This document shows positions 1-64,000 of a stretch of 64,000 bases of DNA, one piece after another (the first letter of the stretch is position 1; the number at the start of each line of letters is the position of its first letter). The notes beneath the pieces are model-generated. The model was not told the origin of the DNA. It did no database searches and saw only the letters and a program-made list of their open reading frames with translations. This DNA is from a virus. Taxonomy: Duplodnaviria > Heunggongvirae > Uroviricota > Caudoviricetes. The position numbers were made by a program, and so were the translations under genes. The stretch lies in the IMG/VR virus record IMGVR_UViG_3300032093_014924; one strand, written 5' to 3'.

Positions 1-534
1 TCTAACCCATAATGGAGATTGTGTTACATCATCACCATAATATGAATTATTTTTACCAATATTAAAATTATAAACATTTGGTTTATATTTTAAATAATCA
101 TTCAAATCTTCTTCTATTTTTTCTAAATTAACCCCATATTTTTTTATAAATGTTTCATACCAAGTTTTTGTGATACCAGCATGACTGAAGACAAAATCAT
201 TATATTTATAACAGATATTAAGATAGTTTTTGTTAAATGCCTTATCTAACATTTCTTCTATCCTATATCTATATATGTGTTGATAACCACTATATTTTTC
301 GTATATGTTTTTCATATAATGGAAATCGTGATTACCTATCAATAAAATAACCTTATCTTCATTCTCTTCTTTAAATTTAATTAAATCTTTAAAGTTAGCA
401 TCTTGATGCTCATATGGAATATTAAAAGAATCAAAATAATCACCAATAAATACATATTTATCTGCGGATTCTTTTTTTACAATATCCAACCATACACCTC
501 TGCCATGCAAATCACCAATTACAACTATTTTCAT
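1..534 (-). CDS. Metallophosphoesterase / Ser-Thr phosphatase-like protein; partial, the 3' end runs off the window
   Basis: Minus-strand translation from the ATG at 532-534 reads MKIVVIGDLHGRG...FIGDYFD...LLIGNHDFHY, the calcineurin-like GDxHG/GDxxD/GNHD signature. Promoter motif directly upstream. Confidence 0.7.
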   Translation of the reverse strand, partial: MKIVVIGDLHGRGVWLDIVKKESADKYVFIGDYFDSFNIPYEHQDANFKDLIKFKEENEDKVILLIGNHDFHYMKNIYEKYSGYQHIYRYRIEEMLDKAFNKNYLNICYKYNDFVFSHAGITKTWYETFIKKYGVNLEKIEEDLNDYLKYKPNVYNFNIGKNNSYYGDDVTQSPLWVR

Positions 535-556
535 AATACAAATATACTAATAAAAT
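535..556 (-). promoter_or_regulatory. conserved upstream motif instance (TTAGTATATTTGTATT-ATG)
   Basis: Reverse complement of aatacaaatatactaataaaat directly 5' of the ATG at 532-534. Confidence 0.55.
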
Positions 557-557
557 C

Positions 558-836
558 CTAAAAATTACTGTTATGTGGTAAAATTATTTTAAAATTAAGT
601 AAAATAATTAATAACCCTGTCATAAACGATATAACATCTAAAATAGTTATATCATCAAAAATTTTCATATATAAAAAAAATAATCTGTTTTTAACACTTA
701 ATGGTAGTAAATTTGTAAATATCTTTAATACCTCTGATATTATATATGATAAAAATAATATTATAAAAAGATTAAAGTAAAACGATAACATTATAAAACA
801 TAAATTGATATGTATTGTGCTAACTTGTATCCACAA
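558..836 (-). CDS. hypothetical small membrane protein
   Basis: Hydrophobic 92-aa ORF on the dominant strand. Confidence 0.3.
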   Translation of the reverse strand: MWIQVSTIHINLCFIMLSFYFNLFIILFLSYIISEVLKIFTNLLPLSVKNRLFFLYMKIFDDITILDVISFMTGLLIILLNFKIILPHNSNF

Positions 837-1114
837 AAAGCACCTAATGTGGCTGAACCAGGTAAAACAATAAGTTTACCAAACATTGTTTCATATTTAT
901 TTCTATTAACAATATATGATATAAACATATAATATACAAAAAAATTTATGAATACCGCTAAATCATTGTTTTTGCTAATAAAAACAACTATCGAATTACC
1001 AAAAAACCCCCAAAGAAAATTAATAAGAGTTTCCTTAATTAATTCTATTGGTGATGTTATGGCATCAAATAACTTTATTTTATTTGTTAATATCTTTCTA
1101 CCCTTTTCTTTCAA
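791..1114 (-). CDS. hypothetical membrane protein
   Basis: 107-aa ORF with hydrophobic segments on the dominant strand. Confidence 0.35.
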   Translation of the reverse strand: MKEKGRKILTNKIKLFDAITSPIELIKETLINFLWGFFGNSIVVFISKNNDLAVFINFFVYYMFISYIVNRNKYETMFGKLIVLPGSATLGAFCGYKLAQYISIYVL

Positions 1115-1632
1115 CTTAAAATAACATTTATATTAAAATCTTTTATATTACCATTGATAATGTTTTCTTTCCCCCAAGCCTCAAACTTAGGAATGTGTTC
1201 AAGCCTGTCATCCCACATCTCAACATACTCAACATTTTCGTATTTCTTAATTAACTTATCCAAAATACTTAATTTAAATTTATCTGTACTACCACCATCA
1301 TTATAGTAATATTCATCAAAATGTAAATCATGTTTATCCAGAATCTTTTCAACATCACCAGACAACTTTTTAATCCTACCAGTCAGCAACACTACCAATA
1401 TTTTATCATTACCATAGTTCTCTTTGTAATCATCCACGACTTTTTTGTTAACATCAATATCAAATATTTCATCGTCAAGTGATTCTTTTCGACCCCACCA
1501 ACCACTATGTGGCCAATCTTTACCAGTTTTGTTTTTATACTCAATTTTACCATCTTCAGGTAATGGAGTATACGCAATGGTTTGGTCAAAATCAAAAACA
1601 GCAATCTTTTTTATATTTTCTACTTTCTTCAT
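1111..1632 (-). CDS. HAD-superfamily hydrolase (phosphatase/nucleotidase-like)
   Basis: N-terminal VFDFDQTIAY = HAD motif I DxDxT. ATGA start overlaps the downstream gene. Confidence 0.5.
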   Translation of the reverse strand: MKKVENIKKIAVFDFDQTIAYTPLPEDGKIEYKNKTGKDWPHSGWWGRKESLDDEIFDIDVNKKVVDDYKENYGNDKILVVLLTGRIKKLSGDVEKILDKHDLHFDEYYYNDGGSTDKFKLSILDKLIKKYENVEYVEMWDDRLEHIPKFEAWGKENIINGNIKDFNINVILS

Positions 1633-1684
1633 TTTTTTTATCTAAATTTAAGCTTATGTACACAAAAGTGTACATTTTCTTTTA

Positions 1685-2182
1685 CTATTTTGTTTTAGGT
1701 CTTATTATCGTAAACATTTTTTTACCATCTAATTTTGGCATAAATTCTGCTGTTGATACATTTTCTAATTTAACCAATAGATTAAGAAACAATGTTTTTG
1801 CGTTATCTATGTAATTCATTTCTCTACCCCTAAATTCCATAGTTATTTTAACTTTATGACCTTTATTTATAAAATCAATAATATGATTTATACGGTAATT
1901 TAAATCATTTTCAGAAATATTCGGACCTATTTTTATTTCTTTTAAATCTATTTTTTTAGGTTTATTGTTTTTATTTTGTTCATATAAAAATTTTTCATAT
2001 TTAAGTAATTTACAAAAACCAATATTATCATTGTTATCAATGTTAAAAAGAACTAAGTCCATATTTTGGGTATTAGCCAAAGATAGAGCCTCAGTTAATG
2101 ATATAACACCAATTTCTGGTAATCTTACTTGAGAAACTTTTATTTCTTCATTAATTAAATGTTTTTTTTCTTTGTTTTTCAT
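1685..2182 (-). CDS. infC: Translation initiation factor IF-3
   Basis: 165 aa. INEEIKVSQVRL, GVISLTEAL, DLVLF, KYEKFLYEQNK, KEIKIGPNISENDL and FRGREM align along the whole length with bacterial IF3 (GIVSLxEAL...DLV...YGKFxYE...KEIKxRP...FRGRE). Confidence 0.85.
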   Translation of the reverse strand: MKNKEKKHLINEEIKVSQVRLPEIGVISLTEALSLANTQNMDLVLFNIDNNDNIGFCKLLKYEKFLYEQNKNNKPKKIDLKEIKIGPNISENDLNYRINHIIDFINKGHKVKITMEFRGREMNYIDNAKTLFLNLLVKLENVSTAEFMPKLDGKKMFTIIRPKTK

Positions 2183-2388
2183 TATTTCAATTCAATAATA
2201 TAATTATCACTATTAAATAAATTTTTAGATATCGTATAACCTTTTTTATTAACTAAAAATATTAATTCATCTAATATTTCTTGGTTTACACCATTAATAT
2301 AAACTCTTTTAAGTTTATTATTAACCGATGTGTTAATAAATTGTTCAATCTTATCTATTGAAATATCATCTTTTATGTTTAATTCCAT
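2182..2388 (-). CDS. hypothetical protein
   Basis: 68-aa ORF abutting infC on the dominant strand. Confidence 0.4.
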   Translation of the reverse strand: MELNIKDDISIDKIEQFINTSVNNKLKRVYINGVNQEILDELIFLVNKKGYTISKNLFNSDNYIIELK

Positions 2389-2390
2389 GA

Positions 2391-4001
2391 TTAGTTAAAA
2401 AAAGTTGTAAAATTAACATCACCATCTTTATCACTCATAAAACAAATATGTTGAGCTTTACCATCATTGTGTATTATAACATGTGATTGTAACCAAGAAG
2501 AAGGTCCTAAGTTATAACTTAATCTAAGCTTTGTAGATGTTCCTACGGCTAAAGCACCATCTTTTCTTCCTGGTGTGTGATAATGGCCTAATATTATTTT
2601 GGTATTCAAACGCCTAAAATTTTCTAATGAGCCTCTTGAACCATTACTGGCTAAATCACCATGGACACCAAGTTCCCAACCACCTTTAACTTTATATGAT
2701 GATTTCCTATCTAATGTTATATATTTAGGATAAACTTTATTAATTAAATGTGGTATGACACCTTTTATTGCTGAACCACCATTAGAATATTGTTCTAACA
2801 ATATATCTGATAATTGCATGTATAATCTAGAATTTTTAAAAGTTGGTTGTTTTTTCCAATCTTCATTTTTCAACCATCTATCTAAAAAATCATCATGATT
2901 ACTTCTTACGATAACGACATTATCAAACTGTTCAAATGGTTTTAAACAATTCATTAATATATCTATTTCTTTGTTTAAATCATTCGTACCATTAATTTCT
3001 TTTCCATATTGAATAAAAGGGTCTTTAAGTTCATGGTGTGATATTGAATAACCATCAAACACATCGTGTAATACAACATGCTTTGGTTTAATTATTTTCA
3101 ATAAATCTAGGGTTTTATTTATTACATTTTGGTCATGATGACCAAAATGCATATCACCAAATACAATAGCTTCAATTGATTTTATTTTATTAACGACACC
3201 ATCTTGTACATTATAACATAAATCATTGAAAGAACCAGTTTTATCATCGGCTGTTACTTGTCTAACATAAAATACTTCATCATCTTTTATTTCAATAATA
3301 CAAAAACCAAATGTATGATGGAAATCACCTTTTTTACCAGCCTTAGAATCTGTATAGTTCTTAATTGTTAAGGCACCAGTTGACAACATCATTTTAGGGT
3401 GATTATTATCCAATACTGGAATCATCTCCATTTGAATTTTAGGTGCGCCAAAGATACATGTATTAACACCACTCAATGAATTAAGGCCACTCATTGGATT
3501 TACTGCTGTTGGTTGTATCTTAACATCTGACATAATAGACACATATTTATGAATATCATGTCTATTAGCATCAGAATATTTAATTATTTCTGGTGACCAT
3601 GTTTCTTCTTGTTTTATTTTATCACTAGCAGATAACGAAGTAGGGTTTTTATATCTTCCTAATATAACATGTATATCAGCATTTATTTCTTTAGCGTAGG
3701 CTTCTATATTCTCTAAAAATTTTTTATGAACATTTGTATTACTTTGTGCCCAAGTTATTATAAACCTTTGTTTATCTTTATCAAATTGCCTTTTTTTAGC
3801 TAACTCGTATTGCTCAGAAATTGGTTGTTCTTTTTCTTTTAAAAAGAATTTTTCTGCTACCCATTTTCTAATCGTTCTTTCAGACACTTCAAATAATTTA
3901 GATAACTCAATCGCTTTCTTTTCCCAAGACAAACCATTTTTATTTAAGTATGTCTCTTTAATCAACTCAATGTCTTTTTCATTTAATTCATTAAACCTCA
4001 T
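2391..4001 (-). CDS. HTH domain + calcineurin-like metallophosphoesterase
   Basis: N-terminal SERTIRKWVAEK helix-turn-helix-like segment. FGDMHFGHHD and C-terminal GHYHTPGR are metallophosphatase motifs. Confidence 0.55.
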   Translation of the reverse strand: MRFNELNEKDIELIKETYLNKNGLSWEKKAIELSKLFEVSERTIRKWVAEKFFLKEKEQPISEQYELAKKRQFDKDKQRFIITWAQSNTNVHKKFLENIEAYAKEINADIHVILGRYKNPTSLSASDKIKQEETWSPEIIKYSDANRHDIHKYVSIMSDVKIQPTAVNPMSGLNSLSGVNTCIFGAPKIQMEMIPVLDNNHPKMMLSTGALTIKNYTDSKAGKKGDFHHTFGFCIIEIKDDEVFYVRQVTADDKTGSFNDLCYNVQDGVVNKIKSIEAIVFGDMHFGHHDQNVINKTLDLLKIIKPKHVVLHDVFDGYSISHHELKDPFIQYGKEINGTNDLNKEIDILMNCLKPFEQFDNVVIVRSNHDDFLDRWLKNEDWKKQPTFKNSRLYMQLSDILLEQYSNGGSAIKGVIPHLINKVYPKYITLDRKSSYKVKGGWELGVHGDLASNGSRGSLENFRRLNTKIILGHYHTPGRKDGALAVGTSTKLRLSYNLGPSSWLQSHVIIHNDGKAQHICFMSDKDGDVNFTTFFN

Positions 4002-4022
4002 TATCAGTTTTTTTAGTAATAA

Positions 4023-4388
4023 TTATTTTATTTTTTTCCATTCACGAATATGGTATTTAGTTTTATATCGACCATATTCAATCTTACCAAGATAAAGTAT
4101 TATATCTAAGGCCATTGGTAATTCACTATATAATTTATCCCATTCAGCAATCTGTTCTTCTGTATATACAATATCACCAGTATCGTTTAATGGGTCAAAA
4201 TTAGTTGGTTTACCATTCAAGATTAAATCAATAGCATAATACAAATCATCTTCGCCAAATGGTGGTATAACTTCATCAAATTCATTTGTTGAAATACCGT
4301 TTATTATTTTGTCTTTACCTAAACTCCAATTAAGGTTTTTAAGTAATTTAACATGCTCTTCTTTTAACTCAAATTTTAATACACTCAT
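4023..4388 (-). CDS. hypothetical protein
   Basis: 121-aa ORF with ATGA overlap to the upstream gene. Confidence 0.4.
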   Translation of the reverse strand: MSVLKFELKEEHVKLLKNLNWSLGKDKIINGISTNEFDEVIPPFGEDDLYYAIDLILNGKPTNFDPLNDTGDIVYTEEQIAEWDKLYSELPMALDIILYLGKIEYGRYKTKYHIREWKKIK

Positions 4389-4699
4389 AGTTTATCATTT
4401 TTTTTAGTCGGGTCATACCATAAATATGTGGCTGTTAATTCTTCACCATCATTTATGTCTTTAATTGTCGCCAATTTTAAAAAGTCACCATCATATAAGA
4501 CAATACAATTGGGTTCGTCAGAATGGTTAAAAAAGGCCCCTAACGGTGTTCTAATATAACCATCTTCAAATCTAATATCTCTAACATGTGTTATACCGAG
4601 TATAACATTTTTTGGTATGTCATTCGTAGCGAATAATCCAAGTCCATCAATATTAGATGATTTAACAGTTAAAAACTCTGGTAATGGTCTATAATTCAT
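4385..4699 (-). CDS. SET-domain protein (putative lysine methyltransferase)
   Basis: 104 aa with GLGLFATNDIPKN, FFNHSDEPNC and GEELTATY, the SET core motifs GxG/NHSxxPN/ELTxxY. Size resembles minimal viral/bacterial SET proteins. Confidence 0.65.
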   Translation of the reverse strand: MNYRPLPEFLTVKSSNIDGLGLFATNDIPKNVILGITHVRDIRFEDGYIRTPLGAFFNHSDEPNCIVLYDGDFLKLATIKDINDGEELTATYLWYDPTKKNDKL

Positions 4700-4700
4700 A

Positions 4701-5993
4701 TTATCCTTTCACAACACCAAAACCAATGTTATCTCTTTCAGCCTCTATTTGAGAATGATAAAAACCTTTATAAGATTCTTTTATTAACTGAAGCGTATCT
4801 TCTAGACTCCACTCTACATTATCTATGGTCATATCTTTTATATTCTCAGACAAGTTATAAATAAACGCACCAGTTATTTTAGTCTTCTTACCATTTATTT
4901 TACCAGTGAGTAAATTATAAACTTCTTTAACTCTCCACTTTTCAGGTAAATAAAGTTCACATACTTTTCTTATTTGCTCATCTGTTAAGAAACCATAATC
5001 AATAATGAAATTAAATCTACCTGGTCTTTCAGCTGCTTTATCAACTAATTTTTTATCATTTGTTGACGCAATAAAACTTATTTTTTGTTTTTTAATACCA
5101 TCAAATATTGTTAAGAATTCACCCAAATTTTGAGTATAACCTCCAGTATCTCTTGACCCAATGAACAAATCAATATCATCCATTATGATAACAGCTTTGT
5201 CGAAGATATTACATGTTTCAATGATTGTTGCCAAATCAGACCCATCAACAAAATCTGGGATAATGAAAGTAGAATTAGGTAATAATTTTTTAGCTATTTC
5301 TCTAATTGTTTTAGTTTTACCTGTTCCTGGTTCACCATTCAACAAATATCTTAAATTACCACCTCTAGACACCACATTAACAAAATGGTCAATGAATTTG
5401 TTTTGAGTGTCATTTAACACTAGTAAATCATTATCACTATCATTGGTTTCAATTATTTCAATACCATGAAATGATGATTCATAAAATTTAACTTTAATTA
5501 CTTTGCCAACATATTTTGAAGAATTAAACGCTACCTTTTTCAATTTTTGAAAAATGTTATTAATTTCTTCATCCTTTATTTTCTTGTTTGTTGATATGTT
5601 TAAAAAACATTCAAAATCACCTCTACTGTTAACATATGCTCTAGTTTGAAAAATTAATAGATAATCATATTCTTTTAATTTACCCATAAACCAAAATGAT
5701 TCAGTATCTTCATGAACACCACCTTGTTCTAATTGTCCAATGTGATTAACTTTACCATATGTCATTACATTAACATCACTTTTATTTTTATTATCTTTAA
5801 AGCAAGATAATAAATATGAATTTATTACTGATAACTCAATAAAAGAAATTTTTTCTACTATTTGATTAACATTTGATAATCCATCGTCTGCGTCATCATC
5901 AATCCCAAGATTAAGTTTACTCATCTCATAAACCTCATGAGGCATGTCAAAATATTCGTCAATACTTCTGGTTTTAATTTTACCTTTTTTCAT
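4701..5993 (-). CDS. AAA+ ATPase
   Basis: Walker A LLNGEPGTGKTK and Walker B IIMDDIDLF. 430 aa. Confidence 0.7.
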   Translation of the reverse strand: MKKGKIKTRSIDEYFDMPHEVYEMSKLNLGIDDDADDGLSNVNQIVEKISFIELSVINSYLLSCFKDNKNKSDVNVMTYGKVNHIGQLEQGGVHEDTESFWFMGKLKEYDYLLIFQTRAYVNSRGDFECFLNISTNKKIKDEEINNIFQKLKKVAFNSSKYVGKVIKVKFYESSFHGIEIIETNDSDNDLLVLNDTQNKFIDHFVNVVSRGGNLRYLLNGEPGTGKTKTIREIAKKLLPNSTFIIPDFVDGSDLATIIETCNIFDKAVIIMDDIDLFIGSRDTGGYTQNLGEFLTIFDGIKKQKISFIASTNDKKLVDKAAERPGRFNFIIDYGFLTDEQIRKVCELYLPEKWRVKEVYNLLTGKINGKKTKITGAFIYNLSENIKDMTIDNVEWSLEDTLQLIKESYKGFYHSQIEAERDNIGFGVVKG

Positions 5994-6003
5994 TTTTTTT
6001 TAT

Positions 6004-6429
6004 TTAAATTAATTCTTTAATTACACTACTTACTAAATTATTATCAAAGTTTTTACCTTTATTCTCCTTATTGAATTTACCAATTAGGAAACCAGAATTT
6101 TTATTATCCCCAGATTGTATATAATCACTAATTATAGACCTAATTTCATTTTCTGTCATTGGTTTAGGTAAATAATCTTGTAAATAACTTAATTCCGTTT
6201 CATCATCAGATGACGATACATTTATTTTCTTTTTGTTTTCTATTGTCTCTTTAAGGTTTTTCTCAATAATCTTTAAAACCTTTAAAACATTTTCATCTGT
6301 TGATTCGATTAACTTTTTTTCTTGTGTTTCAATAGATGCTTTTAACAAACCTAAAAAGTTTTTCTTACCCATGTTTTTTTCTTTAAACGCTTGGATAAAA
6401 TCTTTACTGATTCTTTCTTTTATTAACAT
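6004..6429 (-). CDS. GatB/YqeY-like domain protein (tentative)
   Basis: 141-aa helical protein whose pattern resembles YqeY/GatB C-terminal domains. Weak. Confidence 0.35.
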   Translation of the reverse strand: MLIKERISKDFIQAFKEKNMGKKNFLGLLKASIETQEKKLIESTDENVLKVLKIIEKNLKETIENKKKINVSSSDDETELSYLQDYLPKPMTENEIRSIISDYIQSGDNKNSGFLIGKFNKENKGKNFDNNLVSSVIKELI

Positions 6430-6488
6430 ATTTTTTTAGTTACTTAATGCAAAGATACATAATATTTGCAAGCAAAACAAGTTTTTTT

Positions 6489-6698
6489 TTAATTTTGAAT
6501 AAGTTTTACTTTTTTATTCTTTAAATTAATTAATAATGAAACATATAGGTCATTATCTTTGTATAAGTCATTAAATAAATTAATATTCAATAAAGATTCG
6601 TTTATTGAATCAATAGTCTCACATTTGTCTATCTTATCTATCAAGATATTATATCTATTCAAAATATCTTTAGGCTTTTCGTCAAACATTCTTTTCAT
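6489..6698 (-). CDS. hypothetical protein
   Basis: 69-aa ORF on the dominant strand. Confidence 0.3.
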   Translation of the reverse strand: MKRMFDEKPKDILNRYNILIDKIDKCETIDSINESLLNINLFNDLYKDNDLYVSLLINLKNKKVKLIQN

Positions 6699-6933
6699 TT
6701 AATTTATTCAAATGAAAAATAGATGCCTTAATCAAATCATCTTTATCGTGATAACTATTATCATCAGCCAATTTAATTAACATACATAGTGTTTCACAAA
6801 CGCATGTTATGTCGTCCAAAATAATTTTTTTAGCTTCTTCTTTAGTTTCTGGTTGTTTGAAATCATCTGGTTTACCTATTTTTACAGGTATATCCCTTTC
6901 AGTGTCAATATCAATTATAAGTGTGTTTTTCAT
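6682..6933 (-). CDS. hypothetical protein
   Basis: 83-aa ORF. Promoter-motif variant GTAACAAATGTACTAAA directly upstream. Confidence 0.4.
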   Translation of the reverse strand: MKNTLIIDIDTERDIPVKIGKPDDFKQPETKEEAKKIILDDITCVCETLCMLIKLADDNSYHDKDDLIKASIFHLNKLNEKNV

Positions 6934-7033
6934 GTAACAAATGTACTAAATATATATAACAAAAAAAAGAAAAAACTATAAAAAATTATATTATTATTGA
7001 TATTTCAATAAAAAAAATATTATTTATTTTTAT

Positions 7034-7582
7034 TTGTTAAAATATTTATTAATAAATACATTAATTATGGATAAAATAACATTAGACCGAATTGCATTAC
7101 TACATCCTAAAGTAAGGGAAGAAGTTAGAGATATTTACGTGAATAAAATAACCCAAGCATTAACTGGTAGAGCAATATGTAGATTTGCTTATACTTTAAG
7201 AACATTTCAAGAACAAGATGCTTTATATGCTCAAGGTAGAACAAGATTATTTGATGCTAATGGTAATAGACTTGGTGTCGTAACTAAAGCTAAAGGTGGT
7301 CAATCTATTCATAATTTCGGTTTAGCTTTAGACATTGTTTTAATTGTTGATAATAAAACAGCTAGTTGGGACACTGTAATTGATTTTGATAAAGATGGTA
7401 AATCAGATTGGATGGAAGTTGTTAATATATTTAAATCACATGGTTGGATATGGGGTGGTGATTGGAAATCCTTTAAAGATAGGCCACATTTTGAAAAAAC
7501 ATTTGGTTATACTTGGCAACAGTTATTAGCAAAACACAATGCTAAAGATTTCATAAAAGGGACCAATTATGTTAATCTTTGA
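7034..7582 (+). CDS. Peptidase M15 family L-alanyl-D-glutamate peptidase (endolysin-type cell-wall hydrolase)
   Basis: SIHNFGLALD ... GGDW ... DRPHFE matches the SxHxxGxAxD ... DxxH zinc-ligand pattern of VanY/T5-type endolysins. One of the few plus-strand genes. Confidence 0.7.
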   Translation: MLKYLLINTLIMDKITLDRIALLHPKVREEVRDIYVNKITQALTGRAICRFAYTLRTFQEQDALYAQGRTRLFDANGNRLGVVTKAKGGQSIHNFGLALDIVLIVDNKTASWDTVIDFDKDGKSDWMEVVNIFKSHGWIWGGDWKSFKDRPHFEKTFGYTWQQLLAKHNAKDFIKGTNYVNL

Positions 7583-8049
7583 TTGATTACTTTTTTATAT
7601 ACGTCTAACCATTCTGGTAATCTTTCGTTTTCTTTAATAATATAATCTATCGCTTTTGTTTTTATGTATTTGTTATCTGCTTCATTAATCATTATCATAT
7701 ATGATTTTAAATTAATTGCAGATTCTTTAACATAATCTTCATAATTTAATTTGTCGGCTATTTTTAAATATTTTGCAATTAACCAACCAATATCCCAAGC
7801 ATTTATTTCCTGTTCTAATATTAAAAACTTACTGACATTTATATTTTTTTTTTCTATTTGAAATAAACTAACTGGTTGAATAACATGCCCCAATTCATGT
7901 AATAATGAAAAACATTTATTATTTATTGTTTGTTTGTTGTGTATTAAAATTATTTTATTTTCTAAATCAATATAAGTATCATTACTATTAAGATTAACAT
8001 CAATTAATAATTCTTTTTTCGCAAATTCATTTATTTTGTTTAACACCAT
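7567..8049 (-). CDS. HExxH metallopeptidase-like protein
   Basis: SLLHELGHVIQ = HExxH zinc-binding motif. 160 aa. Confidence 0.4.
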   Translation of the reverse strand: MVLNKINEFAKKELLIDVNLNSNDTYIDLENKIILIHNKQTINNKCFSLLHELGHVIQPVSLFQIEKKNINVSKFLILEQEINAWDIGWLIAKYLKIADKLNYEDYVKESAINLKSYMIMINEADNKYIKTKAIDYIIKENERLPEWLDVYKKVINQRLT

Positions 8050-8061
8050 ATATAATATCTT

Positions 8062-8226
8062 TTTTATTTTAATTTACCATTACCCCAATAGTATTCCCAA
8101 TAACCATGTCTGTTACCATTAACATAGTTTCCTTTATAATATAATTGACCATTAGAAAAATAGTGTTCCCAATAACCATGTGGTTGATTATTTTCATTTA
8201 TTGGTGTTATATTTTTTAAATTCATA
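8062..8226 (-). CDS. small MORN-repeat protein (not in the ORF track because it is under 60 aa)
   Basis: Manual translation MNLKNITPINENNQPHGYWEHYFSNGQLYYKGNYVNGNRHGYWEYYWGNGKLK carries YxNGxxxxxGxxxNGxxHGxW MORN repeats, paralogous to the next gene. Confidence 0.4.
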
Positions 8227-8458
8227 TGTAATATGTTTTAGATTTTAATTTACCAAAATATTCAAACCTCTCCCAATAACCATATGGTTTACCATTAAAA
8301 TATTTACCTTTATACATTATTGCACCATTACTATAATAAGATTCCCAATATCCATGAGGTTTATCATTAAAAAAATAACCTTTATACATTATGGCTCCAT
8401 TATCATAATACCATTCCCAATAACCATGTTTTTGGTTATTATCATTATATTGATTCAT
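8222..8458 (-). CDS. MORN-repeat protein
   Basis: Three tandem MORN-like repeats (HGYWEWYYDNGAIMYKGYFFNDKPHGYWESYYSNGAIMYKGKYFNGKPYGYWE). Confidence 0.5.
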   Translation of the reverse strand: MNQYNDNNQKHGYWEWYYDNGAIMYKGYFFNDKPHGYWESYYSNGAIMYKGKYFNGKPYGYWERFEYFGKLKSKTYYI

Positions 8459-8798
8459 TTTTTTTAATTAAATCCCTTAACCTAGCAGCTTCTTCATAGT
8501 TTTCTTCATCAACAGCTTTTTCTAGTAGTTTTTCCATATCAGGTTCTTCACTAATAAGACCTAATTTAACTAAAATAGTACCATTTATATCCCATGTTGT
8601 TTTTTCATATTTAACACCATCAATTTTTACTATTTCAACCTTAATTAAATTAGCCTTATTACCAACATCTTTAGAATCTAAACTTATATTTTTTTTAATA
8701 AAATCACTGATTTGTTGTATTTTATTATCAAGTTCAGCATCTTTTTTTATTTCCTCATCCCCAGAAAAAAAATCATTAAAAAGTTCGTCAAAAGTCAT
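8445..8798 (-). CDS. UVR-domain containing protein
   Basis: C-terminal YEEAARLRDLIKK resembles the UvrB/UvrC (UVR) motif. Confidence 0.35.
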   Translation of the reverse strand: MTFDELFNDFFSGDEEIKKDAELDNKIQQISDFIKKNISLDSKDVGNKANLIKVEIVKIDGVKYEKTTWDINGTILVKLGLISEEPDMEKLLEKAVDEENYEEAARLRDLIKKNESI

Positions 8799-9187
8799 AT
8801 TCTTATATTTTTAAAAAAGTTAATATTATATAAAAACAAATATACTAAAAAAAACATTATGCTCAAAATATACATAAACATTATTGTTATCCAATAATCA
8901 CCAGTTAACATATTAATTAAACTAACAACTATGTCATAACCAAAAGGATTAAAAAATAAAGCTAATGTTAACAACAAATTACCTAATTTGTTACCAATTT
9001 TTTTAAATGAAAAATAAGATAATCCAAACAATAGGGCCGACATAACGTATAATATACCCATTGTATGCCAATAATCTTTCGTTAATGTCATTAACTTGTA
9101 AACAACTATGTCGAACCCTAAAGGATTTAAAAAAGTTGATATACCTAAACATATAGTACCCATCTTTTTTTTCTCTATTACCATCAC
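8795..9187 (-). CDS. membrane protein with internal duplication (holin-like candidate)
   Basis: Two homologous halves (NPLGFDIVVYKLMTLTKDYW and NPFGYDIVVSLINMLTGDYW), each hydrophobic. 130 aa. Confidence 0.4.
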   Translation of the reverse strand: MMVIEKKKMGTICLGISTFLNPLGFDIVVYKLMTLTKDYWHTMGILYVMSALLFGLSYFSFKKIGNKLGNLLLTLALFFNPFGYDIVVSLINMLTGDYWITIMFMYILSIMFFLVYLFLYNINFFKNIRI

Positions 9188-9281
9188 AATCCATATTTAA
9201 ATAATTATTACCGAACAAAAAATATTATATATCTGTCCTTATGTATTTAATGCATTAATAAATATGAACTTAATTAAATAG

Positions 9282-9545
9282 TTATAGCTTTTTGCCCAAA
9301 TTAATAATTAATTCTTCTTCATCAGTTGATAATCTATGTTTGTTTTCAGATAATTTTAACAAAGCATTATAATAATCGCTATTTTCATACAAAGTAAGCT
9401 TTGACGTTAATACGCCATCTTTAATTATAACTGATTCATCTACATAACCATCTTCTTTTAGACATTTTAACAAATAATCGTAATCACGACTGTTCATTGC
9501 TGATAAAAAATCATCAATATCAATTTCAATTTCAACTGTTCTCAT
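9282..9545 (-). CDS. hypothetical protein
   Basis: 87-aa ORF on the dominant strand. Confidence 0.35.
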   Translation of the reverse strand: MRTVEIEIDIDDFLSAMNSRDYDYLLKCLKEDGYVDESVIIKDGVLTSKLTLYENSDYYNALLKLSENKHRLSTDEEELIINLGKKL

Positions 9546-10098
9546 ATTTTTCTTCTAATCTATTTAATTCTTCTCTTAATATTTCTTTGCTACTACCAGA
9601 ACTATATTTTGTTTCTGGGTCTAATTCTTTTATTCTATCAGCCAAATCTTTTCTTAAACCTTTATTATAAAATTCTGATTCTATCGCATTTGCTAAAAAC
9701 CAAGATTGTTTATCACCAGTTATTGATATTCTTAAATCATACCATTCCCATTTTGTCTTATAATCATAAATCATAAAACCTTTTGTTAATTTTCTATGTA
9801 AATTATATAACGTAAAGTTACGAACCCTTACAATAGAATTATCGTTACCAAATAAATGTAATAATCTAAGAAACCATCTAGGACACCATTTTGGCCTAGC
9901 CTTGTAATCCATAAAAATGACCAAAGGTTCCAATGCCTTAAACAACTCGTCTTTTTCATTCCAAGGTACAGAACCTAAATAAGAATATTTAGCATGAAAT
10001 GTTTTAGGGAAAAAAACGTTAATAATATGTAATATAGATATATCAATTGTATGAATCATACCTTTTTTTCGCCCTTTAAATAAAATTATGTCTTTCAT
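9532..10098 (-). CDS. hypothetical protein
   Basis: 188-aa ORF with the promoter motif abutting the ATG. Confidence 0.45.
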   Translation of the reverse strand: MKDIILFKGRKKGMIHTIDISILHIINVFFPKTFHAKYSYLGSVPWNEKDELFKALEPLVIFMDYKARPKWCPRWFLRLLHLFGNDNSIVRVRNFTLYNLHRKLTKGFMIYDYKTKWEWYDLRISITGDKQSWFLANAIESEFYNKGLRKDLADRIKELDPETKYSSGSSKEILREELNRLEEKYENS

Positions 10099-10120
10099 AT
10101 TACAAATATACTATTAAAAT
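10099..10120 (-). promoter_or_regulatory. conserved upstream motif instance
   Basis: attacaaatatactattaaaat abutting the ATG of 9532-10098. Confidence 0.55.
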
Positions 10121-10164
10121 AATAACCAAACAAAAAAATATAATGTTATTTAACTTATTTAAAT

Positions 10165-10401
10165 TTAATCTTTATCAGTTCCATAGATTTCTTCGTAGTA
10201 TTGTTCACCGTTCTGACAGTTTCGAGCATTAATTGGAAATCCATCGTAGGCGTTAATTATCTGCTCTCGTTCCATTTTCAGTGCCTCATTAAACACTTTT
10301 ACAACATCATGCTTCAGGTGATATCGAAGTTCTCCTGTTTCGGTTTCTTCGAGCAACTTTTCCCAAAGCCAGTCAACTGCGGTTTGTTGTTTACTTTCCA
10401 T
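10165..10401 (-). CDS. hypothetical protein on a G+C-rich island
   Basis: 78-aa ORF whose DNA is visibly more G+C-rich (about 40-45%) than its flanks. Confidence 0.45.
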   Translation of the reverse strand: MESKQQTAVDWLWEKLLEETETGELRYHLKHDVVKVFNEALKMEREQIINAYDGFPINARNCQNGEQYYEEIYGTDKD

Positions 10402-11263
10402 TTCTTTTTTTAAATTGTTTTAAATTTTCAATAGCGTGAAGTTTGTTTTCTGAAATCTGATTAAAAGGAACATTCATAATTTTACTAATATAACAGTATG
10501 TATTAAATGCAAAATCAATCATGTCTTCCTCACTATACATTCTTTCTTGTTGCCACTTAGCACCAAATTTTGCTGATTCCAAATCTGGATATGAATCTCT
10601 AATTGGAAAATGATATCTTTCATTTACATAATTTCTAAATGTTTCTTCAAGTGTTTCTTGTTTAGGTTCTTCTTTTGATGCCCATTCTCTTAATGTTTCA
10701 TTACTAAGTATAATACCACGGCAATCAATATCTGTACAAGTTGGTGTACAATGTTCTCTTATGATTAAATCTAAACCACACTTAGGACAGTTATTAATTA
10801 GTTTAGGTTCTTTGGGAATGATTATTTTGTAATAAAAACCATCTTTTAAATTGTCAGGTGTTTGTATAAATTCTACTTTAATTTCAACCTCCTCACAAGT
10901 AGGATTCTTAACAAACCATTCTGCAAATGTATTATCAATCTCTTGTACACCATCAGCAATAAGGGCTTGGTCTGTTGTTAGGATGATTTTTTTATATTCT
11001 GATTTATATTCAGGAAAATTAATCTTTACATTTTCAAAATCACTTAATATAAAAGGTTTTTGAGCAAATAATCCATAACACCAATCTCCTTCCTTAATTT
11101 CTTCATCAGAAGATGTAATGTAAATGTTTACTTCAGAATCACAAACTGAATTTTTGTACTCACTTGTAATTGTTAAAGCATTTTCAATTAAATGCAACCT
11201 ACTTGGTTTGTCTGTTGGTAATAAATGTAGATTTTTCATATTATTTCTTTTTAAATTGTTCAA
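10391..11263 (-). CDS. paralog family A, member 1 (long form, Cys-rich middle, conserved C-terminal module)
   Basis: C-terminus SAKFGAKWQQERMYSEEDMIDFA...LKQFKKRNGK. N-terminus MKNLHLLPTDKPSRLHL...YITSSDEEIKEGDW is shared with 12088-12837 and 13886-14485. Confidence 0.55.
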   Translation of the reverse strand: MNNLKRNNMKNLHLLPTDKPSRLHLIENALTITSEYKNSVCDSEVNIYITSSDEEIKEGDWCYGLFAQKPFILSDFENVKINFPEYKSEYKKIILTTDQALIADGVQEIDNTFAEWFVKNPTCEEVEIKVEFIQTPDNLKDGFYYKIIIPKEPKLINNCPKCGLDLIIREHCTPTCTDIDCRGIILSNETLREWASKEEPKQETLEETFRNYVNERYHFPIRDSYPDLESAKFGAKWQQERMYSEEDMIDFAFNTYCYISKIMNVPFNQISENKLHAIENLKQFKKRNGK

Positions 11264-11576
11264 ATAATTCTTTTGTAGAAAGGTAAGTATCTTTTCCGTT
11301 TAAATACTTAATCCACCATCCATTTTCTCTTGGAATTTCTTGCTTATCAATCCAATTAATAAAGTCTTCTATTTCACTATAACTTCTTTCTTGTTGCCAT
11401 TTAGCACCTGCAATAAAATCCGTAGAAGTTTCCCATCCCCAATTACCTCCGCTTGGAGCTATGTCATCATACATATCATCACATTGTTTTCTTGCATAAT
11501 TTTCAGCCGCTTCTTCAAGTGTTTCTTGTGTCATCTTATTTCTTTTTAAATTGCCTAAACCAATCTTTAATATCAA
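11241..11576 (-). CDS. paralog family A, member 2 (short form)
   Basis: IAGAKWQQERSYSEIEDFINWI...FEQFKKK. Confidence 0.5.
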   Translation of the reverse strand: MILKIGLGNLKRNKMTQETLEEAAENYARKQCDDMYDDIAPSGGNWGWETSTDFIAGAKWQQERSYSEIEDFINWIDKQEIPRENGWWIKYLNGKDTYLSTKELFEQFKKK

Positions 11577-11832
11577 AACTCCAATCCAAAGGAGATGTAT
11601 TTCTTACAGCCCTTCTATAATCAGATTGATGTTTTAATAGTATTTTAATTACTTCTTCCTCACTATACCTTCTTTCTTGTTGTATTTCAAGATAATCAAT
11701 ATATGTATTCAAATCTTTTGCATATTGATTGTTTGTATAGTCAGCAGGATGATAACTTTCCGTTCTAACACCTTCTAATGGTTTAGAATATTGATTGGGT
11801 CTTTTCATCTTATTTCTTTTTAAATTTTTCAA
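11536..11832 (-). CDS. paralog family A, member 3 (short form)
   Basis: LEIQQERRYSEEEVIKILL...FRQFKKK. Confidence 0.5.
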   Translation of the reverse strand: MKNLKRNKMKRPNQYSKPLEGVRTESYHPADYTNNQYAKDLNTYIDYLEIQQERRYSEEEVIKILLKHQSDYRRAVRNTSPLDWSFDIKDWFRQFKKK

Positions 11833-12085
11833 ATAATTCTTCTGTTGTATAGTATATCAGCTCTAAACCAATCCAATTATCTCTTTCTGTAGTTTGGAAG
11901 TCTTTAATTCTAATCCACTCAGCAAATTCAATTGCCTCACTATACCTTCTTTCTTGTTGCCATTTAGCACCATTTATAAAGGCTGTTCTTTCATAAGAAT
12001 TACTATCATGTTGACCATCCATAATTGATTCCCAATTTTCAGGATATAATCTTTCAGCAGCTTCTTCAAGTGTTTCTTTATTCAT
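11810..12085 (-). CDS. paralog family A, member 4 (short form)
   Basis: INGAKWQQERRYSEAIEFAEWI...FEKFKKK. Confidence 0.5.
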   Translation of the reverse strand: MNKETLEEAAERLYPENWESIMDGQHDSNSYERTAFINGAKWQQERRYSEAIEFAEWIRIKDFQTTERDNWIGLELIYYTTEELFEKFKKK

Positions 12086-12087
12086 AA

Positions 12088-12837
12088 CTATTTCTTTTTA
12101 AATTGTTCAAGCCATTTAGCAATATCTTCCCAACTTCCTTCTTCTACTAATTTAGGCGTATGTAATAATGATGCAATTATTCCCTCCACTTCTTTCTCAC
12201 TATACATTTTTTCTGATTGCCATTTAGCACCTAATTTAATACCACCTGATGTAAACTTAATAGACATTTCATTACCAAAATTTTTAGTTACTTCACTAAT
12301 AAATTCTTCAAGTGTTTCTTGTTTAGGTTCTTCTTTAATAAGATAACCTTCTTCATTAAAAAATAATTCATTACCATTTTCTGAAAATACCTTTGGGTGT
12401 GTTTTAGGTTCTTCACTTGGAATGATTATTTCGTAATCTAATTTCCATTCTCCTTTAGTTTGCCAAGATTCTACTTCAACTTCCTCACAAGTAGGATTCT
12501 TAACAAACCATTCTAAGAACTCATCATCAATAGCTTGTATACCATCTTTGATTAAGTCTTGGTCTGTTGTTAGGATGATTTTTTTGTAATAATCTTTATG
12601 CTCATTTACATTTGTATTTTGACTACCCAGTGTATCATACTTACATATAATATCTTCTCCAAAATGTTTATAATACATCCAATCTCCTTCTTTAATTTCT
12701 TCTGAATTAGTGATGTAGATGTGTTGTTTACCATCTGCTGTAGAATACCCACCTCTGGGAGCAAACCATAAAACTTCTTTACTATCTAGGCATAACCTAC
12801 TTGGTTTGTCCCTTGCTAATACGTGTATGTTTTTCAT
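12088..12837 (-). CDS. paralog family A, member 5 (long form)
   Basis: MKNIHVLARDKPSRL...YITNSEEIKEGDW...YKKIILTTDQDLIKDGIQAIDDEFLEWFVKNPTCEEVEV...LGAKWQSEKMYSEKEV...LEQFKKK. Confidence 0.55.
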   Translation of the reverse strand: MKNIHVLARDKPSRLCLDSKEVLWFAPRGGYSTADGKQHIYITNSEEIKEGDWMYYKHFGEDIICKYDTLGSQNTNVNEHKDYYKKIILTTDQDLIKDGIQAIDDEFLEWFVKNPTCEEVEVESWQTKGEWKLDYEIIIPSEEPKTHPKVFSENGNELFFNEEGYLIKEEPKQETLEEFISEVTKNFGNEMSIKFTSGGIKLGAKWQSEKMYSEKEVEGIIASLLHTPKLVEEGSWEDIAKWLEQFKKK

Positions 12838-13253
12838 ATTAAATTATTTAAAGTGTATTCAATAGCAGCTTCGTAGGCTTCTGTTGGTGAGTTATAATAA
12901 TTTCCTGGTTTACATATACGAGAAGGGTAATTATTTTTTGTTGAATCTTTTTTACCTGTTATATCAATACATTGATAGTAATATTCTTTTTGTATTGTTA
13001 TTGACACACTAATCCATATCCCATGCTTCTCATACAACCACATTACTACTTCTGCAATGGTTGGTGCTGAACAATAAAATTCACCTCCGTTATAATTCCT
13101 ACCCTCATAATAACCATGTCCGTTTTTAACTGGTTCTTGACCTCCTTGATGTAGATATACATCTCCACTTTCAGTATATCCTGAAGTACAGTATTTATCA
13201 AACCCTTTTTCTTTTAGCAACTTCGCTAATTCAAATTTTACTGGTGTTGTCAT
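12834..13253 (-). CDS. hypothetical protein
   Basis: 139-aa ORF with ATGA overlap. Confidence 0.4.
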   Translation of the reverse strand: MTTPVKFELAKLLKEKGFDKYCTSGYTESGDVYLHQGGQEPVKNGHGYYEGRNYNGGEFYCSAPTIAEVVMWLYEKHGIWISVSITIQKEYYYQCIDITGKKDSTKNNYPSRICKPGNYYNSPTEAYEAAIEYTLNNLI

Positions 13254-13453
13254 TTTAATTCAAGATTAAAGTTTAATTTAGTTTCATCATCTTTGAAAGA
13301 TTTCATTTCTGGAATATATTGTTCCATAACACACATTGAAGGTGTTTCTTCGTCTTCAAAATCAAAATGCTGTTCTAAACTCCCTTCATATTGATTCAGC
13401 CATTCAATAGCTTGTTCTTTGGTTTTAAAACCACTTAATGTTATTGTTATCAT
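13250..13453 (-). CDS. hypothetical protein
   Basis: 67-aa ORF with overlapping start and stop. Confidence 0.35.
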   Translation of the reverse strand: MITITLSGFKTKEQAIEWLNQYEGSLEQHFDFEDEETPSMCVMEQYIPEMKSFKDDETKLNFNLELK

Positions 13454-13734
13454 ACTTCAAATTTGTTATAGGTTTCTTCAAATGTGTTTATTATTGATTC
13501 TTTATCAACCGTATTACTTCCACATAATTCACAACTTCCTTTCCAATAATCAGGTTCAGCTTTTTCAGCAGCAGTTTCAAGAGCTTGTTTAATTACATTT
13601 TGAGTGTATTCATTAAGTTGTTCTGGTGTGAAGAAGTAGCCTTGTTGTAAACAGAATAAGTCATCAACTTTTCCTTTCATAGAAAGTGGGAATGTAGATT
13701 TAGGTAAATAAACTGTTTGTTTAGTTGGTTTCAT
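13450..13734 (-). CDS. hypothetical protein
   Basis: 94-aa ORF with elevated G+C. Confidence 0.4.
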   Translation of the reverse strand: MKPTKQTVYLPKSTFPLSMKGKVDDLFCLQQGYFFTPEQLNEYTQNVIKQALETAAEKAEPDYWKGSCELCGSNTVDKESIINTFEETYNKFEV

Positions 13735-13885
13735 TTTTCTAAATTATTAAATAATAAATTCAAAACACTTGTCACAAAGAATCCTATACCCATATACAAA
13801 ATTTGCTCAGGATTAGGTAAAAACATAAAAAATATACCAAATATTAGCATGCAAATATTTACCAAGTTTATCGTTTGTTTTCTGT

Positions 13886-14485
13886 TCATATTAATTTCAA
13901 TTTACCTTGTTCATCGAAAGTACATTCCCATTCTGTTTTTGGAAGCATGGTTTTTAAAAGAGATTCTTGTAACTGTTTAATAAATGATTCTGTAATAGTT
14001 TTGCCTATCATATTCCATACTAAAACTTCTCCAAATTTTTGCATATCCTCAATAGAAAACAATTTATCCTTTACAAGTTCTTGGTGTGCTTTGAAGCCTA
14101 CTTTATAACCTTTCCTTTCTCTTGGACTAAAACTATCTCTCCAACCAGGAGTTGTTTCATCAGGAAATTCTTCTTCAGCCATCTTTTCAACACTATAACC
14201 ATAAATAACTTCTTCTACTTCTGCTACAGTAAGTGGTTTAATATCAAGAAATACTTTAGAAGTATAATTACCATGATTCATATCTTCTAACGGTTGAGTT
14301 GAATGAGTAATTTTGTCCCAATGCTCTTGAATTGATACACGATTATTCTCAGTACAAATAATAGGTTTTTCTTTATATTGCTCACGATATTCTTTATTAT
14401 TATGAATAGCATAATCACCATTCTTTATTTCAGAATCATCTGTAACTATATAGTGCACGTCTTTTAAAATTTCAATCAGTTTCAT
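13886..14485 (-). CDS. hypothetical protein; N-terminus related to family A long forms
   Basis: HYIVTDDSEIKNGDYAIH is similar to the YITSSDEEIKEGDW module. 199 aa. Confidence 0.45.
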   Translation of the reverse strand: MKLIEILKDVHYIVTDDSEIKNGDYAIHNNKEYREQYKEKPIICTENNRVSIQEHWDKITHSTQPLEDMNHGNYTSKVFLDIKPLTVAEVEEVIYGYSVEKMAEEEFPDETTPGWRDSFSPRERKGYKVGFKAHQELVKDKLFSIEDMQKFGEVLVWNMIGKTITESFIKQLQESLLKTMLPKTEWECTFDEQGKLKLI

Positions 14486-14486
14486 A

Positions 14487-14687
14487 TTAATGTTTTTTAA
14501 AGAATTGAGTAAAAGCTCCTTTTACTGTAGAATAATCTTTTTCGTTTCCGTTATGAAACGAGATATGATAGCCATCAATAGCGTAGTTAATTTTATCTCC
14601 GTTACTATTTTCAACAGAAAAACCCATATCTAACACTTTTTCTAAACTTGCTGCTTCTTCTTTTGTGTATAGTTTATTTGTTCTCAT
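14487..14687 (-). CDS. hypothetical protein
   Basis: 66-aa ORF. Confidence 0.35.
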   Translation of the reverse strand: MRTNKLYTKEEAASLEKVLDMGFSVENSNGDKINYAIDGYHISFHNGNEKDYSTVKGAFTQFFKKH

Positions 14688-14716
14688 TATACCAGATTAA
14701 AAATTGATTAATTGCT

Positions 14717-15553
14717 TTAGGACTTATATTTCCAAATAAATCCTTTGTAATTTTTATATTTACCACTCGCTGCGTGGTTAATATTTGTTCGATTAAATCC
14801 TAATTTATCTTCAACTTCTTTAGAAGAAACCCACTCTTTAATAAAAGTTCCTTCTAAATCATATTGTAAGATATTTTTTGATTTTCTTCTCCTTTTTGTA
14901 ATATTTAAAATATTAGCAATTGCTTTTGTCGAACTATTGTATATTTTAATTATTTCTTTAACTGTTAATCCTTCTTTATAATAAAGATTTATAATATTTT
15001 CTTCGTCTTTTTCAGATAAGTTATATGATTTTATTAAATGTTTATAATCATCATATAAAACTCCTTGACTTGATAAATATTCATTTATCCAATGAGTTCC
15101 AGATTTTATCTTCCATAAAACCTTTAAATCTACTGTACTAAAAATTTTTTGGATTTCAGCAGTAGTTTTTCCAGAAATATATAAATCCCAAATTTTTAAA
15201 CAGTCTTCTAAAGAGGTTTTAGCTACTTGTATTTTAGTTTCTAATGATACTATTCTTGGTAACTCTTCTGTATTAGTTAAGTTGCAATTTAAACCTTTAT
15301 CTTTATTTAAAACATCATAGTAATCTTGCCAGTACCTTTCTCTTTTATTTAGTAAATTAATAGAACATTCTTCAACTATTTCAAATTTGTGGGTTTCCCA
15401 TCCGTATTTTAATACAGAATAATACAATCTTCTTTGTTTAGGTTCATTATATTTTTTGTATGTTTTATATCTTTTTGAGATGTTCTTACTTTGTCCGATA
15501 TAAATTTTACCAGAAGGTGAAGTGATTTTGTATATTCCACAAATTTTATCCAT
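14717..15553 (-). CDS. GIY-YIG homing endonuclease (I-TevI-like, free-standing)
   Basis: N-terminal GIYKITSPSGKIYIGQSKNISKR...YGWETHKFEI...ERYW = GIY-YIG catalytic module, followed by a C-terminal basic DNA-binding region. Canonical SD AAGGAGG 7 nt before the ATG, unlike the other genes. Confidence 0.8.
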   Translation of the reverse strand: MDKICGIYKITSPSGKIYIGQSKNISKRYKTYKKYNEPKQRRLYYSVLKYGWETHKFEIVEECSINLLNKRERYWQDYYDVLNKDKGLNCNLTNTEELPRIVSLETKIQVAKTSLEDCLKIWDLYISGKTTAEIQKIFSTVDLKVLWKIKSGTHWINEYLSSQGVLYDDYKHLIKSYNLSEKDEENIINLYYKEGLTVKEIIKIYNSSTKAIANILNITKRRRKSKNILQYDLEGTFIKEWVSSKEVEDKLGFNRTNINHAASGKYKNYKGFIWKYKS

Positions 15554-15683
15554 TACTAACCTCCTTTATTAAAAGTGTTCTAATATAAGAGGAAACAGAA
15601 AGCCCAAGAGATTTAGCTTTTTCTTGAACTTTCTTTTTTAGTTCTGAATCAATTCTAATTAAAATATCTTTTTCTTTTAGCAT
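15546..15683 (-). CDS. ribbon-helix-helix (CopG/Arc-like) small regulator; manual call, under 60 aa
   Basis: Manual translation MLKEKDILIRIDSELKKKVQEKAKSLGLSVSSYIRTLLIKEVSNG. Its stop overlaps the GIY-YIG start. Promoter motif upstream at about 15697-15720. Confidence 0.45.
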   Translation of the reverse strand: MLKEKDILIRIDSELKKKVQEKAKSLGLSVSSYIRTLLIKEVSNG

Positions 15684-15718
15684 AATTATAGTATTTTGAT
15701 TACTACAAATATACTACA

Positions 15719-16114
15719 TTATTTTGACATTTCCAAATTTTTATTATAAAATTTAAGAAAAGAATCAATTGCTTGTACTACTGCTTCTTTTTTAGTTTTA
15801 CCGACTGCTTCTGTTATATAATTTTCATCAGGTGTGTCACATATTTCTACACAATTAGAAAATATATCTATTTCATATCCTAATTTCTCAATAGCTTCAA
15901 CTACTTCCATTATCCAATTCCAATCTGAATGGAATTTTAGTTCTTTTTCAAATCTTTGAGCTTCTATTACATTGTGGTACATAACACCATGAAACATTTT
16001 TGAACCGATGTTTTTAGCATTACCAAAACCCCACGCTTCCGCATCTTCAGAATATATTGCATCTAAAAACTCAGCACACAGCTTATTATATTGTAAGATT
16101 TCTTCTTGTGTCAT
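15719..16114 (-). CDS. hypothetical protein
   Basis: 131-aa ORF. Confidence 0.4.
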   Translation of the reverse strand: MTQEEILQYNKLCAEFLDAIYSEDAEAWGFGNAKNIGSKMFHGVMYHNVIEAQRFEKELKFHSDWNWIMEVVEAIEKLGYEIDIFSNCVEICDTPDENYITEAVGKTKKEAVVQAIDSFLKFYNKNLEMSK

Positions 16115-16335
16115 AACTTATCGTTTTTTTCTTTTCTCATATCATTATAGTACGGTGCTTGATGTTTACCTACTTTATCTATTGCAGTAAATCCATCTAA
16201 AACTTTATCAGTTCTACCATGAACACAATAACCACAACAAGGAATGGTATTACACATCACCTTATCTGATATATTAGAAGTCCAAGCATTGCAATAAACA
16301 GGTTTGTTTTCAATCTTTATTTCTTCTTGTGTCAT
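16111..16335 (-). CDS. hypothetical Cys-rich small protein
   Basis: 74 aa with C..C....CC.YC.H. Preceded by the junction motif CTTAAAACTTGATATATG. Confidence 0.4.
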   Translation of the reverse strand: MTQEEIKIENKPVYCNAWTSNISDKVMCNTIPCCGYCVHGRTDKVLDGFTAIDKVGKHQAPYYNDMRKEKNDKL

Positions 16336-16622
16336 ATATCAAGTTTTAAGTTTGAAATGTAGTCTTTAAATTCTTCATTTGATAAACAATGCTTATAAGC
16401 TTTTTCAATCTCAGGAATCAATGGAGTTGATTGAGATAGGATTTCTTTTAATTCTTCTAATTTATCTTCAAACTGAAAATCATAATCACCTGTTTTTTGA
16501 GCAGATTGAATATGCTCTTGCATCTGTTTCTCCAATTCTTCTATTCTTTTTTGAATAGCGGTTTTTGAAATGATAATGAATTCCTCTTTCATTTTAATAT
16601 TCTTTAATTGTTGGATATTCAA
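16332..16622 (-). CDS. paralog family B, member 1
   Basis: IISKTAIQKRIEELE...LKEILSQSTPLIPEIEKAY...NLKLDI is shared with 18110-18388. Confidence 0.5.
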   Translation of the reverse strand: MNIQQLKNIKMKEEFIIISKTAIQKRIEELEKQMQEHIQSAQKTGDYDFQFEDKLEELKEILSQSTPLIPEIEKAYKHCLSNEEFKDYISNLKLDI

Positions 16623-16839
16623 TTACATCAATAAAATTCAAACATAGTTTTTTGTGGTCTAAAACTTCTTTTAACAACGTTTTTTTATCTTTATTATTAA
16701 AATAGTTATAAACGCTTCCATAACCCATATTTATTGTGAAGCCTAGTCGTTTCCAACCAAACCATCTTTTTTCTTCTATGTAGTTGTTAAGAACTTCGCC
16801 AGTTACTTTACTACATTTTTCTACATATCTAATTTTCAT
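16594..16839 (-). CDS. hypothetical protein (start trimmed to the internal Met to avoid a 125-nt overlap)
   Basis: The track ORF is 16594-16953. The internal MKIRYVEK start gives a near-abutting arrangement with 16829-17362. Confidence 0.3.
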   Translation of the reverse strand: MKIRYVEKCSKVTGEVLNNYIEEKRWFGWKRLGFTINMGYGSVYNYFNNKDKKTLLKEVLDHKKLCLNFIDVIEYPTIKEY

Positions 16840-17362
16840 AATAAACTGTTTTAAGTTGTTGTTCTTTCCAAAGTTGGAGGAGTTTTTTAGATGATTTACA
16901 ATCTTGCATTGTTGAATTAAACTCTTCTCTAAAATAAAACTCAGCAAACTCAATCATATCATCTTCACTAAAAGGATATGTTTGTTGGGATTTGTTGTAG
17001 CCTGTTTTGAAGCCGCTTAAATACTTTTCCCCTTCTGATGTCAATTGAATATCTGTACCATAAAATTCTTGCAAATCATTAATACAAATAATTTCAACCC
17101 CATCCACAACTTGTGGAATATCAATGTTTGAGTTGTTGGTTGCTATTACAAACCGATGATTTTTATTTCCAAATGTTCTAACCGAAGACTTGTATTCTTC
17201 TGTATTATAATTGACTATTTGTTCCATAATGATACCATCTTTAGGTATATGTACTAAATTGGTTTTATGTTCATCACTCACATAATAATCAAAACCATCT
17301 ATTGTAACCTTGTCACAAAAGGTTTCTATACCTGTTGTTTTATCTATTAATCTGTATTTCAT
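16829..17362 (-). CDS. hypothetical protein
   Basis: 177-aa ORF preceded by the CTTAAAACTTGATATATG junction motif. Confidence 0.4.
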   Translation of the reverse strand: MKYRLIDKTTGIETFCDKVTIDGFDYYVSDEHKTNLVHIPKDGIIMEQIVNYNTEEYKSSVRTFGNKNHRFVIATNNSNIDIPQVVDGVEIICINDLQEFYGTDIQLTSEGEKYLSGFKTGYNKSQQTYPFSEDDMIEFAEFYFREEFNSTMQDCKSSKKLLQLWKEQQLKTVYYEN

Positions 17363-17378
17363 ATATCAAGTTTTAAGA

Positions 17379-17615
17379 CTACCAACTTCTTCTAAATCTA
17401 TCAATAGCTTCACCAATCCAATTTCCATTACCTAATTCTTTGCCAGATTTATCAATATAAACATTACCACCACCAAAAGTATAAGTTGCATCTCTGTCTT
17501 TATATTCTTTTGTTTTTTCTTCAACACCCAATAATTTTTCTAACCAATTAGGTGTAAATGTTACTTCATAAATAAAGTAAGAATTTTCTTTTCTTTTTAT
17601 TTCTTTAATTTTCAT
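17379..17615 (-). CDS. hypothetical protein
   Basis: 78-aa ORF with the junction motif upstream. Confidence 0.35.
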   Translation of the reverse strand: MKIKEIKRKENSYFIYEVTFTPNWLEKLLGVEEKTKEYKDRDATYTFGGGNVYIDKSGKELGNGNWIGEAIDRFRRSW

Positions 17616-17618
17616 ATA

Positions 17619-17834
17619 TCAAGTTTTAAAATGTAAAAATGTATTATTAATAGCACAATAAATTATAAAAAATACTAAAGTCATCATAATCACCATAAAA
17701 GTTTGATACATAATATATAACTCATCAGTACTATCAAAAATATCTTTTATTTTGGTGTTTAATGAAGCGGCAATTAGTGTTAATACACTGTAAGTAGATA
17801 AAAGACTCATTAAAAAGATTATTATTAGTGTCAT
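17619..17834 (-). CDS. hypothetical small membrane protein
   Basis: 71-aa hydrophobic ORF with the junction motif upstream. Confidence 0.35.
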   Translation of the reverse strand: MTLIIIFLMSLLSTYSVLTLIAASLNTKIKDIFDSTDELYIMYQTFMVIMMTLVFFIIYCAINNTFLHFKT

Positions 17835-17844
17835 ATATCAAGTT

Positions 17845-18084
17845 TTAAGTTTGATGATAATATTTATTTGGTGGTGTTGGTTGGAAACCATTCAATGCTA
17901 ATATTTCTTCATAATACTCAGAATACTTTTCAAAATATTCATCACCATCTTCAAATGGGATGTCAACATAATAACAACTATAATCTGAGTTGGTGAATGT
18001 TTTATTACCTCTTGAACGTTCAACATCTACAATAGTTCTATCAATACCATCAGGAAATTTATACTTTTTGTTTTTCTTAATCAT
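17845..18084 (-). CDS. hypothetical protein
   Basis: 79-aa ORF. Confidence 0.35.
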   Translation of the reverse strand: MIKKNKKYKFPDGIDRTIVDVERSRGNKTFTNSDYSCYYVDIPFEDGDEYFEKYSEYYEEILALNGFQPTPPNKYYHQT

Positions 18085-18109
18085 TGTTTAAATTTTAATT
18101 AGTCAATCC

Positions 18110-18388
18110 TCATATATCAAGTTTTAAGTTTGTGATGTAGTCTTGTTTTGTGGTACAAGCATCTGTGCCTATTCCATAACACTCTCCTTCAAAGTAAGCC
18201 TTTTCAATCTCAGGAATTAAAGGGGTAGATTGTGATAAGATTTCTTTAAGAACTTTTATTATTGAATTATATCTATAACAATCATCAGTTCTACTTGGAT
18301 TAAATGCATATTCATCTCTTTTATTTTCCAACTCTGCTATTCTTTTTTGAATAGCTGTTTTTGAGATTATGATGTATTCGTTATTCAT
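18110..18388 (-). CDS. paralog family B, member 2
   Basis: IISKTAIQKRIAELE...LKEILSQSTPLIPEIEKAY...NLKLDI. Confidence 0.5.
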   Translation of the reverse strand: MNNEYIIISKTAIQKRIAELENKRDEYAFNPSRTDDCYRYNSIIKVLKEILSQSTPLIPEIEKAYFEGECYGIGTDACTTKQDYITNLKLDI

Positions 18389-18400
18389 TTTATAAAATAT

Positions 18401-18724
18401 TTAATTATCCAAACAAGCAAAACAATCAACACCGCATGTAAAATAATTTGTTTTAGTATCGTACATTATCTGTTCTATTTTTTCACGGATAACTTCTATG
18501 TTATTATTTTTTATTTGATGTGACACATTTTTAACTTTTTCTAACAAATTATCAAAATCTGTAGAATATCCGCTTATATAAAACCACTTACCAACACCTA
18601 AAACTGGGTCTCCTGTTATCCAAGAAGTTTTCATGTTATTATCAGAAGCAATTTTAAACAATAGTTTTGCTTCTGTAATATCTTTTGGCTTATTAAGCGT
18701 TATGTGAGATTCAAATTTAGTCAT
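18401..18724 (-). CDS. hypothetical protein
   Basis: 107-aa ORF. Confidence 0.4.
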   Translation of the reverse strand: MTKFESHITLNKPKDITEAKLLFKIASDNNMKTSWITGDPVLGVGKWFYISGYSTDFDNLLEKVKNVSHQIKNNNIEVIREKIEQIMYDTKTNYFTCGVDCFACLDN

Positions 18725-18729
18725 AATAA

Positions 18730-19173
18730 TTAATTATTAAGATTTTCAATATTAATTTTACAATCAGGAGTTTTAATACCTGCAATATTACATATATCTG
18801 CTGGATATTCATCAACGGTATGATGTCTTTCTGTTTGTTCACCAGATGCTATTCTATCTTTATAACGTTCATGTCTAAATTGTTGATACATATGACAGGC
18901 TATTCTAACATCATCTTGTACATCTTGTGTATTAAAAATAGATGGGTGTGATGGTGGGTTGTAATTAAAAACAGATTTAAGGTCATCCGCCCTATCCCTG
19001 AATTTGTCGGATATATCATCCTTCCATAGTTTAGATTGCAAACTATTACATAATGTAAGATTATCGAATTGAAATATTCCAACTCTACTATATAATTCAA
19101 GTGCACGTTCAATTAAACACGCTTCTTCAAATCCTAATTCAACTGTTATTTTCTTTCCCATATGTTTGTTCAT
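18730..19173 (-). CDS. hypothetical protein
   Basis: 147-aa ORF. Confidence 0.4.
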   Translation of the reverse strand: MNKHMGKKITVELGFEEACLIERALELYSRVGIFQFDNLTLCNSLQSKLWKDDISDKFRDRADDLKSVFNYNPPSHPSIFNTQDVQDDVRIACHMYQQFRHERYKDRIASGEQTERHHTVDEYPADICNIAGIKTPDCKINIENLNN

Positions 19174-19384
19174 AATATTCTACTGGTTCAAAAACATAAA
19201 AAACATTTCCATCTGAATCAACATCTCTTATTATTTGCATTTTATGTGCCATTTCAATCATCTCTTGCCTTTGTATTTTATACGCTTGTTCAATCAAATC
19301 CATAGAATCCGTTTTCAAAGCGTTAGAAAATCTTTTAGGTAAGTTTTCTAATAAAAAATCTAAACCTGTTTGTTTATTTTTCAT
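19139..19384 (-). CDS. hypothetical protein
   Basis: 81-aa ORF with the promoter motif abutting the ATG. Confidence 0.4.
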   Translation of the reverse strand: MKNKQTGLDFLLENLPKRFSNALKTDSMDLIEQAYKIQRQEMIEMAHKMQIIRDVDSDGNVFYVFEPVEYYEQTYGKENNS

Positions 19385-19405
19385 AATACAAAGATACTAA
19401 TAAAA
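19385..19405 (-). promoter_or_regulatory. conserved upstream motif instance
   Basis: aatacaaagatactaataaaa abutting the ATG of 19139-19384. Confidence 0.55.
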
Positions 19406-19432
19406 AATTATAAAACAAAATTTATTTTTTAG

Positions 19433-19578
19433 CAGTCAGGACAGGATTCGAACCTGTATGTAAACCTTTTATCAACTTACCTTTACCAAAGCGTTTCTGC
19501 GCAACCTACTTTGGATTTATGTTGGTAATTTACTCGTAAGTATAATTGCGTAGCGTCTACCAATTTCGCCACCTGACT
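19433..19578 (-). tRNA. long tRNA-like gene, type-II (Leu-like) acceptor/D/T arms with a roughly 60-nt extra insertion
   Basis: Minus strand reads AGTCAGG-TG-GCGA-AATTGGTAGA-CGC ... ACAGG-TTCGAAT-CCTGT-CCTGACT-G. The perfect 7-bp acceptor stem, canonical D and T arms and a GCGCAGAAACGC variable-arm-like hairpin support a tRNA. Total length is about 146 nt. Confidence 0.5.
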
Positions 19579-19806
19579 ATTTAGCACTCTATTTTATCCA
19601 ACTTACAAGTGCCGAGGCTGTCCTTGACTCCACCAGTTAGGCAATCATCAAGTTAGGAATAAACTATTGAGTGAATCACTACTAGTACACTCTTTCGGAG
19701 CAGATAGTCAATCTGAATAGAATCTTGTCCTATTATCAATCCTCTATGGTTATCACACCATTTCTCATCGTATAAGGCATACTATCCGTTGATTAGTCGG
19801 AACGTG

Positions 19807-19932
19807 TAGTCAGGACAGGATTCGAACCTGTATGAATAATGTTGCAAAACTTGGGAATGTATTTTATCGGTTTTACCAGCAACTTCTTCTAGTCCCATTT
19901 ACTTAGCGTCTGCTCTATTCCGCCACCTGACT
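19807..19932 (-). tRNA. long tRNA-like gene, paralog of the previous one (about 126 nt)
   Basis: CAGTCAGG-TG-GCGG-AATAGAGCAGA-CGC ... ACAGGTTCGAATCCTGT-CCTGACT-A. Same acceptor and T arm as 19433-19578 but a different middle. Confidence 0.45.
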
Positions 19933-19961
19933 GTTATTAGTTTCAATTTGAATTCTTATTA

Positions 19962-20702
19962 TTAAGCTGAAACTTCTTTTTTATTATTTAATAATTGATT
20001 AAATTCTTTTTGTCCATTAATTACTTTTTTAATAATCTCTTCAAATTTAATCTTACTAACGTTAATATTAAATTCAATATCATTACCTATACCAATCATA
20101 GTGGCAAAACAATCATGCTTAAATGTTAATGGGTTGAAATTAAAATAAATACCTTCGTTTTTAAAGTAATTTGATTGATATCCAATTTGGAAACTTCTAT
20201 ATAATGTTGTTTCATCACCACTAGTTGATGTAATAACACGATTAACTAATCCGTTATTTACCATTATCGGCATTAATTTAAAAAGCTTTTTATTAAATTT
20301 TGTTACCTCTTCAAAATAATTATTAGCGTAATTCAAATAAAAATATTCATCAGTTATTATATTTAAAACAACATGGAAATATTTTAATTCATTTCTAATT
20401 AATTCAATACATGGGTATTCTGGTTTTGAATAACCCATAGTTGAATAAGCTATAGATTTATCTATTTCAAATGTAACATTTTCTACTTTAACATTATCTA
20501 ATAATTCACCACCATTTTGGTAATCTAATTCGGTTCCTTCTGGGAAATCTTTTTCTTTTGGGTTGTGGCCAAAAGATATATCTATAGACCCTTCAATATT
20601 GTTATTCCGAAAATGAACCATATCCAAAACAGAATCTGTTTGTATTGCATATACATTAAAATTCTTAGATAGTAATGCTTTTCTTATTTCTCCGTATTTC
20701 AT
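19962..20702 (-). CDS. hypothetical protein
   Basis: 246-aa ORF with the promoter motif abutting the ATG. Confidence 0.45.
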   Translation of the reverse strand: MKYGEIRKALLSKNFNVYAIQTDSVLDMVHFRNNNIEGSIDISFGHNPKEKDFPEGTELDYQNGGELLDNVKVENVTFEIDKSIAYSTMGYSKPEYPCIELIRNELKYFHVVLNIITDEYFYLNYANNYFEEVTKFNKKLFKLMPIMVNNGLVNRVITSTSGDETTLYRSFQIGYQSNYFKNEGIYFNFNPLTFKHDCFATMIGIGNDIEFNINVSKIKFEEIIKKVINGQKEFNQLLNNKKEVSA

Positions 20703-20724
20703 ATTACAAAGATACTAATAATTT
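20703..20724 (-). promoter_or_regulatory. conserved upstream motif instance
   Basis: attacaaagatactaataattt abutting the ATG of 19962-20702. Confidence 0.55.
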
Positions 20725-20764
20725 TTAAAAAAACAAAAAAAAACTATAAATAACAAGAAAAAAT

Positions 20765-20995
20765 TTATTTATAGTATCTTTTAACTACCCCTACGCTTAC
20801 GTTTAACCATTTAATAACAAATAAATGTGTTATTTCTTTGTCATCGTTTATACCTTCCCAATTAAGTCTTTGGAAACCTATTGTTGGTGTGATGTACCAC
20901 ATACCTTCTTCACCAAAATGAAGACTTATGGTTTTAGTTAAGTTGAAGTCTCTTTGTATCAACATAATTTTATCTTTTTTTATCATCAACATCAA
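20765..20995 (-). CDS. hypothetical protein
   Basis: 76-aa ORF. Confidence 0.3.
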   Translation of the reverse strand: MMLMIKKDKIMLIQRDFNLTKTISLHFGEEGMWYITPTIGFQRLNWEGINDDKEITHLFVIKWLNVSVGVVKRYYK

Positions 20996-21545
20996 ACGCT
21001 TTTAATTTACCATCTTTTGAATAACCCATGTTCTCTGGTCTAATATCAGATGCGTCAACGCCTAAATATCTATATGCTCTAATGATATCATCTAAATCAT
21101 CCATAAATGATTGTAATTCATCAGATATTTGAATTTCATCAGTATCTAAATAGTCAAGGTATTGAATTGGTAACCCCTGTTCATCTAAATAATTTTGTAG
21201 TTCATAATACAAATCTTCAATACGTGAATTTTCTTCTAATTCTTCTAATATAATTAACATTTGTCCATTAATAATATCAGTTTTATATATCTTTGCTAAT
21301 GAGTTTAGTACAGGTATATCTTTACCTTCCATTTGTTTTGCTAAATTAAATTCATTTTTAGATGATGTCTTTTTTAAGACTCTACCATCATCACCAATTG
21401 AATATGCTTCACCAAAATCACCGCTACCAAGATAACTTAACTCATCTGGATTTATCCCGTTTTCATGATAAAAATCATTAATTGTTTTATCATTTTCATT
21501 TAAATACTCCATTAAAATAGTTTTAATAAGTTTTTTATTCCCCAT
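20970..21545 (-). CDS. minimal protein-kinase-like protein
   Basis: LGSGDFGEAY resembles the kinase glycine loop GxGxFG. ASDIRPENMGY resembles the catalytic loop D(L/I)KPEN. KAFDVD resembles DFG. 191 aa. Confidence 0.4.
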   Translation of the reverse strand: MGNKKLIKTILMEYLNENDKTINDFYHENGINPDELSYLGSGDFGEAYSIGDDGRVLKKTSSKNEFNLAKQMEGKDIPVLNSLAKIYKTDIINGQMLIILEELEENSRIEDLYYELQNYLDEQGLPIQYLDYLDTDEIQISDELQSFMDDLDDIIRAYRYLGVDASDIRPENMGYSKDGKLKAFDVDDKKR

Positions 21546-21811
21546 ATAATTTTTAATATATAAATATCTTAAAAAACGAAACTACAAAAAGAAATTGTGC
21601 CAATCTTATTGAAGAATTCTTTCTCAATAACTGATATATTCAAACCAAATATGGTTATTTCAAAACCTTTAAATAAATTAAATTTCTTGATTTTAAATAA
21701 CCATTTAAATACCTCATTTTTACAATATTTTTCGAATCTTACCTTTACCATATTTACTTTAAATATATGACCATTTACTTTTTTGTCAATTAAGTTTAAT
21801 TAAAATAATAC

Positions 21812-22135
21812 ATGGGATACATTTATTTAATTCTTGAAGTCGATGCTTTTGGTAACGAAAGATGCAAAATAGGTTTTACAAAAAACAATCCAGAAAAAAG
21901 AGTTAAATCTTTGCAAACTGGTAATTCAAATAATATATCATTATTGAAAACATTCGAAACTAAAAATTATAAACTTCTTGAAAAATGGTTACATGGAAAA
22001 TTCTATAGCCAAAAAACTGAAGCTAATAACGAATGGTTCCAATTAACTAATGAAGAAATTAATAATTTCACCATAACCTGTAAAGAATATGATGAAATTA
22101 TTAATTCATATAACGAAAAAGTTAATTTAATTTAA
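21812..22135 (+). CDS. T5orf172 / GIY-YIG-like DNA-binding domain protein
   Basis: GYIYLILEV...CKIGFTKNNPEKRVKSLQTGN matches the T5orf172 pattern GYVYxL...KIGxT...R...L.TG. Plus strand. Confidence 0.5.
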   Translation: MGYIYLILEVDAFGNERCKIGFTKNNPEKRVKSLQTGNSNNISLLKTFETKNYKLLEKWLHGKFYSQKTEANNEWFQLTNEEINNFTITCKEYDEIINSYNEKVNLI

Positions 22136-22177
22136 TTTTTTTTAATGTTATCACTATTTATATTAAAAAAAATATAA

Positions 22178-22324
22178 ATGGGAAAACAAATTAAATCTTC
22201 AGGTTCTTCATCATTATTAACCAAACCAAGGGTTCGCAGAAAAGGAATTCACGCTAAAAGCAAAGCAAGTAGAGGCAAAAAAACTAAAAATTATTTAAAA
22301 AGATATCGAGGCCAAGGCAAATAA
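22178..22324 (+). CDS. small highly basic protein (manual call, 48 aa)
   Basis: MGKQIKSSGSSSLLTKPRVRRKGIHAKSKASRGKKTKNYLKRYRGQGK has an Arg/Lys-rich composition like nucleic-acid-binding or ribosomal-type small proteins. Confidence 0.3.
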   Translation: MGKQIKSSGSSSLLTKPRVRRKGIHAKSKASRGKKTKNYLKRYRGQGK

Positions 22325-22546
22325 TTAAAGATTCGATATATCTTTTAATATGTTTTGATTGTTTTTAATGAAACCATAAAACATCTGTTGCATCAATGGT
22401 GGTATTAAATTACCATCAACATACACAACATAATTTAATACGCCAATCTCTTGACCTTTCTTTAAAGTTATTTCATTAGTTAATGAAACATCTTCTGTTA
22501 ATTTGTACCTTACATTATTTATTTCCATATTATTTCTTAGCATCAT
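22325..22546 (-). CDS. hypothetical protein
   Basis: 73-aa ORF. Confidence 0.3.
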   Translation of the reverse strand: MMLRNNMEINNVRYKLTEDVSLTNEITLKKGQEIGVLNYVVYVDGNLIPPLMQQMFYGFIKNNQNILKDISNL

Positions 22547-23801
22547 ATTCTGGGTTCATATATTTACAAGATAAGTCATTACTAAAATGTGTCCTAATAA
22601 CAACACCTTCAATAACTCTACCTTGTTCTTTTTCTTTTGCAATAATTGAATCACAAAACTGACATAATTCTTCATATGAAGATGGTTTAACCAATTCTGG
22701 TTTTGTGTATTCCAAACCTAAAGCGACACATACAGTTTCAAGATTAAATTCACTTGAATAGTTTAATCTTTTTGAAAAACCTTCAGATAAATTATCAATA
22801 CCAAACATTCTAAGTGTTTGTTTTTTATTAGAATCTGGATTATATTTGTTACCAGAACCCTTTAACCCCTGACCATAAATTTCACCTCTAAATGCTAATT
22901 CCAAACCATGTGTTTTACAATATTCTAATCCTTTATCAATTAAACCACTTGAATACGCTAAATCAACCCAAGAATCTTTTACATCAACAAAAATTGGGGT
23001 TAATGAATCAAGTTCTTCATTTGTTCTGAAATCATTTAACGCATCACAATACCAACCCTTTTCTTTCGTTTCTGGGTTAATATATTTATGATAATTGTTG
23101 TTATTAGCATCAAAATAATTTGTAATCGCTTTTTGTTCAAGTTTTTTCTCTAAACTTCTTGAACACACACCAACCTTATATTCACCATCAATAAGTTTAA
23201 AATATGTCGTGTGTGATGAACCATCATGTTTAATTGTAACACCAAACACTGTGTTACCATCACATAACTTCATAACCCTTGATTTAAGGTTTGAATAATT
23301 TTCTTCATCCGTTTTATATAAGAAAGATGGGAAATCACCAGCAATCAAACCAGAACCAGCTGTTTCAGGTTCTTCATATTTTGTAATACCAAGAATTTCT
23401 GTTATATCATCAGTATCTGAATCTTTACCAATAAATGAATCAACTTCACTCTTTGGTAATAAAACACCAAAAGAATAGATAGGGTCTGTTGATTCAGCAA
23501 ATGAGAAATTAAATTTAATTGCCCTAACCCTATTGTTTTTACCTAACCTGCTTTTCTTAGGGTCATTATCTGGCATTGTAAAACTATTGAATAATCCAAT
23601 GTCTGATAAGCAATAATCAGGTTGAATATAACAGGCTTTTGACCCTATTTCATATAACCCTTTTTGTGCAATGACATTGTACCCACATTCATCACCATTC
23701 TTAAACTTAAAGTTGATTACTTGGATACTATTAGCCTCTTCACCATTCTTGTATACAGGAATGATTTTATTTACTTCAACAATTTCAACTGGTTTTATCA
23801 T
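22530..23801 (-). CDS. ATP-dependent nucleic-acid ligase (KxDG nucleotidyltransferase; RNA-ligase-like)
   Basis: GVTIKHDGSSHTTYF = motif I KxDG of the covalent nucleotidyltransferase superfamily. 423 aa. Confidence 0.5.
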   Translation of the reverse strand: MIKPVEIVEVNKIIPVYKNGEEANSIQVINFKFKNGDECGYNVIAQKGLYEIGSKACYIQPDYCLSDIGLFNSFTMPDNDPKKSRLGKNNRVRAIKFNFSFAESTDPIYSFGVLLPKSEVDSFIGKDSDTDDITEILGITKYEEPETAGSGLIAGDFPSFLYKTDEENYSNLKSRVMKLCDGNTVFGVTIKHDGSSHTTYFKLIDGEYKVGVCSRSLEKKLEQKAITNYFDANNNNYHKYINPETKEKGWYCDALNDFRTNEELDSLTPIFVDVKDSWVDLAYSSGLIDKGLEYCKTHGLELAFRGEIYGQGLKGSGNKYNPDSNKKQTLRMFGIDNLSEGFSKRLNYSSEFNLETVCVALGLEYTKPELVKPSSYEELCQFCDSIIAKEKEQGRVIEGVVIRTHFSNDLSCKYMNPEYDAKK

Positions 23802-23947
23802 ATTTCTTTTTTTTTTACAAAGTTACTAAAAAGTTTTTTAATGTGCAAATATTTTTTTTATTATAGGATTAAAATTAAGATATATTTATTTCTTCTATCC
23901 AAAAATTTTCATTTGGAAAATCTCTTTTATATTGAATGCGTAAAACC

Positions 23948-25299
23948 CATAAGTCTTTAGCTTATGTGATATAAGCACTACAAAAATACAAATAAATAAA
24001 CAAATAAACAAATAAATATTTTTTTTTCTTAAAATATGTCTTTTTTAATATTATCATATATTTATCATATATAGAGTTAATCTGATAAATAATGTTAAAA
24101 TCATATAAATATAAACTTAAACCAACTAATGAACAAATTGTTTTATTGAATAAACACTTTGGTTCAATTAGGTTTATATATAATTATTTTTTAAATGAAA
24201 GAAAACATGAATATGAAACAAACAAAAACTCAATTAATTATTATGATAACGCTAAATCATTAACTGAATTAAAAAAACAAGATAATTATTCATGGTTAAA
24301 AGAAATTAATTCACAATCATTACAGGATTCATTAAAAAATTTAGAAACAGCTTATAAGAATTTTTTTAGATTCAAAAAAGGTTTTCCTAAATTTAAATCT
24401 AAACACGATAAAAATAGTTTTACAATACCTCAATTTGTTAAATTAAATAAAAATGAATTATCTATACCTAAATTTAAAGACCCTATTAAAGTCATTATAG
24501 ATAGAAAATTTAATGGTTTAATTAAACAATGTACTATTTCAAAAACACCAACAAATGAATATTTTGTATCTATTTTGGTTGAAACTGAACATAATAAATT
24601 ACCAAAAACTAACAAATCTGTTGGTATTGATTTAGGTATTAAAGAGTTTGTTATAACATCTGATGGTTATAAATATAAAAATAATAGATACACAAAAACA
24701 TACGCTAAAAAACTTAAAGAACATCAACAACATTTAAGCAGAAAAATAAAAGGTAGTAACAGATATAATAAACAAAAATTAAAAGTGGCCACTATTCATA
24801 AGAAGATAACCAATTCTAGAATAGATAATCTACATAAAATATCCACAGATTTAATTAAAAAATATGATTTAATTGTATTGGAAGATTTAAATATTAAGGG
24901 TATGGTTAAAAATCATAAATTATCTAAACATATTTTAGATGTTTCATGGGGAAAATTTGTAACAATGTTACGTTATAAATCTGAATGGAATGATAAAAAA
25001 ATAGTTAACATAGATAGGTTTTTTCCTAGTAGTAAAACATGTAATTGTTGTGGTTATATTAATCAAAATTTAAAATTAAATATTAGAGAATGGGTTTGCC
25101 CATCATGTAATACTAAATTAGATAGAGATTTAAACGCAAGCATAAATATCCTTAAAGAAGGAAATAAGATATTATCGTCAGGAACTGACGATTACAGACG
25201 TGGAGATGAAATAAGACCAACATCCGTTGGCACAATCGGTGAAACGTCTAAAATTCTTAACAATATTGTTAAGAAACCCATTGGTCTTTAGCCAATGGG
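23948..25299 (+). mobile_element. IS200/IS605-family (IS1341-like) TnpB-only insertion element
   Basis: The only large plus-strand gene in its neighbourhood. Flanked by two related hairpins with an identical TCTTTAG loop: CATAAG-TCTTTAG-CTTATG at 23948-23966 and CCCATTGG-TCTTTAG-CCAATGGG at 25277-25299. Confidence 0.6.
24092..25291 (+). CDS. tnpB: TnpB (OrfB_IS605) RNA-guided endonuclease-family transposase accessory protein
   Basis: N-terminal YKYKLKPTNEQ, central RuvC-like region, and C-terminal CNCCGY...CPSCNTKLDRDLNASINI zinc ribbon + RuvC-III signature. Confidence 0.85.
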   Translation: MLKSYKYKLKPTNEQIVLLNKHFGSIRFIYNYFLNERKHEYETNKNSINYYDNAKSLTELKKQDNYSWLKEINSQSLQDSLKNLETAYKNFFRFKKGFPKFKSKHDKNSFTIPQFVKLNKNELSIPKFKDPIKVIIDRKFNGLIKQCTISKTPTNEYFVSILVETEHNKLPKTNKSVGIDLGIKEFVITSDGYKYKNNRYTKTYAKKLKEHQQHLSRKIKGSNRYNKQKLKVATIHKKITNSRIDNLHKISTDLIKKYDLIVLEDLNIKGMVKNHKLSKHILDVSWGKFVTMLRYKSEWNDKKIVNIDRFFPSSKTCNCCGYINQNLKLNIREWVCPSCNTKLDRDLNASINILKEGNKILSSGTDDYRRGDEIRPTSVGTIGETSKILNNIVKKPIGL

Positions 25300-25533
25300 T
25301 AGTTCATCTATAGTGTTTATTAAAGCCATATGTGGAATATGTCTACCAATCAACACAGACCATATTAATTCACGTTTTTGATTTAAATCCCAAACAAAAT
25401 CACGCTGTAAGTTCTTACCTCTTGTTTCTAAGAAAACATCCCAATCAATATTTAATTGTTTAAAGTACTTTACGCTTGAGCAAGCTTCTTCAACTTTTAG
25501 ACCAATATTTCTAAGTTCTTTTATAGTTTTCAT
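25288..25533 (-). CDS. hypothetical protein
   Basis: 81-aa ORF. Its 3' end runs into the right-end hairpin of the IS. Confidence 0.35.
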   Translation of the reverse strand: MKTIKELRNIGLKVEEACSSVKYFKQLNIDWDVFLETRGKNLQRDFVWDLNQKRELIWSVLIGRHIPHMALINTIDELPIG

Positions 25534-26654
25534 TTTTTTAAATGTTCGTATAACCTCTTGTTATCAAAGTCTTTAAGGTATTCTTCTGGTGATGGTGTTT
25601 TACCGTCAATCAAAGAGAAAAACATATTTGAAAATAACATTAAATTATTCTCTGAACAAACTTTAAATACATTTGTGGCGTAATTTTTACGTTCTTCTTT
25701 TGTGTTGTTCTTAGGTTTAAATTCATATAAAACATACCAATAATGATTTAACGCACGTATTAACCCATAATACTTTTCTCTTAGTTCAAGTATCTCATTT
25801 TCACGTTCTTTGAATGTTGATATGAATTCTTCAACTTCATTATTCTTTATTATCCCCAATATATTATAAAAAGATAATTTATCTTTTAAATGGTGAACCA
25901 AAACATATTCAGGATTCTTTAATTTAACTCTGTTAAAATCATTATCAACAATAACATACCCCTCTTCTGAAAATGGCATATTTTCAAAAGTCTTAACCAA
26001 AGAATCTATGTTCTTATTTAGGTCATATTCAGTCACCACAGGGATATTTATTTGTTTTGATACTTCCATTACATCATTGTAAGATAATTCGTTTAAGGTC
26101 TTTAAATCCCTTATTGTTAATAATGTTAGTGAAGATTCAGAATGTGGTTTAACAACAATATTATAAGGTGTCATTAATTCAAAAACATAACTAAAACCTT
26201 TTGTTAATTTATTTTCAGTTAAACCATATTTTGAAGCTGTATTCCAAAACAGTTGATTAAATGTTAAATCTAACATTCCATTAACATTCCCTTCACCTTC
26301 AGCAGTTCCTGTTGTTGCAGCAAACCACTTATCTTTATTCCAATCGTAGTGTAAATTAATTAAAGAACCATCACACTTCTCAAGGATTCTTGCGGTATTC
26401 CAATTAATTGTATGAGCATTAGTTTCACTATGATTAAAGAATTTTTTAAAAGCCATACCAATAACTTTCCATGTGTCTAATTCGAGAATTAATCCACGAC
26501 ATTCTTGAACTTCTTCCAAAGCCATTATTACTGGTGATGATAATTGGTCATACTTTAATATGACTTTATCATAGTATAACTTATGTTTTAACTCTAAATC
26601 AGATACGGTTTTTTCTAACCCATCTCTATTTAACTTTTCAACTATTTTTAACAT
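25530..26654 (-). CDS. rnlA: RNA ligase 1 family (T4 RnlA-like)
   Basis: RILEKCDGSLINL = KxDGSL motif I, as in T4 Rnl1 (KEDGSL). 374 aa. Confidence 0.6.
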   Translation of the reverse strand: MLKIVEKLNRDGLEKTVSDLELKHKLYYDKVILKYDQLSSPVIMALEEVQECRGLILELDTWKVIGMAFKKFFNHSETNAHTINWNTARILEKCDGSLINLHYDWNKDKWFAATTGTAEGEGNVNGMLDLTFNQLFWNTASKYGLTENKLTKGFSYVFELMTPYNIVVKPHSESSLTLLTIRDLKTLNELSYNDVMEVSKQINIPVVTEYDLNKNIDSLVKTFENMPFSEEGYVIVDNDFNRVKLKNPEYVLVHHLKDKLSFYNILGIIKNNEVEEFISTFKERENEILELREKYYGLIRALNHYWYVLYEFKPKNNTKEERKNYATNVFKVCSENNLMLFSNMFFSLIDGKTPSPEEYLKDFDNKRLYEHLKK

Positions 26655-26660
26655 TTTATT

Positions 26661-26966
26661 TTAATTATCTTTAAAGTTTTGTTCTTCGCCATCTAAATTA
26701 TTAAAATATTTTAGTATCTCTGAAATTCTTATGTTTTTTTCTTCAAGGTCATCCATAATCCTTTTTGCAGCATACATTGATGAAATTAACCCATATTCTT
26801 CGACATCTTTTTCATCTAACATAACACCAGCGATAAATATTAATAAACTACCAGCTTTATTAACACAATAATCACCAGTTTCATGGCTTTCTTTACATAA
26901 AGAAGTTCCCATTTCAAATAATTTTGAGCTTATTTCGGCTCTACGTTCTAACATATTATTTTCCAT
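26661..26966 (-). CDS. hypothetical protein
   Basis: 101-aa ORF with the promoter motif abutting the ATG. Confidence 0.4.
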   Translation of the reverse strand: MENNMLERRAEISSKLFEMGTSLCKESHETGDYCVNKAGSLLIFIAGVMLDEKDVEEYGLISSMYAAKRIMDDLEEKNIRISEILKYFNNLDGEEQNFKDN

Positions 26967-26988
26967 ACTACAAAGGTACTAATAATTT
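26967..26988 (-). promoter_or_regulatory. conserved upstream motif instance
   Basis: actacaaaggtactaataattt abutting the ATG of 26661-26966. Confidence 0.5.
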
Positions 26989-27004
26989 TATTAATAATAC
27001 AAAA

Positions 27005-27931
27005 TTATTTTTTCAAAATGTTTTTAACCACGCCAGTTAATTTAATTGGTTTAATTTTTTCCCAATCAGTTATATCATTACTCATTTTAGGTGAACCATC
27101 TGGACTAATAGCTATAGTTATATGTGGTATATTTTTTTTTGATTCATATCCACTTACTTCTATGGCAATTGCTTTATCTGATATACCTAATTTATTACCT
27201 TGTAATATCACTTCTTTATCCAAATCTTTTTCATTCTCAACACCTTTTCCAAATTGAATTGTCATATGATGTGCATAAACTTTCCAATCTTCAGGTATGA
27301 TATCTGAAAACATATTAATCAATTTATTATGTGATTCTTCATCCAATACAACTGCTGAATATAACACATCATCTTTTTTACCCATATCTTTGCTATTAAT
27401 CACTTTTTCAATTGTTATTGGGTTATGTGTCTTATATTTATCAATCATTGATTTAATCTTATCTAAAGGCACATTATGTGTATTTCTTTTGGCCAATTCT
27501 TCTGCTGTTAATCCACCAGTACCGATATTAATAAATTTTATGTTCTTATCATCGTAACCCATTTCTAATGCAGCCATAACATATTGTTTTGGTTCACTTG
27601 GGCTTAAATTGGTATTATCAATTATAACTGGTGTAATACCATCTTTCATAGATTTTATAGCGTTTTTAAGATTTTGTTTATGCATATTACTTAATGGTCC
27701 AAAATCTTTATTTGCCATCATATTATTAAAGAATTCGTTATAATCACCAGTAGCTTCAATTAAATCATCTGTTGAATGGATAATACCATTACCAACTATA
27801 GATTTAGCTTTTGTGCTTTTACCGCTACCAGGTATACCAACCATTATAATCAATTCTTGATTATCTCTGGTTATTGGAACATTTATTATATTTGTTCCGT
27901 TCAATTGTTCTAATATATTTCTTATTTTCAT
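27005..27931 (-). CDS. P-loop kinase, polynucleotide-kinase-like
   Basis: IIMVGIPGSGKSTKA Walker A near the N-terminus, as in T4 Pnk. No HAD motif is visible in the C-terminal part. Confidence 0.45.
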   Translation of the reverse strand: MKIRNILEQLNGTNIINVPITRDNQELIIMVGIPGSGKSTKAKSIVGNGIIHSTDDLIEATGDYNEFFNNMMANKDFGPLSNMHKQNLKNAIKSMKDGITPVIIDNTNLSPSEPKQYVMAALEMGYDDKNIKFINIGTGGLTAEELAKRNTHNVPLDKIKSMIDKYKTHNPITIEKVINSKDMGKKDDVLYSAVVLDEESHNKLINMFSDIIPEDWKVYAHHMTIQFGKGVENEKDLDKEVILQGNKLGISDKAIAIEVSGYESKKNIPHITIAISPDGSPKMSNDITDWEKIKPIKLTGVVKNILKK

Positions 27932-27948
27932 ATGTTTTTAAAATAAAA

Positions 27949-28030
27949 CGAATGTTCTCAGGGACATCAGGTAGTTAACCTTAATAACAGATGGTTGCAA
28001 CCACTATTAAATGAGTTTGAGAACATTCAT
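27949..28030 (-). ncRNA. structured 5' leader / small RNA candidate downstream of a promoter motif and upstream of the kinase gene
   Basis: Promoter motif at 28031-28052. Long-range stem GAATGTTCTC (27950-27959) with GAGAACATTC (28019-28028). Perfect palindrome GGTTGCAACC at 27993-28002. 7-codon uORF MNVLKLI. Confidence 0.3.
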
Positions 28031-28052
28031 TATTACAAATATACTATTAATA
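28031..28052 (-). promoter_or_regulatory. conserved upstream motif instance driving a structured leader
   Basis: tattacaaatatactattaata. Followed by a uORF/hairpin instead of a long gene. Confidence 0.5.
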
Positions 28053-28077
28053 ATATAATTAAACAAAAAAATATTTT

Positions 28078-28175
28078 AGTTGCGTGATATTTTTATCCTA
28101 AAATACTGTTGTAATTAAATACATAGCAATTAGTTATAAAAATGTATTGCGTATAACCTATTGTTATGTGTAATA
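28078..28175. repeat. about 100-bp dispersed repeat, copy 1
   Basis: Near-identical to 46158-46258 (gtgatatttttat.ctaaaatactgt.gtaattaaatacata.caattagttataaaaatgtattgcgtata.cct.ttgttatgtg). Confidence 0.7.
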
Positions 28176-28180
28176 ATTTT

Positions 28181-28693
28181 TTACCCACCCACTTTTGATA
28201 TTCTTATAGATAAGGTATTTACTTTTAATCCTAAAACATCTTCAATTTTATCAAAGGTTTTGGATTCTATTATCTTTTTATTTGAATTTTTAGGTGATTT
28301 ACCACCAGCAATAACACCTTCTTCATCATGTAATAAATCAGCAAGTTCATCATAATTAGGATTATCTAATTCATATGAAATGCTAACTGGTTTTGAATTT
28401 CCATATTTATATCCATAAACCTCCATAACATAATTAACACCACTTATCAACCACTCTTTAATTTCGAATTGGTTCTCACCAAAAAATCTTTGAAAATGAA
28501 GTATAATGTTGTTTGGTGTGCCTTGTAATTGAAAATTAGGATTTTCTCCGTTATAATCATCATATGAAATCCATTTGAATATATCTATAAGTTCTTCTCT
28601 ATCTTTTAAAATATCTAATTTTAGATTCTTACGACTCTCATTCAAATTAAACCTTTTGAATGTATCTATCAATCTTCTCATTTCTTTACTCAT
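28181..28693 (-). CDS. hypothetical protein
   Basis: 170-aa ORF. Confidence 0.4.
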   Translation of the reverse strand: MSKEMRRLIDTFKRFNLNESRKNLKLDILKDREELIDIFKWISYDDYNGENPNFQLQGTPNNIILHFQRFFGENQFEIKEWLISGVNYVMEVYGYKYGNSKPVSISYELDNPNYDELADLLHDEEGVIAGGKSPKNSNKKIIESKTFDKIEDVLGLKVNTLSIRISKVGG

Positions 28694-28742
28694 AGTTTTA
28701 TCTTTATATATAAATAGTTAAAAACTAAAATCCAACGCACTT

Positions 28743-29228
28743 TTATTTTATTAATTCAAATTCACCTTTATTATTTCTTTTCCACAACTTGAAATTTTTA
28801 GAATCACGATATTCTGGTTTCAAAACACCAACATTTGAACTATCATTCAAGTTATCATAATTTTTACGATTCCAATTTGGTTGGAAAGCACTATCTGGTA
28901 ATTCGGTTGTAATCAAATATGGATGTTGTTCAAATCCGTGAAATATTGACCCCTTTTTAAAGTTTGGTGAATGTTGATTAACAAATGTAGCAAAAGGACC
29001 TATCTTTTCTATATTAAACTTACTTAAATCTTCTTTTTCACCTATAAAGTCACCACCACTTTTTAAATGATTTATTAATTCATCAGAAGAGGTAGCATGT
29101 GTCCAAATATTAGGTTTTTGTTTAAAAATTTCATTCCTTTTAAATCTATCAAATATGCCTTCATTAAACTCTTGTTGTTCAATAAATTCTCGTATCTTAG
29201 TTTTAATCACTTGTTTAAAATCTTTCAT
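28743..29228 (-). CDS. hypothetical protein
   Basis: 161-aa ORF. Confidence 0.4.
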   Translation of the reverse strand: MKDFKQVIKTKIREFIEQQEFNEGIFDRFKRNEIFKQKPNIWTHATSSDELINHLKSGGDFIGEKEDLSKFNIEKIGPFATFVNQHSPNFKKGSIFHGFEQHPYLITTELPDSAFQPNWNRKNYDNLNDSSNVGVLKPEYRDSKNFKLWKRNNKGEFELIK

Positions 29229-29262
29229 CTTTTATTTTATATATAGATATTCAGAATTAAAA

Positions 29263-30849
29263 TTAACCAAAAAAATTAGTAATGTTTTTTAATTTAACCT
29301 TCGTATCATCTTTAATTGTTATTTCATTTTCCCAAGGATGCAAAACAAATGTTCTCATAGTCTCATAATAATCTATATTTGATGTTGGTGTTTCAACTTC
29401 TATCAAATAAACATCATCTTCTTCCAAATTTTTATCTAGCTTTCTCGCATTTTGGTATAAATAATCTAACATTTCTTCATGAAAATCTTCTGTACTTAAG
29501 ACATAATGATGTCCAAAATTATTCTTATTTAACTTATCTGGGTTTTTTATATAAACAACCCTATACAATATTATTGATGATTGTTTTTGAATTGTTTTCA
29601 AATCATATATTTTATCTTTTATGAATTTTTTTGGGTTATCTACTTTGTCACCAATAATATCTAATAACACATCTAATCTATGACCAAAAATATTTGTGTT
29701 TAATATATCAATAATTGGATTGCTATTAAATAAGACATATGATTCAAATTTTTCACCATCTTTTTGTTCAATTATTATTAAACCATCATATCCTCTACTT
29801 TGAAAAGTTTTTTTAATATCACCATCAAAATCTAATCTAATTAATTCCCATAAAGAATTATTTTGATTCTTAGTTAAAAGTTTTGATGGAAAATATTGTT
29901 TTGTCTCTTTATAGAATGTTTTACTATCAATTTTATTTGTACCTAGTGACCTTAAATCTAATAATTTAGATGTATCTATCTTTAATCCTGTAACGCCATC
30001 TTCATTTCCTTTAGCATACATTAACGCATATCTAAAAATTGGTGTTAAATAAAAATAATTGTTATTATCAAAAGTTATGTTATCTAATTTATAACCAGAT
30101 TTATTACCGTGATATAATGTTTTTAATTCTTCAGTTAAAATTATGTTTTCATTTAAATTTTGTTTTGTTTTTATTTTGACTTTTGATGGGTCTAAAACCA
30201 TTCTAACTGTTGATTTAATAGTACCACCATGATATGAATCCAAAACACCAATAACATCTATACAATCAAAATTTAAAATGTTCCCTATTGCTCCTATAAC
30301 ATCTGTTTTAATTCCTTTATCATTATAATAATAATTAAACATTGATATTAATTCATCAATTCTTTCTTCAGATATACCAGCATTAATAAAACCATTTTTA
30401 ACTTTATCTAAACTAATATAACTAAATCTATCACCAATTGCTATTATCTTAACTATTTTATCACAATCAACATCAACTTCATACACTTTTTCAATAGCGT
30501 TTTGATAATCAAAAGCTCTTTTAGCATCAGCATATGTTTTAGCAACAGAATATTTGTCAGTTATGAATAATGGTTTGTTATACGAATAATAATCTTTAAA
30601 ATTAGAAACTTTATTTAATAAACTAAAATATAATTCTTCATCACCTGAAATTTTAGCTTTATTCATTTTTTCTTGTAATTTATCAAGAGCTTTAGGGTTA
30701 TTAACATATTCTACTCTAATAGTTTTATTAGTAAAACCACCTTCTTTTTCTATTTCTCTAGAATCATAAGTACCATGAAACCAACCTTCTAATAATATAT
30801 TAGTGTTCAAATATTTCCTTAATGATTCTTTAATATATGTTTTATTCAT
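29263..30849 (-). CDS. hypothetical protein (528 aa)
   Basis: Long uninterrupted ORF with no recognised motif. Confidence 0.45.
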   Translation of the reverse strand: MNKTYIKESLRKYLNTNILLEGWFHGTYDSREIEKEGGFTNKTIRVEYVNNPKALDKLQEKMNKAKISGDEELYFSLLNKVSNFKDYYSYNKPLFITDKYSVAKTYADAKRAFDYQNAIEKVYEVDVDCDKIVKIIAIGDRFSYISLDKVKNGFINAGISEERIDELISMFNYYYNDKGIKTDVIGAIGNILNFDCIDVIGVLDSYHGGTIKSTVRMVLDPSKVKIKTKQNLNENIILTEELKTLYHGNKSGYKLDNITFDNNNYFYLTPIFRYALMYAKGNEDGVTGLKIDTSKLLDLRSLGTNKIDSKTFYKETKQYFPSKLLTKNQNNSLWELIRLDFDGDIKKTFQSRGYDGLIIIEQKDGEKFESYVLFNSNPIIDILNTNIFGHRLDVLLDIIGDKVDNPKKFIKDKIYDLKTIQKQSSIILYRVVYIKNPDKLNKNNFGHHYVLSTEDFHEEMLDYLYQNARKLDKNLEEDDVYLIEVETPTSNIDYYETMRTFVLHPWENEITIKDDTKVKLKNITNFFG

Positions 30850-30853
30850 AAAG

Positions 30854-31516
30854 TTAACTATAATATTTTTCTAGCGTATCATGGTCAAGACCATAATCAA
30901 TTAAAACAATAGTATCTTGACCATTTCTTTTAACTAAACCATAAGAAGACAATTTCATTAAATCCCCAACAGGTACGTTAAAATTACCTAAATATTGAAA
31001 AATATCATAAGCGAATTCATCTTCCCATAAATCTTGAATAGCTTGTTCTAAACCATCTATATGTCTAACATTTCTATTATTTGGTTTTAAACTACCGTAA
31101 TAATAATTATTTATTGCTAATGAATATAATCCGAAACTATATCCATTAACTTGTTTAAATATTTTTTCAGTTACTGGTCTAGCTAATTCCATCTCAACCC
31201 ATAAATAATCTTCATGATAATCAAAAACTTTAGCTAAAATGCTTTCAATAACATATTCCTTAGAATAATCAACCTCAACTTCATTTTGTGCTAACCCCTT
31301 TTTATTTCTGGCTAATTTCAAAACCTTTTCATCATCAATTTTATATACGATTCTACTAGTGCCACTAGATATCCTTTTTAAATGTTCACTACAATAATTA
31401 ACCCTATCTTTAAAAGTTGTTAGGGATTTAAATTTATCCATATTAAAACTTTCTGGATAATCTTCATCCAATAAACTTTCTCTTAATAATGTTTTAATTA
31501 TTATTTTTGTTTCCAT
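30854..31516 (-). CDS. hypothetical protein
   Basis: 220-aa ORF. Confidence 0.4.
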   Translation of the reverse strand: METKIIIKTLLRESLLDEDYPESFNMDKFKSLTTFKDRVNYCSEHLKRISSGTSRIVYKIDDEKVLKLARNKKGLAQNEVEVDYSKEYVIESILAKVFDYHEDYLWVEMELARPVTEKIFKQVNGYSFGLYSLAINNYYYGSLKPNNRNVRHIDGLEQAIQDLWEDEFAYDIFQYLGNFNVPVGDLMKLSSYGLVKRNGQDTIVLIDYGLDHDTLEKYYS

Positions 31517-31595
31517 GATAATAAATATCTTTAAAACAAAAAAAATATACCCAAATTAATGAGTATATTTTTTTTGTTGTTCTATATTATTGATA

Positions 31596-32399
31596 TTATC
31601 GTTTACCAACATTTTTAAGTAATGTTAATTGTTCAGAACTAAAAACATTCCCCTCACCATAACTACCATTCCACTTTTCAATGTATTGTTGAGTCAACAA
31701 CATTGGTGATAGTGACCTTTCTTTAAGAGCATATGCATCGGCTTCAGCTTTAGCTTGAGTTACTTTAATCTCAGCTTGTGCTTTAGCTTCAACAAGCTTG
31801 TTTTGGGCACTAAGTCCATCTTGTATCGCCTTATTTTTGGCCTCAATAGCTTGAACAATCGTAGGTGGATATTGCATACCAGATGTCATTTGCTCAAGCT
31901 TAAAACCTTCTTTTTGTAAAGTACTATCAAGCATCATTTGAACCATGTTTTCAAATGTTGCCCTATTAGAAATAACACTATCTGTTGTGAAAGAATTAAA
32001 TTGAATCCTAAACGCATCCCTTACATAATTGTAAATAGTTGTGTTAACAATCTCTGATAGCTCCTTACGATATTTCGTAAAAATAACTGGTGAATGTCCA
32101 TCAATAACTTTAATACTTAAAGTTGGGTCAACTGTAAACACTGAACCGTCTTTAGCATTAACAGTGAACGCTTCGTAATCAACTGTTTGAACAAATGTTG
32201 GGAATTCATATACACTCGTTGTTAATGGATTATAAAACTGCCAACCAGTTACAAGAGCAACACCATCAACACCTTTATCGGATGCTACAAGATTAACTTT
32301 AACACCCTCATGTCCAGCATCAATCCGAGAACATGCACAACCTTGCATTATCAAAAATGCACCGAAAATTAAAAAAATTGTTTTTACTGACTTTTTCAT
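31596..32399 (-). CDS. SPFH/band-7 domain lipoprotein
   Basis: Signal peptide + lipobox (LIMQGCAC). SPFH-like core and C-terminal coiled coil (KAQAEIKVTQAKAEADAYA). Higher G+C than the flanks. Confidence 0.5.
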   Translation of the reverse strand: MKKSVKTIFLIFGAFLIMQGCACSRIDAGHEGVKVNLVASDKGVDGVALVTGWQFYNPLTTSVYEFPTFVQTVDYEAFTVNAKDGSVFTVDPTLSIKVIDGHSPVIFTKYRKELSEIVNTTIYNYVRDAFRIQFNSFTTDSVISNRATFENMVQMMLDSTLQKEGFKLEQMTSGMQYPPTIVQAIEAKNKAIQDGLSAQNKLVEAKAQAEIKVTQAKAEADAYALKERSLSPMLLTQQYIEKWNGSYGEGNVFSSEQLTLLKNVGKR

Positions 32400-32402
32400 G
32401 AA

Positions 32403-32588
32403 TTAAAATTGTTTTAAATAAAATTTGATTGTTTTGTATAAGGCTATCATTAATACTCCGCTAGCCAATGCGGATAAAAGAACTAAATAATCTGAACTTG
32501 AAGAAAAACCTTCTAAAATTAAAGTCCAAATCATAAACACAACTACCAATAAAATTGGTATGGATGACATTAAATATATTTTTTTCAT
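32403..32588 (-). CDS. small membrane protein
   Basis: 61 aa with two hydrophobic helices. Promoter motif abuts the ATG. Confidence 0.4.
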   Translation of the reverse strand: MKKIYLMSSIPILLVVVFMIWTLILEGFSSSSDYLVLLSALASGVLMIALYKTIKFYLKQF

Positions 32589-32610
32589 AATACAAAGTTA
32601 CTAATTATTT
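32589..32610 (-). promoter_or_regulatory. conserved upstream motif instance
   Basis: aatacaaagttactaattattt abutting the ATG of 32403-32588. Confidence 0.5.
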
Positions 32611-32634
32611 TGTTAACTAACAATTTTTTTTTTT

Positions 32635-32913
32635 TTAAAGTTTTTCGAATTCTTTTTCTAATCGAGATAACTTTGAATTTAATTCTTGTTTTTTGTTATC
32701 TAACAAACATTTAATATCTTCATTTGAAAAATTTAAATCAAATAAAATAGTGTCCTTAAAAGTAGTCATCCTGTTTAAACCAGTGACCACTAGTTGTAGA
32801 CTACAACAATTAAATAATTTTTCAAGTTTTCTTAATTCAGTTTTAACTAAAGATATCTCATCTTTAATAGCCTGTATTTCTTTGAATTTTTCTTCTGTCA
32901 TATTTTTAACCAA
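32635..32913 (-). CDS. hypothetical coiled-coil protein
   Basis: 92-aa ORF. Confidence 0.35.
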   Translation of the reverse strand: MVKNMTEEKFKEIQAIKDEISLVKTELRKLEKLFNCCSLQLVVTGLNRMTTFKDTILFDLNFSNEDIKCLLDNKKQELNSKLSRLEKEFEKL

Positions 32914-33148
32914 TTTTTTTTTCTTTATTGAACCATTCTTCTAATGTTAAAAATGAATATTCTATTTCATCTAATTTATCTTTTTCAACATAAACGCCTA
33001 AAATATCACATCCGTATTCCGATTTTTGAAGTTTTTTTATCTGATTATAAATAAACTCAATTAAATCATTACATTCAAAAGGGATAATTAAATCGTAACC
33101 ATATGTGTAGTTATCGGTTACATAATATTTAAAAATGCATTTAATCAT
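32906..33148 (-). CDS. hypothetical protein
   Basis: 80-aa ORF. Confidence 0.35.
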   Translation of the reverse strand: MIKCIFKYYVTDNYTYGYDLIIPFECNDLIEFIYNQIKKLQKSEYGCDILGVYVEKDKLDEIEYSFLTLEEWFNKEKKIG

Positions 33149-33238
33149 GCGATGTTATTATATACTTTAGCCCAAATTTCAATTACTTTATCCCTAGTTT
33201 GACATGGTTTTAACTTTGACCACCTATCAATCCATTCT

Positions 33239-33511
33239 TTAATCTCTTTCTTCGTCATTTTCTGGTAGATATTCTTCGATTAATGTTTCTTCATCTAAAG
33301 ATGAAAAACCATTTGGGCCATCAAGATATGAAAAGGCTAATGTAGCTAAACCAATTCTAAGCCCATCCATTTCTGTTCTAATATCTTCTGGTTCGATTAT
33401 TATTTCTGAATTAAATGTATCATATTTTTTAATAGAGTTATTTAATTTTTTGGTTAATGAATTATAATCTATAATTAACCTTTTTCTCAAACCATCCATA
33501 GAAACTTCCAT
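33239..33511 (-). CDS. hypothetical protein
   Basis: 90-aa ORF. Confidence 0.35.
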   Translation of the reverse strand: MEVSMDGLRKRLIIDYNSLTKKLNNSIKKYDTFNSEIIIEPEDIRTEMDGLRIGLATLAFSYLDGPNGFSSLDEETLIEEYLPENDEERD

Positions 33512-33522
33512 ATTTTTTTTAT

Positions 33523-34014
33523 TTAATTATTTAAAATAATTTTAGCAAATGCTGTATCTGATTTCATTTTTTCCATTAATTCAGAACTTGACATATTTTT
33601 AGCTTCATTTAATATTTTTTCTTTCTGATTATTAATGTTTAACTCCACTTTAGCATCAGAAGCCATGTTCTTTAATTCAGTCACAACAAAACTAGTTAAT
33701 TCATGTGGTATCTGCCTAGCTGTTGAATCTGTGGTTAAGAAATTTAACGTTTCCCCACCAGCAACAATTAATAAAGCATCTTTTTTAGAAGGTGTTGCTA
33801 TTTGTAATAACCAAAATAAAATACAAAAAGGATAAGACCACCACATCCATTTTCTTGACATTCTTTGGTTATCTTCATCTTCAGAGTTCTTATTAAAAAG
33901 ATAACATATTGTTGATATGACAGATATTAAAGTGAAAATAACTATCATAGTACCAAAAAAATATTTGGCATTGTCGGCTACCGTTAGCCAATAAAATAAT
34001 TGTGTGTAATTCAT
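33523..34014 (-). CDS. membrane protein
   Basis: Two N-terminal TM helices. 163 aa. Confidence 0.4.
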   Translation of the reverse strand: MNYTQLFYWLTVADNAKYFFGTMIVIFTLISVISTICYLFNKNSEDEDNQRMSRKWMWWSYPFCILFWLLQIATPSKKDALLIVAGGETLNFLTTDSTARQIPHELTSFVVTELKNMASDAKVELNINNQKEKILNEAKNMSSSELMEKMKSDTAFAKIILNN

Positions 34015-34040
34015 AAGTGATTTATTTTTAAATGTTTTAG

Positions 34041-34112
34041 TAGCCCCACTTGGAATTGAACCAAAAACTAATTCTTAGAAGGAATTTGTTATATCCGTTT
34101 AACTATAGAGCC
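34041..34112 (-). tRNA. tRNA-Arg(UCU) candidate
   Basis: Minus strand: GGCTCTA-TA-GTTA-AACGGATA-TAAC-A-AATTC-CTTCTAA-GAATT-AGTT-TTTGG-TTCAATT-CCAAG-TGGGGCT-A. The acceptor stem needs three G-U pairs, so confidence is moderate. Confidence 0.45.
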
Positions 34113-34123
34113 ATGTTTAATTG

Positions 34124-34197
34124 TGGGCCTCACAGGACTTGAACCTGTAACCCCTTGATTATGAGTCAAGTGCTCTAACCGCTTGAGCTAGAGGCCC
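34124..34197 (-). tRNA. tRNA-Met/Ile2 (CAU anticodon)
   Basis: GGGCCTC-TA-GCTC-AAGCGGTTAGA-GCAC-TTGAC-TCATAAT-CAAGG-GGTT-ACAGG-TTCAAGT-CCTGT-GAGGCCC-A gives a clean cloverleaf. Promoter motif at about 34204-34225 immediately upstream. Confidence 0.8.
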
Positions 34198-34203
34198 TAA
34201 ATT

Positions 34204-34225
34204 ATAATACAAAGATACTATTAAT
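34204..34225 (-). promoter_or_regulatory. conserved upstream motif instance upstream of tRNA-Met
   Basis: ataatacaaagatactattaat lies 7-12 nt from the tRNA 5' end. Confidence 0.5.
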
Positions 34226-34247
34226 ATTATTAATAAACAAATATTAT

Positions 34248-34706
34248 TTATTCTTTTTTTATCAAAGTTAATGAAAGATAAATTAAATCTATTGTTTTAA
34301 CTCTAGTTATAACATCTTTTCTATTAGTGCGTCTATATAACTCATATGGGTCTTTATTACTACCAATTTCTTTACCTTTAATTTTTTCGTCTATGAAATG
34401 TTGTAACTTTTCTTTTTCGACTATTATCCAATAATCTTCAGTTTCAAACGCAAAATAATCAGCCTCACCAAATAACCATGATTTCTCACCTCTAACATTT
34501 TTAAGTTCAACCCAATGAAAATTTTCATTATATCTAGGGTCATATCTAGCCCCTTTTTTCATTGATTTAACATCTATCTTGGCACTTATTGTTAAATCAA
34601 AATGTAAATACATATCATCTTCTCTAGATGATGGTGTTACATTAGTGAAAAGTTTCGCAAACTCACTTTCCTTTAACTTGCCAATTATGAATTCTTTGTT
34701 ATTCAT
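34248..34706 (-). CDS. hypothetical protein
   Basis: 152-aa ORF. Confidence 0.4.
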   Translation of the reverse strand: MNNKEFIIGKLKESEFAKLFTNVTPSSREDDMYLHFDLTISAKIDVKSMKKGARYDPRYNENFHWVELKNVRGEKSWLFGEADYFAFETEDYWIIVEKEKLQHFIDEKIKGKEIGSNKDPYELYRRTNRKDVITRVKTIDLIYLSLTLIKKE

Positions 34707-34710
34707 TTTT

Positions 34711-35214
34711 TTAACTTTCTATGTTTTTAATTGAATCGTAATAATTTAATAATTCCTTTTCAGTTTTAAAATATTTAATGTTTATTGGTTCATAGTTAAC
34801 CATTTCTCTACCTTTTATTATTATACCGTTATAACCTAACTTTAACATTTCTTTTTCGATAGTTGTATTTTGTTCAAAAAAACTTCTACTATAGCCCTGT
34901 CCATTTTCTTTACAGAAATTATCGATTAAATTTTGAATTAGTAATTCAGCGTTATTTAATCCATTAACTATTTTTGGTTTTGTTGGTTTAGCATTAACAA
35001 CATAATATAAGTCACCATATTGTTTTGCCATTGCTTTATTACTCAAAGGTACTGTATATAATCCATTACCAAGCGAACCATAAACTTCATTTGGTTTCCC
35101 AAATTCTTTAATCCCTCTGTAGGTGACATTATTACGTTTCCATTTTGAGTAATCCTCTATTGATTCGTTAAGATAATTCGTTAACATTTTTTTAATTGTT
35201 ATTAGTTGGTTCAT
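34711..35214 (-). CDS. hypothetical protein
   Basis: 167-aa ORF. Confidence 0.4.
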   Translation of the reverse strand: MNQLITIKKMLTNYLNESIEDYSKWKRNNVTYRGIKEFGKPNEVYGSLGNGLYTVPLSNKAMAKQYGDLYYVVNAKPTKPKIVNGLNNAELLIQNLIDNFCKENGQGYSRSFFEQNTTIEKEMLKLGYNGIIIKGREMVNYEPINIKYFKTEKELLNYYDSIKNIES

Positions 35215-35251
35215 ATTAATTAATTTATATATAAATATTTTAATTAATCAA

Positions 35252-35443
35252 TTATCTCTTATTATCTAGACAAATATATATTAAAACTTTACCGTGTTCC
35301 CTTATTATTATTAAATCTTTATGATAACCCATTTCAATAGCCTTTTTTTTATATCTATCATAAACGGAATCAAAATTTTTTAAAAAGGTTTTGTTCTTTT
35401 CTACACCTATTTTTTTTATATTTCCACCACAATTAATACTCAT
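35252..35443 (-). CDS. hypothetical protein
   Basis: 63-aa ORF. Confidence 0.3.
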   Translation of the reverse strand: MSINCGGNIKKIGVEKNKTFLKNFDSVYDRYKKKAIEMGYHKDLIIIREHGKVLIYICLDNKR

Positions 35444-35523
35444 TAATTATAAGTAGTTATGACATAAAAAAAAACCACCATACAAATGGAGGTTTTTTTT
35501 ATTTAAAAAGATAAGTTAAAAAA

Positions 35524-35772
35524 TTAAGAATTTAGTGAATTGTATTCTTTAACTAATGTTCTGAATTCTTGATAGGATTCTCTTGTAACCGCACGATTTT
35601 TGTAATTGTCAGACAATCTTGATTTAATCGTGTAGACATAGTTTCTACCAAAGTTTGCTCTTCTTGATGCTTCAGAAAGTGAAATTTTGCGCTTAATAGC
35701 GTTTTTCAAAATTTTAATTCCATTTTCGACACTAATCTGTGTCTTGCTTCTTTGTTGATTTTTTGTACTCAT
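35524..35772 (-). CDS. hypothetical basic protein
   Basis: 82-aa ORF with the promoter motif about 20 nt upstream. Confidence 0.4.
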   Translation of the reverse strand: MSTKNQQRSKTQISVENGIKILKNAIKRKISLSEASRRANFGRNYVYTIKSRLSDNYKNRAVTRESYQEFRTLVKEYNSLNS

Positions 35773-35834
35773 AACTATTTAATTTTTTTATAATACAAAT
35801 ATACTACATTAAACAAAAGAAAACAAATTTTTTT

Positions 35835-36218
35835 TTAATAATCGTCACCATCAGATGAAAATAGATAATTATCATCATCATAATTATCGTCATCACCAGT
35901 TTCAATATCTAAATCATCATCTGATAAAATAATCTTTAGATAATCTTCATCTATAAAATAACCAAACTTTAACCCAAATAAATTATTAATTGTGTTAAAT
36001 TCTTCGTCAGTAATTTCTTTAAATTCAATTTTATTTAAATAGTCTTCACCATCAACAAAGTCAGCATAATCAAACTCAGATAAATTATAAGAAAAACTCC
36101 AAGTTATTGACATAGCTAAGCTCTCATAACGTTCCATGTCTTTATCTGACATTAATTTTAATCCGAAGACATCTATGTTATTAATGTTATCAGTATAAAT
36201 TGCTAAATATTTACTCAT
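35835..36218 (-). CDS. highly acidic protein
   Basis: 127 aa, Asp/Glu-rich C-terminus (DDDLDIETGDDDNYDDDNY). Confidence 0.4.
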   Translation of the reverse strand: MSKYLAIYTDNINNIDVFGLKLMSDKDMERYESLAMSITWSFSYNLSEFDYADFVDGEDYLNKIEFKEITDEEFNTINNLFGLKFGYFIDEDYLKIILSDDDLDIETGDDDNYDDDNYLFSSDGDDY

Positions 36219-36268
36219 GTTTGCTTTTTTATAATATAAATATGTATTTTAATTAAAAAAAATAAATA

Positions 36269-37183
36269 TTATTTAATTGTTTTTTTAAAGTTATCTGTTT
36301 CTAACGATGTTATTTTATTACCAAGTTCTTGACTAGGTTTAAGATTAAATTTATCCATTACTTCTTGTGAATTAACAGACAATTCAAAATCTATAAAAGC
36401 ATCAACTAACTTTTTATCTAAATTATTTATTTGACCGAATTTTTTTATTTGTTCATCATTCAATGTTATATTTTTTTGCATCTTTTTTAATGCTACGGCT
36501 GTATCAATACTTATATTTAAAAAACTAAGTAAAAATTGAATGTTTCTTATCTCATCAATAGTGTATCTTAATTCATTTAATTTGTTACCAATGTTTTTAG
36601 GGTTATTTAATTTTAATAAAGTTGATATTGTTATGATATAATCATCTGTTAAGTTTTTGAAATTCTTATTAATATTAAGTTTAGGAAAAATCCAATCAAA
36701 TAAATTATATCTATCTATTAAAGATAGAAAGAAAGAAACATTTTTAGCTGATTTAATTCCTTTAATAAATTCATCTTTTACTCTCTCAGCAGATATACCT
36801 TCTAAACTAGCATCTTTTTGTAATGCTTCATCTGTTTGTTGGTCTATATCACTATCTAATCTGGCTGAGAATCTTAGAACTCTTAAAATCCTAAGTCTAT
36901 CTTCATTGAATCTATCTTCTGGTTTACCAACGGTTCTAATCACACCATTTTTTATATCTTCAATACCACCAACAAGGTCAACAATTTCTTTATTTTTAAT
37001 ATCGTAAAATAAAGCATTTATTGTTATATCTCTTCTTAGCACATCTTGATATATATCTGTGAATTCGACTGAATCTGGTCTTCTTTTATCAGCTAAAGTT
37101 TTTTCATAATCTTCAAATTCTTTTTTAAAGAATTCTTTAGCTATTTGTTCCCAATTTTCCATTTTAATTATTTTAATTTCCAT
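36269..37183 (-). CDS. CCA-adding tRNA nucleotidyltransferase, C-terminal portion (neck/body), separate ORF
   Basis: ADKRRPDSVEFTDIYQDVLRRDITINALFYD = the conserved RRD(F/I)TINA motif that follows the head domain. Begins with its own ATG overlapping the end of the GIY-YIG gene. Confidence 0.7.
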   Translation of the reverse strand: MEIKIIKMENWEQIAKEFFKKEFEDYEKTLADKRRPDSVEFTDIYQDVLRRDITINALFYDIKNKEIVDLVGGIEDIKNGVIRTVGKPEDRFNEDRLRILRVLRFSARLDSDIDQQTDEALQKDASLEGISAERVKDEFIKGIKSAKNVSFFLSLIDRYNLFDWIFPKLNINKNFKNLTDDYIITISTLLKLNNPKNIGNKLNELRYTIDEIRNIQFLLSFLNISIDTAVALKKMQKNITLNDEQIKKFGQINNLDKKLVDAFIDFELSVNSQEVMDKFNLKPSQELGNKITSLETDNFKKTIK

Positions 37184-37875
37184 TTATAACCACCACACTT
37201 ATTTCTATTACCATTTATTACCGACCAAATATTGCCTTGACTCAACCCTAATTCTTTTGCTGCTGCTGTTGCACTAACCCATTCTTTAATTAATTCACTA
37301 TCTTTAGATAATTGTAATACTGGTGTTGCGTTCCAAGACAAAGTACCTTTTTTGGTTTCTGATATTTGTTTTTTAGTCTCTTCGCTGTGTTTATTACCAG
37401 TATTTCTACCAGGTTTACCAATTAATGATTGACTTATTTTTTCTCTTGTTATATTACTAACCTCCCTATTTTTATTGTTTTGACTGATTTTATTCCTATA
37501 CTCTAACGACCTTATGTGACCAGAAACACCATCGCCTCCATTGGTAAGGTTGGTTAATGGACCATTTTTTAAATCATTCCTACCAATAACTAATATTAAT
37601 TTTTTTTCTAACTCGAAAGCATCAACTTCAAATATATTTTCACTAATTTTTAAAATTATTGGTTTTAAACCAATATTTATTATTTTATTAATTTTTCTAA
37701 TTTTATATGTGTTATTATCACACTTCATCCTATTAGGGTTTAAGTGTTCTAAGCATCTTTTGTAACATCCCTTTCCAACATAAAATGGTTCATATTCAAA
37801 TTTATAATCACCATATGTAAATTCACCTTTTTTTCTTGGGTCTAGGTAAACATAGACATAATATTTTGATTCCAT
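37168..37875 (-). CDS. GIY-YIG homing endonuclease inserted within the CCA-enzyme gene
   Basis: YVYVYLDPRKKGEF...FYVGKGCYKRCLEHLN = GIY-YIG module, with C-terminal NUMOD-like basic repeats. Located between the two halves of the CCA enzyme. Confidence 0.75.
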   Translation of the reverse strand: MESKYYVYVYLDPRKKGEFTYGDYKFEYEPFYVGKGCYKRCLEHLNPNRMKCDNNTYKIRKINKIINIGLKPIILKISENIFEVDAFELEKKLILVIGRNDLKNGPLTNLTNGGDGVSGHIRSLEYRNKISQNNKNREVSNITREKISQSLIGKPGRNTGNKHSEETKKQISETKKGTLSWNATPVLQLSKDSELIKEWVSATAAAKELGLSQGNIWSVINGNRNKCGGYKWKLK

Positions 37876-37919
37876 GACATTCTTTTTATTATAAATATCA
37901 TGGATTAATCTAAAAGTCG

Positions 37920-39485
37920 CTATTTCATTAATTTAGTTAAAAATTTTTCGTAACTACCATTATTTAAACGTTTTAAATAATCTTTAAACCCTTCTAAATC
38001 ATAACCTTTATATTGGTCTATTCTGAATGTGGCTATTTCATATTCATCACTATCTGTTATAACATTAATGACACCAAATGCTTTTCCTGTTGCTATTGTT
38101 TTATAACCGTTTTCTTGTAATATGTTTTCAATATCATCTGGTTTAGCATTTGTTGCTAAATCATAATCTTTTGGTTCTTTATTTAGTAAAACATCCCTTA
38201 CTGAACCACCAACAAGATATAAATCATAACCATTCTTAACAAAAATATCTTTAATATCTATTATGTCCTTTGGTAAGTTAATATCATATTTAATTCTTAT
38301 TTCAGATGAAGTATTTAATTTATTTTCGTTTTCGGTAAAAAATTGTTTATATTCATCATCTTCTTTCACGTTATTTAATAAACGTTCTTCTTCATCATTT
38401 AATGGTCTATTTATGTTTTTTAAAATCAATTCTTGATGTTTTTCATCATACTTCCAAAAATCTTCTAAAATATCTTCTAATATAGTTACATCATTTACTT
38501 TAATGTTTTCATCATAAATTAATTTAATATAACCATCATCAATCATTTTTTTAACCATTTTATAATGTGGTAATTTTTCTAATAAACCATTCTTAAATTT
38601 AATTGGTAATGAATTATAATAAACTTTTTTTAAGTTTTCATCTAACTCATCTAATTGATAAGGTTCAAAATAATATTCAAAATTTTTTATATAAATTATT
38701 TTTTCATTATTTTTTAATTTATTAAAAAAATCAATACTTAATTTATCACCAGCTAAAGCATCTGAACGCATATTTGGGAAATTAGTTATCACATCACGTT
38801 TTATTTTACAAAATAGTTCTGGGTTTTTAACTTCTACTGGATTAGACGATAGTTTAGATAAATCATATATAACAGACCCGTGTAATGTATTATCATACCC
38901 ATCTATACCGCTAACATTAACACCATTAAAACCATTGTACTCCATTATTCTTGTTGACATGGATGCTAAATTGGTTTTGTTCTTCATGTCATTTGCGGCT
39001 TCTTTAACCATATTTATATATTCACGATATTTTGGAATATTTAAACCTAGGTATTGTGCATTATTTATTATTTTTAAATAAATAATTTTGAATTTGTTAT
39101 CCATTTCAAATTTGCTATCATAAACTCTAACAACTAAATAAAAACTTTCATTTATTAGTTTTAATGTTTTAAATAACATTTCAGCATGGTCTGGTGATTT
39201 AACCCTAAATAAATTTTTATAAATATCAAAATCAACACGATAAATATTATCTTTTATTTTAGTTAATTCTTTTTTTGAGTTATCGGAATCATCAAAATTT
39301 TCACAACTATAAGTAGAAAAATAAAGACCAGAACCAAAATGCCCAGTTCCACGACCTTGCATACGAAATAAATTATCTGAACCATATGGTCTTATATTTT
39401 CTACATTTTCTATATCACCTTTATGGTAATTAAATTCCGTTTCGTTTAATAAGTTTCTTAATTTGAATTTAATATAGTTTTTCAT
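37920..39485 (-). CDS. Unknown about 400-aa N-terminal domain fused to the CCA-adding enzyme head domain (N-terminal half of the split nucleotidyltransferase)
   Basis: C-terminal 90 aa YDLYLVGGSVRDVLLNKEPKDYDLATNAKPDD...GKAFGVINV...EYEIATFRIDQY = class-II polymerase-beta head domain (GGxVRD, DxD, ATFR). The ORF stops immediately after. Confidence 0.7.
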   Translation of the reverse strand: MKNYIKFKLRNLLNETEFNYHKGDIENVENIRPYGSDNLFRMQGRGTGHFGSGLYFSTYSCENFDDSDNSKKELTKIKDNIYRVDFDIYKNLFRVKSPDHAEMLFKTLKLINESFYLVVRVYDSKFEMDNKFKIIYLKIINNAQYLGLNIPKYREYINMVKEAANDMKNKTNLASMSTRIMEYNGFNGVNVSGIDGYDNTLHGSVIYDLSKLSSNPVEVKNPELFCKIKRDVITNFPNMRSDALAGDKLSIDFFNKLKNNEKIIYIKNFEYYFEPYQLDELDENLKKVYYNSLPIKFKNGLLEKLPHYKMVKKMIDDGYIKLIYDENIKVNDVTILEDILEDFWKYDEKHQELILKNINRPLNDEEERLLNNVKEDDEYKQFFTENENKLNTSSEIRIKYDINLPKDIIDIKDIFVKNGYDLYLVGGSVRDVLLNKEPKDYDLATNAKPDDIENILQENGYKTIATGKAFGVINVITDSDEYEIATFRIDQYKGYDLEGFKDYLKRLNNGSYEKFLTKLMK

Positions 39486-39519
39486 ATATAATAAATATAT
39501 ATCTTAAACTATTAAATTA

Positions 39520-40407
39520 TTAACAACCAAAAAAATCTTTTAAATCTTCATTTTTTTTAAGGTCTCTTATCGCAAACTCTATTATTTTTTTAATTCTTAT
39601 AGTTGTCATATTATACTCTTCTGACATTTGTTTAATTGTTAATTGTTTATAGTCATACAAACCATAATAATGACAAATAATAACTCTACTTATAGGGTTT
39701 AAAGAATATATTACCTTTTTTAATACTTCGTTTGATTCTTTTTCTTCACTATCTACTTCAAAATCATTGTGTTTGAATAAATAATCATTTTCTTCAGTTA
39801 TTAATGATTTAGTAACAACACTAGATTTAATAGCCATCAATACACTATTTTTTATTCTATCTGTACCAATATCAGAATTATTAATAACATATTCGTAATC
39901 AAGTTCATGACCACATTCTTTCTCCATTTTTGCTTTCAAATTATTTATTATTTTAATTTTAGGCATAATGTTTGAAGATATGTTAGCTACATATAAATTT
40001 TCATTTAAAAACAATAAAATTCTTTTTCTTATATGCCAAATAGCATATGAAATAAATTTATTATCTGAATCTGTTTTGAATTGTTCAATAGCTTCACTTA
40101 AGCCAATATTGCCCTCACATATCAATTCTTCAACACCAATATCACCACTGGTTATTTTTTTAGCATATGTTCTTGCAACAGAAACAACAAATAAAAGATT
40201 ATGATTTATTATTTTATCTTTTATTTTTTTTCTGTCTAATTCATCAGTTGTCTCAGACAACTTTATGAATAGTTCTTTTTCTTCTTCTTTGGTTAAAGGT
40301 TTAAGCTTTTCAATTTGACTGTAATAAGCTTTTAAAGATTCTTTAGATAATGTGTTTACAAAAAAATCATCATTACCAAGTCTTTTTTTACCGAAATCTG
40401 TTATCAT
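39520..40407 (-). CDS. Sigma-70 family RNA polymerase sigma factor
   Basis: Region 2 FISYAIWHIRKRI and region 4 LTIKQMSEEYNMTTIRIKKIIEFAIRDLKK. Confidence 0.7.
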   Translation of the reverse strand: MITDFGKKRLGNDDFFVNTLSKESLKAYYSQIEKLKPLTKEEEKELFIKLSETTDELDRKKIKDKIINHNLLFVVSVARTYAKKITSGDIGVEELICEGNIGLSEAIEQFKTDSDNKFISYAIWHIRKRILLFLNENLYVANISSNIMPKIKIINNLKAKMEKECGHELDYEYVINNSDIGTDRIKNSVLMAIKSSVVTKSLITEENDYLFKHNDFEVDSEEKESNEVLKKVIYSLNPISRVIICHYYGLYDYKQLTIKQMSEEYNMTTIRIKKIIEFAIRDLKKNEDLKDFFGC

Positions 40408-40470
40408 ATACTTTATTTATTTAATACAAAGATATTAAAAAATACGATACGAAACAAATTTTTTTTTAGA

Positions 40471-40977
40471 TTACTTGAATAATAAATTCCCTAAATTTAT
40501 CGCTCTACGTTGAAAATTTTCATACGTATCATTATTTTCAATAATGATATCTGCACATAATGAATCAATATCAAAAGAATCTTTTGATTCAAATGGTAGC
40601 CTTTTACTACCATCAACCCATATAACTAAATTAAACACATTTTGTCTTAAACACTCTTCTATCTCATCTCTACTTCTCATACCAACATAAATGTCGTTAT
40701 TTTTCATGATTTCTTTAGCTAATCTAGCTTTGTCATCTTTATTATACTCACTTATTAAATTAAACCATTCTGCTCTATGTTTAAACCTATCGTTAAAACA
40801 TTCTTTAACACTACTATAACCATATAAATCTTTTAATTTATCATATATGAATATGTCAGCACATGCTTCAGATGAAGATGTGTATTTTAAACCAAACTGC
40901 TCATTAAAAATTTCAGCTAGTGAGTCTTTTCCCCATCTAGCTGAACCAATTAAACATAACTTAACGTTTTTACCCAT
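40471..40977 (-). CDS. P-loop NMP-kinase-like protein (dNMP kinase candidate)
   Basis: LCLIGSARWGKDSLAEIF resembles the T4 gp1 dNMP kinase N-terminus (LSGVKRSGKDTTADFI). Weak. Confidence 0.35.
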   Translation of the reverse strand: MGKNVKLCLIGSARWGKDSLAEIFNEQFGLKYTSSSEACADIFIYDKLKDLYGYSSVKECFNDRFKHRAEWFNLISEYNKDDKARLAKEIMKNNDIYVGMRSRDEIEECLRQNVFNLVIWVDGSKRLPFESKDSFDIDSLCADIIIENNDTYENFQRRAINLGNLLFK

Positions 40978-41178
40978 TAAAAACCTAGAAACTTATAAAT
41001 TTCTTTATAATAATAAGATACAACACCAATTATACTATAAAATATAATGTAATCATACCAATGATAACCAATAGGTTTAATAAAGATAAATAAAATGGTT
41101 ATCGGACATGTCAATAACCAACACTTAAATAGTTCTTTTAAAAAGTTTTTCATATTTTTTTTATGTTTAAATTAATTG

Positions 41179-41256
41179 TAATCAGGACAGGATTCGAACC
41201 TGTAATAGACGCTCCTTAGAGTCCGCTATCTTGGCAACCAATTCCGCCACCTGACT
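41179..41256 (-). tRNA. tRNA-like gene (paralog of the Leu-like family; the anticodon arm does not fold canonically)
   Basis: AGTCAGG-TG-GCGGAATTGGTTGCC ... ACAGG-TTCGAAT-CCTGT-CCTGATT-A. It shares the acceptor and T arm with the other family members, but I could not find a 5-bp anticodon stem. Confidence 0.35.
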
Positions 41257-41386
41257 AAGAAAATAACTAATGAGGTCTTCGTTTCTCCTAGCTGGCCCAC
41301 TTGAATATTTCTATTCTTGCCCGACTCGAACGGGAATGCTAGCAACCCAATCCAGCTTGCTCTTTTCAGAGTCATTAGTTATTTTT

Positions 41387-41489
41387 GTTGTTAGGACAGG
41401 ATTCGAACCTGTACGCAGTATCTTAATTACAGGCTCTTTTCACGATACTGCCGAGCCATGCGTGCGTCTACCAATTCCGCCACCTAACT
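41387..41489 (-). tRNA. long type-II tRNA-like gene (Leu-like), about 103 nt
   Basis: AGTTAGG-TG-GCGG-AATTGGTAGA-CGC ... ACAGG-TTCGAAT-CCTGT-CCTAACA-A. The middle 50 nt contains a 9-bp stem CGCAGTATC/GATACTGCG. Confidence 0.45.
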
Positions 41490-41757
41490 TCCACCCCACC
41501 TTGAGATTACTGGTGAGTAGATGTATCGGTTTTCTTTCTTTCAATAAACCTGTGGGTCTTACCCTCTTAAAATTAGTCAAACTACTTGGAGCCTCTGTTA
41601 CCTAGCTTTATTCCAAAGAGACTGGCGTTTTATAGAGCTATAACCAGTTTCTACCAAAATGTGATAGTCTTCTTTATAGATATTAGGATGTCCAGTCTAA
41701 TACCCTATTCATTGTTTAAGTCTTGAATTAAAGACTCTGAGTATCTCTTACTCATTG

Positions 41758-41843
41758 TAGTTAGAGTGGGGGTCGAACCCACAAGGGCGTTTCTGCCCAC
41801 AAGATTTTAAGTCTTGCATGTTTTCCTATTTCATCATCTAACC
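41758..41843 (-). tRNA. tRNA-Leu(UAA)
   Basis: GGTTAGA-TG-ATG-AAATAGGAAAA-CAT-G-CAAGA-CTTAAAA-TCTTG-TGGGCAGAAACGCCCTTG-TGGG..TTCGACC-CCCAC-TCTAACT-A. Anticodon UAA, long variable arm, canonical T loop. Confidence 0.7.
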
Positions 41844-41974
41844 ATTTTATTATTTACAGGATAGCGTTAGTTGACTTTATCTATTTTGAATTTGAATGTA
41901 ACTTTTGCTGAATCTATCCTTTAAAATAATTTATATTACAAATTTACTAACTTTTTAACATTAAAACAATTTTT

Positions 41975-42050
41975 TTTATTTTTATACCCTATATGGTATT
42001 AATTTATTTGTTTTATTATTTTTATACCCTATAGGGTAATATTTTTAGTT
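41975..42050. repeat. tandem direct repeat containing the palindrome TACCCTATAGGGTA
   Basis: Two copies of tttttatttttataccctatA(t/g)ggta about 37 bp apart. Lies in the about 400-bp non-coding leader between a promoter motif (about 42204-42224) and the tRNA cluster. Confidence 0.6.
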
Positions 42051-42203
42051 ATTTACAGAATCGGTTTTTCGGGTTGAATTTAAAAGATTCATCGATAATT
42101 TAATTTTGCTGAAATAATTCTTCAAAATAACTAAAATAATTTCAAAGTGGGTTTCTATAATTTTGCATAATTATTCTTTTTTGTTTTGCTGTAACCACTT
42201 TTT

Positions 42204-42224
42204 ATAATACAAATATACTAACCT
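42204..42224 (-). promoter_or_regulatory. conserved upstream motif instance driving the tRNA-cluster leader
   Basis: ataatacaaatatactaacc, with no ATG-initiated gene downstream. About 360-nt leader, then tRNA-Leu(UAA). Confidence 0.5.
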
Positions 42225-42257
42225 TTACCTCATGAAAACAAATTTATTTTCTGTTTT

Positions 42258-42500
42258 TTATGTAATTATTTGATTATTAACCAATTTAAAATCTACTTTA
42301 GGTTTAAGTTCTGTTAAAACAACTATTATTTGTTGTTTTTCTATTTTTGAAATATCATAAATTACATTAACCACTTCGTAATATATATCATTAAAGAAAA
42401 GTAATTCATTTTTTTTAGGAATAACATTCATTTGGATATCATTTTTTAAAATCTTCCAATTTACATCTATAAACCTTATATTATTTTTTTTCTTAAACAT
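42258..42500 (-). CDS. hypothetical protein
   Basis: 80-aa ORF. Confidence 0.35.
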   Translation of the reverse strand: MFKKKNNIRFIDVNWKILKNDIQMNVIPKKNELLFFNDIYYEVVNVIYDISKIEKQQIIVVLTELKPKVDFKLVNNQIIT

Positions 42501-42625
42501 AAGTCAAATTTACTACATTTTTTTAATTAATGAACGATATTTATTAATAAATAACATTTAGCTAAATAATTTAAATCATGAAAAATCAAGTAAGAGAATG
42601 TGGTTGTAAAAAATAACCATGTATT

Positions 42626-42646
42626 AAGGGGATTTTAAATCCCCTT
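42626..42646 (-). terminator. hairpin AAGGGGAttttaaATCCCCTT, likely an intrinsic terminator
   Basis: Perfect 8-bp G+C-containing stem followed by a T/A run, immediately 3' of ORF 42654-42911. Confidence 0.5.
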
Positions 42647-42653
42647 AATTATT

Positions 42654-42911
42654 TTAAATGTTTTCAATATTTTCATTTTGGGTTGTATCTTTTTTTGTTC
42701 TTCTACTAGAAAATTGTTCGGATGCTGTAAACCCTAAACCACCTAACACAATCCAAGCCATATATTCATATATAAACTCGTTTACAGTGTATTCAAAGAA
42801 TAAATCTGATATAAACCCTATAGCCATAAAAATAAACGCCATTAAGGTCACAAAACGCTTACTTGATACTTTATTCTCAACCAATAATAATGACATAAAG
42901 AACTTTCCCAT
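42654..42911 (-). CDS. small membrane protein
   Basis: 85 aa with two TM helices. Confidence 0.4.
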   Translation of the reverse strand: MGKFFMSLLLVENKVSSKRFVTLMAFIFMAIGFISDLFFEYTVNEFIYEYMAWIVLGGLGFTASEQFSSRRTKKDTTQNENIENI

Positions 42912-42964
42912 AATATTTAATTTATTTATAAATATGCTGAAATAAAAAAAACCTTACAAAATAA

Positions 42965-43317
42965 TTGTAAGGTTTTTAGTGGAGCGAGTCGGAGTTGCAC
43001 CAACGTGTTGGTTATTCTTCAATACCTTTCTACATGTTTATAATGGTTTTCTAACCATTCAAAATACATCAAATTTGTTAAGTTCTCTGATTAGAAACTA
43101 ATGGACTACCATTATGTTGTAGAAAATACTACAATTAAGTAAGTTATTACTATCAGCGATATCAGGCTACCGCAAGCTCTCCAGCGAAGCTACATGTAAC
43201 TTCGTTAAGGAAATTTTCAGAAACAACTAAATCGTTGCCATTTGTTTGTTTTGATAGGGTATTTAAGTGTTTCCATCTAACACTACATGCTTAATACTTA
43301 CGACTATAACCAGTCGA
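42965..43317 (-). ncRNA. ssrA: tmRNA (SsrA)
   Basis: Minus-strand 5' end GGGGCGAUAUUAGAAUCGACUGG... is near-identical in pattern to the bacterial SsrA 5' end GGGGCUGAUUCUGGAUUCGACGGG. The 3' end ...GGUGCAACUCCGACUCGCUCCA is the T-arm-like + acceptor strand pairing with GGGGCGA. A candidate internal tag ORF ...FAGELAVA-UGA ends with a typical hydrophobic (A/L/V)A tag. Promoter motif about 14-19 nt upstream. Confidence 0.8.
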
Positions 43318-43330
43318 TTCTAATATCGCC

Positions 43331-43350
43331 CCATTGTTTTAATAATTATT
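43331..43350 (-). promoter_or_regulatory. conserved upstream motif instance upstream of tmRNA
   Basis: ttattacaaatatactaaaa about 14 nt 5' of the GGGG start of ssrA. Confidence 0.5.
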
Positions 43351-43399
43351 ACAAATATACTAAAAGATACAAATAAAAACAAATATTATTTAATAAATA

Positions 43400-43924
43400 T
43401 TATGTGTATTTATCAATAATAGTTTTAAACATGTAATAATATGTGCTAATAGTTGTTTTAGCACCGTGAGTACTAACATTATTAAATTCATTTTTAATAA
43501 CATCAGAAATATTGTTTATGGTTGATGCTTTTTCTATAAATGAAAAACCCTCCCTTTCTTGAAATATGATTAACGCTTTTCTAACGCTGTACGTGCCGTA
43601 AAAAGAAAACGGCATATAGTTTGATTTTATCCAATCCCACATGTCATTAGGGTTGTTTGTGTTTGGTGCTTCTTGATGACAATCTTTACATAGAAGAACA
43701 TAGTTGTCAGGTGAATCACTACCACCTAAACTATGTGGAACTATATGACATCTTTCTAATGAAGGGGTTTTATGTGATTTTCTAAATCTGTCATCACCAC
43801 AATTCCAACAGTGTGTGTGTGCATCGGCCCAATCGAAATTTAATTCTAGTTCACTTATATTACTATTTTTTATCCAGTAATCAGCAATATGTTTTATAGT
43901 TGTTTTACAATATCTTGTCGCCAT
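43400..43924 (-). CDS. HNH homing endonuclease
   Basis: HCWNCGDD...CHIVPHSLGGSDSPDNYVLLCKDCHQ = HNH motif with zinc-binding cysteines. Confidence 0.75.
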   Translation of the reverse strand: MATRYCKTTIKHIADYWIKNSNISELELNFDWADAHTHCWNCGDDRFRKSHKTPSLERCHIVPHSLGGSDSPDNYVLLCKDCHQEAPNTNNPNDMWDWIKSNYMPFSFYGTYSVRKALIIFQEREGFSFIEKASTINNISDVIKNEFNNVSTHGAKTTISTYYYMFKTIIDKYT

Positions 43925-43933
43925 TATTATTAA

Positions 43934-44650
43934 TTATTTTTTTCTACTTATTACCGAATCAATAATACCATATTTAAGTGCTTCATCAGCATTCAACCAA
44001 AGGTCCCTGTCAGCATCTTTCATAACTTGTTTTGCAGTTTTGTTTGTGTACTCACCAAGCAACCCAAATAATATTTCATTATATTTCTCAGTTTCAGCAA
44101 TTGTTAATCGCATGTCTTGAATAGTACCCCCCATTGAAGAAGAAACTTGGTGTAGCATAACTCTACTGAAACTTAAACTATACCTTTTACCTTTGGTTCC
44201 AGCACCTAATAATACACTACCCATACTAGCGGCCATACCTGTGTTTATAGTGACGATATCAGAAGATATATAACCAATAACATCAACAATTGATAAACCA
44301 CTTTTAACGCTACCACCAGGTGTATCAATATGTAGAGTAATATCTTTTGTTTCCATATTATCAAGAAACATTAATTGTGCTTGAACAACCGTGCTCATCC
44401 TATCGTTAACTGGTCCAGCTAACCATATAATCCTATCCATCATCATTCTATCAAACACTGACATTAGTGTTGCTCTGAATTCTCTTTCTTCCAAAATCAT
44501 CGGTGATAAAGAACCAAATACATTTACATTTGAATAAATGTTTTCTTGCAGTTTTTCCCAATAATATAGTTGCATACTGCTTATGCCCATGTGTTTTGTT
44601 GCATAAGATTTGAATTCTTCATGCATACCAGTGTCTACTAAATTTTCCAT
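43934..44650 (-). CDS. clpP: ATP-dependent Clp protease proteolytic subunit ClpP
   Basis: DRIIWLAGPVND...TPGGSV...NTGMAASMGSVLLGAG...MLHQ gives a full-length match to the ClpP fold, with a catalytic Ser (GMAASMGS) and His (LHQ). Confidence 0.85.
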   Translation of the reverse strand: MENLVDTGMHEEFKSYATKHMGISSMQLYYWEKLQENIYSNVNVFGSLSPMILEEREFRATLMSVFDRMMMDRIIWLAGPVNDRMSTVVQAQLMFLDNMETKDITLHIDTPGGSVKSGLSIVDVIGYISSDIVTINTGMAASMGSVLLGAGTKGKRYSLSFSRVMLHQVSSSMGGTIQDMRLTIAETEKYNEILFGLLGEYTNKTAKQVMKDADRDLWLNADEALKYGIIDSVISRKK

Positions 44651-44657
44651 TTTTTTT

Positions 44658-44909
44658 TTAATTGTTTAAACTTCTAACATAAATTGGTGTATTTTCACCT
44701 AGCCAAGCACCTAAAATATTAAAATGATAATATTCTTCGGCTTCATCATATGACATATCATATTTATCGATTAATATTGATAACATTTTTTCTACATCAT
44801 ATGTTACAACTGGGTTTAAATTAATTCTTTCCGCAATACCTATTATTGCATCATCAAACCCATCACACATTAGTGCTTCTGGATTAATCAATTCTATCTG
44901 TTCTTTCAT
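44658..44909 (-). CDS. hypothetical protein
   Basis: 83-aa ORF. Confidence 0.35.
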   Translation of the reverse strand: MKEQIELINPEALMCDGFDDAIIGIAERINLNPVVTYDVEKMLSILIDKYDMSYDEAEEYYHFNILGAWLGENTPIYVRSLNN

Positions 44910-44912
44910 ATT

Positions 44913-45104
44913 TTATTTAATAACTTCAATTTTAATTATTCTATCATCAGAAGAAAAATTTAACGGACTATCGTTAAAATTATCTGATATAAATCTATAT
45001 GCTGCTGTTGGATTACAATTAAATTCGTCATGAAATGTTTTCTCGTCAATCATTTCTGTACAATCAAACTCAACTGTTATTCTAAAACCAATATTCTTTT
45101 CCAT
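44913..45104 (-). CDS. hypothetical protein
   Basis: 63-aa ORF. Confidence 0.3.
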   Translation of the reverse strand: MEKNIGFRITVEFDCTEMIDEKTFHDEFNCNPTAAYRFISDNFNDSPLNFSSDDRIIKIEVIK

Positions 45105-45106
45105 GA

Positions 45107-45643
45107 TTAATTATTAAAGCATTTCCTACATATAGGTATATAAGTTTTTTTATCACCGATATACATCAAATCAGTATTATTAACCATTCTTTTAGAATAG
45201 TTTGCCAAATTTTTCTTACAGACCATACAAATTGAATTAATCTTATCAACTTTATCAGCAATTGAAAATAATTTAGACATTGTTATAAACGGATTTCTTT
45301 CATAATCCAAATCTAAACCACTTATTATTATTCTTTTACCTTCATCAGCCATTCTTAATACAATCTTGTATAAATCTTCATCAAAGAATTGAGCTTCATC
45401 TATTGCAATAACTTCATAATCTTTACTCTTATTGTAGATATCATCAATGTTATCGACAACAACAGCTTGTAATTCACCACATAAATCATGTGTTGCTATT
45501 GCATTATTTTCCTTTTCGTTTCTACTATCAATGTTAGGTTTGAAAACAATGAAACTTGTTTCAGAAATTATAACTCTTTTAATTCTTCTAATCAACTCTT
45601 CTGTTTTACCTGAAAACATAGGGCCACAAATAACCTCAATCAC
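45107..45643 (-). CDS. tdk: Thymidine kinase
   Basis: MIEVICGPMFSGKTEELIRR (P-loop) ... IAIDEAQFF ... C-terminal Cys-pair zinc ribbon (CMVC...CRKC). Confidence 0.85.
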   Translation of the reverse strand: MIEVICGPMFSGKTEELIRRIKRVIISETSFIVFKPNIDSRNEKENNAIATHDLCGELQAVVVDNIDDIYNKSKDYEVIAIDEAQFFDEDLYKIVLRMADEGKRIIISGLDLDYERNPFITMSKLFSIADKVDKINSICMVCKKNLANYSKRMVNNTDLMYIGDKKTYIPICRKCFNN

Positions 45644-45645
45644 TA

Positions 45646-46086
45646 TTACCTCCCTGTTCTACTTAAAGATTCGTCTTCAGATTGGTTTTCAGCATCGTAA
45701 AGACTTTTAATTGTTTCTCTAACATTTTCAATAACTTCAAATGTATGTTTTCTTAAGATACCGCTATGAGCCAAAAAGTCTGGTTCAGTAATTAATACTT
45801 TATCTTTATCCATGTCATAAGCGATATATGCTACAGCTTCTTCAGCAACAATCATTTTTTGCACATCGGTTAATTGTTCAAAAATGTTTTGATTAATAAT
45901 AATGATAACATCATCACCAGTTCTGTACTTTAACAAATCATTAGCCCTCATAACTTTAAAAATCTTTTTTGATTTGTTATCTGCTAATAACTTAATGTTT
46001 ACACTTGGTGGTAATGTTGATTGGTTAACAACCACTTCATCAAATAAACTTTCAATGTCCTCATAAGGTTCTTCAAATCTTGCCAT
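45646..46086 (-). CDS. hypothetical protein
   Basis: 146-aa ORF with the promoter motif upstream. Confidence 0.4.
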   Translation of the reverse strand: MARFEEPYEDIESLFDEVVVNQSTLPPSVNIKLLADNKSKKIFKVMRANDLLKYRTGDDVIIIINQNIFEQLTDVQKMIVAEEAVAYIAYDMDKDKVLITEPDFLAHSGILRKHTFEVIENVRETIKSLYDAENQSEDESLSRTGR

Positions 46087-46123
46087 AATTACTTTTTTTT
46101 TAACTTGTTATTTATAATACAAA

Positions 46124-46146
46124 TATACTAATAATAATCGAACTAA
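46124..46146 (-). promoter_or_regulatory. conserved upstream motif instance
   Basis: ataatacaaatatactaataata upstream of 45646-46086. Confidence 0.5.
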
Positions 46147-46157
46147 ACAAAAAAATG

Positions 46158-46258
46158 TTTTAATTTCGTGATATTTTTATTCTAAAATACTGTCGTAATT
46201 AAATACATATCAATTAGTTATAAAAATGTATTGCGTATAGCCTGTTGTTATGTGCAAG
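46158..46258. repeat. about 100-bp dispersed repeat, copy 2
   Basis: Near-identical to 28078-28175. Confidence 0.7.
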
Positions 46259-46259
46259 G

Positions 46260-46544
46260 CTACAGTTCAATTTCAATCAAAGATGTTTCGACAAGTTCAA
46301 ACCAGCATTGATTATATGAACCGCTACCATCATCTTCCCAATTTCTTTTAAAGCCAAGCATATACCATTCTTCTGCCTTTAAATCTTTAGTATCAATTTC
46401 ATTAACCGATTCCCAAAGTTTATCAAAATCTTTTTTTACCAATGTTTCATTATCTCCAATTGAAGCAACTCTCAAATCAAATTCTTCAAAAGAAATTGAG
46501 CCATCAACTACGCTACTGTGTGTATAAATTTCAACGTAAATCAT
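46260..46544 (-). CDS. hypothetical protein on a G+C-rich island
   Basis: 94-aa ORF with distinctly higher G+C codon usage. Confidence 0.4.
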   Translation of the reverse strand: MIYVEIYTHSSVVDGSISFEEFDLRVASIGDNETLVKKDFDKLWESVNEIDTKDLKAEEWYMLGFKRNWEDDGSGSYNQCWFELVETSLIEIEL

Positions 46545-46714
46545 TTCATTTCAAATTAAATTTAGTGCTGATAAACCGCCCAGCACATAACATCGGTTTG
46601 GCAAAATTGGGGTTGACTTTTTTCTATCATTTTTTGTAGTTATTTAAACATTAGTAATTTTTATCTGTTTTTGTAGGTATTATCACACACTTCACCAAAC
46701 TGTAGTCATTAGGT

Positions 46715-46897
46715 TTAATCATTAATTTGTTTTGAATCATCTATTGGTTTCACATCTGGAAGTTCGTTTATCCCCTGTTTTCCAATTGACTCAATAACAT
46801 TCAACATTGGATGGTCTTTATCCATTTCAGTAAGTCCATCTAATAGACCACTCTCTTCCCATTTTTTGATAATTTCTTCTTTTCGTTTATTTTCCAT
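46715..46897 (-). CDS. hypothetical protein
   Basis: 60-aa ORF, G+C-rich. Confidence 0.3.
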   Translation of the reverse strand: MENKRKEEIIKKWEESGLLDGLTEMDKDHPMLNVIESIGKQGINELPDVKPIDDSKQIND

Positions 46898-46985
46898 ATT
46901 TATATTTTTTACAAAGGTAAAACAAATTAATGACTAAACCTAACAAATGATAAACAACATTAAAACGATTGTTTATCATCGGACG

Positions 46986-47324
46986 TTATAAGCCATTTTG
47001 ACGAGCTACTACAACCATTCCGACCTCTGGATGATATTGGATAGCACATTTATATTCAGCAGCTAATTGATAAAACTTTTCAAGAAACTCCTTATGCTTA
47101 CCTTCTGGAGTGTTGTGGTTAAGTTCAATCCTTTGCCCTTCTAAACTTGCTTTTCTTAACCCTATTTCAATTCCGTGTTTAATTCCTCTATCCCAAGTTT
47201 CTCTCATTTCAACTTTAGAGTATTTATGAGTTCCAAAAAGCAAACTTAATCCGCTTTCTTTTTCTTGAAAAGATGTATCTCCTTTCATTTCTTCTCTGAA
47301 AATGTGTTCAATTCGTAAGTCCAT
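46986..47324 (-). CDS. hypothetical protein (G+C-rich island)
   Basis: 112-aa ORF. Confidence 0.4.
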   Translation of the reverse strand: MDLRIEHIFREEMKGDTSFQEKESGLSLLFGTHKYSKVEMRETWDRGIKHGIEIGLRKASLEGQRIELNHNTPEGKHKEFLEKFYQLAAEYKCAIQYHPEVGMVVVARQNGL

Positions 47325-47478
47325 TTATTTTTGATTTGTGAAGAAAAACGGCTTATAACAGCACATTGCCAAAAGTGGCGGTTTAGTGCTAATATCAACT
47401 GTTGTGCTTCGGTTTAACATTTGTGTTTATATCAAGTTTAGTGCTTCGATTTCGCCACCTTCGGCAATCTGCGGAACG

Positions 47479-47736
47479 TTATAGGTAATGCTTGACGAAC
47501 CTATCTACTTTTGCTTGGCATTCTGCTTTACCTAAAAATTTTTGATACCATACCATTTGTTTAGTCTTTGTTTCAATTACAGCAATATCCATAATTAACC
47601 CTTCATCACTTCCATATTCTAATGATTTAATTGCATCTTCAATAGTATTATGTTCATTATAATCAGTAACACCGAATCTATCAAAAATTGAAACAAAAGC
47701 ACTACCTATAACAACAGGTTGTTTATTACTACTCAT
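47479..47736 (-). CDS. hypothetical protein
   Basis: 85-aa ORF. Confidence 0.35.
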   Translation of the reverse strand: MSSNKQPVVIGSAFVSIFDRFGVTDYNEHNTIEDAIKSLEYGSDEGLIMDIAVIETKTKQMVWYQKFLGKAECQAKVDRFVKHYL

Positions 47737-47744
47737 TTTTTTAG

Positions 47745-48737
47745 TTATTCGGTTATATTGTTTTCAATAATTCTTAATTTATTTATCACTTCTTTTTGTT
47801 CTTCTGTTATGCTTTTTGGTATTGATATATCAGCAATAACAAATAAATCACCACGTGAATTGCTTTTAAATTTATTTAATCCTTTTTGTGGTATTCTAAA
47901 CATTTTATTTAATTCAGTATGTTCTGGTATGTTAATTCTTATTTTACCACCATCAATCGTTTCTATATCTATTTTATCACCTAATACTAATTGGTCATAT
48001 CTTAGCTTAACATTTAACTTTAAATCATCACCAGACCTAACATACGTGTCATGTGGTAATTCTTTAATTCTGACGATTAGATTACCATTTATACCATTCC
48101 TAACAGCATTACCTCTACCATTTATATTAAAACCCATATTTTCAAAAACACCTTTTGGTATTTCTAATTCTATTTCGTCTGTTATCTTTTTAGTACCACT
48201 ACCATTACAATCACCACAAACATCCTCATAAACAATACCATCACCTTCACAAACATTACAAGTTGTTGCTTGTTGGAAATAACCAAATGGTGTTTGTGTT
48301 ACATTAATAATAACACCATCACCATTACATTTAGGGCAAGTCTTAGAATTTGTACCACCATGACCATTACATGTTTTACAACTATCCAATCTATCAAATC
48401 TATATTTGTTTTTTACACCATTATGTATCTCGTTAAGATTTAATTTAATTTCTAATAAAACATCACTACCAATCTTTTGTGGTTTCGCAAAATCATTAAA
48501 ATCAAATATTGAACGTCTTTTTTCTGTACCAAATCTATCATAATTTGACCTTTTTTCATCATCAGATAATACACCATAAGCCTCAGATATGTCTTTAAAT
48601 TTTTCTTCAGCTTCTTTGTTGTCAGGATTCTTATCTGGATGATATTGCTTTGCCAACGTTCTATAGGCTTTTTTAATCTCATCCTTTGTTGCATCTTTAG
48701 CAACGTTTAAAATAGCATAATAATCTTTCTTTGACAT
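47745..48737 (-). CDS. dnaJ: DnaJ (Hsp40) chaperone
   Basis: J domain DYYAILNV...[16 protein letters not shown]. Four CxxCxGxG zinc-finger repeats. C-terminal substrate-binding domains. Confidence 0.85.
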
Positions 48738-48792
48738 AGCTTTATTTACTTTTTAACAAAAATACTATATATTTATGATATAAACAAACAAA

Positions 48793-49449
48793 ATGACATA
48801 TAGAGTAGTTTTATTAAGTAATGGTGAATATAAAAAAACCTTGTATAGATGTAAAACAAGGGAATCAGCTTTCATAAAATTCCATAAATTAAAAAAAGCT
48901 AATAATGTTTATTTCCCTAAAAAATACTTAAACACAAAAAAAATAAAACCAGTTAAGTTTCAAATATGTGTAACTAAACCTACTGAAGATACAGATACTT
49001 TTAGATTACTAAGAGATGATTATGGTAAAGTATATGTAGAAAAACCATTAGGTGATTGGACTATATTACATTCTGATTCATACGAAGTTGAAGAAAAATT
49101 CTGGATATTCGGACATGACTCTAAAAAAAATAGACCAACAATTAAAGAAATTGTTAAAAAACTAATGGTTAACGCATATTCAGCTAAATTAGTGAAACAA
49201 GTAATCGTAGTTAATAACAAATTAGTTATTTATAACGAAACAGACTTTGATTTAGTCCTATGCAAAAACACTGAAGATGCACAAAGATTACATCATACAC
49301 TACATAAGATAGCCAAAAAACATAGATATAGACATCTTATGTTTATGGGCACTGCCAGTAAATATATGATAAGTGTTATGTATGACTTAATAGTTGAAAA
49401 AACAGGTTGGGATTACCCAAAAGTTAGAAGAATGACCACAAGACCTTAA
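48793..49449 (+). CDS. hypothetical protein (plus strand)
   Basis: 218-aa ORF divergent from dnaJ. Confidence 0.4.
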   Translation: MTYRVVLLSNGEYKKTLYRCKTRESAFIKFHKLKKANNVYFPKKYLNTKKIKPVKFQICVTKPTEDTDTFRLLRDDYGKVYVEKPLGDWTILHSDSYEVEEKFWIFGHDSKKNRPTIKEIVKKLMVNAYSAKLVKQVIVVNNKLVIYNETDFDLVLCKNTEDAQRLHHTLHKIAKKHRYRHLMFMGTASKYMISVMYDLIVEKTGWDYPKVRRMTTRP

Positions 49450-49450
49450 A

Positions 49451-49915
49451 TTAACTTTCAAGTGGTTTAGTGGAATCAATTGAAAAAGTAGTTTTTATAT
49501 CATTAATAATACCATTTATCCTTTCCATATCTGGTTCTGAAACAATTACAGGGTTTATACACTCAATTCTTTCAACACCATCTGTTGGTAAAAAGAATGC
49601 TAAAACATTTGATTGTTTCTCATGTAACATTCTATTAACAGATTCAGCAAAAGGACCAATAATTTCTTTATTAGCCATTAAATCCCTATCAAGATAAAAA
49701 ACTAAAATTAATGGATGTGGATTAGTAAATTCTTTTTCAATAACATCACTTAACTTGTAATCCTCACCTTCAAAATAATTTGATAGATATTCATTAACTA
49801 TATTGTTAACCTCTTTCTTATCTTTAGCGATTGTTGCTTGTACATTAACTTTATTATGACGATAATAAACGATAATGTCACTATTGCTTAATTGTTTAAT
49901 TACTATTCTTTTCAT
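49451..49915 (-). CDS. hypothetical protein
   Basis: 154-aa ORF. Confidence 0.4.
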   Translation of the reverse strand: MKRIVIKQLSNSDIIVYYRHNKVNVQATIAKDKKEVNNIVNEYLSNYFEGEDYKLSDVIEKEFTNPHPLILVFYLDRDLMANKEIIGPFAESVNRMLHEKQSNVLAFFLPTDGVERIECINPVIVSEPDMERINGIINDIKTTFSIDSTKPLES

Positions 49916-49918
49916 ATC

Positions 49919-51349
49919 TTACAAACTTATTTTTGAATATCTTTCTGAGTTAACAATATCTAACATTATTTTTTCTGGTGAATAGTCAACATCACCTAAA
50001 ATATTTTTAAGTAATGTTGGTGAAAAACCACTAACTAAACAAACACCACTCTTATCGTATTTTACTGGGAAATTATTATTAGCACCATTTAAATTCCAGT
50101 AAATAACACTAGGCATTTTATAACCAGCATCATTATACATCCTTTCAATCATCTCTTGTGCAGATGTATTATATTTAACACCTTGATTAAACTGCATATC
50201 TGACAATATCACAAGTGTATCTGGCATTTCATCAGCTGAAACTTTGTTTTTAACAGCTGAATTTAATACTAAATTGAAAACACTCTCTAAATTGGTTGAC
50301 ATACCCCAATGAGAATTGCTCATTTGGATAAACCTTTCACTTAAAGTACCTTTAAGTATTTCTAATGTCGGTGATGATGAAAATGTAACAAAACCATCTT
50401 TAAATAACCCTTGATTTCTTTCAGAAATGTATATACCTAAAGATATAGCAACATCTAAACATGTTATTGTTTTACTACTACCAGCAGGACATGACATAGA
50501 ACCAGAAACATCTACGATAGGTAATAGTCTTTTTTTATTACCTTCCATATAATTAGGTAATGAATTCCATTGAACATCCGCACCATCTTTATTACCATAA
50601 CGCATATTTTTAATAATATCGTATGGATATACTGCACCAGCTTTAATAGTGGTTTTACCTGTCTTAACATCATTAATAAAAGATAAAAATCTTTCTTTAT
50701 CATGTCTAATAAATACTGACATGTAATCACTCATGGCTTTTGATGGTATTTTATTATATTCAATAGAACCCCATTTATTAGAACACATAAGTTGTTCAAC
50801 AGTATTTGACAAGTCACTTAGTAATATTCTATATTCTTTAGGTGACAATCCTAAACTTTTTCTAATTTGATTAGCCCAACGTTTTTTATCTTTATTATTA
50901 ACATTAGGTCTTGGTAACCATTTTGCACATAACCCGTCTTTGGCTTTTAAACCCTCTCTAATGAGCGTTAATACGTTATCCTTTGCCTTGGTATCAATCA
51001 AAGGTAACATGTCATCCCATCGCCCATATTCGCTAATTAAATGGATATTATTAATTAACGTATTTAAATCGTTATCAGCAAGGTAAGTAATAACATCTTT
51101 AAAGATTTGACGTTCACCTGCACCTTCTCTTACATCACGACTCCAAAATAAAATTTTAAGTGCTATTAATTTATTCTCATGGTATGCTTTAATGAAGTTA
51201 TTCATCAACGTTTGCTTATTGTGTTTACCTCTTAACGCACCAATACTGAAAAACAAATCAACACAATGATTGCTTGTCGTACTATTAGCCAACATACCAT
51301 TTGTTGTTAGCGTATCATTACTTGTCATACCGTTAAATAAGTTACTCAT
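49919..51349 (-). CDS. vWA-domain protein, possibly Ro60/TROVE-like
   Basis: C-terminal LPIVDVSGSMS...TFSS...SDM = von Willebrand A MIDAS motif (DxSxS...T...D). The N-terminal about 260-aa helical domain is of uncertain identity. Confidence 0.4.
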   Translation of the reverse strand: MSNLFNGMTSNDTLTTNGMLANSTTSNHCVDLFFSIGALRGKHNKQTLMNNFIKAYHENKLIALKILFWSRDVREGAGERQIFKDVITYLADNDLNTLINNIHLISEYGRWDDMLPLIDTKAKDNVLTLIREGLKAKDGLCAKWLPRPNVNNKDKKRWANQIRKSLGLSPKEYRILLSDLSNTVEQLMCSNKWGSIEYNKIPSKAMSDYMSVFIRHDKERFLSFINDVKTGKTTIKAGAVYPYDIIKNMRYGNKDGADVQWNSLPNYMEGNKKRLLPIVDVSGSMSCPAGSSKTITCLDVAISLGIYISERNQGLFKDGFVTFSSSPTLEILKGTLSERFIQMSNSHWGMSTNLESVFNLVLNSAVKNKVSADEMPDTLVILSDMQFNQGVKYNTSAQEMIERMYNDAGYKMPSVIYWNLNGANNNFPVKYDKSGVCLVSGFSPTLLKNILGDVDYSPEKIMLDIVNSERYSKISL

Positions 51350-51420
51350 AAGTCGTTTTTAAATCTTTATACAAAGATACTACATTTTAAACCTAAAAAA
51401 CAAATTTTTTTTAAAAAAAA

Positions 51421-51645
51421 TTAAGGTAATTTAACAAATTTAACTAATATCCCATCAATCTCTACCTCAAACTCATCATTTGGTGTGAATGTCTTAGAAT
51501 ATTGATTAGTTTGTCTGAATAATTCTTCGTTTAACGCTGTATGTTCTTGATTTGTAAGGCTATAAGTTAAAGTTAACCCATTTTTATAGATATTAGGTTC
51601 TTGGATAATAGCTGATATTGTTTCTATTAGTTTTTCGTAAGTCAT
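51421..51645 (-). CDS. hypothetical protein
   Basis: 74-aa ORF. Confidence 0.35.
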   Translation of the reverse strand: MTYEKLIETISAIIQEPNIYKNGLTLTYSLTNQEHTALNEELFRQTNQYSKTFTPNDEFEVEIDGILVKFVKLP

Positions 51646-51647
51646 GA

Positions 51648-51869
51648 TTAAATTGTTTTGAAAAAATTTTTAATTGATTCTTTTAATTTAACGTACCATG
51701 GTTTTTTTATTATTTTTATGGTTGTTAAATTTTTTTTCATTTCATCACCTAAACCATTTTTTAATTCGTTAATGAATTGTTGTTTTTTTAAAGAAGTCAA
51801 ATACTCGTCATTTTTTGCTTCTTTTTCAAGTTTTTTAAGCTCTCTTACTAATAAGTCTTTATTATTCAT
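51648..51869 (-). CDS. hypothetical protein
   Basis: 73-aa ORF. Confidence 0.35.
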   Translation of the reverse strand: MNNKDLLVRELKKLEKEAKNDEYLTSLKKQQFINELKNGLGDEMKKNLTTIKIIKKPWYVKLKESIKNFFKTI

Positions 51870-52399
51870 ATTTTAATTATTTTTTCTTTCATATCACGGT
51901 ATAAAGGTAACGGTATTCTTTTTTTTGAGAACCATCCACATTTTAGATTTTCATCATCTAATTTAGCTTTAAATTCATCTTCAGTAAAACCTTCATAATA
52001 ATGAAATGTAACCCCATCATCATTTTTAACCACATTTATTTTTTTAAAATCAATTATATCAGGGTTTATTGAGATTTCTTCTTTTATTTCTCTCTTTAAC
52101 CCTTCTAAAATATCTTCATTTTTTTCTATATGTCCAGCAACACATGACCAAGTTGGTTTTTTATCATTTCTTAATAATAAGAATATTCTATCAGTTGATA
52201 AACATTTAATAAGTACTCCAGCGGCAACATTTGGTTTTGTTGAATAATTATTAGAATTATCATGACCACATTTATGGCAAACATATTTATCATGTTCATC
52301 AGAGTCTACTGTATTCCAAGACCAACCACAGCTTGAGCAATTAACTATTTTATTTATTTCTTCTTTTAATAGTTTAGTTATTATAATTTTGTTGTCCAT
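51866..52399 (-). CDS. NUDIX hydrolase with N-terminal zinc ribbon
   Basis: GHIEKNEDILEGLKREIKEEISI = Nudix box Gx5Ex7REUxEExGU. N-terminal CSSCGW...CHKCGH. Confidence 0.7.
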   Translation of the reverse strand: MDNKIIITKLLKEEINKIVNCSSCGWSWNTVDSDEHDKYVCHKCGHDNSNNYSTKPNVAAGVLIKCLSTDRIFLLLRNDKKPTWSCVAGHIEKNEDILEGLKREIKEEISINPDIIDFKKINVVKNDDGVTFHYYEGFTEDEFKAKLDDENLKCGWFSKKRIPLPLYRDMKEKIIKI

Positions 52400-52481
52400 A
52401 TGATTTATTTATTTATTTATTTAAATAAATATTTACAAATATACTAAAAAAAATATAATTTATATATAGTTAACAAAGATT

Positions 52482-52808
52482 ATGAACACATTATTATTTA
52501 TTTTACTTTCTTATGGTATAACAAATATTTTATTATTTGGTAGTATTTTCTCTGGTTGGAGAAATTTTTGCTTAAAATATAGCCCTAATTTTTTTGGTAA
52601 GTTATTCACTTGTCCTATGTGTCTTTCGACATGGGTTGGTTTTATTCTATCTTATTTTTTTTCTTATTTAAATTATGAAACACCATTTACAACATATGGT
52701 GTTGATATTTTGTATCTAAAGATTTTCTTAGATGGTTGTTTTACTAGCGGTTGTGTTTGGTTAATTCATAATTTTGAAGAAGCGTTTGAAAGACACCACA
52801 AAAAATAA
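52482..52808 (+). CDS. membrane protein (plus strand)
   Basis: 108 aa with three hydrophobic helices, followed by a terminator hairpin. Confidence 0.4.
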   Translation: MNTLLFILLSYGITNILLFGSIFSGWRNFCLKYSPNFFGKLFTCPMCLSTWVGFILSYFFSYLNYETPFTTYGVDILYLKIFLDGCFTSGCVWLIHNFEEAFERHHKK

Positions 52809-52815
52809 AATAAAA

Positions 52816-52842
52816 AAACCACATTAATTATGTGGTTTTTTT
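52816..52842. terminator. bidirectional intrinsic terminator AAACCACATtaatTATGTGGTTTTTTT
   Basis: 7-bp stem + T-run between convergent genes 52482-52808(+) and 52828-53430(-). Confidence 0.6.
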
Positions 52843-53430
52843 ATTCTTCAACATTTTTCTGTTTATTTCAGCTCTTTTTTCTTCCTCTATCATTTCAAGT
52901 TCTTCTTCACTTAATTGAAGAGGATTACCATGTTCATCTAAATATGGTATTTCATTTATAACATTTGTAGATTCTTCATTAATGGTTTCTTCGTAATAAG
53001 TATCATTTGTAATAGGTTCTGGTGTTTCTTCATTTATTGATGTATTATCAATCATTGGTAGAAAGTCATCATCATGAGAATTAAAAACAAATTTTAACTC
53101 TTTTAATTTCTCTAATGAATTTTCTTTAAATAATTTTTTTAACTCATTAAACTTTACTTTTAACAATTCTTGTTTCTTTTCATGTTCAATGTTTAAATTA
53201 ATTATTTTTCTAACATTCTCTAATAATTCATCAATACCTATTTCATTTGTTTCGCTATAAAACATAAAATAGTTGACTTCATCATTACCTTTTACTTTTT
53301 TAATTTTTGGGTCGTTTGTAACAACCCAATCATTTTTAAATACAACATCTATAAGCGGTTTACCATCTAAGTATCTAATACCTATAACATAAGGTTGTAA
53401 TGATTCTAATGTTTTTTGGATGTTAGCCAT
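52828..53430 (-). CDS. hypothetical protein, acidic C-terminus
   Basis: 200-aa ORF. Confidence 0.4.
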   Translation of the reverse strand: MANIQKTLESLQPYVIGIRYLDGKPLIDVVFKNDWVVTNDPKIKKVKGNDEVNYFMFYSETNEIGIDELLENVRKIINLNIEHEKKQELLKVKFNELKKLFKENSLEKLKELKFVFNSHDDDFLPMIDNTSINEETPEPITNDTYYEETINEESTNVINEIPYLDEHGNPLQLSEEELEMIEEEKRAEINRKMLKNKKTT

Positions 53431-53437
53431 ATTAAAT

Positions 53438-53644
53438 TTAAAAAAGCGTGATTAAAACAGTTAATACATATGATATTGATAATCCTAATAAAATTAATGA
53501 TTTTTCACTTAATTTATATTTAACTGGTTCTATTTGTTCATCTGTATTATTACTATTGACTATAATTGTTTGAAACAAAAAATAACCATGTCTTACAATA
53601 TTCAATATTGATAAGAAAAACAAAATCATTAATATTTTATCCAT
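53438..53644 (-). CDS. small membrane protein
   Basis: 68 aa with two TM helices. Confidence 0.35.
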   Translation of the reverse strand: MDKILMILFFLSILNIVRHGYFLFQTIIVNSNNTDEQIEPVKYKLSEKSLILLGLSISYVLTVLITLF

Positions 53645-53664
53645 GATATAAAAATATGATAGTA

Positions 53665-53886
53665 TTAGTTATTTTTCTTTGCGTCAGATACATTAACCCT
53701 TAAAGTTTGTGCTAATGCTTTAACTTCTTGCATACCTTTTCTAAGTCTGGTACCAGCAGATTTGTTTTCTTTTTCAAAGAATTTGTTTGCATCATTTTCT
53801 AATGATAGGATTAAGTTTTTTAGTTCTAGAAATGTTTCCATAAATTTTAATTTAATTATTGTTATTATTGTTATTATTTTCGTCAC
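53665..53886 (-). CDS. hypothetical protein
   Basis: 73-aa ORF. Confidence 0.3.
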   Translation of the reverse strand: MTKIITIITIIKLKFMETFLELKNLILSLENDANKFFEKENKSAGTRLRKGMQEVKALAQTLRVNVSDAKKNN

Positions 53887-54079
53887 GTTTTAACATATTT
53901 GTTAATTTGTTTAAATTATGTTCTAACGTGTTTATTTTGCTTAATTGTTCTTTAATTTTACTTATTTTTTCATTAATGTCAATATTTGAATTCATTAACC
54001 TCTCTAATTCGTCTTCTGACTTCAATATATCAGAAGTTAATTCCATAGTTAAGATTTGAAATACCCTATTATAATCCAT
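53852..54079 (-). CDS. hypothetical coiled-coil protein with poly-Asn tail
   Basis: 75 aa. Promoter motif abuts the ATG. Confidence 0.4.
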   Translation of the reverse strand: MDYNRVFQILTMELTSDILKSEDELERLMNSNIDINEKISKIKEQLSKINTLEHNLNKLTNMLKRDENNNNNNNN

Positions 54080-54100
54080 ATAACAAATATACTAACTTTA
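54080..54100 (-). promoter_or_regulatory. conserved upstream motif instance
   Basis: taacaaatatactaactttaa abutting the ATG of 53852-54079. Confidence 0.5.
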
Positions 54101-54121
54101 ATTCAGTATATCAATACTTTT

Positions 54122-54538
54122 TTAATCTTTTTTTTCTAATATCTTATATATTTCAATTAAGACATCTAATTCAGATTTAGTTTTTGGTTTAACATAATCA
54201 AAAACATCTAACCAAAACTTTAAACTTTTTTTATCGGTATAATCACTATCTTTATTAGTGTTATTATAAAAAGTTTCATTTAGAAACTGAAAAAAATATT
54301 CCTTTGATTTTTCATTTGTTAAATGAAAACCTTCTTTTAAAAAATTATCTACGTTTTTATCCCAACACCAATCATAATGTTTTTTCTGTTGTTTTTTATT
54401 TGTTATATCATCACCTAAATAAGTGTCATATATTAACATTAATAATGATTGTACAAAATCACTATATAATTCACATCTTTCAAATTTTATATTATTTGCT
54501 ATATATGTGACATTTATGTTATTATTGTTTGTTCCCAT
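54122..54538 (-). CDS. hypothetical protein
   Basis: 138-aa ORF. Confidence 0.4.
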   Translation of the reverse strand: MGTNNNNINVTYIANNIKFERCELYSDFVQSLLMLIYDTYLGDDITNKKQQKKHYDWCWDKNVDNFLKEGFHLTNEKSKEYFFQFLNETFYNNTNKDSDYTDKKSLKFWLDVFDYVKPKTKSELDVLIEIYKILEKKD

Positions 54539-54592
54539 TATTAATATATAATTTAAATAAAATTATTTATTAATAAATAGTTAAAACAAACA

Positions 54593-54622
54593 AAAAACCC
54601 CTACATTTGTAGGGGTTTTTTT
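54593..54622. terminator. intrinsic terminator CCCCTACAtttgTAGGGGTTTTTTT
   Basis: 7-bp G+C stem flanked by an A-run and a T-run (bidirectional), 3' of ORF 54625-56736. Confidence 0.6.
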
Positions 54623-54624
54623 AA

Positions 54625-56736
54625 TTAATCTAATCCTGAATCTTCTTGCGAATCTTCAATCGCTGTAAATATTCTTTCAGCCCTATTTTTAGAAGTAGCA
54701 TACCTGTCTAAAAACTGGCTAGGTACTGAATACATCGTATTTCCTTTTTTTACGATATATTCACTAGGATTGTCAGCGTTTCTTAATAACATCGCCTTAT
54801 TAGAATCACCTATAAAATTTTCTGGTGATTTTTCTTTGTTTAAATCAACATCAGATGGTTCTAATTCTATCATAGAATCATCTTCTATTTCTGGTTTATC
54901 TTCTATTTCTAATTCCTCATCTTCTGTTTCCTCTTCAGTATCAGTTTCATCTTCTTCTTCATCTTCTTCTTCATCATCTAATGTTACTTCATAAACAATG
55001 TCATCTAAATCCTCTTCACGGTAAAATCTGTTCTCTTCGTCAGAATAGCTATAATTATCTTCTACATCTTCTACATCTTCTTCATCTTCTCTGTCTTCTA
55101 AATCCGCTTTTCTTTTTTCATCACCTCTTGTCATAGCATTCCACCATTCGTCATCTTCATCTTCATCTTCGTCTTGGTTCCAAGGTGCTCTAGGGTCATA
55201 CTCAGCGCCTGGAGGGTAATTACTCTCACTAACTTCAATTTCATATATGTTTTCATCAATATCACCGTCCATATCTTCGTATATACCTTCATCCATACCT
55301 TCATACATACCTTCGTACATATCTTCGTGCATATCTTCGTACATACCTTCGTACATGTTTTCATCCATATAATCAAGTTCATCAAGATTCATACGACCTT
55401 CTGTTGACATATAATCAGATTCTTTAATATGTTTTTTAGCTTCAGGTGCTTGTTTTACTTTATTCTTTGGCATCTCTGTTGTTTCTTTTTTAACAGCAGA
55501 CATTTTTGTTTTACCTGAGTTAATATGTTTTGTTGCTTCAGGTGCTTTTTTAGTAACTTCGTCAAAATTACCTTCATTATAGTCAGCTTGTGATTCTATA
55601 TTTTTACCAGAAGAACTTTTAAGTGGTTTTTTAGCTTCAGGTGCTTGTTTTTTAGCTTTATCTGGATTACCAGCTGTTGCCTTTGCTATTGGGGTGTCTT
55701 TGCTAACAGAACCATGAATGTGTTTTGTTGCTTCAGGTGCTTTTTTAGTAACTTCATCCCAATTACCTTCTGTTGCTTTAACACCTTCCATATCAGAACC
55801 TTCACTTAATAGTTTTTTTGTTTTATCTAAAATACTACCAAATACTTTATTCTCATTAATTCTTTCATTACCTTTAACAATACCTAAAGTATCTTGTGAT
55901 TTATAACCAAAAAGTTGTTTCATTCTTGTGATATCTTCATTAACTAAATTTTTATCTGAAGCTACTAATACAACTGGTTTACCATTATTTGAACCTTCCC
56001 ATCTGATTCTGTAACTTTCATTACCATCAGTCATTTCAAATACTTTATTATTAGTTTTATATGATTCTGGTATTAATTTTAAAGCATTACCTAAACCATT
56101 AAATTCTTTTTTAAACTTAAGTCTTTTCATTTTATTGTTTTCTGTTAATTTATTATTATTCTCTTTATTTTCAAACATTGAATGTTTAACAATAGTTTTA
56201 TTACCTTTATTAGATTCTGTTGTACTTTCAACATCGTCACCAAAACTATAAATACCTTTTTCAGCTTTTATTCTTTTATCAAAAGATGATTTTGATATTC
56301 TATTAAAATTTTTACCAAAATCATCTGAAGATGCACCAAATGTTTCTTGAGCATTACCTACTTCTTTACCACCTTTGTTACCCATTCTAGTAGAACCTTC
56401 GATTGCTTCTTTATTTCTTTTTTTAAATCCTTCGCTTGGTTCTCTATCATATTCTAACATCTCCATACCATTTCTTATTTCAATTTCATTATGGTATTCA
56501 ACTTCATCTTCATTTGTGTAATTAAATTTATTTACAGGTATTTTATCACCACCAGCTTCTTCTTTACCTAAACCTTTTTCATAGTTAGTTAATTCTTTAC
56601 TAGTATCAGATAACCCTTTTTTATTTATCTTATTATTTTGATTTCTTATAGAATTATTCATAGAAATGGCTGGTGTGGCATCTTCAGATATGAATAAACT
56701 ATGTAATTTTTGTTGTATTTTGTTTTTATTACCCAT
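54625..56736 (-). CDS. large repetitive acidic protein (703 aa)
   Basis: Internal repeats GN(W/F)DEVTKKAPEATKHI (x3-4) and (E/D)(G/D)MYE(D/G)M (x8). Long Asp/Glu tracts. Possible virion or decoy protein. Confidence 0.5.
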   Translation of the reverse strand: MGNKNKIQQKLHSLFISEDATPAISMNNSIRNQNNKINKKGLSDTSKELTNYEKGLGKEEAGGDKIPVNKFNYTNEDEVEYHNEIEIRNGMEMLEYDREPSEGFKKRNKEAIEGSTRMGNKGGKEVGNAQETFGASSDDFGKNFNRISKSSFDKRIKAEKGIYSFGDDVESTTESNKGNKTIVKHSMFENKENNNKLTENNKMKRLKFKKEFNGLGNALKLIPESYKTNNKVFEMTDGNESYRIRWEGSNNGKPVVLVASDKNLVNEDITRMKQLFGYKSQDTLGIVKGNERINENKVFGSILDKTKKLLSEGSDMEGVKATEGNWDEVTKKAPEATKHIHGSVSKDTPIAKATAGNPDKAKKQAPEAKKPLKSSSGKNIESQADYNEGNFDEVTKKAPEATKHINSGKTKMSAVKKETTEMPKNKVKQAPEAKKHIKESDYMSTEGRMNLDELDYMDENMYEGMYEDMHEDMYEGMYEGMDEGIYEDMDGDIDENIYEIEVSESNYPPGAEYDPRAPWNQDEDEDEDDEWWNAMTRGDEKRKADLEDREDEEDVEDVEDNYSYSDEENRFYREEDLDDIVYEVTLDDEEEDEEEDETDTEEETEDEELEIEDKPEIEDDSMIELEPSDVDLNKEKSPENFIGDSNKAMLLRNADNPSEYIVKKGNTMYSVPSQFLDRYATSKNRAERIFTAIEDSQEDSGLD

Positions 56737-56775
56737 ACTTTTTTTATTAATAAATATTGTATAATTTAAATAAAG

Positions 56776-59217
56776 TTAATTTATTTTATTTTTTTTAGCC
56801 TGTTCAGCTTCTTTATCAATCATATTTATTATGAATTCAGAAACTTTAGATATAATTTCTAAATTATTTTGAATTTTTTCTTTATTAGCTTTCCAAAGTG
56901 CCAAATAAGTTGAATGATGTTTAACTGGTAAATCATAATGTTTTAATACAACATAAGATACACTTTCAGCTTGTAATTCAACCAATTCATTTTTTTCTTT
57001 ACCTTCACCATTATCAATATAATATATTGATGATTTTTTCCAATGCATTAATTCATGTGCTATTTCATGTATCATTGTTGATAATCTAGCAACACCAGTT
57101 ACGCTAGAAGTTAAATTAATATGGTCACCTGCCGAATAACCTTTCTCACCACTTTTAGAATCTGAAGATGTTACTTTAATTCCCATATTATTAGCTATAT
57201 CTTTAACATATTCAAATAATTCATCAGCTGTTTCTGATGGTGTGTTATCTCCCCACCATTGTGGCGTTTCTGGTATTTCACCTTCTGGACTTGTGGCTTC
57301 AGTATCGGCAATATCAAATACAGGTACTGCTCTAAATCCGCTAACATCTTTTTTGAAACCCAATTCATCACCAATTTCTTCATCTGAATCTTTTGTCTTT
57401 GTTATTATTGGTGCTAAAATAAAAATACTTTTAGCACCCTTTTTAACTTGTCTATTTTTTTCTTGCCATTTTTTATATGATGCTACACGTGTTGCATTTG
57501 GATTTTGTATAAAAATTAACATTCTATTATAGAAACTATAATTATGAAATTTAGAAAAAAATGTTAAATATCTTCTTATTTCAGCAGATAAAGCTTTTTC
57601 ATCTGTAGCGTTAGCTAAATCATTAATATACATTTCAATTTTGCTTTTTAATAATGATTTTTTATCAGTAGCCGAATTATCAATCGCTTCTTCTAATTCT
57701 TCTAAACTATCTACAATATATTCAACTTTATTTACTAATGATAGTGTTTTTTTAGCAATATCCATTTTATCTTTACTTATCACCCAATTACTACCATTCC
57801 ATTGAAAACCATTTTGTTTTAAAATATTTTTATTTGTAAATGTCTCTTGACTAGCTGCTTTACCTTCTAAATCAGATATTACAATTAATTCATTTTTTTC
57901 TTTATTAATTTGTAATTTTAAAGCCTCATTTAAAGATGGTGAAATTATATTACCTTTAGTTTTCTTTATCTTAACAACATTATCAATAGCACCAGTACTA
58001 CAACCACTACCAGCTGGTTTATTATTAAGTTTAACACAATCATTGAATTCTACAAATCCGCCATCAGGATATTGTGTTTTTTTCTGTGCTTTTGTTTTTT
58101 TAACTGGTTTAAAAGTGCCATCTCTGTTAATCCCTATTAAAGCATTTGTATCATATGGACCAACACTATCAGTACCTTGTGTTGTTTCATAAACTACTGG
58201 TATTTTACCAGCTATTGTTGGTCTGGTTATCGGTTTGCTAAATAATCCAGTGTATTGTCCAGAAGAACCAGCAGTAGTTATTTCATTTATATCTTCTTCT
58301 TCTTCTTCTTCTTCTTCTTCTTCTTTTTCTCTTTTTTCTAATTCTTTTTTTCTTATATCAGCTATCTTAGCTAATAATTCTTCTCTATTAGTTTTTTTCT
58401 TATTTGAATCTATTCCCCTAGCTTTTTGTAAATCACCTTTAAATTTTTGCCATACATCACTAAACTCAGATTCTATTATAGACATTAAATGTTTATCTTT
58501 TTCATATATTTTTTTTAACTCATTTAATACATTTTCATCAATTAATTTTTCTTGGCCATCATCTTTATATTTCAATTTACAACTACCATCTTCATGTATC
58601 TCCATAATGAAGTCAGCATTCTCATATAAATTTCGTGATTTTTTGGCACTCTTTACTAGTCTATACCAAAGCTGCGGAAATTCTTTTTCGTTTGGTTCTA
58701 ATATAACTTTAAAACCGTTTTCAAGACTTTTAAGCGCATCATCTTTAGTAGAATGGATTCTATTGACAATGTATTTATTTTCGTCAACATCAAATACTAA
58801 AACATTTTGTTCAACCAAAGATTTAACAACACTACCAAAAGTTAAATTCTTTTCTGATAATATACTAGGAAACTCAATATCTGAAACATTAATATGCTGT
58901 GCTTTACCATTTTTCTGTAATTCTTTTATTTCATCAATATATAAATAATTAAGAAAATTTTCAGACAATTTTTTGTAATCAATCTTTGACTCGTTTTCCA
59001 TTATTTGTTTTCCGACTTTATCTATATTTGACACACTAGGATTTGTTCTTTTTGGTTTAATTGTGTTTGAATACGTTATAGGTTCTATCTCACCCTCACT
59101 AAAATATTTTTTAAATAATTTATCAACTCTTGTTTCACCACCTTTTACTTTAGGCGATTTATTCAAATTTTCTTTTATAAGATTATATTGTTCTTTGGTT
59201 ATTTTTATTCTTTTCAT
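56776..59217 (-). CDS. ArdC-like protein (ssDNA-binding N-domain + HExxH metalloprotease) with long N-terminal extension
   Basis: YLTFFSKFHNYSFYNRMLIFIQNPNATRVASYKKWQEKNRQVKKGAKSI matches the ArdC-N/DUF1738 pattern. Downstream MIHEIAHELMHW is a zinc metalloprotease motif. Poly-Glu tract E11 at the middle. Confidence 0.5.
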   Translation of the reverse strand: MKRIKITKEQYNLIKENLNKSPKVKGGETRVDKLFKKYFSEGEIEPITYSNTIKPKRTNPSVSNIDKVGKQIMENESKIDYKKLSENFLNYLYIDEIKELQKNGKAQHINVSDIEFPSILSEKNLTFGSVVKSLVEQNVLVFDVDENKYIVNRIHSTKDDALKSLENGFKVILEPNEKEFPQLWYRLVKSAKKSRNLYENADFIMEIHEDGSCKLKYKDDGQEKLIDENVLNELKKIYEKDKHLMSIIESEFSDVWQKFKGDLQKARGIDSNKKKTNREELLAKIADIRKKELEKREKEEEEEEEEEEDINEITTAGSSGQYTGLFSKPITRPTIAGKIPVVYETTQGTDSVGPYDTNALIGINRDGTFKPVKKTKAQKKTQYPDGGFVEFNDCVKLNNKPAGSGCSTGAIDNVVKIKKTKGNIISPSLNEALKLQINKEKNELIVISDLEGKAASQETFTNKNILKQNGFQWNGSNWVISKDKMDIAKKTLSLVNKVEYIVDSLEELEEAIDNSATDKKSLLKSKIEMYINDLANATDEKALSAEIRRYLTFFSKFHNYSFYNRMLIFIQNPNATRVASYKKWQEKNRQVKKGAKSIFILAPIITKTKDSDEEIGDELGFKKDVSGFRAVPVFDIADTEATSPEGEIPETPQWWGDNTPSETADELFEYVKDIANNMGIKVTSSDSKSGEKGYSAGDHINLTSSVTGVARLSTMIHEIAHELMHWKKSSIYYIDNGEGKEKNELVELQAESVSYVVLKHYDLPVKHHSTYLALWKANKEKIQNNLEIISKVSEFIINMIDKEAEQAKKNKIN

Positions 59218-59219
59218 CT

Positions 59220-59471
59220 TTAATTTGTTTTATTGTCTAAATTATTAATCCAAGTTGCTCTTTTTATCCATAATGTTTTATATAATTGTGTTAAAACATT
59301 TTTTGTAATGTCAACAATTTTATCCTCAAGCTCTTTATCATTTTTGTAACGGTCTTTAATTATTTTCTCTATTTTTGATTCAAATGACTTTGAGTCAATA
59401 AAGTTTTTTAGCTCTTTTGTTACATCTGATTTTTTAAGCTCTTCTTTTATTAATATTTTATTTCTATCCAT
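59220..59471 (-). CDS. hypothetical protein
   Basis: 83-aa ORF. Confidence 0.35.
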   Translation of the reverse strand: MDRNKILIKEELKKSDVTKELKNFIDSKSFESKIEKIIKDRYKNDKELEDKIVDITKNVLTQLYKTLWIKRATWINNLDNKTN

Positions 59472-59512
59472 TGTTAAAATAACTTAACAATAAATATAAT
59501 TTATAAATAAAA

Positions 59513-59540
59513 AAACCCATATAAATGGGTTTATTTTTTT
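59513..59540. terminator. hairpin AAACCCATataaATGGGTTT + T-run
   Basis: 8-bp stem followed by TATTTTTTTATTTTT. Confidence 0.5.
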
Positions 59541-60106
59541 ATTTTTATGTTATTTGTTACAGTTATTGTATCTCCTATACATTGGCTATATACAGCAGCC
59601 CTATAATGTGGTTTAAGTTTAATAAGTTTAAAGAAATACTTTTTATCCCAATCTTTATATATAAATGTTGTTAACGTATCATTAAAAGTGGTTTTATCAA
59701 AAAATATTGTATCTTTATTAATAAATCCAGAAAAACCATAACATTTTTGATTGAAATCGAAAGTTAATCTTTTTCTTAAAGTATCGACTTTAAGTGTTGT
59801 TGATTTAATCGTAGTATCTTTATAATTATAGGTTGTTTCAACAATATTTGTTACATTCTTAGTCTTAATGTTTATCTTTTCAGCAAGACTATCTAATCTA
59901 GGATATAAAGCTTTTAATTCATTTACTGTATATTCTTGTTGTCTAGATTTATCTAAAATCAAACTATTTACATTTTCTGTAAACCTTTTTCTCTCTTCTT
60001 TCTCATTAGTATATAAATTATATAAAAAATAAAGAGATGTTGACAATAACATTATCAACCCAATTAATATTATTAATATTTTATTGCCTATTGACATTGT
60101 ATTCAT
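59531..60106 (-). CDS. membrane-anchored protein
   Basis: N-terminal TM helix (ILIILIGLIMLLSTSLYFLY). 191 aa. Confidence 0.4.
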   Translation of the reverse strand: MNTMSIGNKILIILIGLIMLLSTSLYFLYNLYTNEKEERKRFTENVNSLILDKSRQQEYTVNELKALYPRLDSLAEKINIKTKNVTNIVETTYNYKDTTIKSTTLKVDTLRKRLTFDFNQKCYGFSGFINKDTIFFDKTTFNDTLTTFIYKDWDKKYFFKLIKLKPHYRAAVYSQCIGDTITVTNNIKIKK

Positions 60107-60557
60107 TTGTTAATTTTAAAGACCATTCTTTTGCCCAAACATCATAATAGCCTTTTAATTTTGTTAATATTGTATTTACTTCATTAGTTAATTCAACATT
60201 TTTCATTGTTGTTTCAATCTCACCACTAGCTAAAGACATTTTAAAGTTAATACCACTTTCACCATAGTTTTTATTTAAAAAAGACCCTTCTAATAACACA
60301 TCATTATCTTTAACATAAATTTTGAAATTAGTTATTTTAACTCTTGGGTCAATAGTGTTTTGTAGTTTGGTTAACTCTTCTTTAAATAATGGGTCACCTT
60401 CTTTTGGTGCTATAGTATCTTTTTGGTCGTCAGGTATTGGTTTCATATCTGGACCAGTTATCGGTTCTTCGACCTCATTTATTAATTTTTTATAACCACT
60501 TCTTATGACATTCATCATTTTTTTTGTCATGTCATGTTCATTTATAATTTCTTTCAT
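60081..60557 (-). CDS. hypothetical protein
   Basis: 158-aa ORF. Confidence 0.4.
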   Translation of the reverse strand: MKEIINEHDMTKKMMNVIRSGYKKLINEVEEPITGPDMKPIPDDQKDTIAPKEGDPLFKEELTKLQNTIDPRVKITNFKIYVKDNDVLLEGSFLNKNYGESGINFKMSLASGEIETTMKNVELTNEVNTILTKLKGYYDVWAKEWSLKLTNEYNVNRQ

Positions 60558-61165
60558 AGTTCTATTTTATCTTTAAATATATCAAATTTCCAATTAGGGT
60601 TTAAATCTGTAAAATGTTTTTCAATATTACTTTTATATAACACACCTTCAAAGTCATATAAGTCATCTATTTTAGTGTTATGAGCAACAACTAATTTAGG
60701 TATATTTAAGTCACTACATAATGTTCTAACTAATTTTATTGCGGATTCTAATTGTTCATCATTGTATGGTGCCCAATAAACATAATCTCTCCATTTTTTT
60801 TCCATTATACCATCAATTTTACCATAATATTTTTCATTAAACCAATTTGTGTATTCATTTTTCTTATTATCTTTTGTTAACCAACCAATATTTTCTATTA
60901 ATATAACGACAGATTTAGTGTTTTGGTCTGGATTATTAAAATATCTTGAATAATACTTTGGGTCAAAATGTTGATAAATTTTACCCTTTTTATCTATGGT
61001 AAAAGAAGCTGTTTTTTTATATTTACCATTATAACGTGTTTCCCAACCAAAAACATGTCTCATACCATCATTAAAAGTGTTACCTAAAACAATTTGTTTT
61101 TTTTCACTTTCTAATGGGACATATTTATTTACATCTAATTTATACGTTTTGTCATCTATTATCAT
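60554..61165 (-). CDS. N-acetylmuramoyl-L-alanine amidase (amidase_2/PGRP-like) candidate
   Basis: Order of motifs: GMRHVFGWET ... ASFTIDKKGKIYQHFD ... NTKSVVILIENIGW ... YNDEQLESAIKLVRTLC ... VVAHNT. This parallels T7-lysozyme-type amidases (H...YHF...NSIGIE...Q...L...HHE). Confidence 0.45.
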   Translation of the reverse strand: MIIDDKTYKLDVNKYVPLESEKKQIVLGNTFNDGMRHVFGWETRYNGKYKKTASFTIDKKGKIYQHFDPKYYSRYFNNPDQNTKSVVILIENIGWLTKDNKKNEYTNWFNEKYYGKIDGIMEKKWRDYVYWAPYNDEQLESAIKLVRTLCSDLNIPKLVVAHNTKIDDLYDFEGVLYKSNIEKHFTDLNPNWKFDIFKDKIEL

Positions 61166-62421
61166 TTATATCGTTTAAAAATAACTTTATCTTTATTACC
61201 ATCTCTAATTATTTTATTTGCGCCTATTGATTCAATCATGTTATTTCCTTTTGGCATAGGTACATTAACTGAATAACCTCTGTTTTGCTCTTTTATTTCT
61301 TTAATATCTTCTAAAGTTATTTTATTCTTTTTTGGTTGGTCTTTAACCTCTTCTTCTTTTATTTTTTCTTCATTTTTATTTTCTTCTATTTGCTCTTCTA
61401 TTTGTTCTTCTATTTGCTCTTCTATTTGTTCATTTTGTTCTACATATTCATCTTCTTCTATTTTTGTTGCATTTTCCTCTATAGTTTTTTCTACAATAGG
61501 TTCAACAATTACTTCTTTTTCATTGTTTTTTTTACTATTGATAACTTTAGTTATACTATCTAATAAATTAGCTTTATTAAATAGTTTATTAACTTTTTTT
61601 TCTTGCTTGTTTTTAGGTTCTGTATGCTCATTTCTTTCTATTTGTAATACTTTGTTAGCAATTAATATTAAAGCAACAGCCAGAGGGTCAAAAACGAAAA
61701 TAAATAGTAATATCAATATATTAACTATTTTTGACATTTCTTGATTAGTTAATTCAGATAAATATTTTAATGGACCTATTTCACCAGCTATTTCACTATT
61801 AGCATTTAGTTCCAATGCTTTAATTGTAAAAGTATTTATTGAATCAGATAAAACATTATTTTTTTTATTTAATTCATCTATCTCATTATTTAATCTCTGT
61901 ATTTCATCATTTGATGATTTAATATCATTTCTAGCGTTATTTCTACCTAAATTATTTTTAGCGTTATCTAATCTATTTTCTTGAGTTGACCTTAATGCTG
62001 ATAATTGTTCAATTCTTTTATTTTTACTTTCAATAATTTTTTGATTATCATCAACACTTTTTTCAATAATAGCTTTTTTACTATCCAAAACATTTATTTC
62101 TCCTTGATGTATTTCAAGTTTGTTAGCTGTTTTTTGATAAGCGTTTGATAAAAACCCATAAATACCTATTGAAGTTATAGCCATTAAAACTAATATACTT
62201 ATCGTTAAATAAATTTTTAATCCATTGGCTATTTTATCCCAATAATTATGTAATGCTGTTGTAGCAATAATTTTACTTATTTCTAATACACTGGCCATTA
62301 TAATAACAGCAACACTGGCACCAGCAAACAACTGACTTAATCCAAAAACAGAAAAATATGCTGCACAAGCTGCAACAACTAACGCAAAAAATAATATTAT
62401 ATAACTAAATCTAATTTTCAT
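61162..62421 (-). CDS. membrane protein with coiled-coil and EEQIEEQI repeat
   Basis: N-terminal and central TM segments, long coiled coil, (EEQI)x4 repeat. 419 aa. Confidence 0.45.
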   Translation of the reverse strand: MKIRFSYIILFFALVVAACAAYFSVFGLSQLFAGASVAVIIMASVLEISKIIATTALHNYWDKIANGLKIYLTISILVLMAITSIGIYGFLSNAYQKTANKLEIHQGEINVLDSKKAIIEKSVDDNQKIIESKNKRIEQLSALRSTQENRLDNAKNNLGRNNARNDIKSSNDEIQRLNNEIDELNKKNNVLSDSINTFTIKALELNANSEIAGEIGPLKYLSELTNQEMSKIVNILILLFIFVFDPLAVALILIANKVLQIERNEHTEPKNKQEKKVNKLFNKANLLDSITKVINSKKNNEKEVIVEPIVEKTIEENATKIEEDEYVEQNEQIEEQIEEQIEEQIEENKNEEKIKEEEVKDQPKKNKITLEDIKEIKEQNRGYSVNVPMPKGNNMIESIGANKIIRDGNKDKVIFKRYK

Positions 62422-62458
62422 AATCTTAATTATTTATAAATATATAAAACGAAAAAAA

Positions 62459-63298
62459 TTATTCATTAATTAGTGAATATAATTCACCTGAATTGTACCT
62501 TAATTTACGTAACGAACTTTCTTTTATTTGACGTATTCTTTCTTTTGTTAGGTTATATTTTTCACCAATAGCTTCTAATGTCATACTTTCAACATCTGGA
62601 TTTAAACCAAAATAAGATATGATAATGTCTTTTTCTCTTTCATCCAAAATATTAAGAATATTCACTATACCATTTTTTATATCTGAAGTTAATTCATATT
62701 TATCTTCTTCTTTTTCATCAATCCCTATCAAATCAATTAATTCATCATTGTTATCATTAACAAAATCATTTAATGATTTATTTTGATTATACACTGATAA
62801 ACCAAGATGTTCAGCCTCATTTGTTAATTCTTCATTTTCATAGTTAAAATTATCGTATTTTTTTAACTCTTTTAATATTTCTTTATTTAAATTAGATAAT
62901 CTGTTTATAACATTTGTTGGTAATCTTACCGTTCTAGCGTTTTCGTTTAGACTATTGATTATTGATTGTCTTACCCACCAAACAGCATAAGAAATGAATC
63001 TAAAACCCATTGTGTGGTCAAATTTCTTAGCTGCTTTTAATAAACCATAATTACCTTCATTTATTAAATCATTTATCGGTAAGCCTTGATTTTGATATTC
63101 TTTAGCTATTGTTACAACAAATTTTAAATTTGCTTCCACTAAACTTTTAACGGCATCTTCATCACCGTTTTTTATTCTTTCAGAAAGAATTATCTCTTCT
63201 TCTTTTGTTATTACTTTACTTTTTCTTAAATCTTTAAAATATAAATTTAAATTGTTTAAAGAATCTTTTTCATAAAAAATTTGATTATTTTTTTTCAT
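62459..63298 (-). CDS. Sigma-70 family RNA polymerase sigma factor
   Basis: Region 2 FISYAVWWVRQSIINSL, region 3, region 4 MTLEAIGEKYNLTKERIRQIKESSLRKLR. Confidence 0.75.
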   Translation of the reverse strand: MKKNNQIFYEKDSLNNLNLYFKDLRKSKVITKEEEIILSERIKNGDEDAVKSLVEANLKFVVTIAKEYQNQGLPINDLINEGNYGLLKAAKKFDHTMGFRFISYAVWWVRQSIINSLNENARTVRLPTNVINRLSNLNKEILKELKKYDNFNYENEELTNEAEHLGLSVYNQNKSLNDFVNDNNDELIDLIGIDEKEEDKYELTSDIKNGIVNILNILDEREKDIIISYFGLNPDVESMTLEAIGEKYNLTKERIRQIKESSLRKLRYNSGELYSLINE

Positions 63299-63322
63299 TA
63301 ATTACATTTATTACATATTTTG

Positions 63323-63877
63323 TTATTTTGATAATAAAGTAAGCAGTCTTTTATCTAAATCGCTTAATTTATCAACACCCTTATCTATTAATTCGTTAAA
63401 TAAAGCTTCTTTCTCATCTTTTGATAAAGATGATATAAATTCGGTTATATCTATTTTATGGTTATTAAAAATTATTTTATCATTTGTTTTATTATAACCA
63501 TTTATTTCATCACCATGTTTTATTTCATGGATTTCAGGAATGTCATTAGTATCGTTTATGTCATTAATAAAATTTTTAGACATTTCATCCAAATCAATAT
63601 CACCTAAAAAACTAAATAAACCATTTTCAACAGTTTTATCTTGTAAATTAAAAGAAGTAACATCCTCATTTAACTCAAAAATAAAATAATTATTTTTACA
63701 TGTTTTCAACAAATTTTTCATTTCTTTTGGTGTCATAATTGTTGAAAAAGTTGCAATATATAAACCAGTAGTGTATATATAATTAATTTTAACCTCACTA
63801 ATTTTATTTAGTTCTTCAAATGCAACTTCTTTATCAAACTTACCCAATAAAATCAAACAATAATTCTTAAATATCAT
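63323..63877 (-). CDS. hypothetical protein
   Basis: 184-aa ORF with the promoter motif abutting the ATG. Confidence 0.4.
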   Translation of the reverse strand: MIFKNYCLILLGKFDKEVAFEELNKISEVKINYIYTTGLYIATFSTIMTPKEMKNLLKTCKNNYFIFELNEDVTSFNLQDKTVENGLFSFLGDIDLDEMSKNFINDINDTNDIPEIHEIKHGDEINGYNKTNDKIIFNNHKIDITEFISSLSKDEKEALFNELIDKGVDKLSDLDKRLLTLLSK

Positions 63878-63898
63878 AATACAAATATACTATTTTTT
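63878..63898 (-). promoter_or_regulatory. conserved upstream motif instance
   Basis: aatacaaatatactattttt abutting the ATG of 63323-63877. Confidence 0.55.
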
Positions 63899-64000
63899 TA
63901 AAAATAAAACAATTATTTAATAATAACATTAGATATGTTATTATTTTTTGTTACGGTAATAACATTATTTGCCCAATCTTTTACCATATCATTATGCGTT

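What the first reader, a model, noticed from the sequence alone, without database searches (positions are those of the whole stretch)
41179..45643. Translation-rescue / proteostasis module: tRNA cluster, tmRNA, HNH, ClpP, thymidine kinase
Within 4.5 kb the phage encodes three tRNA(-like) genes, a 400-bp structured leader, tmRNA, an HNH homing endonuclease, ClpP and two small ORFs. DnaJ follows 2 kb further on. The co-localisation of ssrA with clpP (separated only by a mobile HNH gene) looks like a functional unit for tagging and destroying stalled-ribosome products, possibly to recycle host ribosomes or to target host proteins.
Basis: inference. Interest (0 to 1): 0.75.

Follow-up and report, generated by a model that had tools for sequence, protein, structure and literature searches.

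The report
Phage ClpP protease–tmRNA quality-control cluster
A large uncultured phage carries a genuine ribosome-rescue RNA (tmRNA, with its own unusually long degradation tag) right next to a genuine ClpP protease gene, and this pairing is kept in well over a hundred related phage contigs, which makes the unexplained role of phage tmRNAs directly testable.

Summary
On the minus strand lie a real tmRNA gene (42977-43332), an HNH endonuclease, a true ClpP with an intact Ser-His-Asp triad, thymidine kinase and, 2 kb on, a full DnaJ. Only one of the three "tRNAs" is canonical (tRNA-Leu-UAA). The other two are tRNA-like RNAs without an anticodon loop. The "400-bp structured leader" is not supported.

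In 80 related viral contigs (ClpP 61-76% identical), 71 have a full-length tmRNA on the same strand 82-1975 bp downstream of clpP. Starting instead from the tag-coding pattern, all 53 loci with visible upstream sequence have clpP there. HNH, TK and five small ORFs are insertions specific to this lineage. The ancestral block is DnaJ, a peptidase-like ORF, orf83, ClpP, then ssrA. One lineage has smpB between clpP and ssrA.

The 25-27-aa tag (…ENFL…GELAVA) is conserved as a coding sequence. Its coding pattern appeared in no bacterial species genome.

Functional coupling (tagging, then ClpP-dependent degradation) is plausible but inferred. The whole region is syntenic, and ssrA has its own promoter-like motif and terminator. 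I rate it a new variant of a known kind, moderately interesting.

The parts
42977..43332 (-). tmRNA (ssrA) gene, one-piece. The acceptor stem GGGGCGA/UCGCUCC has G3:U70 and a discriminator A. CCA is not encoded (the sequence reads ACUA).
   Evidence: Rfam 48.5 bits against a gathering score of 47. ARAGORN -ps80. Family alignment and covariation, with G:U in 50 of 50 sequences. The T-loop (UGCAACU) and a D-loop G-to-A change depart from the family consensus.
43162..43239 (-). Tag reading frame inside the tmRNA: resume codon GGC, 25 codons plus UGA, encoding GNDLVVSENFLNEVTCSFAGELAVA.
   Evidence: ARAGORN tag positions 94-171 of the gene. The frame is open in 50 of 50 distinct homologues, indels are multiples of 3, and the third codon position is the most variable (entropy 1.07 against 0.70 and 0.60).
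43350..43362 (-). Promoter-like motif TAGTATATTTGTA, ending 17 nt upstream of the tmRNA 5' end.
   Evidence: The motif TAGTAWNTTTGWA occurs 18 times in the window against 0.34 expected, 17 of them on the minus strand.
42947..42977 (-). Intrinsic-terminator-like hairpin (13-bp stem followed by a T run) directly after the tmRNA.
43400..43924 (-). HNH endonuclease ORF filling the clpP-ssrA gap. It is a lineage-specific insertion.
   Evidence: Pfam HNH E 7e-8. Present in all six same-species contigs. No tblastn hit in 80 relatives.
43934..44650 (-). ClpP serine protease subunit, with an N-terminal extension of about 47 residues.
   Evidence: Pfam E 1.1e-54. PDB ClpP chains to E 2e-43. Best NCBIfam model is a ClpP equivalog at 225.7 bits, while ClpP-like head-maturation models reach only 71-76 bits. 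The Ser/His/Asp triad is invariant in 73 phage homologues.
44658..44909 (-). orf83, a conserved small protein immediately upstream of clpP. Function unknown.
   Evidence: Found in 67 of 80 relatives. PHROG 13182, unknown function. The AlphaFold model is of low confidence, pLDDT 65.7.
44913..45104 (-). orf63, a lineage-specific small ORF.
   Evidence: No hit in 80 relatives. No Pfam or PHROG match.
45107..45643 (-). Thymidine kinase. It is a lineage-specific insertion and not part of the conserved block.
   Evidence: Pfam TK E 1.3e-50. No hit within 10 kb of clpP in 80 relatives.
45646..46086 (-). Peptidase-like ORF (weak PhageMetallopep match) with no HExxH motif. It is the first gene after the promoter-like motif at 46118-46130.
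   Evidence: Pfam 28.4 bits. Found in 74 of 80 relatives. 0 of 68 family members have HExxH. Motif position.
47745..48737 (-). Type I DnaJ co-chaperone. In relatives it lies directly upstream of the peptidase-like ORF.
   Evidence: Pfam DnaJ, DnaJ_CXXCXGXG and DnaJ_C. NCBIfam DnaJ_bact 322 bits. Found in 70 of 80 relatives, ending about 0.75-1.1 kb upstream of clpP.
41757..41843 (-). Canonical tRNA-Leu(UAA).
   Evidence: ARAGORN. Rfam 54.1 bits.
41388..41489 (-). tRNA-like RNA A. It has acceptor, D and T arms. The centre is replaced by a 50-nt segment in which two crossing helices can be drawn by eye. There is no anticodon loop.
   Evidence: Rfam tRNA 32.5 bits with a 37-nt insertion. Fold. 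Paralogues at 41179-41256, 19433-19578 and 19808-19931.
41179..41256 (-). tRNA-like RNA B, a paralogue of A. Its central hairpin ends in a UAAG tetraloop and has no anticodon loop.
   Evidence: Rfam 28.4 bits, below the gathering score of 29. Fold.
41260..41385 (-). Conserved structured RNA of unknown class. It has an 11-14-bp terminal stem, a small hairpin, a T-arm-like hairpin and an invariant GACGAAG.
   Evidence: Homologues lie in tRNA arrays or next to the tmRNA in 12 viral contigs. The terminal stem and hairpin are kept with different sequences in 10 distinct copies. No Rfam match.
49919..51349 (-). Ro60/TROVE-like RNA-binding protein (Pfam DUF2828), part of the same conserved block.
   Evidence: PHROG 850 'RNA-binding protein', E 1.6e-151. 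AlphaFold pLDDT 76.8. The top 7 Foldseek PDB hits are all Ro60, Rsr or TROVE proteins, E 3e-8 to 1e-5 over about 500 columns. Found in the flanks of 54 of 80 relatives.

Best explanation
This is a conserved ribosome-rescue and proteolysis neighbourhood of one widespread family of large, AT-rich, uncultured phages.

Ancestral layout: DnaJ, a peptidase-like ORF, orf83 and ClpP, followed directly by ssrA. In this lineage the block was stretched by insertions: HNH, thymidine kinase, orf63 and four small ORFs.

Shown:
- The tmRNA is a real, selected gene with the alanine identity pair G3:U70.
- It carries a family-specific 25-27-codon tag ending in a hydrophobic LAVA, VAFA or VALA.
- ClpP is a true ClpP with an intact catalytic triad.
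- The two genes keep their order and strand across more than 100 contigs.
- The clpP operon, ssrA and the tRNA cluster are each preceded by the same promoter-like motif.

Inferred mechanism:
1. ssrA is transcribed as its own unit and trimmed.
2. It receives CCA, possibly from the phage's own CCA-adding enzyme, because CCA is not encoded.
3. Host AlaRS charges it with alanine.
4. With SmpB it enters ribosomes stalled on broken mRNAs during infection. SmpB is supplied by the host in most members and is phage-encoded next to ssrA in one lineage.
5. It releases those ribosomes and appends A-GNDLVVSENFLNEVTCSFAGELAVA to the nascent chain.
6. An AAA+ unfoldase recognises the hydrophobic C-terminus and feeds the chain into ClpP. 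No unfoldase gene is in the window, so it is presumably host ClpX or ClpA/C. The phage boosts or re-specifies ClpP with its own subunit.
7. DnaJ recruits host Hsp70 to the same proteostasis task.
For: - tmRNA identity: Rfam above the gathering score. Tag frame from ARAGORN. 34 of 42 pairs show compensatory changes and G3:U70 is present in 50 of 50 sequences. The tag frame is open in 50 of 50 with a codon-like substitution pattern.
- ClpP identity.
- Linkage, anchored on ClpP: 71 of 80 loci have ssrA 82-1975 bp downstream on the same strand, median 413 bp.
- Linkage, anchored on the tag: 53 of 53 loci with visible upstream sequence have clpP there. The 7 loci without it have at most 515 bp upstream.
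- The order survives several different insertions in the gap: HNH here, a GIY-YIG/NUMOD endonuclease in L048, unrelated ORFs, and smpB in L086.
- smpB lies between clpP and ssrA in the L086/L090/L091 lineage, Pfam SmpB E 2e-52.
- The same promoter-like motif precedes the clpP operon (46118-46130), ssrA (43350-43362) and the tRNA cluster (41937-41949). None lies between 46118 and 43362.
- A terminator follows ssrA.
- Among 185,579 species genomes the tag-coding pattern occurred only on a mis-binned phage contig.
- Established knowledge: SsrA tags with non-polar C-termini are degrons for ClpXP, ClpAP and other proteases.
Against: - The whole region, from the Ro60-like gene to the CCA-adding enzyme, is syntenic in this family. 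Adjacency could simply be inherited.
- ssrA is an independent transcription unit and sits at the border of an RNA-gene island of tRNAs, tRNA-like RNAs and CCA-adding enzymes. It may belong to that island rather than to clpP.
- No SmpB, ClpX or ClpA gene is in the 64-kb window or its flanks.
- ClpP does not itself read tags.
- The two Tyr residues that PDB ClpPs share in the YLY motif are Thr/His in most family members. I know these from memory as part of the unfoldase-docking pocket. Docking may therefore differ.
- Long tags ending in AFA are, from my own knowledge of Mycoplasma, read by Lon rather than ClpXP.
- The window's own tmRNA departs from the family consensus in the T-loop (the position equivalent to U55 is G) and in the D-loop (GG becomes AG).
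- ClpP in the 634-kb phage LR745206 has no tmRNA nearby.
- A few relatives lack the adjacent tmRNA: L051, L058, L064, L065, L068 and L069.
Confidence: 0.55

Rival explanations
1. The synteny is inherited and there is no functional coupling. ssrA is simply the first gene of the phage's translation-RNA island (tmRNA, tRNAs, tRNA-like RNAs, CCA-adding enzymes, RNA ligase and kinase). That island happens to abut a chaperone and protease block in the common ancestor of this family. The tmRNA rescues ribosomes. ClpP has another job, for example degrading host regulators or defence proteins together with a host unfoldase.
For: - The whole block is collinear in relatives.
- ssrA has its own promoter-like motif and terminator.
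- tRNA arrays and RNA-repair or CCA enzymes lie downstream.
- ClpP occurs without a nearby tmRNA in another huge phage.
- Jumbo-phage ClpP is discussed in the literature as a weapon against the host, without mention of tmRNA (PMC7824862).
Against: - Downstream of ssrA the order and spacing vary widely: orf80, orf168 and the CCA enzyme lie 0.3 to 9.8 kb away. By contrast the clpP-ssrA junction is kept in 71 of 80 loci, and in 53 of 53 tag-anchored loci, despite repeated insertions.
- When smpB was acquired in one lineage it landed exactly between clpP and ssrA.
Confidence: 0.3
2. The tmRNA copy in this particular lineage is decaying or has been repurposed. The HNH insertion removed the conserved 5' leader, and the T-loop and D-loop have mutated. 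The copy may therefore no longer act in trans-translation. It could instead act, for example, as an SmpB-titrating decoy.
For: - The T-loop reads UGCAACU against the family's UUCGAUU, and the D-loop GG has become AG.
- ARAGORN rejects the gene at its default threshold, and Rfam clears the gathering score by only 1.5 bits.
- The (A/C)GTTCTTTAA leader conserved in relatives is absent here.
- A phage tmRNA reduced to little more than its tRNA-like domain, and the idea that such a molecule inhibits tmRNA by titrating SmpB, are described in PMC4131195.
Against: - The acceptor stem, G3:U70, the full tag frame with its stop codon, the P2 helices, a promoter-like motif and a terminator are all intact.
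- All six same-species contigs gave the same nhmmer score, so the sequence appears fixed in the species.
Confidence: 0.1
3. The ClpP homologue is a capsid (prohead) maturation protease of the ClpP-like S14 type, unrelated to tag-directed proteolysis.
For: The best PHROG match is 'head maturation protease', phrog_94, E 1e-39. Some E. coli jumbo phages annotate their homologue in that way.
Against: - NCBIfam ClpP equivalog and subfamily models score 150-226 bits across the whole protein. The ClpP-related head-maturation models score 71-76 bits, below their cut-offs.
- About 45% identity over 190 residues to cellular ClpP structures.
- No portal, capsid or scaffold genes are nearby. The neighbours are DnaJ, a Ro60-like protein and RNA genes.
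Confidence: 0.03
4. The ssrA sequence is an attachment-site remnant picked up from a host tmRNA gene by imprecise excision.
For: Host ssrA genes are known prophage integration sites, and ssrA fragments do occur in prophages (PMC9004378).
Against: - The gene is full length.
- It has covariation-supported structure and a conserved family-specific tag in 50 distinct homologues.
- No integrase is called in the region.
- No matching bacterial tmRNA was found.
Confidence: 0.01

Closest known systems
Bacterial SsrA(tmRNA)-SmpB trans-translation with ClpXP/ClpAP degradation of tagged proteins
   Same: - One-piece tmRNA with a tRNA-Ala-like acceptor (G3:U70).
- An internal tag frame ending in non-polar residues followed by a stop codon.
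- A true ClpP with a Ser-His-Asp triad encoded in the same genome.
   Different: - The genes lie side by side. From my own knowledge, bacterial ssrA usually neighbours smpB. The survey in PMC4131195 lists the tmRNA gene, ratA/rnfH and RNase R as the most frequent neighbours of smpB and does not list clpP.
- No SmpB or unfoldase gene is in the window.
- The tag is 25-27 residues long with a conserved ENFL core, not about 10 residues.
- The resume codon is GGC or GAC.
- The ClpP residues aligned to the YLY motif of PDB ClpPs are altered.
Known phage-encoded tmRNAs: Bxz1-like mycobacteriophages, Bacillus phage G, the OM43 phage Melnitz and pelagimyophages, and huge phages
   Same: A complete ssrA in a large lytic-type phage genome rich in tRNAs, with unknown function. 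Ribosome maintenance or selective tagging has been proposed (PMC4131195, PMC9004378, PMC7162821). Bxz1-type phages also carry Ro60 and Y RNAs (PMC4201824), as this family carries a Ro60-like gene.
   Different: - None of those reports describes a conserved ClpP neighbour.
- Melnitz has a two-piece tmRNA under a glutamine riboswitch.
- This family's tag pattern was not seen in any of 185,579 species genomes.
- No deposited phage genome matches this locus.
ClpP genes of jumbo and megaphages: Mahaphage, Lak phages and E. coli jumbo phages
   Same: A stand-alone clpP without clpX in a very large phage. The nearest deposited homologues are in Mahaphage and Lak megaphages. The Lak records list Prevotella as host. 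Literature discussion is in PMC7824862.
   Different: - At most 58% identity.
- The closest one, LR745206, has no tmRNA, DnaJ or other block genes within 12 kb.
Long SsrA tags of Mollicutes (about 27 residues, ending in …AFA) read by Lon. This comparison rests on my own knowledge and was not retrieved here.
   Same: Tag length, an Asp or Gly resume codon, an acidic/Asn-rich N-terminal part and an xAFA or xAVA C-terminus.
   Different: No sequence homology was shown. Mollicutes lack ClpXP, whereas this phage supplies a ClpP. The protease that reads the phage tag is unknown.
Ro60 (Rsr) with Y RNA (YrlA) RNA quality-control modules
   Same: - The block contains a protein with the Ro60 fold.
- The flagged RNA cluster contains tRNA-like RNAs.
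- It also contains a conserved RNA with a long terminal stem, a T-arm-like hairpin and GACGAAG, which fits the YrlA motif GNCGAAN0-1G.
   Different: - No Rfam YrlA match.
- The motif sits on the 3' side of the RNA rather than near the 5' end.
- The RNA lies about 8.5 kb from the Ro60-like gene, not within 4 kb.
- Binding is untested.

Membership tests
tmRNA (Rfam RF00023) | Covariance-model score at or above the curated gathering score | tested here: met
   48.5 bits against 47, full-length match to model positions 1-374. This is marginal, but nhmmer with the family profile gives E 1e-74.
tmRNA (Rfam RF00023) | tRNA-Ala-like acceptor stem with G3:U70 and a discriminator A | tested here: met
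   GGGGCGA pairs with UCGCUCC, followed by A. G:U at this pair in 50 of 50 homologues, and the neighbouring pairs covary.
tmRNA (Rfam RF00023) | Canonical T-arm and T-loop (UUCRANY) with a D-loop GG | tested here: inconclusive
   A 5-bp T stem is present. The loop reads UGCAACU and the D-loop GG has become AG in the window, while relatives have GGUUCGAUUCC and GG.
tmRNA (Rfam RF00023) | Internal tag reading frame with a resume codon, an in-frame stop and a non-polar C-terminus | tested here: met
   25 codons plus UGA, ending in LAVA. The frame is conserved in 50 of 50 homologues with a codon-like substitution pattern.
tmRNA (Rfam RF00023) | Pseudoknots PK1-PK4 around the tag | tested here: inconclusive
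   The P2 helices and the hairpin after them covary. The region downstream of the tag aligns poorly (posterior probabilities 1-5), and pseudoknots were not modelled.
tmRNA (Rfam RF00023) | SmpB partner available | tested here: not met
   No SmpB Pfam hit among the called genes across the window and flanks. tblastn with SmpB finds nothing in the window. One related lineage encodes SmpB between clpP and ssrA. Supply by the host cannot be tested here.
tmRNA (Rfam RF00023) | Alanylation and tagging activity | not testable with these tools
   Requires biochemistry or proteomics.
ClpP (peptidase S14, PF00574) | Family profile match above the curated cut-off | tested here: met
   Pfam 185.5 bits against a cut-off of 20.2, E 1.1e-54.
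ClpP (peptidase S14, PF00574) | Catalytic Ser-His-Asp triad | tested here: met
   GMAASMG, HQ and DRD align to S97, H122 and D171. The triad is invariant in 73 phage homologues.
ClpP (peptidase S14, PF00574) | NCBIfam ClpP equivalog cut-off | tested here: not met
   The best model, NF011091, scores 225.7 bits against a cut-off of 361. This is a divergent member, not an orthologue-level match.
ClpP (peptidase S14, PF00574) | Distinct from ClpP-like prohead proteases | tested here: met
   Head-maturation models score 71-76 bits, below their cut-offs of 120 and 475. No structural genes are nearby.
ClpP (peptidase S14, PF00574) | Conserved residues of the unfoldase-docking pocket, and a partner AAA+ unfoldase | tested here: inconclusive
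   The YLY motif of PDB ClpPs reads TLH here. In the family, Y60 is T in 58 of 73 and Y62 is H in 63 of 73. No ClpX or ClpA gene is in the window.
tRNA (RF00005), for 41388-41489 and 41179-41256 | Gathering score, ARAGORN call, and a 7-nt anticodon loop on a 5-bp stem | tested here: not met
   Scores are 32.5 bits (above 29) and 28.4 bits (below 29), reached only by skipping the anticodon arm. ARAGORN does not call either at default settings. The folds show no anticodon loop. They work like tRNA mimics and are not decoding tRNAs.
HNH homing endonuclease | HNH domain, plus presence/absence polymorphism at a conserved site | tested here: met
   Pfam HNH, HNH_5 and HNH_2. Present in the six same-species contigs and absent from 80 relatives, whose clpP-ssrA gap can be as short as 82-145 bp. 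Cleavage and homing were not tested.
Type I DnaJ (Hsp40) | J domain with HPD, a CxxCxGxG zinc finger and a C-terminal substrate domain | tested here: met
   All three Pfam domains are present. HPD is visible in the translation. NCBIfam DnaJ_bact scores 322 bits, below its cut-off of 377.
Ro60/TROVE (for 49919-51349) | HEAT-repeat ring plus vWA fold | tested here: met
   The top 7 Foldseek hits are all Ro60, Rsr or TROVE proteins, full length, TM-score 0.35-0.60. The sequence profile gives only E 0.68 to TROVE chains.
Y RNA / YrlA (for 41260-41385) | Rfam match, GNCGAAN0-1G motif near the 5' end, T- and D-like arms, and location within 4 kb of the Ro60 gene on the same strand | tested here: inconclusive
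   No Rfam hit. GACGAAG and a T-arm-like hairpin are present but on the 3' side. Same strand, but about 8.5 kb away.

The most novel reading that the evidence does not exclude
This phage family runs a private degron system. It has a phage-specific 25-27-residue tag that does not resemble host tags. Its own ClpP has remodelled residues at the YLY motif, which I know from memory as part of the unfoldase-docking pocket. The conserved neighbours (orf83, the catalytically dead peptidase-like protein, or an unfoldase elsewhere in the genome of at least 293 kb) would act as a dedicated adaptor or partner. Products of ribosomes stalled during infection would then be routed to a phage-controlled protease independently of the host's SsrA pathway. 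The whole would form part of a larger phage-encoded RNA and protein quality-control island: Ro60-like protein, candidate Y-like and tRNA-like RNAs, CCA-adding enzyme, RNA ligase and kinase, DnaJ, ClpP and tmRNA.
Probability: 0.2. Interest if true: 0.8.

Novelty: new variant of a known kind. Interest (0 to 1): 0.6.

Why it matters
Phage-encoded tmRNAs have been catalogued for about twenty years without an established function. ClpP genes in giant phages are equally unexplained.

A conserved clpP-ssrA junction, a tag seen only on phage contigs, and an occasional smpB at the same junction give a concrete, testable hypothesis: tag, then ClpP-dependent degradation. They also give an easily recognised marker peptide (…ENFL…GELAVA) for proteomics or metaproteomics.

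The result also shows that this uncultured phage family groups RNA-surveillance genes (a Ro60-like protein, tRNA-like RNAs, CCA-adding and RNA-repair enzymes) with protein-surveillance genes (DnaJ, ClpP, tmRNA). That suggests large phages maintain the translation apparatus of the infected cell as an organised function.

Tried and rejected
- **tRNA-Leu with an intron.** ARAGORN with introns allowed proposed a tRNA-Leu(UAA) with a 238-nt intron spanning 41178-41489. I rejected this for three reasons. Each tRNA-like element has its own complementary acceptor stem. Rfam finds no group I intron. The 'intron' core is an independent conserved RNA found between ordinary tRNAs in other phages.
- **Permuted tRNA reading** of 'tRNA-like, ncRNA, tRNA-like'. 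Rejected because the cross-complementarity is explained by paralogy.
- **Prohead-protease reading of ClpP.** Rejected.
- **attP-remnant reading of ssrA.** Rejected.
- **Function of orf83.** The AlphaFold model was too poor (pLDDT 65.7) to justify a fold search. There are no Pfam or NCBIfam hits.
- **The 'metallopeptidase'.** No HExxH in 68 of 68 family members, so it should not be called an active peptidase.
- **blastn against deposited phages.** No relative of the locus was found.
- **SmpB search in viral contigs.** Only one lineage of this family turned up.
- **Sigma-70 promoter scan.** Not enriched, 36 found against 36 expected.
- **Window ORFs ending in an SsrA-like degron.** None found.
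- **Full-length covariance model of the tmRNA.** Not attempted, because the calibration limit excludes a model of about 360 nt. I used an nhmmer profile instead.
- **Habitat and host.** These could not be read from the tools. A Bacteroidota host is only suggested, by three observations. The promoter-like motif contains TAnnTTTG, a resemblance I recall rather than tested. ClpP's best NCBIfam model covers its N-terminal extension. The nearest deposited ClpPs are in Lak phages, whose records list Prevotella as host, and in Mahaphages.

Full report
**1. What is in the sequence**

All genes of the flagged interval lie on the minus strand.
- ARAGORN at default settings finds only tRNA-Leu(UAA) at 41757-41843.
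- Rfam at gathering thresholds adds a tmRNA at 42977-43332 (48.5 bits against a gathering score of 47) and a tRNA-like hit at 41388-41489.
- A permissive Rfam scan adds 41179-41256 at 28.4 bits, just under the tRNA gathering score of 29.
- Pfam identifies five proteins: HNH (43400-43924), ClpP (43934-44650, E 1.1e-54), thymidine kinase (45107-45643), a weak 'phage metallopeptidase' match (45646-46086), and a complete DnaJ (47745-48737).
- The small ORFs at 44658-44909 and 44913-45104 have no Pfam match.
- G+C rises to 0.42-0.45 across about 41175-41850, against about 0.2 on either side. This marks an RNA-gene cluster.

**2. The tmRNA is real**

The gene begins GGGGCGA and ends UCGCUCC-A-CUA. 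That gives a 7-bp acceptor stem with the G3:U70 alanine identity pair. CCA is not encoded.

ARAGORN calls the gene once its threshold is relaxed. The tag it reports is GNDLVVSENFLNEVTCSFAGELAVA*.

The decisive evidence is comparative.
- An nhmmer profile finds full-length homologues in 73 of 80 related loci.
- An alignment of 50 distinct copies gives a consensus fold in which 34 of 42 pairs show compensatory changes. The G:U pair is present in 50 of 50 sequences.
- The tag frame is open in all 50. Indels come in multiples of three and the stop codon is aligned.
- The third codon position is the most variable, with entropy 1.07 against 0.70 and 0.60.
- The family tag reads [DG]N[DE]F.[VI][SD]ENFL..A…GE[LV]A[VFL]A and is 25-27 residues long.

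One caveat applies. The window's copy has an unusual T-loop (UGCAACU instead of UUCGAUU) and an AG in place of the D-loop GG.

**3. ClpP is a true ClpP**

- It matches solved ClpP structures down to E 2e-43.
- Its best NCBIfam model is a ClpP equivalog that also covers the N-terminal extension, scoring 225.7 bits, below that model's cut-off of 361. The ClpP-like head-maturation models reach only 71-76 bits.
- The Ser-His-Asp triad is invariant in 73 phage homologues.
- The YLY motif of PDB ClpPs reads TLH here and in most relatives. From memory, these Tyr residues are part of the unfoldase-docking pocket.

**4. The synteny test**

The exact ClpP protein occurs on 24 metagenome contigs. The longest size class is 0.2-1 Mb. 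orf83 occurs on a contig of 293.5 kb. This is therefore a jumbo phage.

IMG/VR holds at least 594 ClpP relatives. I analysed the best 80, which are 61-76% identical.

Anchored on ClpP:
- tblastn of the window's proteins shows a conserved block: Ro60-like (DUF2828), orf154, DnaJ, the peptidase-like ORF, orf83 and ClpP. Downstream genes follow at variable distances.
- HNH, TK, orf63 and the four small ORFs between DnaJ and the peptidase-like ORF have no hit in any relative. They are insertions in this lineage.
- ssrA lies on the same strand 82-1975 bp downstream of clpP in 71 of 80 loci. The median distance is 413 bp.
- Two further loci have a different tmRNA (tag GNAEYAMAA) 6.1 kb away. One locus is truncated and six lack a tmRNA.

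Anchored on the tag instead:
- A DNA pattern for the tag frame finds 62 viral loci.
- All 53 in which upstream sequence is visible have clpP upstream on the same strand, with ClpP identity as low as 52%. The seven without it have at most 515 bp of upstream sequence.

What fills the gap:
- The gap holds different things in different lineages: HNH here, a GIY-YIG/NUMOD endonuclease, unrelated ORFs, and smpB in L086/L090/L091 (Pfam E 2e-52).

Negative controls:
- In 185,579 species genomes the tag pattern gave four hits. Three are not tmRNAs. The fourth is a contig of this phage family binned into a Methanobacterium MAG.
- The closest ClpP in deposited phages, in the 634-kb LR745206 at 58% identity, has no tmRNA or other block gene within 12 kb.

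**5. Transcription signals**

- The motif TAGTAWNTTTGWA occurs 18 times in the window against 0.34 expected. Seventeen copies are on the coding strand.
- Copies lie upstream of the peptidase-like ORF (46118-46130), of ssrA (43350-43362) and of tRNA-Leu (41937-41949). A further copy is at 42208-42220.
- None lies between 46118 and 43362. The peptidase-like ORF, TK, orf63, orf83, clpP and HNH therefore look like one operon, and ssrA looks like a separate unit of the same promoter class.
- A 13-bp terminator hairpin follows ssrA.
- Sigma-70-type sites are not enriched.
- Relatives share a conserved (A/C)GTTCTTTAA leader just 5' of the tmRNA. The window has lost it.

**6. Missing partners**

No SmpB, ClpX or other Clp ATPase domain appears among the called genes across the window and its flanks. 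tblastn with SmpB is also negative.

**7. Interpretation**

The parts and their conserved juxtaposition are shown. Their cooperation is inferred from what is established for bacterial SsrA tagging and Clp proteolysis.

The main rival is inherited synteny. ssrA sits at the border between a proteostasis block and an RNA island. The island holds tRNAs, tRNA-like RNAs, CCA-adding enzymes, an Rnl1-type ligase and a kinase.

I give the coupled mechanism 0.55 and the uncoupled reading 0.30.

**8. Literature**

- Phage tmRNAs are known, in Bxz1-type mycobacteriophages and Bacillus phage G (PMC4131195).
- About 2.3% of phage genomes carry one, including Melnitz (PMC9004378).
- Huge phages carry tmRNAs and SmpB (PMC7162821).
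- Jumbo-phage ClpP is also known (PMC7824862).
- Five full-text searches found no report of a clpP-ssrA linkage.

The finding is therefore a new variant of known kinds.

**9. The rest of the flagged RNA cluster**

- The two tRNA-like genes belong to a four-member paralogous family, with the other members at 19433-19578 and 19808-19931. All four share acceptor, D and T arms. Their central domains differ and none is an anticodon arm.
- Between the two lies a conserved RNA of about 125 nt. Its homologues sit in phage tRNA arrays or directly after the tmRNA.
- The terminal stem and adjacent hairpin of that RNA are maintained with unrelated sequences in ten distinct copies. It matches no Rfam family.
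- The DUF2828 protein of the conserved block has the Ro60/TROVE fold. The RNA carries GACGAAG, which fits the Ro-binding motif GNCGAAN0-1G of bacterial Y RNAs (PMC4201824). A Y-RNA role is therefore a lead. An HDV-like pseudoknot topology is an alternative reading (PMC10879173).
- The 267 nt at 41490-41756 remain unexplained.

Noticed in passing
window 49919-51349 (-): The DUF2828 protein of the conserved block is a Ro60/TROVE-plus-vWA protein by predicted fold. The top seven PDB matches are all Ro60, Rsr or TROVE proteins, including Ro60 of Thermus phage phiLo. Pfam gives only DUF2828 and DUF7788, and PHROGs gives 'RNA-binding protein'.
   Followed up: yes
window 41260-41385 (-); also L118:11954-12059, L062:7517-7610, L159-L168: A conserved structured RNA of about 105-135 nt embedded in phage tRNA arrays, or directly downstream of the tmRNA. 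It has a fully covarying terminal stem and hairpin, a T-arm-like hairpin (CCCG-UUCGAGU-CGGG), an invariant GACGAAG and a possible pseudoknot (GGGUU with GACCU). It has no Rfam match. It is a candidate Y-RNA-like ligand of the Ro60-like protein or a minimal HDV-like ribozyme, and neither reading is shown.
   Followed up: partly
window 41388-41489, 41179-41256, 19433-19578, 19808-19931 (-): Four paralogous tRNA-like RNAs share an acceptor stem (AGUCAGG/CCUGACU type), a class-II-like D arm and a T arm. In place of an anticodon arm they carry different central domains of 30-95 nt. In two of them crossing helices can be drawn by eye. L167 shows the same 'tRNA-like, ncRNA, tRNA-like' arrangement.
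   Followed up: partly
window 41490-41756 (-): A 267-nt segment with raised G+C (about 0.37-0.45), no credible ORF, no Rfam hit, no homologue outside the species and no thermodynamic signal of structure (z = -0.14). It remains unexplained.
   Followed up: partly
window 36269-39485 (-): The CCA-adding enzyme gene is split into two ORFs (37920-39485 and 36269-37183) by a GIY-YIG/NUMOD homing-endonuclease gene (37168-37875). Relatives have one contiguous ORF in the same frame. L014 carries a different interruption. Whether the split is an intron or a two-piece enzyme was not tested.
   Followed up: partly
window, 18 sites, for example 43350-43362, 46118-46130, 41937-41949 and 34208-34220: The promoter-like motif TAGTAWNTTTGWA is about 50-fold over-represented, and 17 of 18 copies are on the coding strand. 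It contains TAnnTTTG, which I recall as the Bacteroidota -7 box. This hints at a Bacteroidota host or a phage sigma factor; two sigma-70-family genes are at 39520-40407 and 62459-63298.
   Followed up: partly
window 25530-26654 and 27005-27931 (-); 24092-25291 (+): An Rnl1-type RNA ligase and an AAA_33 kinase-like protein together look like a T4-style tRNA-repair pair. A TnpB/IS605 OrfB gene lies on the opposite strand beside them.
   Followed up: no
window 45646-46086 (-) and 67 relatives: The 'PhageMetallopep'-like protein conserved between DnaJ and clpP lacks the HExxH motif in all 68 sequences examined. The equivalent stretch reads (V/A)EE(A/S)(L/I). It is probably not an active metallopeptidase.
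   Followed up: yes
L086:10707-11141 (also L090, L091): One related lineage carries smpB exactly between clpP and ssrA (Pfam SmpB E 2e-52). No other relative has smpB within 10 kb.
   Followed up: yes
relatives, the 16 nt immediately 5' of the tmRNA (for example L013, L014, L024): A strongly conserved leader, (A/C)GTTCTTTAAnTTAT, abuts the mature tmRNA 5' end in most relatives and is missing in the window. Several recurring conserved elements also follow the tmRNA in relatives, for example …GATTC…GAAAT…AACCC…AGTCGC.
   Followed up: no
L096 (PLXT01000115.1, 170,662 bp): A contig of this phage family, carrying ClpP at 69% identity together with the tmRNA, DnaJ and other block genes, is deposited as part of a Methanobacterium MAG. 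This is probably a binning artefact.
   Followed up: partly
L056 and L070, about 6.1 kb downstream of clpP: A subgroup of relatives lacks the long-tag tmRNA next to clpP. It carries a different tmRNA with a short tag, GNAEYAMAA.
   Followed up: no

Follow-up and report, generated by a model that had tools for sequence, protein, structure and literature searches.

Phage-encoded tmRNAs have been documented in Bxz1-like mycobacteriophages and Bacillus phage G (PMC4131195), in huge phages (PMC7162821), in Mar_Mega_1 (bioRxiv 10.1101/2021.07.26.453748) and in Sinorhizobium phage AP-J-162 (PMC11242549); the huge-phage survey relied on ARAGORN for tmRNAs. The locus described here resembles these reported cases in being a full-length ssrA gene in a large phage genome, together with tRNAs and translation-related genes. 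An earlier annotation of this DNA (the first-pass annotation) regarded a virus with both the tagging RNA and the tag-directed protease as unusual, which is overstated for the tmRNA in view of the previous reports (PMC4131195; PMC7162821). Neither a conserved adjacency of clpP and ssrA nor an extended conserved tag was found in the earlier literature within the open-access text searched.

The DNA analysed is a stretch of 64,000 nt (the 64-kb window, hereafter the window). Its tmRNA shares with the tmRNAs of Bacteroidota a one-piece RNA, a G3:U pair in the acceptor stem, a P2 helix with a GCAUG/CAUGU segment, the PK1 signature GUAAGCAUGNAGUG...CACUUNAA, a resume codon at about position 94-96 that is often Gly, and a hydrophobic, Ala-terminated tag. 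The P2/PK1 signature was found in at least 120 bacterial contigs, and the organism titles of the first 80 were almost all Bacteroidota; the tags that ARAGORN reported in signature-bearing bacterial contigs were mostly of 9-10 residues, such as GENNYALAA and GNTQYAMAA. In contrast, the phage tags have 25-26 residues and end in A-[VLF]-A instead of [LM]-A-A, the resume codon of the phage family is mostly GAC, PK2-PK4 are shortened to hairpins and one pseudoknot, and the gene is phage-encoded and adjoins clpP. With a profile of the phage family, the bacterial tmRNAs among the matches listed reached 17-57 bits at best, compared with 147-307 bits for family members.

Long tags are also found in Mycoplasma tmRNAs, where they are degraded by Lon; mycoplasmas lack ClpXP. 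Those tags have about 25-27 residues and a hydrophobic ...A-F-A or A-x-A end, like the phage tags. The phage tmRNA differs from them in its separate lineage and RNA sequence and in having a phage clpP as its immediate neighbour, and a similarity between the tags themselves is not established.

Results

A full-length tmRNA gene on the minus strand

42977..43332, minus strand: tmRNA (ssrA) gene, identified with Rfam RF00023, the family profile and covariation over 59 homologues

The covariance-model check that the first-pass annotation proposed gave a full-length match. RF00023 aligned end to end (model positions 1-374) with 42977..43332 at 48.5 bits (E = 4e-16), a small margin above its gathering score of 47 bits. 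The posterior probability of the alignment was high at both ends of the tRNA-like domain and low in the middle, and the family profile gave this tmRNA 262 bits. Together with neighbouring genes that match phage protein families, the RF00023 match above the cut-off bears out the claim that a phage-like genome carries a tmRNA gene here. The interval originally assigned to the gene, 42965-43317, overlaps it over 341 of its 356 nt, with coordinates that are 12-15 nt too low. The RNA starts with GGGGCGAUAUUAGAAUCGACUGG at 43332 and ends with ...GGUGCAACUCCGACUCGCUCCA-CUA at 42977, and the ends of the mature RNA are probably 43332 and the discriminator A at 42980. The features named in the first-pass annotation were all present, namely both ends, the G3:U pair, a tag ending in ...SFAGELAVA-UGA and a CCA that is not encoded.

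An alternative genetic code that reads through UGA was rejected, as TGA closes 10 of 59 long stop-ended ORFs on the minus strand and the ORFs under code 11 are long and dense.

Conservation of the gene next to clpP

43934..44650, minus strand: ClpP proteolytic subunit, 238 aa (Pfam CLP_protease PF00574, 1.1e-54)
43400..43924, minus strand: HNH endonuclease gene (Pfam HNH PF01844, 7e-08), between clpP and ssrA
44658-44909, minus strand: 83-aa protein, with tblastn matches in 67 of 80 related loci
45646-46086, minus strand: putative phage metallopeptidase, with tblastn matches in 74 of 80 related loci
47745-48737, minus strand: DnaJ, with tblastn matches in 68 of 80 related loci

We surveyed the best 80 of 594 ClpP relatives in IMG/VR, and in 71 of these 80 closest loci clpP was followed on the same strand, at a distance of 80-1974 nt, by a homologous tmRNA. 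The 71 loci yielded 59 unique tmRNA sequences, and compensatory changes were seen among them in P2 and PK1 as well as in the acceptor stem and the T-arm. The spacer between clpP and ssrA was 41-136 nt in many loci, for example 41 nt in the relative L008. The first-pass annotation pointed out the proximity of ClpP, whose gene ends 601 nt upstream of the tmRNA 5' end; this link is strengthened by the synteny in 71 of 80 loci. The closest relatives were IMG/VR viral contigs, huge phages of Al-Shayeb 2020 and Lak phages. No tmRNA was found within 4 kb of ClpP in the huge phages LR745206, LR756502 and LR756504, in the phages Lak-C1 and Lak-B5 or in phage XaC1, and seven IMG/VR loci without a match to the family profile had no tmRNA by Rfam either. 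Together with clpP, the gene makes up a clpP-ssrA cassette that is conserved in a clade of uncultured large-genome phages. The cassette sits inside a block of DnaJ, metallopeptidase-like and ClpP genes; lineage-specific genes, a thymidine kinase among them, lie between the conserved neighbours in 44658..48737 (minus strand).

Searches by nucleotide similarity were also performed. With blastn, the window tmRNA and one canonical family member showed no similarity to 50,697 deposited phage records, and an exact 20-mer from the 5' end of the tmRNA had no match in IMG/VR. A megablast search with 16 kb returned two short intergenic matches only. A metagenome scan for the T-loop type of the window (GGTGCAACTCC...CTCCA), a pattern that proved too loose, gave 120 stretches, all unrelated, and no tmRNA of the phage type.

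The first-pass annotation described the tmRNA as lying beside an HNH-clpP pair. Of these two genes, clpP is the conserved upstream partner, whereas the HNH gene is incidental: the DNA that carries it (about 43365-43932, 567 nt) is absent from L008, and no HNH homologue was found in the 80 related loci. These comparisons mark the HNH gene, of the homing-endonuclease type, as a mobile insertion between clpP and ssrA that is specific to its lineage. The other ORFs between the two genes in relatives encode membrane or unknown proteins, except in L090, the one relative with smpB there, in the order clpP-smpB-ssrA.

The phage ClpP resembles the ClpP of ClpXP and ClpAP in that it matches ClpP models over their full length and its Ser/His/Asp triad is intact, with GMAASMG, HQ and DRD aligning with the catalytic motifs of ClpP 1y7o. 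It differs from them in being phage-encoded, in an N-terminal extension of about 47 residues and in its score with NCBIfam NF011091, a full-length match of 225.7 bits that lies below the equivalog cut-off of 361. Its score with a head-maturation protease model was 71 bits, below that cut-off of 120. The window yielded no ClpX-type unfoldase; the AAA+ protein at 4701-5993, the only one checked, was rejected as a ClpX and is Cdc48/FtsH-like instead. The 83-aa protein was considered as a possible adaptor. Its structure model was good (pLDDT 83.8), a Foldseek search against the PDB gave nothing significant (best E 0.13), and it matched no family of known function. No SmpB was found in the window with E. 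coli and B. subtilis SmpB and the phage SmpB of L090 as queries. Since the phage genome is at least 293 kb, an smpB gene could lie outside the window.

Structure of the tmRNA

43326..43332, minus strand: 5' strand of the acceptor stem, GGGGCGA, whose G3 is paired with U, the identity pair for AlaRS
42981..43004, minus strand: T-arm GUUGG-UGCAACU-CCGAC and 3' strand of the acceptor stem, UCGCUCC, supported by covariation
43285..43312, minus strand: 5' strand of P2 (UGGUUAU ... GCAUGU), with its partner at 43009-43037
43253..43284, minus strand: pseudoknot PK1, stems AGUGUU/AACACU and GAUGG/CUAUC, just 5' of the resume codon
43156..43173, minus strand: hairpin GCGGUA/UAUCGC, similar to helix 5, whose loop contains the stop codon
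43042..43151, minus strand: region replacing PK2-PK4, with three hairpins, one H-type pseudoknot and a final hairpin

We assessed each helix in the alignment of the 59 sequences. The acceptor stem GGGGCGA/UCGCUCC is followed by the discriminator A and by CUA in place of CCA; its G3:U pair was present in 59/59 members, and pairs 5-7 showed compensatory changes. The T-stem was 98.6% paired, and all 5 of its pairs had changed on both sides. In P2, the P2a segment was 94% paired, with 6/7 pairs changed on both sides, and GCAUGU/ACAUGU was 99% paired. PK1 was 97% paired in stem 1 and 93% in stem 2, again with changes on both sides, and its flanks GTAAGCATGNAGTG...CACTTNAA are common to the window tmRNA and Bacteroidota tmRNAs. 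The hairpin GCGGUA/UAUCGC is directly visible in the sequence, and its third pair varies among relatives as G-C, U-A or A-U; helix 8 was 75% paired in the global alignment.

In tmRNAs, PK2-PK4 can vary or be dispensed with. In the window, the region that replaces them contains three hairpins similar to each other (AGUAA/UUACU, UUGUAG/CUACAA and AAUGG/CCAUU), an H-type pseudoknot (AGUU/AACU and AUCAGA/UUUGAU) and, last, the hairpin AAUGGUU/AACCAUU. Across the family, support was strong for the first hairpin (93% paired) and weak for the other elements (33-78%). The pseudoknot showed compensatory differences in the nearest subclade and was 33-42% paired in the global alignment; it was therefore dropped as a family-wide element and kept for the nearest subclade. 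Of the elements that the first-pass annotation had marked for confirmation, PK1 and a resume codon (GGC) were found, and the region in place of PK2-PK4 has partial support from covariation.

The covariation score of the alignment was 0.347, compared with 0.153 for shuffles (0/500 reached the observed value) and 0.08-0.12 for slid partners. This pattern argues that the tmRNA structure is under selection. The match is also far beyond chance: 59 distinct versions in related viral contigs have the same RNA and frame, and the covariation exceeds that of shuffles.

The tag reading frame

43239..43162, minus strand: tag frame, with resume codon GGC, 25 codons GNDLVVSENFLNEVTCSFAGELAVA and stop UGA

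The resume codon of the window tmRNA is GGC (43239-43237), whereas that of the family is mostly GAC (Asp). The frame, which holds an internal hairpin (GAAGUUA/UAGCUUC), was intact in 59/59 homologues with 25-26 codons, and conserved tag residues showed synonymous variation, for example TCA/TCT/TCC/TCG at Ser7 and GCA/GCT/GCG at Ala-3. Because the frame is intact in all 59 and the changes at conserved residues are synonymous, we conclude from the alignment that the tag is under protein-level selection. The conserved motifs in the family were E-N-F-L and G-E-[LV]-A-x-A, and the tags ended in A-V-A, A-F-A or A-L-A, with A-V-A in the window.

The tag is about 2.5 times the length of Bacteroidota bacterial tags (9-10 residues), and its ending is A-V-A as opposed to L/M-A-A. 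This length and this end suggest that the phage tag is probably read by a recognition partner different from that of the host tags. The L-A-A class of tag C-terminus is read by ClpX; because the A-V-A end differs from it, we infer a functional link between the tmRNA and ClpP solely from synteny. The suggestions of the first-pass annotation that ClpP degrades the tagged proteins and that the phage rewires trans-translation are likewise hypothetical.

A different reading of these data, which we regard as unlikely, holds that the tmRNA is functional but that its 25-residue tag is not a ClpXP degron, and that the adjacency of ClpP reflects a general proteostasis block. The reader may then be Lon, the neighbouring putative metallopeptidase or a phage-specific adaptor, and the tag may even mark or sequester products instead of destroying them. 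The immediate upstream neighbour in the family, often at the short spacing given above, is ClpP and not the metallopeptidase or DnaJ, and the hydrophobic, Ala-terminated C-terminus still belongs to the general ssrA degron class; both points speak against this reading. What such a reading can draw on is the tag itself, which resembles the Lon-directed Mycoplasma tags in its 25-26 residues and A-V-A, A-F-A or A-L-A ends and whose strongly conserved internal E-N-F-L suggests a second recognition element, as well as the DnaJ and metallopeptidase-like genes in the block and the finding of no ClpX in the window.

Expression signals and CCA addition

43352-43360, minus strand: promoter-like -7 box GTATATTTG; the mature 5' end lies 20 nt downstream
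42947..42977, minus strand: intrinsic terminator, a 13-bp hairpin with a U-run, directly 3' of the tmRNA
36269..39485, minus strand: CCA-adding-type nucleotidyltransferase in two ORFs (NCBIfam PRK13299)
37168-37875, minus strand: GIY-YIG endonuclease ORF that splits the CCA-adding gene (TIGR01453, group I intron endonuclease)

The sequence GTATATTTG agrees with the -7 box of Bacteroidota, TAnnTTTG. We counted 12 copies of this motif in the window, compared with 1.67 expected; each is on the minus (coding) strand, and 11 of them lie between genes, mostly 4-38 nt before start codons. Relatives carry an equivalent box, (C/T)ATATTT(A/G)T, at the same distance from the tmRNA. The recurrence of the box on the coding strand and the matching box in relatives lend indirect support to the earlier proposal that the tmRNA has its own promoter. 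A terminator scan of the region found 3 sites (0.3 expected), and the terminator of the tmRNA is conserved in L008.

CCA is encoded by 5/59 family members and missing from 54/59, and the three tRNAs in the window likewise lack an encoded CCA; it must therefore be added after transcription. The first-pass annotation had connected the missing CCA with a phage CCA-adding enzyme, and a gene of the CCA-adding type is present, with a head-domain ORF at 37920-39485 (PRK13299 positions 18-93) and the remainder at 36269-37183 (positions 87-374), split by the GIY-YIG ORF. The CUA end and the missing CCA in 54/59 family members agree with that connection.

Deviations of the window copy from the family

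The ARAGORN check that the first-pass annotation proposed was negative, with no tmRNA reported for the window. Single in-silico fixes (U55, a canonical T-loop, CCA or a D-loop GG) brought no detection. In chimeras, the 5' part or the T-arm of the window copy, each alone, abolished the detection of an otherwise detectable relative, and the window copy was detected when both of its ends came from the relative L017. ARAGORN missed more than half of the family, the window copy included. The RF00023 score of the window copy is just above the cut-off, sampled family members reached 57-76.5 bits, and the score of the L008 variant is below the cut-off. The window copy thus has the weakest canonical tmRNA signal in the family (ARAGORN negative, RF00023 near the cut-off).

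U55 is nearly universal in T-loops. The T-loop of the window copy, UGCAACU, is non-canonical, with G at the U55 position and U54, C56 and A58 kept; it was found in the window and L008 only, and 53/59 members have UUCGAnn. The D-loop of the window copy has AG and not GG, the first D-loop G being A. Together, G55 and this A could impair handling by SmpB or EF-Tu. A non-GG D-loop accompanies a deviant T-loop in three further members (L056, L058 and L061), and this joint deviation looks like a co-adaptation of both loops.

That the window lineage carries a decaying or non-functional copy, in which the mutated T-loop and D-loop block folding, modification or SmpB binding, is in our view improbable. 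Only 5 of the 128 columns conserved in the family differ in the window copy, which is within the family range, although 4 of these 5 differences fall at the elbow of the tRNA-like domain. The window copy also keeps an intact tag frame, PK1, P2, G3:U pair, promoter box and terminator. The tmRNA was 100% identical in 8 independent metagenome contigs, and that of L008, which has no HNH gene, differs at 2 nt only, one of them a conservative tag change. The paired loop deviations of L056, L058 and L061 likewise speak for co-adaptation and against decay. The ARAGORN result, the loss of detection caused by the window T-arm or 5' part, an RF00023 score that is the lowest in the family and the score of L008 below the cut-off are what decay would explain. 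On these comparisons, the window copy is probably not decaying.

Discussion

We consider it likely that 42977..43332 on the minus strand encodes a functional phage tmRNA whose structure is of the Bacteroidota type. As its motifs suggest, the RNA would be transcribed from its own promoter (43352-43360) and stop at its own terminator (42947-42977), and RNase P would remove a short 5' leader. Because CCA is missing from the gene, the 3' CUA (42979-42977) and the trailer would be trimmed and CCA would be added by the host or phage CCA-adding enzyme. Alanyl-tRNA synthetase would charge the RNA via G3:U, a pair observed here from which charging is predicted. The RNA would enter stalled ribosomes with SmpB, which would be that of the host because none was found in the 64-kb window. 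Translation would resume at GGC (43239-43237) and append GNDLVVSENFLNEVTCSFAGELAVA; the frame and its conservation are observed, and tagging is predicted from them. Most likely, such a tmRNA keeps ribosome rescue going in infection and sends tagged products to a Clp-type protease with the phage ClpP, a role suggested by the position of the clpP-ssrA cassette within the DnaJ / metallopeptidase-like / ClpP block.

Two further explanations bear on this role. It is very improbable that the RNA is mainly a competitor or decoy that titrates host SmpB, AlaRS or ribosomes and blocks host trans-translation, with tagging not its main role. An inhibitory role was proposed for the molecule of mycobacteriophage DS6A, which has the tRNA-like domain only (PMC4131195), and no SmpB gene was found in the window. 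Across the family, however, all 59 members keep an intact tag frame that shows a coding-type pattern of substitutions, PK1 and the hairpin at the stop codon are retained, and one relative has smpB beside ssrA; a decoy would need none of these and is therefore disfavoured. An attachment-site remnant has almost no chance of being correct: ssrA is a common integration site and integrating elements often carry its 3' part, but the full-length gene (RF00023 positions 1-374), its conserved tag frame, a divergent 25-codon tag that resembles none of the bacterial tags retrieved and its position beside clpP in 71 loci contradict this explanation, which was rejected.

Phage tmRNAs are already listed in genome surveys, and a phage tmRNA as such is not new. 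The family reported here is large: 59 distinct sequences from the best 80 of 594 ClpP relatives are sufficient for comparative analysis. Because ARAGORN, the standard program for finding tmRNAs, misses more than half of it, ARAGORN-based surveys probably undercount phage tmRNAs. The fixed genomic partner ClpP just upstream leads to the testable idea that tag and protease act together. The tag is distinct from those of the presumed host phylum, and one can therefore ask whether phage and host tagging can be told apart in the cell.

We put forward more tentatively, as a possibility that we would not yet favour, that a clade of large-genome phages infecting Bacteroidota runs an orthogonal branch of trans-translation, with its own degron, an adjacent ClpP and a proteostasis cassette. 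If this were true, host factors tuned to 9-10-residue tags would read the 25-26-residue degron differently, and the phage degron would include the conserved E-N-F-L core and the G-E-[LV]-A-x-A end. Tagged products would be passed to a protease based on the phage ClpP encoded beside ssrA. The dedicated cassette would comprise DnaJ, the metallopeptidase-like gene, ClpP, ssrA and sometimes smpB, and it would keep ribosomes available while mRNAs and tRNAs suffer damage from host defences or host shut-off.

A tmRNA gene beside clpP in the window

The 5' end of the ssrA gene, GGGGCGAUAUUAGAAUCGACUGG, lies at 43332 on the minus strand and its 3' end, ...GGUGCAACUCCGACUCGCUCCA-CUA, at 42977. The first-pass annotation had quoted these sequences exactly, but its interval, 42965-43317, was 12-15 nt too low. 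We searched the window with Rfam and found that RF00023 matched 42977..43332 (-) over model positions 1-374 at 48.5 bits (E = 4e-16; gathering score 47 bits); the two ends aligned with high posterior probability, the middle with low. ARAGORN, also proposed as a check, returned three tRNAs and no tmRNA. The acceptor stem GGGGCGA/UCGCUCC with G3:U, the AlaRS identity pair, was present as first described, the discriminator was A, and CUA occupied the CCA position. The fold of the RNA was better than those of 100 dinucleotide-preserving shuffles (z = -3.05). All genes neighbouring the tmRNA are on the minus strand, among them those for an 85-aa membrane protein, tRNA-Leu, a sigma-70-like factor and a CCA-adding-type enzyme.

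Features around the tmRNA gene
42977-42947, minus strand: terminator directly 3' of the tmRNA (13-bp hairpin and U-run)
43400-43924, minus strand: HNH endonuclease gene, between clpP and the tmRNA
43934-44650, minus strand: ClpP, neighbour of the tmRNA
36269-39485, minus strand: CCA-adding-type nucleotidyltransferase in two ORFs (PRK13299)
37168-37875: GIY-YIG 'group I intron endonuclease' ORF, between the two CCA-enzyme ORFs

Structure is conserved across the family

We then aligned 59 distinct homologues found downstream of clpP in IMG/VR loci; the structure was taken from the window sequence and counted on the alignment.

Pairing of helices in the 59-sequence alignment
Acceptor stem: 89% of cells paired; G3:U in 59/59
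P2a: 94% of cells paired; both-side changes in 6/7 pairs
GCAUGU/ACAUGU: 99% of cells paired
PK1 stem 1: 97% of cells paired
PK1 stem 2: 93% of cells paired
First hairpin after the tag: 93% of cells paired
T-arm: 98.6% of cells paired; both-side changes in 5/5 pairs

The covariation score was 0.347 against 0.153 for shuffles, none of 500 shuffles reached it, and sliding the partners by 1-3 columns reduced it to 0.08-0.12. This pairing and covariation demonstrate the tRNA-like domain, P2, PK1, tag and helix 5 of the tmRNA architecture; PK2-PK4 are reduced and only partly supported. The post-tag region aligns poorly across the family. In the window it folds into three hairpins that resemble one another, one H-type pseudoknot and a terminal hairpin. 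Compensatory differences among the nearest relatives back the pseudoknot: its second stem is UCUUGAU/AUCAAGA, UCAUGAU/AUCAUGA or UCUUAGU/AUUGAGA in relatives and AUCAGA/UUUGAU in the window, and its first stem occurs as AGGG/CCUU, CGG/CCG and AGUU/AACU. The three consecutive hairpins (43100-43151, minus strand) are near-repeats of one motif, NNUGGUARUCCANN in relatives (e.g. GGUGGUAAUCCACC, GGUGGUAAUCCACU, AAUGGUAGUCCAUU); they may represent one binding site in several copies, or a module that was duplicated and took the place of PK2/PK3.

To judge the intactness of the window copy, we compared it with the family consensus. It departs at 5 of 128 conserved columns, an unremarkable number within the family: A12 (D-loop), the stop codon, and U331, G335 and A337 (T-arm). 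Four of these lie in the tRNA-like domain's elbow; this accounts for ARAGORN's failure to call the gene and for its low score in Rfam. The window T-loop has G at position 55. A non-GG D-loop occurs only in the window, its close variant L008 and three other loci (L056, L058, L061), and the same five have deviant T-loops, a pattern suggestive of joint change in D-loop and T-loop. These results indicate that the window gene is a genuine phage tmRNA and probably functional.

The tag is extended and conserved

Translation bore out the internal tag frame, 43239..43162 encoding GNDLVVSENFLNEVTCSFAGELAVA followed by a stop. An open frame from the aligned resume codon is kept in 59/59 sequences, with 25 codons in 40 and 26 in 19. 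Resume codons are GAC (43), GGC (12), GGA (3) and GCA (1), and stop codons TAA (56), TGA (2) and TAG (1); in the window genome TGA serves as a normal stop codon. The consensus is (D/G)-N-D-F-I-V-S-E-N-F-L-(D/N)-E ... G-E-(L/V)-A-(V/L/F)-A, and its variable central part falls on a covarying hairpin. Conserved residues are encoded by several synonymous codons (Ser7 TCA/TCT/TCC/TCG; Asn9 AAT/AAC; Ala-3 GCA/GCT/GCG), the pattern expected for a translated sequence.

Bacteroidota affinity and putative expression signals

The P2/PK1 signature GTAAGCATGNAGTG(9-16)CACTTNAA matched at least 120 bacterial contigs, and among the matches listed the first 80 organism titles were almost all Bacteroidota. Tags that ARAGORN found on signature-matching contigs were mostly of 9-10 residues (GENNYALAA, GNTQYAMAA, GEENYALAA). 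Against the phage-family profile, the best matches from those contigs scored 17-57 bits, whereas family members scored 147-307 bits.

The claim that the gene has its own promoter gained indirect support: a promoter-like GTATATTTG copy lies 20 nt before the tmRNA, and relatives have an equivalent box equally far upstream. GTATATTTG fits the Bacteroidota promoter -7 box, TAnnTTTG. The window holds 12 copies against 1.67 expected, all on the coding (-) strand (539, 8837, 10103, 15706, 28036, 35796, 42210, 43352, 46120, 52436, 54084 and 63882). Eleven of the 12 fall between genes, in most cases 4-38 nt ahead of a start codon; four copies lie exactly 4 nt before an ATG. GTATATTTG looks like the phage's main Bacteroidota-type -7 box, some phage mRNAs look leaderless or near-leaderless, and the motif, like the P2/PK1 signature, points to Bacteroidota. 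When the 80 nt upstream of each tmRNA were compared across loci L011-L090, in most the conserved leader GTTCTTTAAnnTAT directly preceded G1, and in many an inverted repeat, ATATGTGGnC ... GnCCACATAT, overlapped the -7-like box; both are absent from the window and could be processing or regulatory elements.

ssrA is fixed downstream of clpP

The window protein is a true ClpP as annotated: it matched ClpP models at full length, its score against the prohead-protease model fell short of the cut-off, and its Ser/His/Asp motifs line up with those of solved ClpP structures. An IMG/VR search gave 594 ClpP relatives, and we fetched the best 80 (61-76% identity).

Genes conserved at the 80 related loci
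ClpP: 80/80
Metallopeptidase-like protein: 74/80
ssrA (full-length homologue by sequence profile): 71/80
DnaJ: 68/80
83-aa protein (confident predicted model; no known fold matched): 67/80
80-aa protein: 53/80

In all 71 positive loci ssrA shares the strand of clpP and follows it after 80-1974 nt; one of the nine negative loci ends 1.4 kb after clpP. ARAGORN detected 32 of the 71. The HNH gene has no homologue at any of the 80 loci and is missing from L008, where ssrA starts 41 nt past the clpP stop; it is a mobile insertion outside the clpP-ssrA system. The L008 RNA differs from that of the window by C17U and by a G-to-A change turning tag Asp3 into Asn. In L040, the full tmRNA (5901-6262) is directly preceded by a 44-nt fragment (5836-5879) from the 5' end of another tmRNA, including its GTTCTTTAA leader; recombination appears to have replaced an allele here and left this piece behind.

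In JGI, ENA and Logan assemblies we found the identical ClpP on 24 contigs, of which some measure 0.2-1 Mb; eight of the 24 also carry the window tmRNA and its flanks (496 nt) at 100% identity. The identical 83-aa neighbour protein lies on a contig of 293.5 kb. The phage genome is therefore roughly 300 kb or more. Among deposited phages, the window ClpP is most similar to the proteins of the Lak phages and of the 630-640-kb phages described by Al-Shayeb et al., the latter at 57.6% identity. No tmRNA was found within 4 kb of clpP in phages with more distant ClpP, namely LR745206, LR756502, LR756504, Lak-C1, Lak-B5 and XaC1, and blastn against 50,697 deposited phage records found nothing similar to the window RNA or a canonical relative.

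In one lineage, represented by locus L090 (5001-6786; equal to L217/L218, that is, IMGVR_UViG_3300014204_000168 and the 248-kb contig 3300035208_002098), clpP and ssrA flank a full-length smpB, whose 145-aa product shares 44% identity with B. subtilis SmpB across 140 residues. In effect, the three genes make up a complete trans-translation cassette carried by a phage contig. We looked for SmpB and ClpX, the unfoldase partner of ClpP, in the 64-kb window and found neither. A coupling of tag and ClpP is what we infer from synteny only.

The CCA end and other elements of the window

CCA is encoded in only 5/59 family members, and the window's three tRNAs also lack it. The CCA-adding enzyme first reported is present as a nucleotidyltransferase of the CCA-adding type, although its coding sequence falls into two ORFs with the GIY-YIG ORF between them. 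Of the enzyme, the 521-aa ORF contains just the head domain (PRK13299 positions 18-93), C-terminal to about 400 residues of unknown function, and the 304-aa ORF covers positions 87-374. The gene is either split or intron-interrupted; Rfam reported no group I intron.

The window has 23-30% G+C, and its phage family matches include DNA transfer protein phrog_1745, two RNA ligases (22530-23801 and 25530-26654, minus strand) and a Ro/TROVE-like RNA-binding protein (DUF2828/DUF7788; phrog_850; 49919-51349, minus strand). Together with the tRNAs, CCA enzyme and tmRNA, the ligases and the Ro/TROVE-like protein look like a toolkit for RNA repair and translation maintenance. Between the ligase genes lies one of the few plus-strand genes, of TnpB/IS605 OrfB type (24092-25291; HTH_OrfB_IS605, OrfB_IS605, Cas12f1-like TNB domain). 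A tRNA-like gene at 19432-19578 (-) has a 50-nt insert in the anticodon loop (Rfam tRNA 34.7 bits; tRNA-Asp, anticodon ATC, in ARAGORN intron mode); it may be a tRNA with an intron or one that is unusual in some other way. Two further tRNA-like elements (41179-41256 and 41388-41489, minus strand; Rfam tRNA 28.4 and 32.5 bits; neither called by ARAGORN) share the 5' end AGUNAGGUGGCGGAAUUGG and have a canonical T-arm and aberrant or expanded anticodon regions. They lie in an ORF-free stretch of about 1 kb that also holds tRNA-Leu, downstream of the promoter box at 42210-42218. Two short intergenic pieces (about 46541-46596, and 46886-46977) are 93-95% identical to huge phages LR745206 and LR756500, although no DNA-level similarity extends to the genes around them. 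In the second, a hairpin GATGATAAACAA...TTGTTTATCATT precedes TTTG ... TACCTTTG, forming a conserved terminator/promoter unit.

Significance

Phage ssrA had been reported in Bxz1-like mycobacteriophages and Bacillus phage G (PMC4131195), in huge phages with ARAGORN (PMC7162821), in Mar_Mega_1 (bioRxiv 10.1101/2021.07.26.453748) and in Sinorhizobium phage AP-J-162 (PMC11242549). The gene itself would not surprise a specialist; the conserved clpP-ssrA cassette and the extended tag had no description that we could find in the open-access literature. These results indicate that the window tmRNA belongs to the Bacteroidota type, has an extended, conserved tag and keeps a fixed place beside a phage ClpP. 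Cassette and distinct tag together make the role of phage trans-translation open to experiment.
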